A DNA stretch of 59,573 nt, filler included, from Jimgerdemannia flammicorona (taxonomy: Eukaryota), in NCBI GenBank assembly GCA_003990765.1. It is 3 parts of 3 records of this genome, joined end to end, with 100 filler letters (N's around TTAATTAATTAA, not from the genome) between each part and the next. Parts side by side here need not be neighbours in the genome. Positions count along the whole stretch, not along the records: positions 1 to 19,795 come from RBNJ01001849.1; 2 more parts are not named here. One strand, 5' to 3'. Shown one piece after another: positions 1 to 59,573 of this stretch. A program made the translations under genes and the position numbers. Positions within the stretch are counted from its first letter, which is position 1; each line of letters starts with the position of its first letter. The notes beneath the pieces are model-generated. The model was not told where the DNA came from. It made no database searches and saw only the letters and a program-made list of their open reading frames with translations.

Positions 1-120
1 GTCTTGCCGTCTGCCCGTCTTGCCCATGTCGCCCGTGCCGTCTTGCCCGTCTTGCCCGTCTTGCCCGCCCGTGTTGCCCGTGTTGCCCGTGTTGCCCGTG
101 TTGCCCGTGTTGCCCGTCTG
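1..120. repeat. 9-bp tandem repeat (gtcttgccc / gtgttgccc), about a dozen imperfect units
   Basis: Directly visible; CpG-rich. Confidence 0.9.
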
Positions 121-231
121 GGCGCATCACCCCTCGCGGCAGAGGGAGTTGTTGGCGAGCTTGCTGTTTGCCATTGCCTTAGTACCTTTCTCCAATAAAC
201 GACTTGAAAGTGTGTTGTAAAAGTGTGTGTG
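1..231 (-). mobile_element. 5' end of a LINE-related element inserted into the gag of Gypsy copy A1
   Basis: 171-230 (ccattgccttagtacctttctccaataaacgacttgaaagtgtgttgtaaaagtgtgtgt) matches the LINE 5' end at ~25441-25500, differing mostly by transitions. A1 gag homology (cf. 47535-47560) stops abruptly at ~232. Confidence 0.5.
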
Positions 232-1937
232 TTGGGTTCTTCTTTCTTGGTCCAAGTCTTTTCCTTGTTGTTGAATTGCCTTCGGGGCAGAATTGGTCCA
301 GCTGTTAGGATTCGCTTGACCATGGTCTTGATTCTTGCCAGGCACCATTGTTGGTGATCACAACCAACTGGGTGGCCTTGTTCTCGGATTTTTCTAGTAA
401 GCCATTCAGGCAGGGCATCGAATAAATGGTCTGCTCTTGTACCATTTCATGCTTCGTCATTGGCAATGTATCCTAGGCCAACAGTGTTCAAGAGTGACTC
501 GAGTTTTGTACAGAAGGTTTCGAATTCTTCTTTGCCATGTACATCAAATTTGAGGTTGTGAAGTTTTACTCAAGATTCAGCAATCATGGTTTCACTGCGA
601 TATTGAGCAATCATAAGTTGTTTGAGTCCAGGGGCTGCAAGATGGGCTCCATATCCTGGGGCATTGTTTGCTGCATTCTGAGCAACTACTGCAGGTCGGG
701 TATCCCATGTGAGGGGTTTTTCAGGAAGGGTTCGCCACCATTCTTCGGCAGGTCCTTGGAAGAATGTAACAACTTGGCGGACATAAGCTGTAGTTGTAGC
801 AAAGAGTTGTTCCAGGGTGTGGTCTTGATTGTTTGCCAGAATGCGGTCAGCAACTCACTCATTAGTCCATTGATTGGCTTCAAAGTTGGTGTCAACTATA
901 CTAATGAAGCTTTGGACTTCTTGTGCAGTACCATTGAAGGTAGGTAGGCTCAGATTTTTTGTAGGTCAGGTCTGTTCGGCTAAGGTAGTAATGGTTGCTA
1001 CCATTATAGCTACTTGGGCTGTGAGGTCTAGAATCTGTTGGTTTGCCATGTTGTTTACTGGAGGCGGCTGGACTGCTGGTAGTAGTGTTACTGGTACTAC
1101 TTGAGGTACTGGTGCAGAGTGTAATGGGGTTCTTTGGGTCTGTGTAAGTTGCTGGAGTAGTAGTTGTGGATCTGGAGTGAGGGCTTGATAGATAGCTGTT
1201 TGTTGCTGTGTAGGTGTATTCTGTCCTGATGGATGTGTGTCTCCTTCGGTAGTGTATCCGGGATCGAATTTGGTGAGATACTCCTCCTCTTCTTCGGTTT
1301 GGTCCCCGTGTAATTGAGTTTGCTCAGCATCAAAGTAGACAGAATTAGTGGTATATCTGATTTCAGATGGACTTAATTCAAAGTCAAGTTCAGGTTCAGT
1401 ATTGGTTTCAGATTCAGGTAGGGCTGTAGCAGGGCCTGCTTCAGGTTCGGGGTCAGGTAGTTGATGAAGGGTTTCTCTTGCTTCTTCTTTAAGAATATAG
1501 CAGGCCTTGCTGTTCTGGAATCGGTAGTATAGTGCAGTCTTGGTCCTGGTGTGGTGAAAGTCGGTAGAGTTGAGCCACTTGGCTACAGAGGCTTGGGCTT
1601 TGTGAGGAACTAAGGCTAGAAAGACTGCTGCTGGTTGTCCTAGGTCGCTCGGATTTGTGGAGCTGACAAAACTCTTGTTGAGAAGAGTAAAGAAGGCTTC
1701 AATAAGACCTTCTTCATCTTGACTTGCTGGGTGTAGTGCAAGGAGTTCGGTGAATAGGGTTTCGCCTATTTGCTGGTTTAACTTGAGTACATCTTTCTTT
1801 GAATGAAGTTTGTCCCACTTGTTGCAGGTGTGGAGGTCAAATTGTCCTTGTACATCAGGTTCAATTCTCTCCAGATTGTCAGATGGTTCAGATAAATTCC
1901 AGTTCAGAGGTTGGGCTTTATACCAACTTGTAGGAAT
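232..1937 (-). pseudogene. gag: Family A gag with long in-frame N-terminal extension (few TGA stops)
   Basis: Manual translation gives LPTFNGTAQEVQSFISIVDTNF and FFQGPAEEWWRTL (retrotransposon gag-like). First ATG at 1049; frame open from 1937. Confidence 0.8.
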
Positions 1938-1990
1938 TCACAGAAGGGTTTGTAGCGGAGTGAGGAAGCGTCTTGAAGCAGAATTGGATT

Positions 1991-2007
1991 GTAAACCACT
2001 GCTACCA
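1991..2007 (-). promoter_or_regulatory. Primer-binding site of A1, probably tRNA-iMet (TGGTAGCAG...)
   Basis: Minus strand TGGTAGCAGTGGTTTAC, 3 nt after the LTR end. Shares TGGTAGCAG with the iMet-type PBS of family C. Confidence 0.7.
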
Positions 2008-2010
2008 AGT

Positions 2011-4086
2011 TGTAAGAGGGTTACTTTTTAGGGTAATCATTATGTAGTTCTGGAAAGGTTTTCTGGATATTCTGGATGTTCTGGAAGACTGTTTTCTTAT
2101 GGTCAGGATCAATTTCATATGGAGTACATCCTCTACGCTTATTGATTTCAAGATCGGGTTGATATCTCAACCAAAGTCCTTTTTTTGGACTAGTTCTGGA
2201 TGTTCAGGATTTTCCATATTTCAGAAAGTTCAAGAAACTAAGACCAGCTTAGTTGAATTGGCATATCGCTGCAGACAATACCCAATTAGGAAATTTCGTG
2301 ATGGGGTTAGGAGTAGGACCTAACAGAGAGTGGATTTACTTAAGAGTGGTTTGTGGGTTATTAAATAGGTTTATTTGCTATTCATGATATTGCTATACTA
2401 GGAGTAGTTGTATGAAGGGATATTGTGGGGAAGTGCTCAGGAGTTGTGTTCAGATTGTTCAAGTCTGTTTCAAGTCTGAGATTCTGAGGTCTGGGGGAGG
2501 GGGTATTTATACTAGTGAGGGGCTATCTGGACTATGCTGAATATAGATGTAGCACTAAGTGCCTTGCTGAGTCAGAATGCAGTCACGTAGTACAAGTGTG
2601 ATCTGACATATCAAGAGATCATCTGACTGCTGAGTCAGTTCACAGTTACGTCGTACAAGGCTAATCTATCTATACTATGACTGCTAGACTATTTATAGGT
2701 TTAGACACTATCTGGGTAGTCTTCGATGACATCACCATCAATTGCATCATCTCTGATGAAGTAGTCATCTAGGAAGAGTGGTTCGCGGATTACTTCTCCT
2801 TGTTGGCTGAGGTAGTAATACATTGGGACTTCATCTCCATCCCACAGGATAGCATCGTCTGTTTCATATGCTGGATAAGGTGTTGGTGGGCGAAGGATGG
2901 GTATATTGTCTTCGCTTTCATCAGATTCGCTGTCTGTGTATCTTCTATAGGTTACAGCACTATGAGTTGTGGGGTTATAGTATGCTGGTGGCTGTGGTTC
3001 ATGTCACTCATACTTGGGTGGTGGAGTGGTTGGTTCCATCTCGAGGGTTGTCTGGAGGTACAGGTTGTGTTCTCCAGTCTCTTCATTGTAGTTGAAGTAG
3101 TTGGGGGTAAACGCGGGTTAGTATTCGTGCCAGTGGTCATTGTCCCAATAAGTCTTGTATGTAGTTATGAACTTTTGTAAGTTCATCAGCAAGGTTGGTG
3201 GAGTGATCAGGGTTGGCAGAGATCCTTGGCTAGAGGTCATGTCGGTATCAGAGGGATCATTGTCTTCTGCTTCGTCTTCATTGAAGTGGATTATATCGTA
3301 GACATCCTTTATGGCGTATCCAACTTGAGGCATTTGTAGGATGTGGTCATCAGGGTGCGGGAAGGTTCTGTCTGTGGTCTGGATGTATTCGAGGTACTTG
3401 TGGTTGAGTTCTTGTATCATGTCATCGATTTGACCATAGGACAGGGTAGCAACCATTTCGCTGGTAGTGACTCAGAGGCAGGGAATAAAGGTGTTGTACT
3501 CGTAGAAGAGTTCTCGATGTTTGCGGGCAATGAGCTTCTGGTGTTGAGACATCTGGGTAATATCTGTATCGTGGTAGTGTTCAACCATGTCTTCTAGGAG
3601 GCAGCCAATCTGGTAGTAGCTTGAGATTTGTCTGATTCGGTGGGCCTCGCTGAGCATGTTCAGGGCATTCCATTAGGCTTCCACAAAGTAGAGGAGTGCC
3701 AGGCTATGGATATTCATGAGGGGCAGAGGGGGTGTGGCTCGGTTGATAATGGCATTCCAAATGTCAGCGCGGATGCGGTTGTAGATCTCAGTGGTCATGT
3801 TTGTGTGTTTGGAAGTTGTGATTGTTGTTTGTTTTGGTTCTCTGATTCGACGCGTCTCAGTGCTCGGTATATATGCATTTAGTCCTGATTGGTAAGATTC
3901 CATTTGTGTAGATCCTGTGTTCTGTGACTTCATATTGACTCAGCTTTGTGCACTGTGACTTCGGTTTGACTCAGCTTCATGATCAAGCAGATGATTTCCA
4001 GATTTGTTTGGAGGTCACATGTGATTTCAGTGGCTTGTTCAGAGGGTAACGTGTAATTTCAGTGGCTTAGAGGTTGTGCGCTTACA
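2011..4086 (-). repeat. 5' LTR of A1 (2076 bp)
   Basis: tgtaag at 2011 and cttaca ending at 4086. Homologous to 43768-45816 and 52300-54373. TATA-like gtataaata near 2503-2512 (minus). Confidence 0.93.
2701..3798 (-). pseudogene. LTR(U3)-encoded accessory ORF, 365 aa, unknown function (copy 1)
   Basis: Track ORFs 3673-3933, 3472-3657 and 3118-3456 are in one frame that continues to TAA at 2701. Four internal stops, all compatible with CGA/CAA deamination. Confidence 0.8.
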
Positions 4087-6561
4087 TTCTTAGTACCAGC
4101 AATATGCTTGATTTTGATATTAAAGAGTACAAGGATCTGCATCCATCAGACCTGTCTTTCTGTAAGGATTAACTGTATCTAAATATATCAGAGAGCTTCA
4201 TAGTTGATCTATAAGATAAATATTTTGCCAAAGAGAAAGTATCTTTATATCTGTAGAGATTGGATGATTATAAGGAGTTCTTTGTCTTGTATAGTATAGT
4301 TTCTTTTATATTTATTAAGTTTCTGAGACAGTTAGGCAACAGAGTACTTATGTTGAGTTAGAATAGCTCTAATAGCAATATTTGAGATATCAGTAGTAAC
4401 TACAAAAAGTCCTGCTAGATCAGGACTGATCAGGATTAGTATATCAGTCAGTATTCTTTTGAGGGTATTCATTACTATGGTACATTCTTCTGTCTATTCT
4501 TTTCGATATTATATAGTATCTTTCTTAGCAAAACTTATAAGTGGGGTAGTAATTGCATAGAATCCTTAAATAAATCTCCTATAATATTCTATTAGTCTAT
4601 TGAATCCTCATAGACTTGAGAGTTTTTGGAATAGACCAATTACAGATTACTTAGGTCTTCTTGGAGTTGATGGTAATACTATTTTCAGAAATAATGTGAC
4701 CTAGGTATTCAATTTCCTTCTTGAAGAAATGCCTTTTTTTTTTTTTTTTAATAATAGCTTATATTCATAGAGTATATCAAAAACCATTTATAGATATTGT
4801 AAGTGAATAATGTTATTTGTACTATATACCAGAATATTATCTGAGTAGATCAAAATAAATACTCTAAGATATTTTCAAAAGATGTTATTTATCAGTATTT
4901 AGAATATTACTGGTATATTGGTAAGACTAATAGTATTATATAGAATTCATAATGTCCAAATCTTGTTCAAAAAGCTGTCTTAGAGATATCTTTTTCTTGA
5001 TGCAGATTTGGTAGTATCTAGATGTAAGATTGATGAGTGAGAAGGTCTTGGCCTTGTATACTTGGTTGAGTAGTTTATTAATTCTTAAAAGTGCATATTA
5101 GTTCTTAATTAAAATCTTATTGAGTAATCAATGCACATATAGAGGCTTCTATTCTTCTTGCAGATAAAGAGAATTAGTATATAATATAGTGATTTTGATG
5201 AACAGATGAGACCTTTGCTTACCAATTCTACTAGTTATTCCTTGAGAGTTTCTAGCTCAGATTGGGCTAATTGATAGATTCTACAGTGGGGTGGGTTTGA
5301 ACTAGGAATAGTATCAATACTATGTTCTACTACTCAAACTGGTAGTAGTTCTTGAGGTTCTTGAAAAACATCTTCATATTTCTTGAGAAGTTCTTAGAGA
5401 TTATCTCCCTCATCATCTTTATCCTTTAGGAGTTCAGAGAGCTCTTTATCATCTTTTTCTAGAGTCTCTTTAACTATACATATGTAGATATACTGGTCTT
5501 ATTTCTGAATCAGTTTCTACATTTAAATAGCAGAAATAACATTATATCTAGGCCTTTGTTTCTTCTTAGTATACTCAGATTGTAACTTGATATCTCTCAG
5601 AAAGATCATATTGATTCATCAATCAATATAGGGATTCTTCTGTATGAGCCAGAACTTTCTAAGAATGAGGTTATATCTAGGAAGATGTGTAATATAGAAG
5701 GTTTACCTTATAGTATAGTCTCCAAGTTATAGAAGTGTGTTTTTGTATATCTTGAAGAGTTTCTGTATTATTCTATTTCCAAAAGTAACAATGTTTTCTT
5801 CTGGATTCCTTTGCATCTTAAGATAGAATTTGTTAGCTGTTTTTTGATTGAGATAGTATTTGCTTACTCCACTATCAATAAGGGTTTCATTTGATCTTTC
5901 CTTGAAGATAGATATATTCTATATTAGTTTTTTACTAAGTGATAATTATTTTTGAGATAGTTTCTTCTTCCCAATCTTATATTTCTCTATCTTCATTATT
6001 GATGTTCTTGATTTCCTCATCCTATCATTCTGGAATCATTGGCTTATATCTCTTAAATTCAAGAATATATGTGATATATTCACTTATAGTACATCTTGAT
6101 TCAATATGGGTATTGTCTTATAGGAATATATTCATCAGTAATATACTAGTATTATTCTGGTTCTAGTCTTGAGATTCTTCAATATAGACAATCTTCTGTA
6201 TCTTAGTTTCTCTTTGGCTTTGTCAGAGTGCTTCTCTAATGATCCAAAGGCTTTTTCTCTTTTATCAGAGAGTGACAGTTTCTTTATTTCTTCTACTTTG
6301 AGATCATTATATATTACTTCAATAATGGCTTAGGCAATTTATTTTCCACATATGTATGATATTGACAGTCTTTTATCTAGTTTTATATAGTAAGACCTTA
6401 ATCTCACCTTTGAACTCTTGGTCTATAACTCTTCCAACTATACAGAGCCTCTCTTCTTTAGCTAAACTACTCCTTACTATAAGGTGGATATATGTAAGTT
6501 CCTTTGGCAACTTCCATCTCAATACCTATACTAATTGTTGCTTACTTGTCTAGTTTAATAG

Positions 6562-7980
6562 TATAATGTGCCGGCTCAATAGAGGCAAATTACAAGGTTG
6601 GGGATTGATGTAGTTTGGCTTGAGCCCCCAGTTACTTTGTCAAAAAGCAACAAAATGTTCTAAGATTCCTGAGGTCCTTGGTGTTCAGTGGTATAATAGT
6701 CAAAGGCTGGATATCTGTGAGCAATTTCCTTATTGGGATGGTTCTCTGGGTGTAGCAGTGATTTGTGTGTGAATGAGTTTCCTTCTTGAGTCAACTGAGA
6801 ATGCTACAATTTCATGTAGCGAGGCAATTTCCAAAAGTATGCGATTTCTGGGTGATGGTCTGGGTGCGATGATCTTTGTGTAGCGTGACGATCTCTGTGT
6901 AGTGTGGTGGGTTCCTTATGCGGGACATTCTGATAATTTGAGGGGTAACTCGATTTGGCTCACTGGGAATAGAGGATGGCACAGATCCTTCTTACTGGGA
7001 ACTGTGCTGTCAATGGTTAACTCGATAACTCAGGCTCACTGGGAACAACGAATAACTCAGATGGCATAGATAACTCAGATGACATGATCAGCTTCAACTA
7101 GAAATATTACTCGAATGGTGCGAGTTCTTCCAAATCGGGCTCTTCTGGGAATATGATAGTGCAATATAGATAACTCAAAGGTGGCGGATGATGTGGATTC
7201 TCTGGAATCAGCGGATTTCTGGGAACTAACTCAGATTCTTGGCAAGTTACATCAAAGACTGGCTTCATTTGCATGGGGTTATGTCGTAGACTGGCTCCAC
7301 TGCAAAGTTGCATCAGAAAGACTGGCTTGTGGCAAGAAAGGTGGGCTCTTCTGGGGATATGGTAGATAACTGGGAAATGGCAGCGAAGTTCTTCCTTGAA
7401 CTTGGCGGCAAACTGGGATTCTTCAGGCTTATCTGGCAAGCATACCAATAGCGCAGCTTATTCCTTAAGTAGTAGGTTCTTCAAAAGGTGGCAAAGTTCT
7501 CCTTGAACTTAGATGGCAAAATTAGCCTTGTATTGGAAAGTGGACTGGAGTGGGAATAAGGGGACCAATTGCTCAATCATTAGAGGCTTCTTTGGTTTGC
7601 ACTTCAATTTGGACTCATTCTTTGTATCAGAAAGTAGACCAGAGTGGAGAAATAAGCTCACAATCTCCTAGCAGTGGCTGTAGAGTTCCTCTTGAAGTGT
7701 GGTAGGCAGACTTGTCTTTTGCTTCAATTTCGGACTGAGGTTTATTCACTCTTGTCTCTGGGATAATTTATACAAGTTGGTTGCTATCTAGTTACTATGT
7801 GGCTAACTATAGATCTGCTACTTATGGCAGGTGTACAGAGTCTGTACAGGTAAACAGACTCTTCCTGGTATGTCTGGCTATTTATACAGTTTTCCATAGC
7901 AATGGTTGCTGGTTACTATACTGTGTGTTCATGTCATCTGGTTAAGATATAATTCGGATGGTACATTTTGGTTTGTCACA
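6562..7980 (-). repeat. 3' LTR of element B
   Basis: Direct repeat of 15621-17097; ends gtcaca at 7980. Purine-rich agtagggg tract adjacent on the minus strand (7985-7992). Confidence 0.95.
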
Positions 7981-8019
7981 TCAGCCCCTACTGAAGGGTA
8001 GTCTGTCCCAGACTATTCT

Positions 8020-8535
8020 TCAGTCATCATCCCAATAAGCATAGGATGCTTCTGCATCTATACCTGTTCCATCATCTTCATTATCTGTACTGGGGTTACT
8101 CTATTCTATGGGCTCTTCTTCTTCTTCTGGGAATAGGATTTCAACAGAGTTGATGATGCTCAAATAGGTAACAGGGTTCATTCCTTGAATATCATTCAGA
8201 GAGAATTGTGCCTGTGTCAGGGCTGTGATATTTCATTTATAAATGGTGTATAGTCTGTCTGCAGCAGTAGTGTCTCTTCTGGTCAGACCTGTGGTGTTCC
8301 TGATGTAGGTCTGTTCTGGGGCTGGGAGGTTCTACAATTGCTCACTGATTACATAATAGGTCTGCAGTTGGTGGACTTATGGTAGGCATCTGACCAAGGT
8401 GAGATTTTCTTGATGAGCTTGGATCCTTTGAAGGGGGCTTCCATTGGCTTGGCCAAATTGGGGTAGAGGGACTGGTAGGGCTTAGAAGGAGCTGAGGACC
8501 AATGTCTGGAGGCACTGATCAATCCTTTGGCTCAT
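8020..8535 (-). pseudogene. Family B accessory ORF3 (~170 aa), homolog of the family A LTR ORF
   Basis: ATG at 8535 overlaps the integrase stop (ccATGAg). Reads MSQRIDQCLQ...PLP...VHQLQTYYVISEQL...AADRLYTIY, then an acidic tail. Five internal stops. Confidence 0.7.
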
Positions 8536-11500
8536 GGTGTAGAGGGGAAATATAGTTTGAGGTGATTGATATATACTGGTATTCTCAGGGTTTATCCATC
8601 CATGCTTCTTAAATAGATACTGGTTCCTCTAATGTTGTGTACAAGATAAGGTCCTTCCCATTTTGGTTCTAGTTTGGCAGCAAAGTTTGTCTCAATCATG
8701 CTTCTCTAAACTAGGACTTGATCTCCAATCTTGATCTCCTGATCCTTCTGTTTTTGATTATAATAATTCTTTTGTCTTTCCTGGGTTTTGATAATCTATT
8801 CTTGGGCTTGATTACATAACTGTTCTGCCTTCTTGAGGAGGTCTCCGAGATTCTCATGGTCAGCAGTTCTGGTTCTCTTGGCAAACATCATTTCGAATGG
8901 CTTTTGTTTGGTGGAGGTGGCAGGGGTGTTCCAAATTTCCCATAGGATCTCAGGTAAGCAGAGGTCCCAATTAGTAGGATTGACTCGGGCAAGTCCTTTC
9001 TTGATGGTCTGGTTCATTCTCTCTGTCATGCCATTGGTCTAAGAGTAGTATGATGTGGTCCTTTTGAGGTGGATCTTGTGGATTCGGACATAACTTATGA
9101 TTATGTTGTTGATGAATTCTGTGCCTTGGTCAGAGATAAGTTCTTCTGGGAGTCCATATCTGAGTGTGAGTCCATGGAGGAGGCCTACAATGGTTAAGGC
9201 ATCTGCGATTTCCATTGGGAAAGCCTTGGGCCACTTGGTCAGATGTTCCACAAATATAAGGATGTATTTGTTTCTTCTTAGTGTAACTGGTAGAGGTCCA
9301 ATTACATCTACTCCCCATCTTTGAAAAATGTGAGTGGGTGGGGGAATCAGTCGCAGAGGGGCTTGATAGTTCTTCTTTTCTTGATACTTCTGGCAGATGT
9401 CACATTTCTGAATGATGTCTTGGACTTGGGTTCTGAGGTGGGGCCAATGTTGATGTTGTTTTTGAATCTTGTCTTCTATGCATGTCTGTCCTTGGTGGGC
9501 TTTCTGATATTCTTGTCAGATGAGATTTTCTTATTCCTTGATGGTCTGAGGAGCTTCCTTTAGAGTGTGGTTCCTTGGGACACCCTTCTTCTGATTCATT
9601 TGGGCTGGCGGGAAAGTACATCAATATTGTTGTGGGCTTTCCCTGCTTTGTGAATGATAGTGATTTTGTAATCCTGAAGGATAAGGATCCAGTGGGCTAG
9701 GATTCTGGCAGGTTTCTTGTAGTTAAATAGCCATTTGAGGGCTATATGGTCTGTGATCAGGGTGAACCTTTTTCTGATGAGGTAATGCTTGAACAGGGTG
9801 ACCACCCATATGACAGCAAGACATTCCAGTTTGGTGCTACCATAGTTCATCTGCTGCTGATTGGTAGCTCTGCTTGTATAAGCTATCATATGGTGCTATT
9901 GGTCAGGTCCTTCTTGGGCTAGAACTGCTCCCAGGCCATCTTTGGAAGCATCTGTATACAAGATGAATGGCTTCTGTAGATTGGGGTGCACAAGAATTGG
10001 TGCTGTAGTCATGCGGTTCTTGAGTTCTCTGAAGGCTTTTTCCTGTGATTCTGTCCATTTGAATGGCAGTCCTTTTTTGAGAAGGATTCAGATTGGGGCA
10101 GCAATTTGGGCAAAATCTTTGATAAACCTTCTGTAGTAGGATACTAGCATCAGAAATGATAGTGTTTCCTTTGGTGTCTTGGGTTCTGGCCAGTTGTTGA
10201 TCTTTTCAGTTTTCTTTGGATCTGCATGAGTTCCTTCTTTCGAAACCATGAATCCTAGGAATTCAAGTTTCTGTTTCCCAAAATAGCATTTCTTTGCATT
10301 CAATCTCAAGTGATTCTTGTGGGTGAGCTTGAAGAATTCCTCTAGGTGGTGCAGGAATTCTTCGAAATTTGCTGAATAGATGTTGGAATCATCTATGTAT
10401 ACAATCAGACAGTAGTGGATCAAAGGAGCATAGACCAAATTCATCATCCTCTGGAAGGTTGGGGGTGCATTGCAAAGTCCAAAAGGCATTCGGAGGTATT
10501 CAAACAGTTTTCCTAGAGCAAGGAAGGCTGTCTTCTGGATGTCCTTCGGGTCCATGGAGATCTCATGGAATCCTGCGAAGAGGTCCATACTGCTGAAGTA
10601 TCTGGTGTCTTGTAACTGGTCCAAAAGGTCATCGATTCTGGGCAAAGGATAAGCATCCTTTTTAGTGACTGAGTTGAGTTTTCTGTAATCCATGCAGAGT
10701 CTCCATCCTCCTTTCTTTGGTACAATAAGTATAGGGCTGGCCCAGGGGCTGGTAGAGGGTTGGATGACTCTATTGTCTAAGAGTTCTTGGATGTACTCCT
10801 TTTCGAATGTTTTCAAGTGATGGGGTATTCTATAAGGTTTCTGCTGGATGGGTGTTGCATTTCCTTTATTTATGCTGTGGTGATATGATAGATTGTATGG
10901 TAGGTTGCCATAATTAGTAGTGAAGATATCTTGATATTTGTTGAGAAGTTCTACTAGTTGTTGCTATTGTTGAGGTGTCAATTCTTCTCCAATGTTGGTG
11001 GAACACTTCACTCTCTTCTGGGTCACAGAGGGGCCTTTCCTTTCTTCTGAGACCTTTTGCCATTTCCTGATCAGTTTAGTTCATAAACTTCCCTATGAGT
11101 TCGGTTGAGAAAAGGCACCAGATGTCCTATGATGGTTCCTTTTGGCAGGATGATGGTCTCCTAACTTTGGTTGGTTGCTCAGGAGTGTACTGGATTCATC
11201 TTGTCAGGGAATGTGTGTCCCTCTATGTCAAGGTGTGAGATATCTTCCTTGGGTTCAAAGAAAAGGTTCCTGGGGTCAGGTGGTGCAAATATTTCGAAGG
11301 TAGTTTGTACTCCAGGCTCCAGGATGAGATTCTTGTATAGTCTGACTGGTTGCTGGTATACTTGCTGGAGAACATTCCTCTTGAGGTGGTTGACTTGAAG
11401 GAGATGTACCTCCTTCCTGTCTAAACTTCCAAATCCTTTGGCTTGTCTTGTTCCTTTAGTTAGTTCAGGGACTTCTTGTAACTGTGGGGTGTTGACATTC

Positions 11501-13749
11501 ATGAAGACTGCTTGGGCAATCTTCTGTCCTCTAATGATTCAGTGCCATTCTACACTGCTGTTATGTAGGATAACCTTGATTTCGCCTGTATATCCAGGGT
11601 CGATGGTTCCTCCTTCTACAGTTATCTCTTGTCTGGCAAGTCTGGACCTTGAGGTCAGTTGAATATAAGCTCCTTGCGGTGGCTGCAGGGCTAATCCAGT
11701 TCTGACCATGAAGGGTTTTCCAGGCTTGATAGATTCATCCTCTAGGCTGTGAGGATCATATCCTACATCCTCTGGGTGGGCTTTGGTCGGGGGTTTGGCC
11801 TTGGGGTGCAGCAGGGCATACTGGGCAATGTCCTTGCTGAGTTTGGGCTTTCCTAAGGCTGAAGCTCCACTAGCAGAAAGCCTCCAAGCTCTAAGGTTGA
11901 GGTGTGGCCATCTGGCTCCAGTAGAGGGGTCTTGGAGATAATTGATTCCCCTCCTTTCTGTAGGGTCAAGGGCTTCTATGAAGTTGGTGGCATCTTCTGC
12001 CCATCCTTGGTGAGTTGCATGTCTGATGAGAGCTAGGATGTCTTCTCCCAGATCATAGATTTTGGGGATTCTTTTTTTTGTCTTCTTGGTCTGACTTTTT
12101 CGAATCTGGCTTTTTCAGATCTGGCTTCGGTTATCTCCTTTCTTCAAAGTGTGCACTGCAACATCATAACTGAGGTGAATCTTCTGATGTCTACAGTCTC
12201 AGCAGTCAGGGTGTCTCCCATGGTTGCATTATCCCATTGCTCGGAAATGGTGTTCCTGGCTGTTGATCTCTTGTTGTCTTGGGAATCGATACCCATCTTA
12301 GTCATAGGTGGATGGAAGAGTAGATAAGGGATATATTTCTGTCTGGGTGAAGATACCTTGTCCTCTAAATCAACTTTGTAACCTTGTGGTAACATCTTGA
12401 AAAGTGGTTGACTGTGCAAGTGTAGTTAGAAGTTCTGGTCTCTGGGGTCTCTGTCTTTCTTGTTGGTCCAACAGATGACATTGATAACAGTAGTCTCAGG
12501 GCAAGTAGAAGATCATTTGGTGTAGACATCTTCCTAGCTGAAAAGCTTTCTCTTGATGAGTTTCTTTCTTGGGAATAATGGTGATTGTACTGGGTCCTTT
12601 CTCTGTGTTCCAAGGGTCATTGTCTTCAGGTGGTGTCCAGTGAGGGTCATTCCAGGGAATGAGTTCAGGGACCTCTTCTTCATCAGGTACTTCTTGTTCA
12701 GGAACTTCTTGGTCAGAAGTTTCTTCTTTCTCAGATGATTCTTGACCCCAAATTGCTTGTACTTCTGCTGCTTCAGTTGCAGGTGTTTCTGGAACATGTC
12801 TGCATTTCTTCTTCTTCCTTCTGCACTCTGAGCATGCTGTGCCAGGCGATTTCCTTGTTCCCATGATCTTAGAGGAGTGCTTGGGATACTTGTGTCTCTT
12901 GAGGCATATAGGGCATCCTTTGGCTTCCCCTGCAATGGCTCCAATGGTGATAGGGATAGTGTTCTTGGCCCACACATTATCTTCTGGTCTGTCATCCACC
13001 AGGTTAATTCGGGGACTGAGTCTGGGATTATTTCCATCTTCAGATTCTTCTTCCTCTTCTGTAGTAGACTCCTCACTGCTGGCATATTCTTCTTGAATAG
13101 TGACCTTCTTTTTCTTCTTTGATTGGTTATAGCTGGTCACCTTAACCCTATATTTCTTGCCTCAGTAATCAAACTTGAGTACTTGTTGGCCAATATCAAC
13201 AATGGCATTCATTTCCTTCATCCAGTTGGTGCCAAGAATCATGTTATAGGTGATAGCTTCAGTGACAACAGCTTTGGGGATGGAGAACTGAATGTGTCCA
13301 AGAGAAATAGTGATATTTCGTACTTCTCCAAGGGGTTGAGTTCAGGCTCCATCTGCTACTATGATGCTGAGGTTGGATGGTCCATCAATGAGCTATTGGA
13401 GGGTGTCCAAGAATCGTTTGGTGATGACACAGATAGCTGCTCCTGTGTCTATAAGGATTTTCGCTTTTTGTCCTCCAATATTTCCATGTAGGTAGGTGCT
13501 GACATGTCTTTCAGCTGCTTGAACAGAGATAGGAGCTGGTTCTTGCTGTGGGATTGGAACTCAGCCAGTGCTAGACCTGGTGGTTCTCAGCAATTTGTTT
13601 TGAACCCCAGCTGGTGTCAGTTGCAAGAACTGCAGGAGAGGGACTTCCATCTTGGTCTCTTGGATCTTCTGCCAGGCTTCATTGTAGATATCTCTAGGCA
13701 TCATTTTTGGGGCATACTTCTTTTTGGGATTTTTGGTGACAGGTTCCAT
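8532..13749 (-). pseudogene. pol: Family B pol: protease, Cys/His insert, dUTPase, RT, RNase H, integrase
   Basis: LIDTGAA ~13435-13455; GGTIDPGYTGEI ~11580-11615; RT 10088-10816 (LCMDYRKLN, MPFGLCNAP, YIDD); RNase H YTDASKDGLGAVL ~9925-9960; IN ISDQGTEF, ERMNQTIK, WEGPY. Ends at TGA 8532. Confidence 0.93.
11420..11825 (-). pseudogene. dut: dUTPase domain of family B
   Basis: Motifs VGYD, RSRLA, GGTIDPGYTGEI, KIAQ, RQAKGFGS. Confidence 0.9.
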
Positions 13750-13763
13750 TCTTCTTGTTTCAT

Positions 13764-15560
13764 TTATTTATTCTCTGGTGGCAACTCATTTGTCTCAGGA
13801 GCAAAAGGTGAGGGGGTTTGGGGAGGTGTTTCTACTTGTTCCTCCATATGTTCTTCATCCTCTTCTTGGATAATTCTTCTGCTAATGTTCCTGGATGGTC
13901 TTCCTACAGGCCTCTTTCTTTTCTCTGCTGGATAGACTGTTTTCCGGGTTGTAACCTTGGTAGGGTACAAATCTAGGTCACTGTAGTCTTCACTGTTGCT
14001 TGCTTCCTCGAAATCTTCAATAGGATGGGCTTCAGTCTTTTTGTACTGAGTGTCATTCCTTCAGTTTGCTGGTTCTGGGTCTCTTCGATCACTTCTTTTG
14101 TTGTCACATTCAGTGGCATAGTGTCCAAATTGTCCACAGTAGAAGCATTTGACTTGGGCTCTGTCTCGGACAGGGTACCTTCTTTCTTCTTGCTGGTAAT
14201 TCCTATTATTTCTTAGTGGATAACCTTGGCTCCTCTGTGGTGGGTACCCTCTGTTGTTTTGGTAGTCCCTATTTTCACATGTGGTGAGTTTTTCAATCTG
14301 TCCAACCAATTGGTCTAACTTGGAGCTGAGGTCTTGGATTTTGCTTCTGTCCTTCTTTCCTTCCTTGGCTGGCCTTCTTTCTTTGAACCTTTCTTGTCCT
14401 TGAAGGAGTCCTTGTAGGGTTTTGATCAGTATATCTTCTTTATCTTCCTTCTTATCATGATCACTCCAGGTGGTTCCTTGCCTGACATCAAAGAATCCTT
14501 GGGCTGTATCTACTTGCTCTTCAGACCTTCTGATGCCTAAGGTGCAGACATGCTGGGCAATATTCAGGGGAATTCCCTTCATAAAGGTCATTGGACCTAT
14601 AATGTCTTGGTTGGTGGCATTGAATCCGGCAGAATGCATTCTCTTCTGGATTCTTGTGAAGAAGACTCTAGGTGATTCTCCAAGATTCATCTTCATTCCC
14701 ATGATAGATTCCTGAGCCTTGTGGCAGGTTTCATTTCCTGCATATTTTTCAATGAGCCAGTGGACCATGGCTTCGTATTTTAGCTCATCAGATATTGCTG
14801 CTTGTATCTGTCTTGCTAGTTCTGAATCTTGGTTGTTTGCTGTCCAATGGAAAATTCCTCTGGCTGGTTCTCTGAGCTGTGCTTTATAGATGGCAATTTT
14901 TCTTTCATCTGAGAGATTTCTCAAGGCTGCAATTCCTTCAATTCCATCAAGGAATTCTCTGGGATCTTCCTTCAGGTATCCTGCAAAGGTTGGCAATGAG
15001 GTGGCCATTTCCTTGTCACTTTTTTCTAATTCTGGTTCAAGTTCGGATTCTGATTCTGATTCAGTTTCTGAACTGTCACTAGAGATGGCAGTGCTTGGAT
15101 ATCTTGAAGATGGTGTTCTGGTCCTTAGATGGGATGGAATAGGCCTAGATATTCTTGTAGGAACTACTTCCAGTTCTATAAGGGGTTGTGGTAGGGTTCT
15201 ATTGGTGAGGTTGGTGGGACTGGTGTGGGGTGTCTGGCTGTAAAGTATTGGGTCTGTGTAATAAGGTCTTCTAGTTCTTGTGTAAGTTCTCCAAAGTCTC
15301 TAGCAGGGCTGCCTGTATTGTCTGGTTGATCTGATTGATCTGGTTGATCTGGTTGATCTTGTTGATCTTATTGATCTTATTGATCTGGTTGGGGATTTCG
15401 GGCTGTACTGCCTCCTGCTTCTGGTTGGGATCCTTCTGATACTGGGTAGTTGGTGAGTCTTGAGGTGATTACTGCTCTTCCTGTCCAAATACTAGTAATG
15501 ACCAGTTCTCCTGTAGTGGTAGAGGTTAGTGTTGTATCAAATGTATCCAATTTGACTGTG
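13764..15560 (-). pseudogene. gag: Family B gag (capsid-like region plus CCHC knuckle)
   Basis: ORF 14061-15008: LPTFAGYLKEDPREFLD...CFYCGQFGHYATEC. The same frame extends upstream (DQP repeats) and downstream. Confidence 0.9.
15325..15390. repeat. 9-bp tandem repeat (gttgatctg), Asp-Gln-Pro repeat in the gag frame
   Basis: Directly visible. Confidence 0.8.
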
Positions 15561-15601
15561 GGTTCTTATGAGCTGAAAAGTCATGTCGATTTTAAAAATC
15601 T

Positions 15602-15618
15602 TCCCAGTTGAGCCCCCA
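15602..15618 (-). promoter_or_regulatory. Primer-binding site of B, tRNA-Pro type
   Basis: Minus strand TGGGGGCTCAACTGGGA resembles the tRNA-Pro PBS TGGGGGCTCGTCCGGGA. Confidence 0.75.
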
Positions 15619-15620
15619 AA

Positions 15621-17097
15621 TGTGATGTGCTAGCTCAATGGAGGCAAATTACAAGGTTGGGGGTTGATGTAGTTTGGCTTGAGCCCCCAGTTACTTTGTC
15701 AAAAAGCAACAAAATGTTCTAAGATTCCTGAGGTCCTTGGTGTTTAGTGATATAATAGTCAAAGGCTGGATATCTGCAAGCAATTTCCTTATTGGGATGG
15801 TTCTCTGGGTATAGCAGCGATTTGTGTGTGAATGAGTTTCCTTCTTGAGTCAACTGAGAATGCCACAATTTCATGTAGCGAGGCAATTTTCAAAAGTATG
15901 CGATTTCTGGGTGATGGTCTGGGTGCGATGATCTTTGTGTAGCATGGTGGGTTCCTTATGCGGGACGTTCTGATAATTTGATGGGTAACTCAATTTTGCT
16001 CACTGGGAATAGAGGATGGTGCAGATCCTTCTTACTGGGAACTATGCTGTCAATGGTTAACTCGATAACTCAGGCTCACTGGGAACAATGAATAACTCAG
16101 ATGGCATAGATAACTCAGATGACATGAATCAGCTTCAACTGGGAATATTACTTGAATGGCGTGAGTTCTTCCAAATCGGGCTCTTCTGGGAATATGATGG
16201 TGCAATATAGATAACTCGAAGGTGGCGGATGATGTGGATTCTCTGGAATCAGCAGATTTCTGAGAACTAACTCGGATTCTTGGCAAGTTACATCAAAGAC
16301 TGGCTTCGTTTATATGGGGTTACATCGTAGACTGGCTCTACTGCAAAGTTGCATCAGAAAGACTGGCTTGTGGCAAGAAAGGTGGGCTCTTCTGGGGATA
16401 TGGTGGATAACTGGGAAATGGCAGCGAAGTTATTCCTTGAACTTGGCGGCAAACTGGGATTCTTCAGGCTTATCTGGCAAGCATACCAATAGCGTGGCTT
16501 ATTCCTTAAGTGGTAGGTTCTTCAAAAGGTGGCAAAGTTCTCCTTGAACTTAGATGGCAAAATTAGCCTTGTATTGGAAAGTGGACTGGAGTGGGAATAA
16601 GGGGACCAATTGCTCAATCATTAGAGGCTTCTTTGGTTTGCACTTCAATTTGGACTCATTCTTTATATCAGAAAGTAGATCAGAGTGGGGAAATAAGCTC
16701 ACAATATCCTAGCAGTGGCTGTAGAGTTCCTCTTGAAGTGTGGTAGGCAGACTTGTCTTTTGCTTCAATTTCAGACTGAGGTTTATTCACTCTTGTCTTT
16801 GGGATAATTTATACAAGTTGGTTGCTATCTGGTTACTATGTGGCTAACTATAGATCTGCTACTTATGGCAGGTGTACAGAGTCTGTACAGTATACAGGAC
16901 CTGTACAGTGTATAGAGTCTGTATGGTGTACAGAGTCTGTACAGGTAAACAGATCCTTCCTGGTATGTCTGGCTATTTATACAGTTTTCTGCAGCAATGG
17001 TTGCTGGTTACTATGCTGTGTGTTCACATCATCTTGCCTAATTGTTCACATCATCTGGTTAAGATATAATTCAGGTGGTACATTTTGGTTTATCACA
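15621..17097 (-). repeat. 5' LTR of element B
   Basis: tgtga...tcaca termini; PBS adjacent. Confidence 0.95.
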
Positions 17098-19028
17098 ATA
17101 GTTACTTTTATACTAGAGTAGAGATCATAGCCAGTATTAGATTTATATACCTTGTCTGGAATCTTTATAGTGATGTAGAATCTCTTGACTTTGATTTTCT
17201 CAAAGATTCCTTTTGAGTCATCTTCTATTATAGTGATAGTGTGTGAGAAGGATGATCTTTTGTTAGTATTGGTCTTTTTATTAGGACATTCATGAGATAT
17301 ATATTCTCTCTTTTTGCAAGAAAAATATGCTCTCTTCTTTATAAGTTCTTCTATTTTCTTATTAGACAGTTTTTTAAATCCTCTTTATAGTCTTGAGGAC
17401 TTATTTCAGAGTTCATAATTCTTCTCAAATTGATATTGTTTACCTTCTTTATTATTGATTCTGTTATCTCTTGGCCTTTGGGCTACAAGGATGGTATACA
17501 CTTGGGTAACAGCTTATCCTAAGTACTATTGCTCATATATAGGCAATTATAGAATTATCCTTGTTTATAGATTTTCTCTGATAGCTATCCAGAGATAGTA
17601 TTAAAGAAATAGGTAGCTTGGGTTTCATTTATGGTCTGCTCTCACTAGCTATATTCTGCTCCAATATTATTCAGAAGAGTTTTGAATCTTATAGCAAATG
17701 CTTTGAGGTCTTCTTTTCTACCATTATAGAATTATAGATTCTTGAGTTTGGTTCTGGCTTCAGGGCTTCAGAACTGCTGGATAATTAGCTCTTTTAGACC
17801 TATAGTAGCTGAATGGACTTCATAGTCAGAGTGATTATCATCTCTATTGCTTGTGACAACTTTGGTATAGGTTTCTCAGGTAAGAGAGTTTACTTGTAGA
17901 TTATACTACTACTAAACTACTGTACCTATAAAGTGTGTGGCAACCTTTTCTATCTGTGAGTTTGCAGTTATATAGAGATCTTCAATCTCATACTATATAT
18001 ATATTGTTATCAAGAATACTGTCTGGGCTCTGGTAGTTATTCTATCTATTAGTATTGATAATTTGAATCAACTTGACTTATAAAAGTTACTACTTGGTCT
18101 GCTTTGCCTTTGAATGGAGTGAGGTAGAGTCCTTTTGTAGGCTTTTTTGCTTCAATACTAAGATAAAGGACTTGAGTAAGTATAACTACTTGATCAGTCA
18201 ATACTGCTATCTTATTATCAAGTAATATCATTCTGCTGTCTCTATTATTTATTTGGTGAAATGGTTGAGTTTTATCTTCTTCTATTGTTAAAGTATGTTG
18301 ATTATGGTTTAGACTTGATTTTTTTTATAATATTACTGAGATAAGTAAGCCTGTAGACTAGTGGTTTTGATAGAGTAACTATTTGATCTACTGTGATCTT
18401 CAGTAAGCTTGATATTCTTAATAGTGGTTTTGTAATAGTGCTGGAGCCACCAATGTCTAGTTTAGATGTTTCTTTAATTACTCTCCTAGGTCTAGATGAT
18501 GTGGCAGGGGCTTCACTGGAGCTGACAGATTGTAGTTCTTGTTGCTAGATTATTCTTACTTATGTATAAAGAATTTGATGATAGAAGTGAGATTTATTTT
18601 AATAAGAGTAGTATCCTTGATAGTTCAGGAAGATCTTGACTTTATAGTAGCAATTGTTTAAGAGGTAGTTCAGGAAGTGTTTGGTTGTAGCCTCAATGGA
18701 TTCTCAGATATATTTCTTATAGAAGTGGCTACCAACTAGTTTGTTGAAATCCTCCTTAAGTTTGAAAGTATAGAGAACTTCTTTATTGAGTATGAGAAAG
18801 ATATTGAATACTTTTTTGATAGTTTCATTATTGAGTTTGTCAAACTCCTCTTAGCTGATATGGATTTTGATCTACTTAGTAATAATTCTATTAAATTCTT
18901 TTGCTTAAGTCTAGAGAGTATTCAGAGTGAAGATTCATCTTGACTATTACTAATAATATTAACAATATTGACCAGTTCTGATTATCTATAATAGATTCTT
19001 GAAGAAAGGTTGCTTTTGGGTGGAGAGT

Positions 19029-19046
19029 AACCATCCTCTACTACCA
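19029..19046 (-). promoter_or_regulatory. Primer-binding site of C1, tRNA-iMet type
   Basis: Minus strand TGGTAGTAGAGGATGGTT, one C>T from TGGTAGCAGAGGATGGTT (complement of the AGCAGAG-type initiator tRNA 3' end). Confidence 0.8.
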
Positions 19047-19049
19047 AAT

Positions 19050-19486
19050 TATAATAAAACTATATACTATAATGTAGCTGATACTTAATATTAGAAGTAT
19101 GTCAGATTTCTATATCTTGAAAATTTGATCTTCTTTGACTCTGCAGAGTCTTCAGGATATAGGAGTGGGTGAGTCTGAAGTGTATCTACCTACAGGCTTG
19201 CTAATTCTATTGCTTTCTCTTTACTTTAAACTATTTTGATCTGAGGTTTATTTACTCTAAGATACTGAGTTATTTATATAAGTTTGCTAGCTATAAGACA
19301 GCTAAGTTATAACTAAGTTATGAGTCACTTTTCACAAATATTAATCCTTGACATTTGTGAAAACTTTAATGTTTGTGAAATGACTGCTATTTGTAAGGCT
19401 ATACTATATTGGAAATTGGGTTTAGGTATAATAATCAAATGTCTAATTCCCCTGATTCTTATTTCTAATTCAGATCAACTGTCACA
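19050..19486 (-). repeat. Probable 5' LTR of C1
   Basis: Adjacent to the PBS. Ends tataa (TGTAA-derived) and tgtcaca; contains TATA/AATAAA core at ~19240-19280. Outer boundary uncertain. Confidence 0.55.
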
Positions 19487-19759
19487 ATACTAATAGAATT
19501 AAAATATTACAGATAATCAATGATGACTATTGGCTCTAAGTTATAAGTTCATAAGTAAGTATTGAATTCGAAGTTATCTAGTATAGTAGAGTTCAGATAT
19601 TGCTTTTAGATTCTTGAATAGATAGAAATAGCCATACTTATATTCTAAGTTAATCAGACTCAGAATTATTAATAAGTTAGATCTGAGAATTTGTGATAAG
19701 AATATTGCTTTATTCTTATATATAGAGAAAGTAGAGCTGAGATTATAATACACTTAGTA

Positions 19760-19795
<36 letters not shown>

Positions 19796-19895
19796 NNNNN
19801 NNNNNNNNNNNNNNNNNNNNNNNNNNNNNNNNNNNNNNNTTAATTAATTAANNNNNNNNNNNNNNNNNNNNNNNNNNNNNNNNNNNNNNNNNNNN
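19796..19895. other. Scaffold gap with artificial TTAATTAATTAA spacer
   Basis: 100-nt N block with central 12-mer; same design at 39685-39784. Confidence 0.97.
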
Positions 19896-19939
19896 TCTCT
19901 CAATGAAAGACCACACTATCTCCATCTGCCCACTACTCT

Positions 19940-22900
19940 GTTCACAGATCCCCTCTACCAGCTGGTAGCACCACCCCCCTTATGGACCCCAACCAACCTA
20001 CCACCCAGTTAACAGATCCCCCAACAACCCCTCCCACCTTAATAACTTCTCCTGTATACTCATCTATTGCTCTTTCTCGAAAACAAAGAGCCAATGTCCA
20101 GCCAACCCAACCCACACTGCTAAAACCCACCCTACAGTGAGCCAACCATTGCTGACACCCCCCACTAACTGAGATTTCAAATCCTCCCAGTGATCTCACT
20201 CTCTATCTGGCCTCCTCACTACATCCAGCTGAGGCCTTACTGCTATCCAAAAGTCCCCCAGAACCTCACACTCTCCTAGCCAATGTTCTGGCATTTGTAC
20301 AAAACCCCCAGCCTGCCCTATATTATAACACTCACAATCTAATTGGCCACCATCCACCAGATGCCCAGCTCAGAAATTCAACATGACATTCCTCTACAGC
20401 ATCCACCACCATACCACTCAGAACTTTGGAGGCAGTCACCTCTGCAGCTTCAGCACTTCAAGACCAGACTTCTGTCCAGTCCCACTCCTTACCAATTCCA
20501 ACTGCCTGCCACCTGCTTGGCCAAAGATCCTGGCCAAGTCCTTGCTGACACTCTACTCCCTCACCAATATCAAACTTAGCAAGTGGTATACCCCCCAGGA
20601 GCAGCCTGTCTCATTGCCACATATCTGGTCCCCACCTCTCCTCTCCCTTATTGCCTCACCAGTGCAGGTCTATCCAGTGTGCTCCATCCACCACTCCCCA
20701 CTAGAAGCCCTTATACTGTAGCCATCAGCTATCCTTTAGATCCACCAGAGAAAGCAAATCACCCAAGGATCCCCAAGGAGAGAATCTCATCTTCCATACC
20801 TTTTGTATTAATGGTACCCAACCTCCACTCTGCAGTTCAACAGCCTGCTTCAACTACCAAGTTTGCAGATAATATAGCCACTTAGAGAAATCAACAAGGC
20901 CAAGTCCTTCTCTAGCTACCGGCAATGCAAGAGTATCCCAACTGATCTGGACTCTCCTCCCTGCCCAAATCCAATCTCGAGCCAGTGCTGTCAGCTTCTT
21001 CACCACCCAAGCTAGGAAGTCTAAGTAATAGACCATATACTATAGCTTGGGGAATCAATAGACATTCAGAAAGTACACCCTTCCCACTAGAGAGATGTGG
21101 CGACCCCTCTAGCCTCTAAGAGCCTCCCCCCAAATAGCCACCCTTCTCTCCCACCACACCCATAAGACAGATCTATATATAGAAAGAAAGATGCCCAGAT
21201 ACTGCACCACTTCTCCTGTAGGGACAATTCTTCTAATGATATCCCCACCCACCAGCCCATTCCCCAACACCATTGTCTTACACTTATGCCAGTTGAGTTT
21301 TGCCCCTGAGTATGCCTCATACCAATTCACTGTCTCCTTAAGTATCTCAATATCTGCTACTGATCCAAGTCCAACTACCATATCATCCACAAAGGCCCCC
21401 ATCTTCCACACCACACCATATATAGATAGCCCTGCTACCTTCTTCTGTATTCTATCTATCAAAGGTTCCAAAGAAAGGGCATAAAGGATAGAAGACAGTA
21501 GGTCTCCCTGAGGAACTCCTCTACTCAAGGGGAATGCCAATCTCTGGTGACTATTGCACATCAGCACTGCTCTACTGCCCTCTAATAGATCCAATATAAA
21601 AGCTCTAAAATATGGGGGAACACCAATTATATTCAGCACCTTATCCAGCCAAACCCACTGAACATAGTCATAGGCCTTCTCTTGGTCCAAAAAGACCAGT
21701 CTTTCATCCAATCCACAAGCCTGGGCCCCTTCAATAACTCTGTGCACTCAGGCAGTCTTATCTCTAATAAACCTGCCTCCTACAAAACCCCACTGCTCCT
21801 CACCCAGTATCTGTTGGGCAACCTTCTGAAGTCTTGCAACAATCACCTTAGTCACCATCTTCCTATCCATATCAAGAAGCATGATCAGCCTCCAGTTCTT
21901 CCAGTCCTCTCACCTCCCCTTGTCTTTATACAGTAAGGCCACCAGTCCTAAGTCCTGCTCACCAATCCACTCACTATTCAGGAGAACATGGTCACAGAGA
22001 GCAGCTATCTCCCCTAACACTCCAGGAACCCTCACCATCTTCTTCCAGAAGTCCCAAAGCAATCCATCCTCTCCTGGTGCTGTCCCAAGCTTAGTTGCTG
22101 CAAGGACTCTCCAGATCTCCTCCTCTTGGACTGGTATAATCAAGTCTTCAAGTCCTTCTACTTGTAGAGGTACCCACTCCTCCAGCATGACTCCAATCAC
22201 CTCTTCATCAGTACCCCCTTCCTCCTCACTCTACAGACCTCGCCATCTCTCCTTTAGTACCCCCAAGATCTGTTGTATGCTATACACCATATCCCCTTCA
22301 GCATTCAAAACCCCATCCCACTGCTGTTGCACCCTCCTAGCTTAGAGGAGCCTAGACAAGTATCTAGTAGGCTACTCTCCCTCCTCAAGCCCCTGCCACC
22401 ATAGTCTGGTAGCCATTCCTTTTATATGAATCACCTCCTCCTCTCTCAATATCTGTTCCAGCTCCACTATCTCCAATTTCACCTACTCTAATCACCAATC
22501 CTTCACCTCATCAAAAGTAAGCAAATCAGCCCATTCCTCCTGCAATCTAATCAGCCTATTAAAAGCACACCTTACTTGCTTCCTTCTCTGCCTCCCAGCC
22601 TCCCTACCAGCACCTCTCCAATAAACCCTCACAGCCTCCTTCAACCTCATCCAATAGACCCCCACAGAAGAACCCTCATATATTCAGTTGGTGATCTTCA
22701 CTTAGATGTCCTCCACCCATGGGTCCCACAACTCCTTCTCAGCCAGCAGAGAGGAGTTAAGGTGCCAATGTCCAGGTCCATCACCACTTCCCCCAAACTG
22801 CCCCTGACCCAATAGCCCCCAGTGATCAGACCATGGGTACTACTCTACCTCCAAAATCCTCCAAACATCAGCACCCCAACATTCAGCCATCAGAATTCAG

Positions 22901-23382
22901 TCAATCCTCATACCCAGTCCACCACTCCTCCCACCTACACTCCTCTCTCCATCAGTTTGATCCATCCATGGATCCTGTACCATATTAAAGTCACCATCCA
23001 GAACATCAATGCCTTCCTCCAAGAGAATACCTTCCTCCAACAGATCTCTAATCTACTTGATCCACTTCTCTGAGCCAACCCTCACTGATTCCCACCCAGG
23101 TCGATACCAATCTCCTCAGACCAAACAGTCCCCCCAGCTCTTTATTCTGCCCAAATTCCCTCTACTCTTTCTCACCAGAATCACCACTTTGCTAATCCAA
23201 GCTGTAGCTCCTCCCCATTCTCTAGTCCACTTGATCAGATCTTCCTCATCCTCACACCATACATCTTGCAGTAAATATAGATCAGTCTCCAATCTCCTAA
23301 GTTAAGCAAAAATGTTCTTACACCACCCAGAACCCCATAACCCATTTACATTCAGAGAGAAAATGTTAGTTGTACTATTCAT
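19940..23382 (-). pseudogene. LINE ORF2 (APE endonuclease, RT, C-terminal Cys motif)
   Basis: MNSTTNIFSLNVNGL, GDFN, SDH; APGEDGL, FLDQEKAYD, GVPQGDLLS, AFVDDMVV, YLGI. Confidence 0.9.
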
Positions 23383-23399
23383 AAGAAATAATATTTATT

Positions 23400-25444
23400 A
23401 TTAATCCCATCCTCTACAAATCTGCATTCAACTCCTCCTGTGCTAAATCCAAATTATGTTCTGCAGCCAGTTCCTTCTCTTTCACCACCTATGTCTCCAA
23501 CCCAATCAGAAGTTCAGCTATAACTCTATCCTCCTTTTCCTCAAAGTTCTCACAATACTTCAGGCAGACCTCCTGCCAGAGTTGCAACCCATGACACTCT
23601 GCCCAACAGTAAGCTGCATACTTACCAGCAACAACTGCCAGCTCAGCCTCTCTCTCTGCATCAATCTCATATTCCTCCTCCTCTAGAAGAATTGTCAGTA
23701 TCTCTGCCTTCAGGGCCCCCACCACTCTATCTCCATACAGGATCTGTGCCCAATGCTCCTCAGATATCACATACAAGTCCACTTCCCCCAACTCCTCAGC
23801 TGCAAAGTTATCCATCATCTTGCTCATCTACAGCAGGTTCTCCACCTCCTTCTCTCTCAGTGTCCCAGGCCTTCCCACATCTAACATCATGATGTCAGCC
23901 CCCACACTGGCTGTCTCATCCCACCCCTCTTCCAGGACATCTACCAGCTCATCCTCACCAACTGCCACCACCTGTCCACCTTTTGTCACATCTGAAACCC
24001 CAAAGTGTACCTGCTGAGTACCTCTCATCAGCTCATCCTCTATCATCCAACCCCTCATAGCTGGACCCCTCCAGACTAGAGGGGGGGTGTCATCTATAAC
24101 CTGTTCCTAGACTTTGAACATACCATCTGCATATGGGTCCTTATGCAGCACCTTCTCCTTCTCCTCCAAGCCCCCCTCCACCTCTCCTCTACTCTTACTA
24201 GCCCAGACACTCACCTCTACTCCCTCAGACTCATCAATAGCCCCATCCTTCAACTTCATCCCTCCTTCCATTCTCATCAGCAGCTCCCTCTGTCTCTTAT
24301 GTCCTTGAGCCCTCTCCCACTGCCTCTTGTCAGTGCAAATGTATTTCCCATCAATGATCTCCAGATATGTCAACTCCTTGTACAACTTCCATACTTTTGT
24401 CTGCTGCTCCACAGCCCCACTCATCTCCTCCAGAGCCTCCAACAGATCCTTCTCCTCCTTCTCACTCCCTTTCACCCTTGACACTCAACAACTGAAAGCC
24501 CCCCAAAGTATCACCACCAGCCAGTCACTCATCTTCCCAATGACCTCCTTCTCTGTCAGTCAAATCTTGATATCAATATCTCCAGTTCTGATAGTGGTCC
24601 CCTCCCAAATTTGGAAACCAATATCAACCACATTACCATACTCAGCCATCATCTCCTCAACCCTCCTTCTTGTCTCTACTGCCATCACTATAGGCACCCC
24701 CTTTACTAACAACTGAACCACCCTGGGGTCTCACTTCAGACAATACACTATAGGGACCACTACTTCCCCAACTACCACTCTAGCCTTCAGAGCCTCATCT
24801 AGTGCACTGGGCTCCTCAAAGCCCACCTCAATCCCCTCCAGCCCCTTCAGGAACTTTACTGAGACAGCTCTAGCCACCTGCTTCAAGATAAGCCCCAGGA
24901 CTATTCTTGCTGTCACTGCCAGACCCCTGAAGTACAAGGTAGCTACAAACTCTGAAATTGACTTCTTGAGTAATAGTGTCACTGCCAGCCCTGTCACACC
25001 ATCGACCAGGTCCCCCTTCTACTTTGGGCCCATCTGCTCAGCCCTCTCATCTATAGTCACATCTGGATTTTTTTCCAGATTTCCAGTCAAACTGCCATCA
25101 GCAGTCCTACCACTACTTCCAGGAGCTACCCCACCAGCTCTACCTCCCACTGGCTGAGACCCAGCCCCTCCAGCTTCCCCAACCTTTTGCTTCCCCTTCT
25201 CTCCTGCCTGCCCACTATAAGTCTATACTGGCCAACCACTAGCCTGCAGTATTTCAGCAAAGCTCCTCCCCTGCCATCTACTGGCCCCACCACCAGCACC
25301 ACTTCTACTGCCTGAGCTGCCCTGCCCACTTGGGCCACCGAAAGACCTTATCTCAAGCCCATACTCTTATCTGACATACTGCCAGTTGAAGGCCCTAGAT
25401 CCACCTAATCTAGTATATATATCAGCTTGCTTACTAGTTGATAT
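23400..25444 (-). pseudogene. LINE ORF1 remnant
   Basis: Fragmented acidic/charged ORFs upstream of ORF2. N-terminus YTRLGGxRAFNWQ is shared with 38806-39072. Boundaries approximate. Confidence 0.65.
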
Positions 25445-26029
25445 TGTCTTAATATCTTTCTCTAATAAATGATTTGAAAGTATGTTGTAAAAGTGTATAT
25501 AATGTAAATTGTAGTAGAGAAAGGTGCTCTCCAGAATGTCCAGGCCCTTCCTCTTATCTGTGATGGCCATCTCCCCTCCCATCCTGATAACATCTGAAAA
25601 GCAGTCACTTATGCCAGAACTGTACTCACCAGGAAGCTCACCAAAGCCAGTAAACTCCACTATATGTACTGAGAACCTGCAGGTAATCTATACTGAGCAC
25701 TTAATGCCCAAGGTTGGCTGACTCTCTATGTAGTCCAAGATATACTGAGACAATACCTTATTGGTAATAGCAAAAGGAAGAAGGTGCTACACCAAAATGA
25801 ATATACTCTAAATAGAGCCAAAGGTATCAGAAACTGTGAAAAAGTAGAGAAGACACTAATCTGACACCAATAAAGGGGCAACTCATCACTATTGCCTCTC
25901 TCTTACTGCCCTGCAATAGGTACAGCAAACTAACCTGAGGTAAAGGGGGTAATAATTGTGGAAAGTAGACTCAGAAGGTTGTCTACCAAACCATTGTAAC
26001 TGGTAAGATAGCAGAGAAAGGGGCATTGA

Positions 26030-29000
26030 AACTTCTGAGACAGATAGATGATAGAGTATTCATATTGAGTTAAAATAGCTTTAATAGTAATATTTAAAAC
26101 ATCAGCGGTAATCTGAAGAGTTCTGTTGGATCAGGACTGATTAAAATTAGTTTATTGATCAGTATTCTCTTGAGAGGATTCATGGTTATAGTACATTCTT
26201 CTATCCATTCTTTTTTAACATTGGCTCTCTTTCTAGTGAGGCTTGTAAATAGAGTAATATTTGTAAAGAATCCTTAAATAAATTCTCTATAATATTTTAC
26301 TAGTCTATTGAATTCTTATAGATATTTGAGGATCTTCAGGATGGGCTAATGACAGATTACTTGAGTCTTCTTAGAATTAATAACAATATAATTTTCTGAG
26401 ATAATATATTCTATAAATTCAATTTTCTTCTCAATGAAGTAATATTTCTTTCTTTTTACTAAGAGTATATATTTATAGAGTATGTAAAAGAACATTTATA
26501 AGTATATTGATAGATGATACTACTTTTACTATATACTATGATATTATTAACAGAATGAATACTCTGATGTATTTATAAAAAATATCATTCATTATTATTT
26601 AGAAGATTGCTGGTATATTAGTAAGACTGAATAGTATCATATAGAATTTATAGTATCCAAATCTTGTTCAGAAAGCTATCTTGGAGATATCTTCCTCTTT
26701 GATATAAATTTGGTGATATTTAGATATAAGATCAATAAATGAAAAGATCTTGACCTTATATACTTGGTTGAGTAGTTTATTAATTTATAAGAGTTTATAT
26801 ATATTGATTCTTGATAGAGATCTTATTGAGTACTCAATAGTCAATGCACATGTGAAGACTTCTATCTTTCTTACAGCTAAAGAGAATTGGTACACTATAT
26901 GATAATTTTGATAAATGGATAAGATCTTTGCTTGCTAATTCTATTAATTATTCCTTAAGGATCTCTTGCTTAAATTGAGCTAATTAGTGCTCCTAACGAG
27001 TCAATTTAATCTGGATTGGATTCGGATTGATTCGGATTGAATCCCATCCAGATGGATTCAAATCAACCATTGTTTTGATTTCCAAATTAGATAATTAAAT
27101 ATTTACATCAATAACTCAATGAATAATCATCCAAATTTGATAATCCTGGTGTCATTTGAAAGCCCTTAATAAGACCTATCTAATGATACCAAGAACATTG
27201 AAATCCGATCATGCGTTGCTGAGCTATGAAGGAAACCGTCTGAATCGCCGATTTTGGAAATTTCATCAAATAGAACGTTTTCCTTAATATCTCGGCAATG
27301 CGTAATCCGATTTTAATATTCTTGATATCATTATAAAGGCCTTATTAAGGGCTTTCAAATGACACCAAGATCATCAAATTTGGATGATTATTCATCGAGT
27401 TATTGATGTAAACATTTAATTGTCCAATTTGGAAATCAAAACAATGGTTGATTTGAATCCATCCGGATGGATTCGAATCCAATCCGAGTTGATCTGGATG
27501 TGATTCGAATCCATCCGAATCACATCCGGATTGACTCGTTTGGAGCACTAGAGCTAATCAATAGATTCTATAGTAGAGAGAGTCTGAACTAAGAATAGTT
27601 TCAATGCTATATTCTACTGCTTAGATAAGTGGTAGTCTTTGGGGTTCTTAGAAGATATCTTCATATTCCTTGAGTAGTTTTTGGAGATTATCTTTCTAAT
27701 CATCTTTATTCTTCAGAAGTTCAGTGAGTTCTTCATTATCATCTTCTGAAGTTTCTTAACTATATATATATAGATATGCTGTTCTGGTTTTCAAATCAGC
27801 TTCTTCATCTAGATAGTAGAAATAACATCATATCTGGGCTTAGGTTTCTTCTTAATAAGCTCAGATTATAACTTGATATCTCCTAGAGAGATTATATTAA
27901 TTTACTAATTAATGTGGGAATTTTCCTAAGTAAGCTAGGATTTTCTAAGAATAAGATTGTATTTAAAAAGATATGCAATATAGAAGATTTGCCTTGTGGT
28001 GTAATTTCCAAGTTATTGAATTATATTTTTATATATCTTAGAGAGTTTATATATTATACTATTTTCAAATATAGCAATATTTCTTCTTTAATTTCTCTTT
28101 ATCTTGAGGTGGAATTTCTTAATAGTTTTTTTGTCAAGATAGTACTTGCTTACTCTACTATCAATAAGAACTTTAACAGAGTTTATTTTTATTTTTTCTT
28201 AGAAGCAGATATATTCTATATCACTTTCTTATCAGACAGTAATTATTTCTATAGTAGTCTCTTTTCAATCTTATACTTCTTCATCTTCATTATCAATATT
28301 CTTGATTTCTTCATCATATTGTTCTGAGATAGTTAGCTTATACTTCTTAGATTTGAGAATATATATAATATATTCTTTTATATATTTAAAATAGTATATC
28401 TTGATTCTGTAAGAATATCATCCTATAGAGATATATTTATCAGTAATGTCCTGGTACTATTTCTGATCTCAGTCTTGAGATTCTTTAATATGAACAATCT
28501 TCTGTATCTTAGTCTTCTCCTTAGTCTTGTCAGGGTGCTTTTTTATTGATCTGAAAGCTTTTTCTCCTTTATTAGAGAGTGATAGTTTGTTTGTTTCTTT
28601 AACTTTAAGGTTATTATATATTATCTCAATAATAGCTTAGATAATTCATTTTCTATATATGATTTCAACTACCTTCTATTCAGTATTATATAGCAGAACC
28701 TTGATTTTATCTTTAAATTCTTGGTCTACAACTTCTTCAGCTATATAGAGTCTCTCTTTCTTAGTCAGACTACTCTTTTCTATAAGGTAAATATAAATTT
28801 CTTTAGAGACTTCAATTCCAACCCCCTGTGCTAATAATTACTTACTTGTCTAGTTTAATAGTTACTTCTATACTAGAGTAGAGATCATAGCCAGTATCAG
28901 ATTCAAATACTTTATCTGAGATTTTGCAGCAATGTAAAATCTCTTAATCTTGATTTTTTTAGAGGTTCTCTTGAAATTATCTCCTATTATAGTGATGGTG

Positions 29001-30960
29001 TGTAAGGAGGATAGTCCTTTGTTTATATTTGTCTTCTTGTTAAAGTATTTAGGAGATATATGTCCTATTTTTTATAGTGGAAACATGCTTCTTTCTTAAT
29101 GAGTTTTTCTAATTTTTTATTAGATATTTCTTAAATCTATCTTATAGTTTTGAGGACTCATTCCAGGGTTTATATTTCTTCTTAAATTGATGTTAGTAGT
29201 CTTCTTTATTGTTATTTCTGTTGTCTCTTAGTCTCTGGACTATAAGGATAGTATGTGCTCTAGTGATAGCTTATCCTAGATACTATTTAATTGTAGGATT
29301 ATTCTTATTTATGAATTTTTTCTAATAACTATCTAGAGATAGTATTGAAGAAGTAGGTAGCTTGGGTTCTATTTACAGTCTATTCTCATTAGTTGTATTC
29401 TACTCTTATAGTATTCAGGAGAGTCTTCAGTCTTATAGTAAATGCTTCAAGATCTTCTTTTCTATTATTATAAAATTAAAGGTTCTTGAGCTTGGTTCTG
29501 GCTTTAGTAATATATATAGAGCTGCAGAACTATTGGATGATTATTTTCTTTAGGTACACAGTAGCTAGGTAGACTTTATAGATAGAGTTATTATTATCTC
29601 CTTTACTTATATTGATTTTAGTACAGATTTCTCAGGTGAGAAAATATACTAATAGATTATACTATCTCTAGACAGCTATATTTGTAAAATGAATAGTAAC
29701 TTTTTTTACTTATAAATCTACAGTTGTATAGAGATCTTCAATCTCATAGTACTCATTATTATTGAGAGAGTTCTGATTATCATTTTATATATTAGTGTAA
29801 TAATTAATATCAACTTATTCTATAAATATTATTACTTAGTCTGCTTAGCCTTTGAATAGTATAAGGCAGAGGCCTTTTGTAGATTTGATTATTTTAATAC
29901 TAAGGTGAAGAGCTTGAATAAGTATAGCTACTTGGTCAGTCAGTACTGCTATCTTATCATCTGCTGATATCATTCTGCTATTTTTATTATCTATCTGATG
30001 AGATAGTTGGAGTCTTTCTTCTATAGTTTATCAATCACAATTTGGAATTGACTCTCTATAATATTACTGAAGTGAGTGAGCTTATAGACTAGTGGTCTTG
30101 ATAGAGTAACTATCAGATCTATTTTAATTTTTGATAGACTTAAAATTCTTAGTGGTGATTTTGTAATAGTTCTAAGACTACTAATATTAGATTCAGATAT
30201 CTCTTCAATTATTCTTCTAGATCTAAATAATATAGCAGAGGCCTCACTAGGTCTATCAGCTTATAGTTCTTATTACTAGATTATTCTAACTTGTATAGAG
30301 AGAATTTGATAATAAAAGTGTGATTTCTTTTAGTAGATATAGTATCTCTTATAGTTCAGAAAGGCCTTGGCTTTGTAGTAACAATTATTGATGAGGAGGT
30401 TCAGAAAATAGACACTTATAGTCTCAATGGATTCTTATATATATTTTTTATGAATATATCTACCAATTAGCTTATTGAATTTCTCCATAAATTTGGAGAT
30501 ATAGGAGACTTCTTTATTGAATATAAGAAAGATATTGAAAACTTCTTAAATAGTTTCATTATTGAGTTTGTCAAACTTCTCTTAGCTAGTATAAGTTTTA
30601 GTTTACTTAGTAATAATTCTATTTAATTCTTTAGCTTAAGTCTAGAGAGTATTAAGAGTGATGATGCTTCTTGACTATAACTAATAATGTTGAAAATATT
30701 GACTAGTTTTCATTATCTGTAGTAGATTCTTAAAGAAAAGTTACTCTTAAATAAAAAGTATTGAGTTTTAGTTATCTATTACAGTAGAGTCTAAGTATTA
30801 CTTTTGGATTTTTGTACTTCTTAGAAATACTGTACTTATATCTTAAGTTAATTAGGCTCAGAATCATTAACAATTCAGATCTGAGAGTTCTGTGATAAGA
30901 ATACTACTTTTTATTCTTATATTCAGAAAAAGCAAAGCTGAGGTTATAATATATATAGTA
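26030..30960 (-). mobile_element. Ty3/Gypsy family C, old copy C2 (gag-dUTPase-PR-RT)
   Basis: Colinear with 4320-6561 plus 17102-19028, lacking the B insertion; heavily AT-shifted. Confidence 0.85.
26985..27550. mobile_element. Non-autonomous hAT-type foldback MITE, 566 bp
   Basis: TIRs TAGTGCTCCTAACGAGTCAAT / ATTGACTCGTTTGGAGCACTA; 8-bp TSD GAGCTAAT (26977-26984, 27551-27558); arms complementary over ~250 bp. Empty site in C1 at ~5262-5280. Confidence 0.92.
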
Positions 30961-31205
30961 TATTGAATATATATATATATATATTTATATTACTTTGAGT
31001 AACTATAACTACTAGTTAGAAATTTCTATTAGAATTTCTAGTAGCTTATAGATATATATAATAATTGTTTTATATATCTTACTTACTCAGAATTTTTATT
31101 TTATTAATAAATTATAGCTTAGTATTAACTATTAAAAAAAACTCTACAATAGAAGATAGTAATATTATTTCTCTAGTTTAAGATAGTATTCATAATATCA
31201 GTATT

Positions 31206-31249
<44 letters not shown>

Positions 31250-31593
31250 AGAATAATACTAATGCTAGTTACAAAAATAATAATCTTAATTTGCTATAAA
31301 CTTTAAACTCTCATATCAACTCTATGAGAAGAGCAAATATAGTCAGCTGACTGAATTGCTATTTGTATTAGATAATAATAATAAAATAATTTTATAATAT
31401 AAAATAAAATAAAAAATTGGTCTTTTTATTAGCTATAATTTAAATAAATTAAATTATTTATTTTAGTTTAGCTTAATTTAAATTAATTTATTAAAATTAG
31501 TATTACTTTATCTATTATATAAATATTTAATTTTAAATTTTATTATAAAATTAATTTTTACATTTTCTAAAATATACATATATTTATAATATT

Positions 31594-33587
31594 TTATATC
31601 TCAATCTCATTTAACCTATCATCAACATCTGGTTTTTGATTGTTCTGGTCAGATTCCTGATTGTATTGGTTGGGCTTCCGATTGTCCTGGTCAGGTTCCT
31701 GATTGTACCGGTCAGGTTCCTGATTGTACTGGTCAGGTTTCTGATTTATCGGATTGAACCGTTGCCGCGGCCCCGTCGGCGGAGCACCGCGATGTGGAGC
31801 ATCTTGTTCTTGCCGAAACTCAGCATCACTGCGTGCCCGCCACGGTTTGCGGACGAGGAGAAAAACGAGGATGGCGACGAGAATGAGCACCCCAATGACG
31901 ATGCCAACGATGCCGCCGATGCCGCCGATGGCGTCGATGCCGCCGGTGCCGCTGCTACCGCCGATGTTTTCGGTACTGGATGAGGGGGGACTGGAGTTCG
32001 GAAAGAAGCTACTCGCCCATTGGTAATGTTGTGTTGTCCTGGTGTCCAAGATGGCCACGTCATTCAAACCCTTGCCGTTGTTGTCGTAACCTGTTACAGA
32101 CAAAGTGCGCAGAAAATGAGAGTGAGTTATGTCGTCTTGATCAATAAGTCCAAAAGAGTGGGATAGAAAACAAAAAAATGAATAAATGTGGCGCGTACCA
32201 AAGAAGATGAGCATCTGCCCATTGACCATTACTGACGATGGTGCGAACCTTCCCGTAGGCATACTTCCGTTGGTGGCCGGCTGCATCCACAGCCAAGTCC
32301 GCGTGTCGAGCACCGCAACGTCGTTAAGATTGACGTCATCCGATTGTGTTCCACCGCAGCAGATGATAATGGAGAAGCCGTCTGAAGCTGCGCGAGTGCA
32401 ATGCAACAAGTTGTTAAGCCCATGTACTTGCGACACCGGTGTGGAGGGGGTGAATATGTTTATGATTTCGAAATTGTTTACCCAAAACAGCGGTGTGCAT
32501 GCGACGCGCAACAGGTGTATTGCCCGTTGCGTTATTAGCAGTCCATGTGCCGGCGTTTGTGCTAAAGGCAAGCATTCAAGAGGTAATAGGTCAGAAATGA
32601 GTGAATATGCCATCTTCCATAGAGAAGAAAGAAAAACGTCTATACTTACTCGAAAACAGGAATGTCTGTCATGGAGGCGTAATGGAGATATACATAAGTG
32701 CTATTGATTTGTACGCCTGTCAAACCTCCGATCATGACAATCTGATTATTACTGGAGAAATAGATGAGATGTGAAAATCGGCGCATCGATGGCGGTAAAA
32801 ACAAAGATGAGTATATAATGGAGCCGTACGGCAGTATCGTGGACGTGTACTCGATCCTTGGCGTGGGGAACACTTGTCCGGAGAAGTTGAGAACGGTCCA
32901 GACAAGCTTGTTGGTATCAAAGGAAATCATTTCGTTGAAGATCTTGCTAGCAGATGTGCCGTTGACAGTGTATCCTACAATTGGAACGAAACAAAGTCGG
33001 TTAGCAAGTGTTGGCAACTGAATTCTTCAATTGCATAATCTAGCAAACACGGAAAAATGACAATCATTCGCTAGCTCACCCGTTGCGGAATCGCCAAACC
33101 CACCCCAGATGTAAGCGACTCCGAACGAAGTCAACGCTGCGACCGACTCCCTCCTTTGTTGTGGCACATTGATGGCTGCGGTCCCGGACGGAATCGACCA
33201 GGCGCTCGTGTTAACGTAGTATTGCGCAAATCCGCTTTCCGTCATATTTCCGCTGAACGTATTTCCGCCACCCCATACGTAAAAGGACTTATTGTCGTTT
33301 GATGGCCACACGGTGTGGAAAGCCGTCAGAGGCGCGAAGGAGTTGCCTATGTCACTTGAATGGTCCGTCCAGGTCGGGCTCGTGTACGTCCAGGGTAGAG
33401 AGACATCAAGGGTGTACAGATTCCTGCTGCCAAATGCTTCGTTGAGGCGTGCTCCACCGTAGATGTAGACGGTGCTGTTGATAAGTACGGCGGTTTGGGC
33501 CCACTGGCCAATAGGAGTGAAGGCCGTGGCCCGGTGGGATACCACGGCGAGAAGCAATATCAAAATCTGAAAAATTGGCTTCACCAT
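31594..33587 (-). CDS. Signal peptide / kelch-repeat / single-pass membrane protein, 6 exons, ~506 aa
   Basis: Exons 33587-33080, 32974-32830, 32751-32650, 32561-32482, 32387-32199, 32090-31594. All introns GT-AG with consistent phase (1521 nt). Kelch GG motifs (VYIYGG, YVWGG, YIWGG, VMIGG) and TM IVGIVIGVLILVAILVFLLV. Confidence 0.9.
31630..31752 (-). repeat. 21-bp coding repeat (NQ[K/E]PD[Q/R]Y-like) in the kelch protein tail
   Basis: NQKPDQYNQEPDRYNQEPDQDNRKPNQYNQESDQNNQKPD. Confidence 0.85.
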
Positions 33588-36500
33588 AGTTTAATGCGAT
33601 GGATCGAGGAACAAGTTTGTCTCGAAGGAAGCTGGGTGGCAGGGTCAAAATCTCGGTGGGACAAAAATGTGGCTCTGCCCAATCTCCGCAGTAGCTGATG
33701 ATGTAATTTTCCGTCGCTAACTAATTTACGGCCGTCGGGTAAATTCTTCGGCTAAATTTTTCTCTGGGCGTAGTAATCTGCTATTTAGTGACTAGCAAAT
33801 TTGGCTCACTGATGATACTCTAATAAACCCAGCCCAACCTCGGCAACACTTACCGGCCCTGCTGACGAAACTCAACCTTTTTTTGTTTTTAAACACACTT
33901 TGAGAGGATTTTTTATGATATTTTCTTAAAGAAAATATTTATTATATCAAACCAAACCTTATTAGAAGCTAGAATAGATAGTTGTAAGTTATTTAACCTG
34001 AGTTAAAATTTATGAAAGAGAAGTTGACTATCTTCTTATTATTATTATCTCATTTGAGCTAGCATTTAAAAACTCAACTTATATATATTTAAAATAATAT
34101 ATTATTAATATATTTAAAGATATAAATAATATTAAAATATTGAAAAATAAAATATAAATAATAATGAATAAATTTTAATATTTTGATTAATTAAAATATT
34201 ATAAATTAAATATGACTTCTTAGTCAACATAAATATAATCAAAAGAATTAAAAGATTATTTAAAAAGAATAAAAAGAGACTAAAATATTTAAAAGAAAAA
34301 AAATCAAAAATAAGATAAACTATATAATATAACAAAATATAATAAATATAGATGCTATCTTTTAGAAATTGAGATTATTATAAATAAGATATAAATAGAG
34401 ATAAAATATTAAATTATTAATAACTAAGCAAGTTTTATACTTAATTATACAATTGATCTCAGATTGAAAGATTGATTTAGAAGTAGTATTGTTGACTTTT
34501 CAATTATCTATTTTATTGTGGACCTTATTTTTCTCTTTTATCACATTTCTCTAGCTTCATCCTGGTCAGTTGAATCCTCAAATTTGGCACCTTGGTTCTC
34601 TGATTTATTTGTGCTTAGTCTTCAGGTCAGTTGTATAATGAAGAATCTACAATCTATAGATAACACAAGTAAATATCTAAGGGGTTTCATTTTCGTGAGC
34701 CATTTGGCCTCCAAAACTACTCATGGGAGATTGACATTTTTGCATCCCAATAGGTGGATGTAAGCTCAAGCGACAGGTCTATATTGTCACTATAGATTTG
34801 CCAAAAGGCAGCCAGCATTTGAGTTGCACTTCATCAGGCTCTCCTCAGGAGGGATGGAGGGGTTTATCTCAATAGCGTGGGTGGTGGTGGGGGTGTGATG
34901 GAGTTGAGTCATAAGATATGAAATGGGGATTTGGATGTAGAATGTGGGCTGGAATCTCAGTGGCTTGTCATAGCGTTTTTGTGAGTAAGAGGGGTAAGTG
35001 TAAATATCCTGTATAAATTGCTGCGTCGCGCAGTTAGATATGACGTCACGGAGTAGGTAGTCTTCATAATTATTATGTTATAGGTCCCAAGAAATCGCTC
35101 AAATCTCTCCACAAGCTAAACGGTTCTATGTGCATCCTCGATAAGGCTTACGCGGCGAGTTTTTACGCAGTTTTACCCAGTCTTAGTGTAAGTCAGATAA
35201 AGCTGCATAAAGATAGATTGGCAGATTGTAGATTTACTTTATTTTGTTAGCGGGAGTGTGCCACGGGGTAGGTGACGATAACACCAAATCCAAAACAAGC
35301 AACACCAGTGTCGATCGGCCGCGCGAAAAATCGAAAAATGTCAGATCTCCATGGTGAAGACAGCAAATAAAATGCGACTAGTGCAGGCGCATCCTTTGGT
35401 TTTATTAATGAGCTTCCAACCATATTTCACTACAAATTATTATGTAGGAAGAGATGTAAATTGATAAGAAGGATTTTTCAGATTGCCCAAATATTCTAAT
35501 TTGGGGCGTCCACATGGTGTGGCTGATGATGACACAGAATCAGCCTCCTGAGTCACGAGATAGACTTCCAATCCAAGTGGCAAAGTGTTTCGGGACTCTA
35601 AGTACGAGCCTCAACCGGCTTCATACAATTCAAATGGTCGAAGTAAGACAGCTCACATTCCTGTGGCAGCACCAGAAATCAACAAAATTCAACATGTCTT
35701 CCACTTACTCTGATGCCTATTTGATGGGAAAAGGAGCAAGAGTGGTCGACCAATCAGGACTTCCGACTTCCGAGCCTTGTACATTTTTTAAACACATGTG
35801 AGAAAGGATCTGCTCCCAAGACCGGGCAGGTATATCGGTCGCGAGGACAGTTAGTGGATATCTTTTATGTGCGAGCTGGAAAAATTCAAATTCCGACCGA
35901 AGATGAGTACTCAACTTCCATGTTTTTATAAATGTCCAGTTCAATTTTGCCTTTTCTTTTGCATCACAGGCGTCTCTGATGGCCACCAACCTATTTACAT
36001 CCTCTTCGATCCTCAACCCTTTCTCCTTGACAGACGTTTGATCACCAGGAGAAGGAACTCGAATGAGCCGAGTCATTTTGTTGAGCTCCGTTGCATGAAC
36101 GACGGCATTGGATAATGGCGATGGCATGTAAAGTTTCAGCAGCATTGAGTGTCGAATGCCCTGGTCAGAGAGTTGGCAAAAATGATAGGATGAAAAGAAT
36201 GTTACAAAATAAAGTCTGATGTCCTGTACATGATACTGCAGCAGATGTGTTTTTTTTTATTTATTTTTTTTTATTTTTTTTTTATACAATTTCAAACTAC
36301 TTTAATACATATGACAGCAAGTATATATGTAGATTTATAAAATAAAAAAAAAGTGCAAGAACAGCAAAAGAAATATACTATAACTCTAAGGTTGATCTGA
36401 AACTCTTATAAATTGGATAGCAAGTTCTGGTATATTATGATTATAAAAGAAAATTAGAGTTTTAAGCTAAAGTCAAAATAGAAATAATTCTATCTTATCT

Positions 36501-36928
36501 ACTAAGTCTATAATAACTATATCTATCAACTTAAAATAACAGATATACTAATGCTTATAATGAAGATATATTGTTAAATATAGTTAGACTACTAGTAAAA
36601 AGAATTTATATCTTTATAAAGAATTACTGCTTAAAGTATAGAAATTTACTTTCAGAAAGTTCAGATTTCTAACTATAATATTGAAAGATTTTGCTCTAAA
36701 TAGAAAAGCTATTATTAAAAAAAATATAATTAAATTTTTAATCTGAATTATATTAATTATATAAATAAAAGAATACTTTAATTAACTTTGTTTATTTTAA
36801 TATATATTTTGTCATATGGTATAAAATAGTAATATGAATTAAGTAAATAGATATTTGATTATGGTATCTGAATCTGATTTCTTGATTTATTATAGGATAG
36901 AAATTATCTTTATTGTAAATATTATATC

Positions 36929-38700
36929 TTTTTTTTTTTTTTTTTTTTTTTTTTAATTACTTGGACTTCACCTTTATTACCAATTATCATCTAATCTATG
37001 TTATACTAATATAAAGATACTGATGTACCCTTCACCTAATCCCATATGAATTCTTTATCTCTCCTCTTTCCCCCCCATACCTGAGAGTTACCAACTCTCC
37101 AGCAACCCTAACTCTCCCTCTGCTTTTCTTGCAAATATATTCCACAAGTCTCCTGTAGCCTCTCTCTTCAGGTTTCTATCCCCGCTACCACCCATTCAAG
37201 ATATCTATCAATAACTACTCCCATCTTGTGACTCTTACTCCAACTACTAATCACTGATCCTCTTCAAATACATAGAGCCAATATCCAGCAAGTCCAACCC
37301 AAATGACCAGAGCTTGCCTCAAAGTTAGCCACTCATCTCTCACTTCTCTCACTAACCTATGCTGAAGATCACCCCACCTCCCCCCCTCCCCACCCTCTAA
37401 AAATTGTAATCCCAGACAGTTCTTAATGACCTACCAGTAATCTCCCAATACCTCACACTCCCTAAGTCAATGTTCAGGGGTCTGCACTATATCCTCCACT
37501 TGCCCAACATCTAGATACTCCTCATACTCCACTATACTCTCTTCTACTAAGTATCCTAACCAGTAGTTCAGTATGATATTTTGCCTCAAAATCCTCTACC
37601 ATACTATTCAGAACTTGGGAGAGAGCTATCTTGCTATCTGCTTGCCCTAAGACCAGACTCTATTCTAGTCCCACTCTTCACCAATCTACACTCTCTGTCA
37701 TACTTCAGGCCACAAATCCCTATCATGCTCCTGTAGACATTCTATGCTATCTTCTAGCTGAAAATTCTCCACCAGCATGCCTCCTAATAGGAGGTAGTTC
37801 TATCTCCATATCTGCATTCTCTATTCCTCCTCTTCTTCATCACCCCTCTACCAGAGACCAATGCAGTGGGTGCCATCCACCACTCCCCACCAGAATCCCT
37901 TATAGTGTATCTGCTCACTTCCTTCAAGAGCCACCAGGGAGAGCAGGTCACCAGTTGTATTCCAGAGAGAGTACTGAGCTTCCCACACTCTCTGCATAAG
38001 GGGCACTCACTCTTGACCCTACAATTCACTTGCCTGCTACAGCCACCATGTCCTCAGATAGTGCAGATACTTGGTGAAGTCCATCAGGCCAAGCCCACCT
38101 CTGTCTATCAGCAGTGTCAACACCTTCCAGCTGATCTGACTCCTCTATTCTGTCCAGATCTATGATCTGGCCATTTTCAATAGCCTCTTGACCACCCATG
38201 CTGGGAAGTCCAAGTGATACCCAATATATTACAGCCTCTGCAGCCAGTACACATTCAGTACCATTACTCTCACTGCCAGAGAGATATACCCATCTCTCCA
38301 CTTTATGAGAATATTTCTCCAAGCTAATAGTTGCTGCTCCCACTATCCCTGAGGTAGCAGGAAACTATATACTAAAAAATAAATCCCCAAGTAGCAGACT
38401 GTCTCATCAGCTGAGACCACTGTTTTAATCACATTGCCTCCAACTATCTCTCCCCCTAGAACCAGAGTCTTGCATTTATATCAATTGAGCCTAGCATCTG
38501 AATACCCTTCATATCATTCCACCATACTCCTCAGTGCCACCACATCCTTCACAGAGTCCAGCCCAACCACCATATTATCAGCAAAGACTCCCACCTTCCA
38601 GTTTACTCTCAAAATGTCCAAAACTCCAATTCTGTACCAAATCTTATCCAATAAAGACTCCAATGAGAGAGTATAGAAAATTGACAACAGTGGATCTCTG
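36929..38700 (-). mobile_element. 5'-truncated L1/Tx1-like LINE with poly(A) tail
   Basis: T-tract 36929-36954; RT remnant DPLLSIFYTLSLE...VFADNMVVGL at ~38560-38700; similar to 20000-21510. Confidence 0.82.
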
Positions 38701-38734
38701 ATCTTTCACTGGTAACATTCAGGTGATACAAGAC

Positions 38735-39684
38735 TCAGGCAATACTTTTGACAATGTTTTTGATGAAAGGTAACTAGTAACATAGACAGCAATGAATGTA
38801 CTGATGTGTATACTAGGTTGGGTGGACCTAGGGCCTTCAACTGGCAGCAGGTCAGACAAGGGTATAGACTTGGGATGGGTTCTTTTGGTAGTCCAAGTGG
38901 GCAGAGCAGCTCTGAAAGTAGAAGCAGCACTAGTGGTGGGGCTGGAGAGCAGAAGGAGAGGAGCTTTGCAGACATGCTGCAGGCTGGAGGCTGGCCAATG
39001 GGAGTTTGTAGTGGGCAGGCAGAAGGGAAGGAGAAGCAGAAGGTGGGAGATGCTGGAGGTGCTGAACCTTAGCAGATGGGAGGCAGGGCTAGGGAAGTAG
39101 CTGCTAGAAGTAGTGGCAGGACTTCAACTGTGAGGAGTGCCACAATATAGAACAGGAGGGGGGTTTTGTGCAGATACCTGAATATTGGCTTGGGGAATGT
39201 GAGGTGCTGAGTGACTTTTGGTTGGCAGTTGGTGAGCAACTTAGTGTAGCGCATAGGGGAGATAGTGAGTGGGGTCAGTGGGAGGGTTTGAGGGATAGAT
39301 TGGTAGGGGAGGTGGGAAATGAATGGCTCACCTTAGGGTGGGTTTTGGCAGTTTGGGAGGGGTTAGCTGGTCACTAGTTGTTTGTTTTCGAAGATGGGAG
39401 GAGCTTGAGTTTGGGGGCATGGGTTTTGCAGTAGCAGGGGTTGATGGAGGATATAATGACAGGCTGATGGCAAGGCTGGAGTATGCAGGGTGGTCAGAGG
39501 TGTCAATTGGTGGAGAAAATTTGCCAGAAGAGTAGGGGGAGAATGAGGGTAGTAGATGGGAGAGTAGTACTTATCTGGGAGAGTATGGGGGGAGACCCCC
39601 CTGTGGGGATTGGGTAGTGTGAGAGATGCATGGAATTATTAATAGACTAGTAATAAATGGAGAAGTCTGCATGACTATAAAAAA
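38735..39684 (+). mobile_element. Internally deleted LINE derivative (5' end fused to 3' end)
   Basis: ~38790-39125 matches the ORF1 start (25430-25100, minus); ~39130-39540 matches the ORF2 3' end (20340-19940, minus). Runs into A's at the gap. Confidence 0.78.
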
Positions 39685-39784
39685 NNNNNNNNNNNNNNNN
39701 NNNNNNNNNNNNNNNNNNNNNNNNNNNNTTAATTAATTAANNNNNNNNNNNNNNNNNNNNNNNNNNNNNNNNNNNNNNNNNNNN
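39685..39784. other. Scaffold gap with artificial TTAATTAATTAA spacer
   Basis: Same design as 19796-19895. Confidence 0.97.
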
Positions 39785-40341
39785 TTTTTTTTGTTTGTTT
39801 ATTGTGCTGTCATCATTATATCCTATTCCCACCTATGAAACGTTTGCTTTGTTTGTCGGGCTGATTCCTCGTTTTCGGTGTCCCGTCGACTGTGAAGGAC
39901 GTCTCCCTCCTCTCCTCTCTTCTTCTACCCGCTTCCGCCTTTATGTTCGTGCGGTGTGCCTTAGATGACATTCGATACAAGAATAAAAAAACCTCCGAAC
40001 AGCGTATTGGGAATCGTTAGCGAGTTTGGGCTCTTTGTACTCCTGAATCGTTCAAGTCAATTCGTTGACGACCGACTGGGTTTGAAAAATCAATTTGATA
40101 CACTTGACGTGGTGACACCTTGGAGTCAGTGTCGATCAACTGGATGGACGATTGTCAGTGTCAAGGAGGTCAAAGTTGGATGGTTGGATGACATGTCACC
40201 CTCTTCGCATCGGAATGTGAATCTTTGATTGATTGCAGCTGTGTGACTTTGACTTTATATCACGTGGCAGAGAACGTAAGTTCAGAACACGTCCTATCCT
40301 ATTCAACCTCTTGAACCTTTCCCACCACTCCGTCAAGTCAA

Positions 40342-41138
40342 ATGTCCGATAGAAAGCATAACGCAACTAGCACTGGGGGCCTATTGACCCCCGTCGCACC
40401 CAAACATTCAACCACCACTGAACTTCCCTTCGCACTTCTTACTGGCGTGGCCCTCGGGCTCGGTGCCGTTTTCATAAAGCTGTTCACGGACACGGCGAGG
40501 ACGGACGCCGGGGGGTTGCGCATTTGCATGGCGGTTCAGCTGTGCAAGGGCGGGGACCGGCCAGAGGACGAGCCAGGACTGGTTAGTACCATCGCGAACT
40601 GTATGAGCTCGGGGGACGGGGGAGAGGGCCACACGTCGTGAACACGCTAACCCCTACGCACGCAATGCAAATACGCCTCTCCCGCAGGCTCTCCGCTCCG
40701 CCCGCCTGCTCTTTTGCGCCGTATGCATCGCCCTCTTCATCGCGTGTCATTTTATGGCGAACCGCCTCGTGGGGAGGGTCCACGTCCGGAACACGAGCCC
40801 CGCGCACGTCGCTGCGCTCTTCGTCGCCGTGAATGTGAGTGTCTTTGGCGTGATGGTACGTACATTTATCTAGCGCGCTCGCCATGCCGTTGGTTGACGA
40901 TTGTGCCCAACGCGATCGAGCTAATCCGTGCTCCATTGTATCTTTGGCTAATATAATCCCCCCCCCACTCACAAAGACCATCCTCTGGAGCAAGCTCTTC
41001 AGCGACGAGCCGTCGAACCTGAGGTGGCGCTACGCGGGATTCATGACCGCCTTCGTGCTCGTTGGTCAGATATTCGGAGAGATGACGGAAGCGTACCTGG
41101 TGGCGTGGAACAAGAGGCAGAGGCCCCGGACGTTCTGA
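40342..41138 (+). CDS. TMEM42-like small multipass membrane protein, 3 exons, ~189 aa
   Basis: Exons 40342-40581, 40688-40855, 40977-41138 (GT-AG, phase 0, gctaac/gctaat branch sites). FALLTGVALGLGAVFIKLFTD and LFSDEPSNLRW resemble the TMEM42/DMT family (from recall, not a search). Confidence 0.65.
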
Positions 41139-43767
41139 TGGCCGGAACGGTTACTCTTGAACCTCTCGGAGACCCTTGGTTGTGTTGTTGACGACCAATG
41201 TCGGCACGTTTGCGCAGAAAACGATAGGTGTCGGAGGTTACTTTTTTTTTTTTTGTTTTTTTTTTTTTTTGTGAAAACACGCTTTAGAGCCCGCTCAATA
41301 CTTGTTTGTGCGTTTGCCCTGTAAATTTTTTATTTTTCTTTTTGAACGATATCTCGTATCTTGGTCTTCAAAAGGTTTGCGTTCTGTAAAATAAATTCCG
41401 CATATACCAGTATTCAATAACCGAAGTACGATGCAAAAGGCCAGAGATTAACCGTACCCACAAATCCTTCAAACCCGCACACGCATGACCTCAATAATAA
41501 CAACGTGGTTCATGATTAAGTTGATGAAATTCTTCCCGACGACGCTTACAAGTTACAAAGCCCCAAATTGATTGGGAGGAAAATCAATAGGAAATGATTT
41601 GATATGCCGTACTGTTAGAGGTCTTTTGACTAATGTTGACTAATAGTATTATTGGCTATTAATGGTCAATGAAATTAATTATTGGGGTTTTCAGCTGAAC
41701 AGAGTATGTATAAAGTAACTGGGAGCTCAATTTACACTATATGAATAAAGCACATAAAAGCTCAACATTCAGATAAAATGGAATTGAGTATAGTATAAAG
41801 TAAAATTGATATTCCAGCTATAGTAAGTAGATGTTCTCCCTCTTATTTTAGTATAGATTTGAAAATATATCTTTCACACATCTGAAGTTTTTCTTCTTTT
41901 TTTCTGAAAAACAATTTAGCTATATATATATCATACTGGAGTTTCAAAATCAACTTATTTGCTGAATTATATGTGAAGACCAACCATTTACAACTATTGA
42001 GAGCTCTTTATTATAAAGTCTCTTTAGTTTTATCAAGTCTGATTTATATACTCCAAGTGCTGATACTATTTATAATAATATATATTATAGAGATTTATAA
42101 AAAAGAGTATAATAATCTCTATCAAAACTTCAGATAGATATTATCAGTAATATTAGAGATATTGTTGAATTAAACATAGTTATTAACTATATATATTTCA
42201 AAATTTACTATAGAGTACATATAATAAATAAAATTTTATTTATAATTGATATCTAGACATCTTTTAATATTATTTCATTTCTCAGTATTATTGGATATTA
42301 GATTGATATTAACTAGTAGCTTCAAATCTTTATTCTTAACTTTATAAAACTTGAGAGTTCTTATTCTAGAAAAAATATGGCAGAAGTATTTATAAACTAT
42401 ATTCAGAAGCTTGATATTATATATAACTAAAGTATGAGAGATTTTGATTTTTAGACTAATATTAAAAGAGAATAAAAAGAAAAAATATAATTTTTACTTT
42501 TAATTATTAACTGCTTTCTATATAATTTTATATATTAAAAGTGGAGAAGGAGGGTCTAGCAGAAGCCAGAGGAGTGAACCCAGAGCTAGTGTCAAAGTAA
42601 ATAAAAGACATATAAAAGAGTATATATAAGAGAGATGAATAAAGAATATAATCAAAAATGCATCAGCTATTTATTGCTATATAAAAATACAGTTCTTATA
42701 TATAAAATATGATATCCTAAAAGAGAGGATATGCCACAACTCAGGGCAAACTAAATTAGGAACCACATAACTGCTGGAGATAAGTGGAGATAAAAAAGAA
42801 GCCAATCTCAGTTACAGGATAAAAATCACAAATAAACATAAATAAAACAAATCCAAATCAAGATTAAAAAACATCTGCAGACCTTAGAGAGATGAGTGTA
42901 AGTGAGGGGTGAGGCCAAAATAGAGTGAGCTATAGTGAGTCTGAGTGAAGTGAGGGGCCAAAGGTAGTAAAGGGGAGCAGAGTAAGGCCAAGACCCTGGA
43001 GCAAGCGCAAGACTCTGGAAGGGGCAAGGATGTTTTTTAATTCTCTCCAGCAGAGCCAGAGGTACCAGAAGGTAATGAAAATGTAAAATGAGAGTGATAA
43101 ATTAATGAGAAAATAGAAGAAAGATACAAATGAGTAATCAGAGAGTATCAAGAAAGAGATGAAAGTCTATAATATAAAAGAGAAGAGCACAGGACAGTGT
43201 CAGGACATTGAGTGATCCAGCGAGCATAATCAAATGGTATAATAAGAATTAGGAGTGAGAATGAAGAGAGGATATAGAGAGGGTAAGGGGGGAGGAAGAG
43301 AAGGAAAGAAGAGTAAAGAGGAGAGAAGAGAGAAGAGTAAACAACAGACTATTTAATAGAAGCAAGCAGATCACAAATAATAGAAATTGGGTAGACATGA
43401 TGATGGACTACAAAGTTGCCAAGAACCCAAACAGCAGACACCCAATCAGAATGATAGAAGCAGCATAATACAAGATAACAAACCTTATCACAAATATATT
43501 CAAAAAGAGTGCAATAAGAATGATTGAAAAGGAAGTCAGGGAACTGTTGTAAATGAGGAAAACAAGAATAGACAATAGTTTAGAAGGGAGAAAGAGAAAT
43601 AAAAAGGTCCAAAAAGGGAATACTAGTCATACTATATACCTAGGTAATGGAATAGTGTCAAGAGCACAATGAAAATGTGTAAGACAAGCTGGATTGGTAA
43701 AGGAGAATTATGAGGGAGTTGTAGGAAAAACAAAGTGAGGACCCAAAGATAAGGCAAAGACTTGAAG

Positions 43768-45816
43768 TATAAGTATACAACCTCTAAGCCACTAAAATCA
43801 CATGATACCCTCTGAACAAGCCACTGAAATCACATGTGACCTCTAAACAAATCTGGAAATTATCTGCAAGATCATGAAGCTGAGTCAAACTGAAGTCACA
43901 GCACACAAAACTAAGTCAATATGAAGTCACAAAACACAAGACTTATATAAATGAAATCTTATCAATCAGGACCAAATGTATATATACTGAGCACCAAGAT
44001 ATGTCAAAACAGAGAATCAAAACACAACAACCACAACTTCTGAACATATACAAACATGACTACTGAGATCTATAACTGCATCCATGCTGACATTTGGAAT
44101 GCTATTGTCAACCAAGCCACACCTTCTCTGCCTCTCATGAATGTCCATAGCCTAGCACCCCTCTACTTTGTGGAAGCCTGATGGAATGCCCTGAACATAC
44201 TTAGCAAGGCCCACCAAATTGGACAAATCTCAAGCTACTACCAGATCAGCTACCTCCTAGAAGATATGGTTGAACACCACCATGACACAGATATTATTCA
44301 GATGTCTCAACACCAGAAGCTCATTGCCTGTAAATATCGAGAACTCTTCTATAAGTATAGCATCTTTATTCCCCATCTCTAAGTTACTATCAGTAAAATA
44401 GTCACCACTCTATCCTATAGCCAAATCGATGATATGATTCAAAAACTCAATCACAAGTATCTCAAATATGTTTAGACCATAGATAGAACCTTCCCACACC
44501 CCAATGACCATATCCTGCAAATGCCTCAAGTCAGATATACTATGAAAGACATCTATAATATAATCTGATTTGATGAAGATGAAGCAGAAGACAATGATCC
44601 CTCTGATGCCAACATGACCTCAAGCCAAGGATCTCTGCCAACTCTGATCACTCTGCCAACCTTGCCAATGAACTTACAATAGTTCATAACCACCTATGAG
44701 ACCTATTGGGACAATGACCACTGACACAAATACTAATCTGCATTCACTCCTGATTACTTCAACTATAATGAAGAGACCAGAGAACACAACCTATACCTCC
44801 AAACAACCCTCAAGATCAAATCAACCACTCCACCACCCAAGTATGAGTAACATGAACCACAACTACCAGCTTACTACAACTCTGTGACTCATAGTGCTGT
44901 AACCTATAGAAAGTATGCAGATAGCAAATCTGATAAAAGTGAAGATGATGTATCACTCCTTTGCCCACTAATATTTTACCCAGCATACAAGACAGATTAT
45001 GCTATTCTGTAGGATGGTGATGAAGTCCCAATGTATTATTACCTCAGCAAACAAAGAGAGTTAATCTGTGAGTAACTCTTCCTAGACAAATACTTCATTA
45101 GAGATGAAGTCATTGATGGTAATATCATCAAAGACTACCCCAATAGTATCTAAATCTATAGATAGCTTAGCAGTCATAGTATAGTTAAATTAGCCTTGTA
45201 TAATATGACTGTAAACTGACTCAGCAGTCAGATGATCTCTTGATATATCAGATCACACTTATACTATATGACTGCATTCCAACTCAGCAAAGTACTAAAT
45301 ACTACATCTATATCTAGCATAGTCCAGATAGCCTCTCACTAGTATAAATACCCCCTTTCTCAGATCTCAGAATCTCAGACTTAAACAGACTTGAACACTT
45401 CTCCACAATATCTCTTCACATAACTACTCCTAGTATAGCAATATTATGAATAGTGAATAAACCTATTTAATAACCCACAAACTACTCTTAAGTAAATCTG
45501 CTCCCCATTAGGTCCCACTCCTAACCCCATCACAAAATTTCCTAATTGGATATTGTCTGCAGCAATATATCAATTCAACTAAGCTAGTCTTAGTTTCTTA
45601 AACTTTCTGAAATATGGAAAATCCTGAACATCCAGAACTAGTCTAAAAAAGGACTTTGATTGAGACATCAATCCAATCTTGAAATCAATAAGTGTAAAGG
45701 ATATCCATATGAAATTGACCTTGACCTTAAGAAAACAGTCTTCCAGAATATCCAGAACTTCTAGAAAACCCTTCCAGAACTACATAATGGTTACTCTAAA
45801 AAGCAACCCTCTTATA
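43768..45816 (+). repeat. 5' LTR of A2 (2049 bp), contains accessory ORF 44056-45153
   Basis: tataag...cttata termini (mutated TGTAAG/CTTACA); TATA ~45343; aataaa ~45456. Confidence 0.95.
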
Positions 45817-45839
45817 ACTTGGTAGTAGCAGTTTACAAT

Positions 45840-48800
45840 CTAATTCTGCTTCAAGATACTTCCTCACTTCACTATAAACCTCTCTGAGAATTCCTACAAG
45901 TTAACTATCAGATAATCTGAAAAGAATTGAACCTGATGTATAAGGACAATTTGACCTCCACACCTACAATAAGTGGGACAAACTTCATTCAAAGAAAGAA
46001 ATACTTCAGTTAAATCAGCAAATAGGTGAAACTCTATTCACTGAACTCCTTACTCTACATCCAGCAAGTCAAGATGAAGAAGGTCTTATTGAAGCCTTCT
46101 TTACTCTTCTCAATAAGAGTTTTGTCAGCTCCACAAATCCAAGCAACCTAGGACAACTATCAGCAGTCTTTCTAGCCTTAGTCTCTCACAAAGCCCAAGT
46201 CTCTGTAGCTAAGTAGCTCAACTCTACTGACTTTCACCATACTAGAACCAAGACTGTATTATACTACTAATTCCAGAATTATAAGGCCTACCATATTCTT
46301 AAAGAAGAAGCAAGAGAAACTCTTCATCAACAGCCCAACTCTAAACCTGAAGCAGGCCCTGCTACAGCTCTATCTAAACCTGAAACCAATACTGAACCAG
46401 AACTTGACTTTGAATTAAGTCCATCTGAAATCAGATATACAACTGATTCTGTCTACTTCAATGCTGAGCAAACCCAACTATACAGGGACCAAACTGAAGA
46501 AGAGGAGGAGTATCTCAGTGAATTCGATCCTGGATACACTACCAAAGGAGATGCATCTCCATCAGGACAGAACACACCTATATAGCAATAAACAGCTATC
46601 TATTGAGCCCTTACTCCAGACCCACAACTACTACTCCAGCAACTTATACAGACCCAAAGAACTCCATCACACTCTGCACCAGTACCTTAAGTAGTACTAG
46701 TAACACCACTACTAATAGTCCAATCATCTCCAGTAAATAACATGGTGAACCAATAGATTCTAGACCTCACAGCTCAGGTAGTGATAATGGTAGCAACCAT
46801 TACTGTCTTAGCTGAACAGATCAGATCTACCAAAAATCTGAGCCTACCTACCTTCAATGATACTGTACAAGAAGTCCAAAGCTTCATAAGTGTAGTTGAT
46901 ATCAACTTCGAAGCCAATTAATGGACCAACAAGTGAGTTGCTAACTGCCTTCTGACAAACAATTAAGACTACACTCTGGAACAACTCTTTGCTATAACTA
47001 TAGTCTATGTCCACTGAGTTATTACATTCTTCTGAGAACCTACTAAAGAATGGTAGTGAACTCTCCCTAAAAAACCCCTCACATAGGACATCCAACCTGT
47101 AGTAGTTACTCAGAATACAGCAAATAATGCCCCAGGATATGGAGCCCACCCTATAGCCCCTGGACTCAAACAACTCATAATTGCTCAATACTACAGTGAA
47201 ACTATGATTGCTGAATCTCGAGTAAAACTCTGCAATCTCAAATTTGATATATATATAGTAAAGAAGAATTTGAAACCTTCTGTACAAAACTTGAGTCACT
47301 CCTGAATACTATTGGCCTAGGATATATTACCAATGATGAAGCACAAAATAGTATAAGAGCAGACCATTTATTCAATGTACTGCCTGAATGACTTACTAGA
47401 AAAATCCAAGAACAAGGCTGCCCAGTTGGTTGTGACCACCAATAATGGTACCTGGCAAGAATCAAGACTATGGTCAAGTGAATCCTAACAGCTGGACCAA
47501 TTCTGCCCCAAAGACAATTCAATAACAAGGAAAAGACTTGGATCAAGAAAGAAGAACCCAAGCATGAAGCATCTCAAGCCCCCTCTACATCCACCTCTTG
47601 GACACCCAGAAATCATGAATCCACCCAGCCAAGTATCTTTAAGAAACTCATCAAAGGAGAAAGGAATAAACTTCAAAGTGGAGCATACTTCTACTGCTAA
47701 AAGACAGGATACATGGCCAGTGCCTGCCCTAACCAAAAACCCTGAACAGCAATATGAGCAACTATTACTACTATGCACCACCTTAATAATCTGACTACCA
47801 GAACACTAGACTTTGTCAAGTTAAGACAAACTGCTAAGGCCCTAACTAAAGGAAGTCAAAAGACAGCTGGATATGATCTGTATGCAGCTGAAGAAGCTAT
47901 AGTTTCCAACCAAGAAGTTAAGCAAGTCTATACAGGAATCAGTATCCAAATTCCTGAAGAACATATTGGAAGAATATGTTGTTGCAGCAGCCTAGTATTA
48001 AAAGGACTCTCAGTAGAAGGAGGAGTCATTGATAAAGATTATATAGGCGAAATTATTATCCTTATCTAAAACCACAGTTGGACACTCTTCAAGATTCCCA
48101 TTAGTTTCTATATTGCCCAAATCCTATTTGAAAAAATCAAGTCAACCCTGACAGTCAAGGAAGTCTCTGAACTACTGCCCACTATCCAAGGATCTAAAGA
48201 ATTTGGCTCATCAAATAAGGTCCCAGCCCAACCTACTGTGAATAAAGAGAATAATTCTACAAAAAAATCAAAGATGAATATATACTAAGTGACTGATACC
48301 TCTATAGTATTGGAATATAATTTTCCTAAATGATTGATGATTGCTTTGCTTATGTCAATGAACTGGCTTAAAGAAGAACCAATAGAAGGAAAGCTCTTAC
48401 AACCAAAATTACCACTATTAGATCAGACAAACTGCTTACACTTCAAGCTTTTGTTAACTGAGCACCTATTAAGATTATGATAGACAGTAGTACCTCAGGC
48501 AACTTCATCAATAAAGAAACAGCCAACAGACTCAAGATCTTCACCTCTCTAGTACAACAGACTCAAGTGGTAGCCACAGCCAATGGAACCTCACATGTTA
48601 TTAATAAGGAAGTCTGCAACCTACCCTTCCGAATTGGTGACTACTGAGTATATGTTACTCTCCAGATCATACCACTTCTGGACAATGAAATCATCCTTAA
48701 AACTCCATGGTTAAAACAAGAAAACCCCATGATCGATTAGATAAACTATTCTCTAACTATCAAGAAAGGATGCCACAACTTCAAACTGCAAGGTGAAAAG

Positions 48801-51800
48801 GACCCACTTAGTTCTAGTGACCCTGAACCAAAGATCACTCACATTAACAAGCTACAACTCAAGAAATTGGCCAAGAAATGTTCTCTCTTTGCTATCTCTA
48901 TCTGCCCATCCAAAGAAGAACCCAAGAACTCTGAAGAAGACTTTTCCAAAGTTGACAGCCATATCAGACCACTACTCCAGAAATTCCAAGACATATTTCC
49001 AAAAAAGCTTCCAAAAGGCCTACCTTCTAAATGAGCAATAGACCATACCATCAAGACCATCCCAGATGCCAAGCCAGCCTTCAAGTCAATCTACTACATG
49101 TCTCTAAGAGAAATTAATGTACTCAAGAAGGAAATTGATGAACTTCTAGAATAAGGATTCATCAGACCCAGTGCATCACCCTATGGTGCACCAGTCCTCT
49201 TTGTTGTAAAGAAAGGAGAAGACCTATGAATGTACATTGATTACTGTGGCCTCAATGAACAGACCATCAAGAACTGCTGCCTACTACCTAGAATCGATGA
49301 AATATTCGATAGACTCACCAACCTGCAATCCATGAGCTCTTTTGATCTGTGAAATAGTTATTGGCAAATTGCTATGAAAGAAGAAGATATCTATAAGACA
49401 GCCTTCCAAACTTGCTATGGACACTTTGAGTTTCTAGTTATACTTTTCAGCTTAACTAATGCTCCTGCAATCTTCTAGATACTGATGAATACTATCCTAC
49501 ACTCATACCTGGACAAATTTGTTGTTGTCTATATTGATGATATCCTAGTCTTTAGCAAAACCCTGGAGGAATATCTTAAATACCTTGAACTAGTACTACT
49601 GAAACTCCAAGAAAACTGACTCTTTGCAAAACTCAGTAAGTGCAAATTTCTCCTGAAAGAAATCCAATTTCTTGGATATATTGTTATATCAAATGGAATT
49701 AAGATAGACCCTAGCAAAATTTCTGCAATCAAGGACTGGCCCAGACCTAAGAAGCTGAAGGACCTATAGTTATTCCTAGGATTAGCAAATTATTACAGAT
49801 GATTTGTTGCTAACTTTGCCAAAATCGCTACTGCCCTTACCCAAATGATCAAGCACAACAAGAAAGGAGAATAGCTCTGGACCATGAAATAAGAGAAAGA
49901 CTTCAACAATCTTATAAATTGGGAACCCAAACAAGATACAGCCTTTCAAACACTGAAAGATACCTTGATAACTACTCTAGTACTTCAAGTAGCAAATTCT
50001 GCTCTACCTTATGAAGTCACTACTGATGTCTCTGACCTAGCTCTTGGAGCAGTACTCATGCAAGAAGGACACCCAGTTATCTATTACTCCCACAAATTCA
50101 ATGATGCTGAAATCAACTACATAACCTATGAGAAGGAAATGCTAGCTATTATAGACACTCTGATCAAATAGTGACTATATCTAGAAGGAGCACACTTCAC
50201 TGTATTGACCAACCACAAGTCATTAGTCAACATCAAGACACAGGCTACCCTTTCTCAAAAGCAAGCCAGATGGATGAAAGTTCTCACCAACTTTAACTAT
50301 AAAATCCAGTATCACCCTAATAAAAAAAACATTATTGCCAATGTAATCTCCAGACCACCCATTGAAGAAGTTATTCAAGCTCTCACCTTGGTTACAAACT
50401 CTATCATAGAACAAATTATCACAGTATGTGCCAATGATAAGGAAGCTCAAGCACTCCAAGAAATCCTGAATAGTGACAATGTTAACAAGTATACCTGGTA
50501 CCATCAATACCAACTCAAGGACAATGCTATCTACTATAAGGACAGACTATGTCCTAAACAACTGAGACCTCTAAAGGACTATCCTATTCAAATGTTATGA
50601 TGCCCCTATAGCTGGATATTTAGGATTTGAAAAATGCTATGAAGTTATCTTCTGAAACTTCTATTGGCCCCATATAGCAGATTAGTTAAAGACCTACATC
50701 ACTTCCTGTGATATCTGCCAATGGAACAAGTCCTCAATACTAGCAAAACCTGGCTTACTCCACCCTATCCCAGTACCATCCACTAATTGGGAATAAATCT
50801 CTATAGACTTTATTATACAACTACCCTGAACCAAGAATGGAAAAGATACAATTATTGTCTTTGTGGACTATCTCAGTAAACAAGCCTACTTTGTACCAAC
50901 TACCACTACTGCAACAGCACCAGACATAGCTATACTCTTGTTTGACAACATCTTTTGCTATCATGGTCTTCCTAAGATCATTGTTAGTGACCAAGACCCG
51001 AAATTTACTAGCCATTTTTGGAAAGCCCTCTATGCATACCTTGGAATGAAACTTGCACTATCCACAGCCTTTTACCCTGAAACTGATGGCCAAACCAAAA
51101 GAATGAACTGAACTCTGGAACAAATGCTAAGGAACTATGTTTTCTACAGACAAGATGATTGGCATAAATACCTTACTGCAGTCAAGTTTGCCTATAATAA
51201 CAGTAAGCAAGTCTCTCTTAGAATGACCCTATTCTTTGCCAACACTAGACAAAACCCAAACACCTCTCTGATACTTATCTGAACTACTGATGAACTCTCT
51301 ACAGTTGAAGCTGTTGAAGAATTCTTACTCCAAATATACAATCTAAGCCAGATTGTAATTGAGAACTTATCATGAGCTCAAGAACAACAGTTACAGTATG
51401 TCAATCAACACTACCAAGAAGAGACTTTTGATATTGAAGAAAAAGTTCTACTGGACATCCGAAGATACTGAGTTGATAATCTCAAGCACAGACCATCCAC
51501 AAAACTGAACAGCAAATTCATTGGACTATTTGAAGTTATCTCACAAGTCTCTCCAACCTCCTACAAATTAGTACTACCAGATACTATTAAGATTCACCCA
51601 GTTTTCAATATTCAATGTCTCAAGCAATATAATGAAAATAATGACAAACTATTCCCAAACTGGACTACTGAACCACCTGCACTCATCATTATTAATGACC
51701 AAGAAGAGTATGAAGTTGAACAAATCCTCAACAAACATAGCAACAAGAACCATTCTGAGTACCTTGTCAAATGGAAAGGTTACCTAATCTACAATACAAC

Positions 51801-51870
51801 ATGGGAACTCAAGACCAATCTCCAGAATGCTACTGACTTAGTTCAGGAATATGATTCCTTGAACAACTAA
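45840..51870 (+). pseudogene. pol: A2 gag-pol (gag, CCHC, dUTPase, protease, RT, RNase H, integrase, chromodomain)
   Basis: Knuckle ~47685-47730; AGYDLY and GGVIDKDYIGEI 47865-48060; MIDS ~48478; VYIDDILVFS ~49527-49556; VTTDVSDLALGAVL; IVSDQDPKF; EEYEVEQIL...YLVKWKGY...TWE 51703-51810. Stop at 51870. Confidence 0.94.
47800..48215 (+). pseudogene. dut: dUTPase domain of family A (between gag knuckle and protease)
   Basis: TAGYDLYAAEE, SSLVLKG, EGGVIDKDYIGEI, IAQILF, GSKEFGSS. Confidence 0.9.
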
Positions 51871-52299
51871 AACTGAATATCCAATACCTATCAGTATATA
51901 CTATATATTATTCTCCTGAACATTATAATTATCATGAATAAAATCAAGAACTCAGTAAGTCAAGACAAAAGAATATCGACCCTCTGGAAAAAACAGCAAA
52001 ACTGAAAGCAAGCTTATTCTCTCCATACCACTGGTGGGAAATGAGGTATAGACATTTAAGAAGATTCCTTAGAGAAAATTCTCCAGTAGTGAATGATCTC
52101 AGAATCACTTCTGATATATAGCATCGAATATACAACCCTTTAATATGTAAATCCAATATATTAGGCAACTGTACTATGAGTATACTACTTTCTGAGAAAA
52201 TTAGACTTTACCAGACTTTTGATCTCCCAAATGGTGTAATAATACTAGAACAAATTAGAAGGCCCTGACAAGGATGTTGAAAGCTAAGAAGGAGAGAGT

Positions 52300-54373
52300 T
52301 ATAAGTATACAATCTCTAAGCCACTGAAATCACATGATACCCTCTGAACAAGCCACCAAAATCACATGCGACCTCCAAACAAATCTGGAAATCACCTGCA
52401 AGATCACAAAGCTGAGTCAAACCAAAGTCACAGCATACAAAGCTGAGTCAATATGAAGTCACAAAACACAAGACTTATACAAACAGGATCTTACTAATTA
52501 GGACCAAATGTATATATACTGAGCACTAAGATATATTAAAATAGAGAACCAAAACACAACAACCACAACTTCTAAACATATACAAACATAACTACTGAGA
52601 TCTATAACCGCATCTGTGTTGATATTTGGAATGCCATTGTCAACTGAACCATACCCCCTCTGCCCCTCATGAATATCTATAGCCTAGCACCCCTCTACTT
52701 TGTGGAAGCCCAATGGAATGCCCTGAACATACTTAGTAAGGCCCACTGAATTGGACAAATCTCAAGCTACTACCAGATTGGCCACCTCCTAGAAGACATG
52801 GTCGAACACCACTATGATATAGACATTACCCAGATATCTTAACACCAGAAGCTTATTGCCTGCAAATATTAAGAACTCTTCTATAAGTATAGTACCTTTA
52901 TTCCCCATCTCTAAGTTACTATCAGTGAAATGGTCACCACTCTGTCCTATGGCCAAATCAATGACATAATCTAAAAACTCAACCACAAGTACCTCAAATA
53001 CATTCAGACCACAGATAGAACCTTCTCACACCCCAACGACCACATTCTGCAAATGCCTTAAGTCAGATATATCATGAAAGACATCTATAATATAATCCAA
53101 TTTGATGAAGATGAAGTAGAAGACAATAATCTCTCTGATGCTGATATGACCTCAAGCCAAGGATCTCTGCTAACTCTGATCACTCTACCAACCTTGCCAA
53201 TGAACTTACAATAGTTTATAATCACCTACGAGATCTATTAGGACAATGATCACTAGCATAAATACTAACTCACATTCACTCCTGATTACTTCAACTATAA
53301 TGAAGAGACCAGAGAACATAATCTGTACCTTCAGACAACTCTCGAGATTGAATCAACCACTCTACTACCTAAGTATGAGTAATATGAACCACAACCACCA
53401 GCTTACTACAGTCCTGTGACTCATAGTGCTATAACCTATAAAAGATATACAGATAGCGAATCTGATGAAAGTGAAGATAATGTACCACTCCTTCACCCAC
53501 CAATATCTTACCCAGCATATGAGACAGATGATGCTATCCTGTGGGATAGTGATGAAGTTCCAATATATTATTACCTCAGTGAATAAGGAGAGTTAATCTG
53601 TGAGCAACTCTTCTTAGATAAATACTTCATCAGAGATGAAGTCATCAATAGTGATATTATTGAAGACTACTCTGATAGTATCTAAATCTATAGATAGCTT
53701 AGCAGTCATAGTATAGTTAGATTAGCCTTGTATGATATGACTGTGAACTGACTCAGCAGTCAGACAATCTCTTGACATGTCAGATCACACTTATACTATG
53801 TAACTGCATTCTGACTCAGCAAGGTACTAAGTGCTACATCTATATCTAGCATAGTCCAGATAGCCCCTCACTAGTATAAATACCCCCTCTCCCAGACCTC
53901 AGAATCTCAGACTTGAACAAACTTGAACAATCTGAACATAACTTCTGAACACTTCTCCACAATATCCCTTCACACAACTACTCCTAGTATAGCAATATCA
54001 TGAATAGCAAATAAACCTATTTAATAACCTACAAATTACTCTTAAGTAAATCTACTCCCCATTAGGTCCCACTCCTAACTTCATCACAAAATTTCCTAAT
54101 TGGGTATTGTCTGCAGCAATATGCCAATTCAACTAAGCTGGTCTTAGTTTCTTGAACTTCCTGAAATATGGAAAATCCTGAACATCCAGAACTAGTTTGA
54201 AAAAGAACTTTGGTTGAGATGTTAATCTGATCTTGAAATCAATAAGTGTAGAGGATGTACTCTATATGAAATTGACCTTAACCTTAAGAAAACAGTCTTT
54301 CAGAATATTCAGAACTTCCAGAAACTCCTTCCAGAACTACATAATGGTTACCCTAAAAAGCAACCCTCTTATA
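52300..54373 (+). repeat. 3' LTR of A2 (2074 bp), contains accessory ORF 52588-53685
   Basis: Direct repeat of the 5' LTR; follows the PPT. Confidence 0.95.
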
Positions 54374-54578
54374 TGAAGAGGGAAAAGAGGATAGTTAGCT
54401 AGAGAAAAAGGAGGAGATAAAAGTATTCCAAAAGAAGAATAAATCTGAAAGTTTGGGACAAGCAACTGGGAAAGATAAAGGGGAGACAATATAAGGAACC
54501 ACTCAGAGCACACCAGAAGCAATAACAGAATCTGAGAAGAGATGGGGATACTGGGGGAGAACTACACCAGGAGGAAGT

Positions 54579-55784
54579 TTAAGAGCAAGAGGCCTTCTCC
54601 TTCTCTCTGACTTTTTTTGAAGATAGTGAGCCCAATAAATAGGAGCACATTCTATCAGAGTACTAGACCTTGTGGCCACAGGCTTTTGTGCAGTCTTTAT
54701 ATTCAGAAGCATAGGTAGAGGAAGTAGAGGAGGAGCTGGCAGAGGAGGCAGAAGGAGAGTGAGCAGCCAAAGGGGCAGCAGTGCAAGGAACATCACCATG
54801 GAGGCAGACAGACTTGACCAGATGCCAATAGGCATGGTGGAGGTGACTGGAGCAGACAGCACAAGGCCAAGCCTCAACAGGGTGAGAACCAAGTTGGCAG
54901 CCATGCTTGGGGGTGGGGGAAATAGAGGAGGAAGTCTTGGCAGAAGAGAGGGACTAAAAAGAGGCTGACAAAGCCTGGTTAGGCTTAGCAGAGATCTTGG
55001 CAGGGGCCTTGGCAGCAGCAGTAGTGAAGGAATGGAGCTTGGTATGGGCAGCAGTATGAGTCTTAGCACAGATGGCCTCAGAGACTGAAATCTCAGAGGA
55101 GGCAAGCAGGGGAGCAGTGGTGGCAGTATAAGCAGTAGTAGTAGTATGTGACATTTTCTGCTCATGAAGATGAGTGACAAAAGAGATACCAGCAAGGAGG
55201 AAGCAACAAATAGTATTGATGTTAGTGGTAGTAGAGAGAATATCTTGGATAGCAAAGCTACAGAAAGGGACAGTATTTATAAGGCAAGAGAAGGCAAAGG
55301 CCACAAAAGTAATACAGATATAGTAGAAGAAGGCAGAGGCAGCAGCAGCAGAAGTAGCAGCAGCATCAGCAGCAGCAAGCTTAGTGGTGGCAGTGGTGGC
55401 ACAAATCTCTTCAGAGAGAACTTGGTAGCAAATCTCAGAGAGAATGGAGTAGTAGATGGCAGGCAGAGCAATGATGTCAATATCATGGCAGAGACAAGCC
55501 TCCTTGGCAGAGAGGGCAAGAACTGACTAGAACTGAGAGAGGAGTAGATGACCAGAAGGATGAAGATCCAAAGGGAGGGACAAAATGATAGATGAGATAT
55601 AGGTCTCAAATGAGACAGTGGCAGAGACAAAAACAGGAGGAGGAGGAGGAGGAAGAATCTCATCTATAACCTTGTCAACAGAGACAGAGGCCTCAAGGGC
55701 AGATGGTATAGCAGTGAAGAAGGAGGACCCAGCAGGAGCCAGGGGAGCAAACCCAGAGCCAGTATCAAAGTGAATAGAAAATAT
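54579..55784 (-). pseudogene. ORF1 of the Penelope-like element (~400 codons, Ala/Ser-rich)
   Basis: Single frame including track ORF 54954-55304. Start MSSIHFDTG lies inside the terminal repeat (ATG intact in the other two repeat copies). Confidence 0.5.
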
Positions 55785-56536
55785 ATAGAAGAGTATATAT
55801 AAGGGGGATAAATAAAGAATGTAACTGAAAATACATCAGCTATTTATTGTCATGTAAAAATATGATCCTTATATATAAAATATAACATCCCAAAAGAGAG
55901 AACACACTACAACTTAGGATGAACTGAATTAGAAATCACATGACTGCTGGAGATAAGTAGAGATAAAGAAGGAGTCAATCCCAGTTATAGGATAAAAATT
56001 ACAAATAAATACAAATAAAACAAATCCAAATTGAGATTAAAAAATATCTGCAGACCCCAGAGAGGTGAGCATGAGTGAGGGGTGAGGCTGAAACAGAGTG
56101 AGCCACAGTGAGTCCAAGTGAAGTGAAGGGCCAAAAACAGTAGAGGAGAGCAGAGTAAGGCTGAGACCCTGGAGTGAGTGTGAGACTCTAGAGGGGGTAA
56201 GAATGTTTTTTAATCTTGATTTGGATTTGTTTTTTTTATGTTTGTTTGTGATTTTTATCCTATAACTAGGATTGGCTCCTCCTTTATCTTCACTTATCTC
56301 TAGTAATCATGTGGTTTCTAATTTAGTTTGCTTTGTTGTGGCACATTCTCTCTTTTGGAATGTCATATTTTATATATAAGAACTATATTTTTATGTAGTA
56401 ATAAACAGCTGATGTATTTTCAGTTACATTCTTTATTTGTCCCTCTTATATATACTCTTTTATATGTCTTCCATTCACTTTGACACTGGCTCTGAGTTTG
56501 TTCCCCTAGCTCCTGCTGGGCCCTCCTCCTCTACCA

Positions 56537-59500
56537 CCTCTCTCCCACTACCAACCCTAGTGGGTACACTCCCAGCTGTACCTCAATCATTCTCCAAAAG
56601 TCACCCATTATCTCATACTCTTCTAATCAATGTTCAGGAGTCTGTATTACTTCTCTCTCTTATCTGTCATTTAGATACTCCTCATACTTCTAGACACTTC
56701 CTTCTACTAAGTAATATATATGACCAGTAGTTCAACATTACATTATACTATAGAATTTGTCACCATGCTATCCAGAACTTAAGGAGAATCTATCTTACTA
56801 TCTGCTTGCCTCACAACTAAATACTGTTCTAGTCCCACTCTTCTCCAATCTCCACCCTCTGCCATACCTTAGGCTACAGATCTCTCTTATACTCCCAAAG
56901 ACACTCCATACTATCCTCTAAGCAGAAGTCAACTACTAGTGCTCTGCCTAATAGAAAGTGGTCCCACCTCTACATCTGGGGTCTCCATTCCTCCTCCCCC
57001 TCATCACCCTACTATCAGAGGCCAATCTAGTGAGCCCCATCAACTATCTCTTACCAGAATCTCCTATAGAATATTTTCTGGCTCCTCTCCAAAGCCACTA
57101 GTGAAAGAAGATCCCTAGTTATATTATGGGAAGAGAACCAGGTCTCCCACACTCTCTGTATAAGGGGAAACCACTCTCTGCCTCTTAACTTGCTTACTTA
57201 CTTTAGCCACTATACTCTCAAGCAATGAAGATACTTGGAAAAATTTACCAGACTCAGGCCTCTCTGATTTACTGGCCAGATTAACACCTCCCAGCCAATC
57301 TGACTCCATTGCCCTGCCCATATCCAGGTCCTGGCCATCTTCAACAATCTCTTGACCACCTATGCTAGAAAGTCCAAGTGGTACTCCAGGTACCACAGCT
57401 TAGGCAGCCAGTATATATTCAGTATCATTACTCTCTTAGCTAGAGATATATATATAATGACCACTCTACTCCAAGAAAGTACTCTTCTACTTCACTAACT
57501 GCTGCTTCCACTATCTGTAAGATAATAAAAAGCTATATACTGAAAAGTAAATTCCCAGATAGCAAACAGTCTCTCCTATAGGGATAATTATCCCCACCTA
57601 CTATTCCTCCTCCTAATACCAAAGTCTCATACTTATACCAGTTGAGCTTAACACCTGAGCACTCTCTCATATTACTCTACTATATATTTCAGTACTATCA
57701 TATCTTCTGCTGACTCTAACCCAACTACCATATTATTGACAAAGACCCCCACCTTCCAATTAACCTCCAGAATCCATCTTTCACTATATTCTATTCAAAA
57801 GAAACTCTAAGGACAATATATACAAGATTAGTAATAGTGGATTCCTCTGTAGCACTCCTCTGCTCAGAGAGAATAAAACCCCTCTATACTCATATATCAT
57901 AATTGCTATCTGACTCTCTTCCAGCAGACTGACCAAGGCTCACTGGACCCCAGAGAAGACCCCAATACACTTTAGCACTCCTTTCAATCACACTCACCAG
58001 ACTCTATCATAGGCCTTCTCTTGGTTCAAGAAAATCAGCTATCTATTTATCTCAGCAGTATGAGCTCTCTCAATAATACTATGTACTCAGACTGTCTTAT
58101 CTCTGATCAGATATCTCTCTATAAATTCTCTCTGCTCAGCCCTAGAATCTACTGAGTCACTCTCTGTAGTCTAGCTATTAGTATCTTTGTGACCAGCTTG
58201 CAATCTATATCTAGAAGTATGATTGGCCTCTAGTTTTTCCACTCTTCTCTCTTTCTCTTATTCTTAAACAGCAGAGCCACAAGACCTAAGTACTGCCCTC
58301 CAATCTACTCTCCTGAGCTAATAATTTATTACACATTACTGTCATTTTCTTCAGAATTATCTTGACTTCTGCTATCTTCTTCTAAAAATTCCATAGTAAG
58401 TTATCCTCCTCTAGTACTATCTCTGAGCTCATTATCACTAGTATCTACTGAATCTCTTCTCCTTAGACAGTCACACCAAGGTTGTCTAAGCCTGCTGCCA
58501 GATCAGGATACCATTTCTCCAAGTATCTGTCAATGTCTAGCACCCCCACCCCCCCTTCCTCCTTATTCCACAATTACTCTCACTGTATACTCAACTGGTT
58601 CAAAATCTCTAGAGTACCAATAGTCAACTCCCCTGCCTTATCCAATACTCCCTTCTATCTCTGCTATACTCTCCTCATCTATAAAAGATGAGACAAGTAC
58701 TTCATAGATCTCTCCCCCTCCTCTAATTTCTGCTACCTCAGCTGAGCCACCATACTCTGTATCTGTAGGTCTTCTTCCTGCCTCAGCAATCTCTTCAACT
58801 TCTCTACCTCCAGCCAAATCTGCTGGATCCTCCAATTCCTCTCTTTATCTCTAGAAGACCTATCTCACTTGCTTCCTTCTCTAAGCCCTATGTATCCTTT
58901 CTACCCCCTCTAATAATATTATATATCTGATTTCAGCCTCCTTCAGTAATCCCCAACTGGCAATTCCTTCACCTGCCATCTCAGTATTCTGAAGCTAATG
59001 TCTGTTATCTATATATCTTATAAAGAGACCTCTCTCAGTAATGAGATATTCAAGTACTAATATTCAGGTTCCTCTCCACTTTCCCCAAAACTCCCCCCTC
59101 CCAGAAGACTCTAGTGATCAGACTACAGATATCAAATAGTTTCCAAAGACTGTCAGATATCAATACTTTAGTATTCAGCAGTTAACATCCAGTCAATCCT
59201 TAAGCCCAATTCTGTTACTCAGTGAATATAGACCCTATGATTCCTCTACTCAAGTCTCCTAGCATCTACTAAGAAACTCAGATATTCAACCTCCTCCCAG
59301 GCTTCTATCTTCTCACTCCAACCAGCTATTCCCCTTTCTATCTATCTTTTTATCCTATATTATATTAAAGTCTCTACCTAGATAGTCAATTTCTACCTCT
59401 ACTAATGCTCTAGACTCTAGTAGCCCTTGAATCTATTCTACTCTCTCTCTCCTTTTCACTAGACAATAATATGACCCAACAGTCAAAGACCTCCAGCCTG

Positions 59501-59573
59501 GTCTCTTCTAGACTCCCCACACCACCTTTCTCCTCTAATGTCCAATGTCTTCCAAGTCTCCCTTACTTTTCCT
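56537..59573 (-). mobile_element. Decayed L1/Tx1-like LINE ORF2 fragment (continues beyond the window)
   Basis: VGVFVNNMVVGL ~57715-57755, FLNQEKAYD ~58005-58035, NWRPIILLDID ~58205-58240, SDH ~59115. Confidence 0.83.

Follow-up and report, generated by a model that had tools for sequence, protein, structure and literature searches.

The segment at positions 8535-8023 (minus strand) of the window is, judged from its intact relatives, a decayed copy of a genuine, conserved and unnamed accessory gene of about 171 codons; by the window we mean the whole stretch of Jimgerdemannia flammicorona DNA that was analysed, 59,573 nucleotides with filler included. It is the third gene of a dUTPase-bearing Ty3/Gypsy family without chromodomain (family B), mutated in the window copy, and ends about 40 nt ahead of the polypurine tract and the 3' LTR. 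An ORF carried within the LTRs of another Gypsy family (family A) is, by its own relatives, a second real accessory gene. Extra ORFs of LTR retrotransposons are already known and almost none has a known function; the two described here are real, selected genes without a named relative, and all relatives recovered for them derive from metagenomes. The full account, in which the family B ORF is a genuine third gene whose start overlaps the integrase stop, its product may serve as a regulator or adaptor, and it is probably homologous to the family A ORF as earlier proposed, is regarded by us as moderately probable when taken as one reading; its parts are graded separately below.

Two diverged Gypsy elements in the window

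Self-comparison of the window revealed two complete LTR elements, one of family B on the minus strand and one of family A on the plus strand. A third family A copy extends from 4077 to 232 (minus strand), close to the window start. The features of these elements are as follows.

17097-6566, minus strand: element B, a complete LTR element with LTRs of 1.42-1.47 kb that are 89.6% identical
15625-17097, minus strand: 5' LTR of element B, followed by the primer-binding site TGGGGGCTCAACTGGG
8532-9530, minus strand: integrase of element B (Pfam Integrase_H2C2 and rve), with zinc finger, core and an SH3-like end carrying KWEGPY, without chromodomain
7981-7992, minus strand: purine-rich tract of element B, directly preceding the 3' LTR
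6566-7980, minus strand: 3' LTR of element B, 89.6% identical to 15625-17097
43768-54373, plus strand: element A, a complete LTR element with 2.05-kb LTRs that are 88% identical
43768-45816, plus strand: 5' LTR of element A; the ORF occupies U3, and LTR positions of about 1576 and 1689 mark a TATA box and AATAAA, respectively
52300-54373, plus strand: 3' LTR of element A, 88% identical to 43768-45816
2013-4077, minus strand: LTR of the third family A copy, whose internal part continues to about 232, close to the window start

When the elements were searched against Pfam with stops read as X, element B gave zinc knuckle, protease, dUTPase, RT, RNase H and integrase without a chromodomain, and element A gave dUTPase, protease, RT, RNase H, integrase, SH3_Tf2-1 and a chromodomain. 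Both present the features of dUTPase-bearing Ty3/Gypsy elements (gag zinc knuckle, protease, RT, RNase H and integrase in Gypsy order). The dUTPase precedes the protease in A, a chromovirus, and lies between the protease and the RT in B; chromodomain and SH3_Tf2-1 were present in A only of the two families. The preliminary description had set the families apart by dUTPase position, chromodomain, primer-binding site and target duplication: the first two differences are borne out by the Pfam domain order, and the primer-binding-site strings and the duplications (4/5 bp against 5 bp) were found as it described them. The tRNA assignments of the two primer-binding sites we take to be Pro and iMet; no tRNA gene was found within the window. 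Judged by their proteins (RT-RNase H 34% and integrase 25% identical), families A and B are different, deeply diverged Gypsy lineages.

The observed/expected ratio of CpG was 0.00-0.15 across the elements, which fits heavy C-to-T decay. Element B was found to be inserted in one copy of an AT-rich repeat (27-30% GC, about 4.9 kb, two copies about 75% identical); the interrupted copy is 4321-6562 plus 17097-19759, the uninterrupted one 26033-30960, and the insertion fixes the ends of element B and a target duplication of 4-6 bp. Matches to element B (7981-15624) were obtained from 2590 contigs of one soil metagenome run, 303 of them at least 99% alike, and by this count the element is high-copy in some organism of that sample.

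Several other sequences were observed in the window. A repeat of 330-500 bp flanks element A as direct copies (42540-43041 and 55713-56214), with one inverted copy at 56203-56534. In a GC-rich stretch with strongly negative GC skew (20-26 kb), a 212-codon open frame (21109-21747, minus strand) matched RVT_1 with an E-value of 1.7e-18 and is probably a non-LTR retrotransposon. Kelch repeats occur in host-like gene pieces at 31594-33590 (minus strand), along with a hydrophobic stretch and a tail rich in Q, N and P; these pieces lie in the sole part of the window with a CpG ratio near 1.0. The element types, this Kelch-repeat gene and the matches in soil metagenomes would fit a soil fungus as host. 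Four runs of 44 N are present in two pairs (19796, 19852, 39685 and 39741), and inverted mutual similarity was seen just inside both pairs (20077-20333 with 39391-39135, and 25103-25425 with 39123-38801).

A conserved third ORF follows the family B integrase

The third ORF of family B and its junction with the integrase were located as follows.

8023-8535, minus strand: third ORF of family B, decayed, with 5 stops inside its 170 codons and a terminal stop
8532-8535, minus strand: ATGA, the start of the ORF overlapping the integrase stop (ATG 8535-8533, TGA 8534-8532)

The translation of this frame in the preliminary description was recovered letter for letter (window 8535 to 7990, minus strand). 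In-frame stops interrupt the window copy at codons 18, 53, 68, 101 and 144, and the terminal stop follows ...YAYWDDD. In the relatives of the ORF these five stops align with Q, Q, Q, (R, W, Q) and W codons, respectively, and position 8379 was C on the minus strand in every covering contig from two soil runs, which changes stop 53 from TAA to CAA.

A total of 17 relatives was obtained, all derived from metagenomes and none named beyond 'hypothetical protein'; a word-indexed protein search led to six, a profile search to five true ones and a cluster look-up to seven more. The profile search, carried out on 1.84 billion representatives with the B profile, returned six matches, the sixth of which, P0012 (671 aa), was rejected as spurious, a short motif repeated five-fold accounting for the match. 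The tandem repeat of P0012 spans about 32 residues (...FFSKPMPIPTFR...LHLFSWQLR...) and weakly matches the B protein motif LSSFQSLPIPLPQF five times.

An uninterrupted full ORF was present in 7 of the 17 relatives (P0002, P0015, P0003, P0017, P0005, P0019 and P0018), all of which end in ...Y-W-(D/N)-D-D and share 49-98% identity with each other; the remaining relatives are shorter pieces, P0014 and P0016 being left out of the inspection. The Met aligned with the window ATG is the start of P0002, P0015, P0003 and P0017; in P0018 the start is the corresponding Met, three residues further in, and the calls of P0005 and P0019 begin at Mets lying 19 codons upstream. In an 11-row alignment of B proteins, the other rows were 51-98% identical to P0002.

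Selection, which the preliminary description had raised as a means of judging the ORF, was measured as pN/pS. Pairwise comparison of the window copy with the metagenome loci L001 and L002 and of these with each other gave 0.275/0.744, 0.270/0.810 and 0.216/0.751 for the B ORF (ratio 0.29-0.37), and 0.064-0.085/0.39-0.49 for the integrase in the same comparisons, the pN of the ORF being three to four times that of the integrase. The B ORF is under purifying selection and evolves three to four times faster than the integrase. The contigs of L001 and L002 carry an integrase upstream of the B ORF. The earlier concern that family B might have fixed stops or frameshifts fails because intact relatives exist. 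No further A or B loci were found in scans of viral or genome contig collections.

The family A LTRs carry a second ORF

Three copies of the family A ORF were identified, all inside the family A LTRs of about 2.05 kb.

2701-3798, minus strand: best copy of the family A ORF, 365 codons with 4 internal stops; this is the copy quoted in the preliminary description
44056-45153, plus strand: copy carried by the 5' LTR of the complete element A
52588-53685, plus strand: copy in the 3' LTR of element A, with the start codon changed to ATA

The same order was observed in all three LTR copies, namely the ORF at about 281-1380, a TATA box at 1567-1576 and AATAAA at 1689-1711, and with the TATA box and AATAAA downstream in every copy the ORF is placed in U3. 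Its place in the element RNA is the 3' end, following the polypurine tract and some 700 nt after pol. Two intact relatives were found: P0013 (128 aa) is 90% identical to the N-terminus of the A ORF without stops, and P0001 (247 aa), 64% identical, covers the C-terminal rest. These relatives show that the family A gene is real. A TATA-like site was noticed at about LTR position 205-212 (e.g. window 43979), about 70 nt upstream of the A ORF ATG; the pattern is present in two of the three LTR copies, the third reading TATATAC there, and the site may be an LTR-internal promoter for the A ORF.

The earlier view of both ORFs as real, conserved and non-env accessory genes holds in the light of their intact relatives, with no env Pfam family and no membrane segment in either. 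The maximum 19-residue Kyte-Doolittle mean ranged from 0.94 to 1.46 among four B proteins and from 0.57 to 1.14 among the A proteins, and the B protein is, by this measure, soluble and without a membrane segment. An env-like ORF3 of the Gypsy, errantivirus or Athila kind was rejected, as no signal peptide, membrane or fusion segment and no env Pfam family were detected.

Relationship between the A and B proteins

The two ORFs had been proposed to encode one protein family on the strength of matching PLP and YY positions. These positions were confirmed: PLP occupies residues 23-25 in B and 24-26 in A, 34 residues separate PLP from YY in both, and the alignment through them is ungapped and offset by one residue. 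When the window was scanned in six frames with the B profile, the five best non-self matches were all chunks of the A ORF, with a best E-value of 0.08. The offset +1 diagonal, which anchors both start Mets, was the best of 280 ungapped diagonals (-7.3 against a mean of -84.6, sd 18.1); its score was reached by 2 of 20000 permutations, a p-value that is post hoc, the anchoring having been noticed on the same data. With only the metagenome B proteins and P0013, the same offset produced 14 identical positions over 100 columns, more than any other of the 38 offsets tried. Profile Smith-Waterman alignment of A and B scored 42.2 against a null of 21.1 (sd 3.0), which none of 200 shuffles reached, and 29.5 with a reversed profile. 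With the profile HMM of B, the natural protein P0013 reached 11.2 bits, the A copies of the window 5.7-8.1 bits and reversed sequences at most 3.4 bits; real sequences outscored reversed ones in both directions. In the predicted models, the first helix of both proteins spans residues 2/3-18 and leads into a P-L-P loop (mean pLDDT 50.4 for B and 34.7 for A). We consider the chance that the first 100 or so residues of the A ORF are distant homologues of the B protein to be slightly better than even.

Not far short of even is the chance that the two ORFs are unrelated, each having been acquired or evolved separately, and that the N-terminal likeness reflects chance together with the composition and periodicity common to helical proteins of one genome. 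The A and B proteins gave an E-value of 0.13 in BLASTP. In hhalign the probability was 3.4% and 4.6% (P about 0.01), the score was reached by 4 of 300 column shuffles, and the reversed profile scored 22.9 against 25.2. Three of 3000 composition-matched shuffles reached the 11.2 bits of P0013 (empirical p about 0.001), and for comparison the best of 177,635 PDB sequences gave 12.9 bits with the B profile. No A-family protein was returned at E <= 0.001 when the B profile was run against the 1.84 billion representatives, and B was absent at E <= 1 from the six-frame window scan with the A profile. Conserved B columns did not hold a significant excess of identities (8 of the 14 fell on the 36 conserved columns among 100, p 0.07). 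The ORFs also differ in length (171 against 365 codons) and lie on opposite sides of the polypurine tract. On the other side stand the start-anchored diagonal, the five top window matches, the scores of the reversed sequences and the helix-loop order of the models. The likeness of the acidic tails was rejected as a sign of homology, since the second HMM domain scored -1.1 bits and is hence compositional; the YWDND likeness is not retained in P0001, which reads YWGENQW.

How far the likeness departs from chance depends on the test, with p from about 1e-2 to 1e-4. The proposal of one family common to A and B is no more than suggestive: the pair beats about 99% of shuffles in profile-profile comparison, but the hhalign probability is 3-5% and the reversed control is nearly as high. 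A comparison of AlphaFold folds had also been suggested, and here both N-termini were predicted to be helical, but the models are too poor for fold comparison. The B ORF changes faster than the integrase, and a gene inherited vertically since the split of A and B would therefore sit at the detection limit.

The stop/start overlap and the route of translation

The integrase frame ends in ...LKLYFPSTP-TGA with an overlapping ATG, as previously described. The ATGA overlap recurs in the independent locus L001 (CCATGAC), and L002 reads CCATAAT, in which a single G>A destroys both the ATG and the TGA; the protein relatives of L002, P0005 and P0019, read ...AQAM-IDQR. With ATGA in the window and L001 and its loss by one change in L002, the overlap geometry is reconstructed as already present in the ancestor of copies with ORF identities of about 50%. 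The overlapping stop and start codons typical of termination-reinitiation are present in the window and L001 and lost in L002, and a purine occupies position -3 of the ATG in all three.

In the mechanism that we tentatively put forward, ribosomes finishing pol on the full-length element RNA would reinitiate at the overlapping AUG and produce the B protein. We give reinitiation on full-length RNA somewhat less than an even chance. For the B ORF, a subgenomic RNA, either spliced or made from an internal promoter, has roughly the same probability; the gene would then be real but its start uncoupled from the pol stop, and the ATGA would reflect compact packing, a reading to which we likewise assign a probability somewhat below one half. 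ATGA would be conserved under any expression route, provided that both codons are kept. Reinitiation after an ORF as long as pol normally requires a dedicated upstream RNA element, according to a review of such systems (PMC10275272). Such an element found no support here, as none of 26 predicted upstream RNA pairs showed covariation, with three sequences only. A UGGGA lies 125 nt upstream of the overlap and is explained by the conserved KWEGPY codons of which it is part. L001 and L002 contain a candidate splice acceptor, CTCAAG, some 20 nt ahead of the ATG.

The family A ORF bears on the same point: lying about 700 nt beyond the pol stop, it is not couplable to pol, so at least this ORF requires another route, which must be a spliced or internally promoted RNA. 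The env genes of retroviruses and errantiviruses are expressed from a spliced subgenomic RNA or an internal promoter. Against an uncoupled start in family B stand the retention of the overlap geometry across copies about 50% identical in the ORF and the purine at -3 of the ATG in the window, L001 and L002. Synonymous differences were also fewer 21-80 codons upstream of the ATGA (about 8600-8775), at 0.10-0.20 against 0.27 overall in the window, L001 and L002 only; this lowering could, as a weak hint from three sequences, be the mark of a cis-acting RNA element.

Other readings of the B frame

A further reading takes the B ORF as a C-terminal extension of the integrase, reached by a -1 frameshift or from an upstream ATG in the overlapping frame (MGRT...). 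It draws on the -1 frame ahead of the ATG, which in P0006 and L002 runs open over 40 to 55 codons and in the window and L001 is interrupted by a single stop each. We nevertheless regard it as very improbable: no slippery heptamer was seen near the overlap when the sequence was read by eye, the upstream Met positions vary among P0005, P0019 and P0006, and the alignment with family A begins at the conserved Met. Across the last 42 or so integrase codons (8536-8700, minus strand), the -1 frame starts at an ATG within the KWEGPY codons; it is probably non-coding, since the upstream Met positions differ among the relatives.

The idea that the stretch is decayed non-coding 3' sequence whose frame is open by chance retains a negligible probability, for although the window copy has about one stop per 30 codons (5 in 170, compared with 3 stops over about 360 codons of RT-RNase H and 4 over about 290 of integrase by hand count of the X-read translations), it is refuted by the seven full-length uninterrupted relatives with a common start and end, by the codon alignment of the stops and by a pN far below pS, and the C-terminal motif is strongly conserved.

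Features and possible function of the B protein

Turning to the product of the third gene, its N-domain (about residues 1-133) is basic with a pI of 9.6, and its tail has a net charge of -15. The AlphaFold model is helical from residue 2 to 133 and weak (mean pLDDT 50.4); the Atlas model of the B protein has a pTM of 0.68. The acidic tail, ...ILFPEEEEEP-x-EWSD...DDGTGIDAEDAYAYW(D/N)DD, is among the best-conserved parts of the protein and holds two conserved tryptophans, which points to a short linear interaction motif. No Pfam-A family was assigned to P0002, P0005, P0001 or the A ORF at E <= 0.05, and the best E-values against PDB sequences were 0.64 and 0.33. The fold search of the B model against the PDB gave no match at E <= 0.001 (best E 2.8), the model being too weak for this to carry meaning. 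In the Atlas, P0002 and P0013 were given the same five nearest cluster sets at 0.90-0.93, with structure rows at TM <= 0.37; these common sets may be generic attractors for unrecognised helical proteins.

A working model can be suggested in which the helical basic domain would attach to its target, a nucleic acid or a protein, and the acidic-aromatic tail would recruit a host factor in the style of an activation domain. That the B protein is such a trans-acting regulator or adaptor, with the helical domain targeting and the tail recruiting, we rate as speculative and rather unlikely. The tail presumably resembles activation domains, Argonaute-hook tryptophan motifs and Arp2/3-binding acidic ends, and a tail so sharply conserved, acidic and tryptophan-bearing, if a short interaction motif, is directly testable. 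A wider reading joins three propositions: an ancient or exchangeable module spread across deeply diverged Gypsy lineages, placed before the polypurine tract or in U3; a trans-acting product whose tail engages a host machine; and AUGA reinitiation in family B. We see this combination as a long shot. Its tail would act, as we suppose, for example as an Argonaute-hook-like silencing suppressor or an activation domain.

Comparison with known systems

We know of no sequence relation between the A or B ORFs and the 'add. ORF' of fungal Gypsy elements or ORF0 of the rice element Retrosat2. Within the few main texts covered, the literature gave no description of this protein, of an integrase-overlapping third ORF or of a U3-resident Gypsy ORF, and no paper was found that uses the phrase 'ORFs inside LTRs'. 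Fungal Gypsy elements carry additional ORFs of unknown function, termed 'add. ORF' (Novikova et al., 2010; PMC2864245); ORFs like A or B were not seen in the portion of that paper available to us, whose supplementary tables of fungal element structures might describe similar ones. Like these and like Retrosat2 ORF0, as far as the accessible passages describe them, the B ORF is extra, lineage-restricted, located beside gag-pol and without a recognisable domain. The accessible part of the Retrosat2 report (PMC3485330) gives a Ka of 0.257 against 0.078 for ORF0, which evolves faster than pol, as does the B ORF with a pN of 0.22-0.28 against 0.06-0.09. According to the same passages, ORF0 is located upstream of gag and not in the LTR (PMC3485330), unlike the B ORF, which is 3' of the integrase with an ATGA overlap, and the A ORF, which is inside U3.

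In bdelloid rotifers, ORF3 types are common to unrelated retroelement lineages (Rodriguez, Kenefick and Arkhipova, 2017; PMC5408684, consulted in extract). One accessory ORF type on diverse backbones that also carry dUTPase is just what the preliminary description had in mind for A and B. The rotifer ORF3s are clear homologues with a GDSL esterase, a DEDDy exonuclease or an env, in the extract of that paper (PMC5408684), in contrast to the A/B protein, which has no known domain and a homology at the detection limit. If A and B are homologous, accessory genes would either pass from one Gypsy lineage to another or endure in several, even where the integrases are only 25% identical. Such homology, if true, bears on the acquisition of regulators by retroelements, as in retroviruses.

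Among viruses, victoriviruses have an AUGA stop/start overlap, and hypovirus CHV1 reportedly employs termination-reinitiation at overlapping stop/start codons. To our knowledge, no LTR retrotransposon has been shown to use stop-start reinitiation, and a limited literature search, drawing on partial texts, likewise found none; reinitiation after pol at the AUGA of family B would, if true, be the first such case in an LTR retroelement. In caliciviruses, influenza B and the SART1 retrotransposon, ribosomes reinitiate after a long ORF by way of stop/start overlaps, AUGA for example, and the process needs an upstream RNA element there, by the excerpts at our disposal (PMC10275272). Family B is like them in that its long upstream ORF closes with an AUGA overlap, not far from the 3' end of the RNA. 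It is unlike them in that its UGGGA, 125 nt upstream, belongs to the KWEGPY codons and that an upstream ribosome-binding element is unsupported, with 0 of 26 pairs covarying in three sequences.

Retroviral genes situated in or overlapping U3 include MMTV sag and lentiviral nef. The A ORF differs from both in showing no similarity of sequence or fold in searches of Pfam and PDB sequences, and its host, going by the types of element present, is not a vertebrate. Like them, it occupies U3, ahead of the TATA box of the LTR, and is thereby found at the 3' end of the genomic RNA and in every LTR copy; from this location in U3 it follows that every LTR copy, any solo LTR included, would carry a protein-coding gene.
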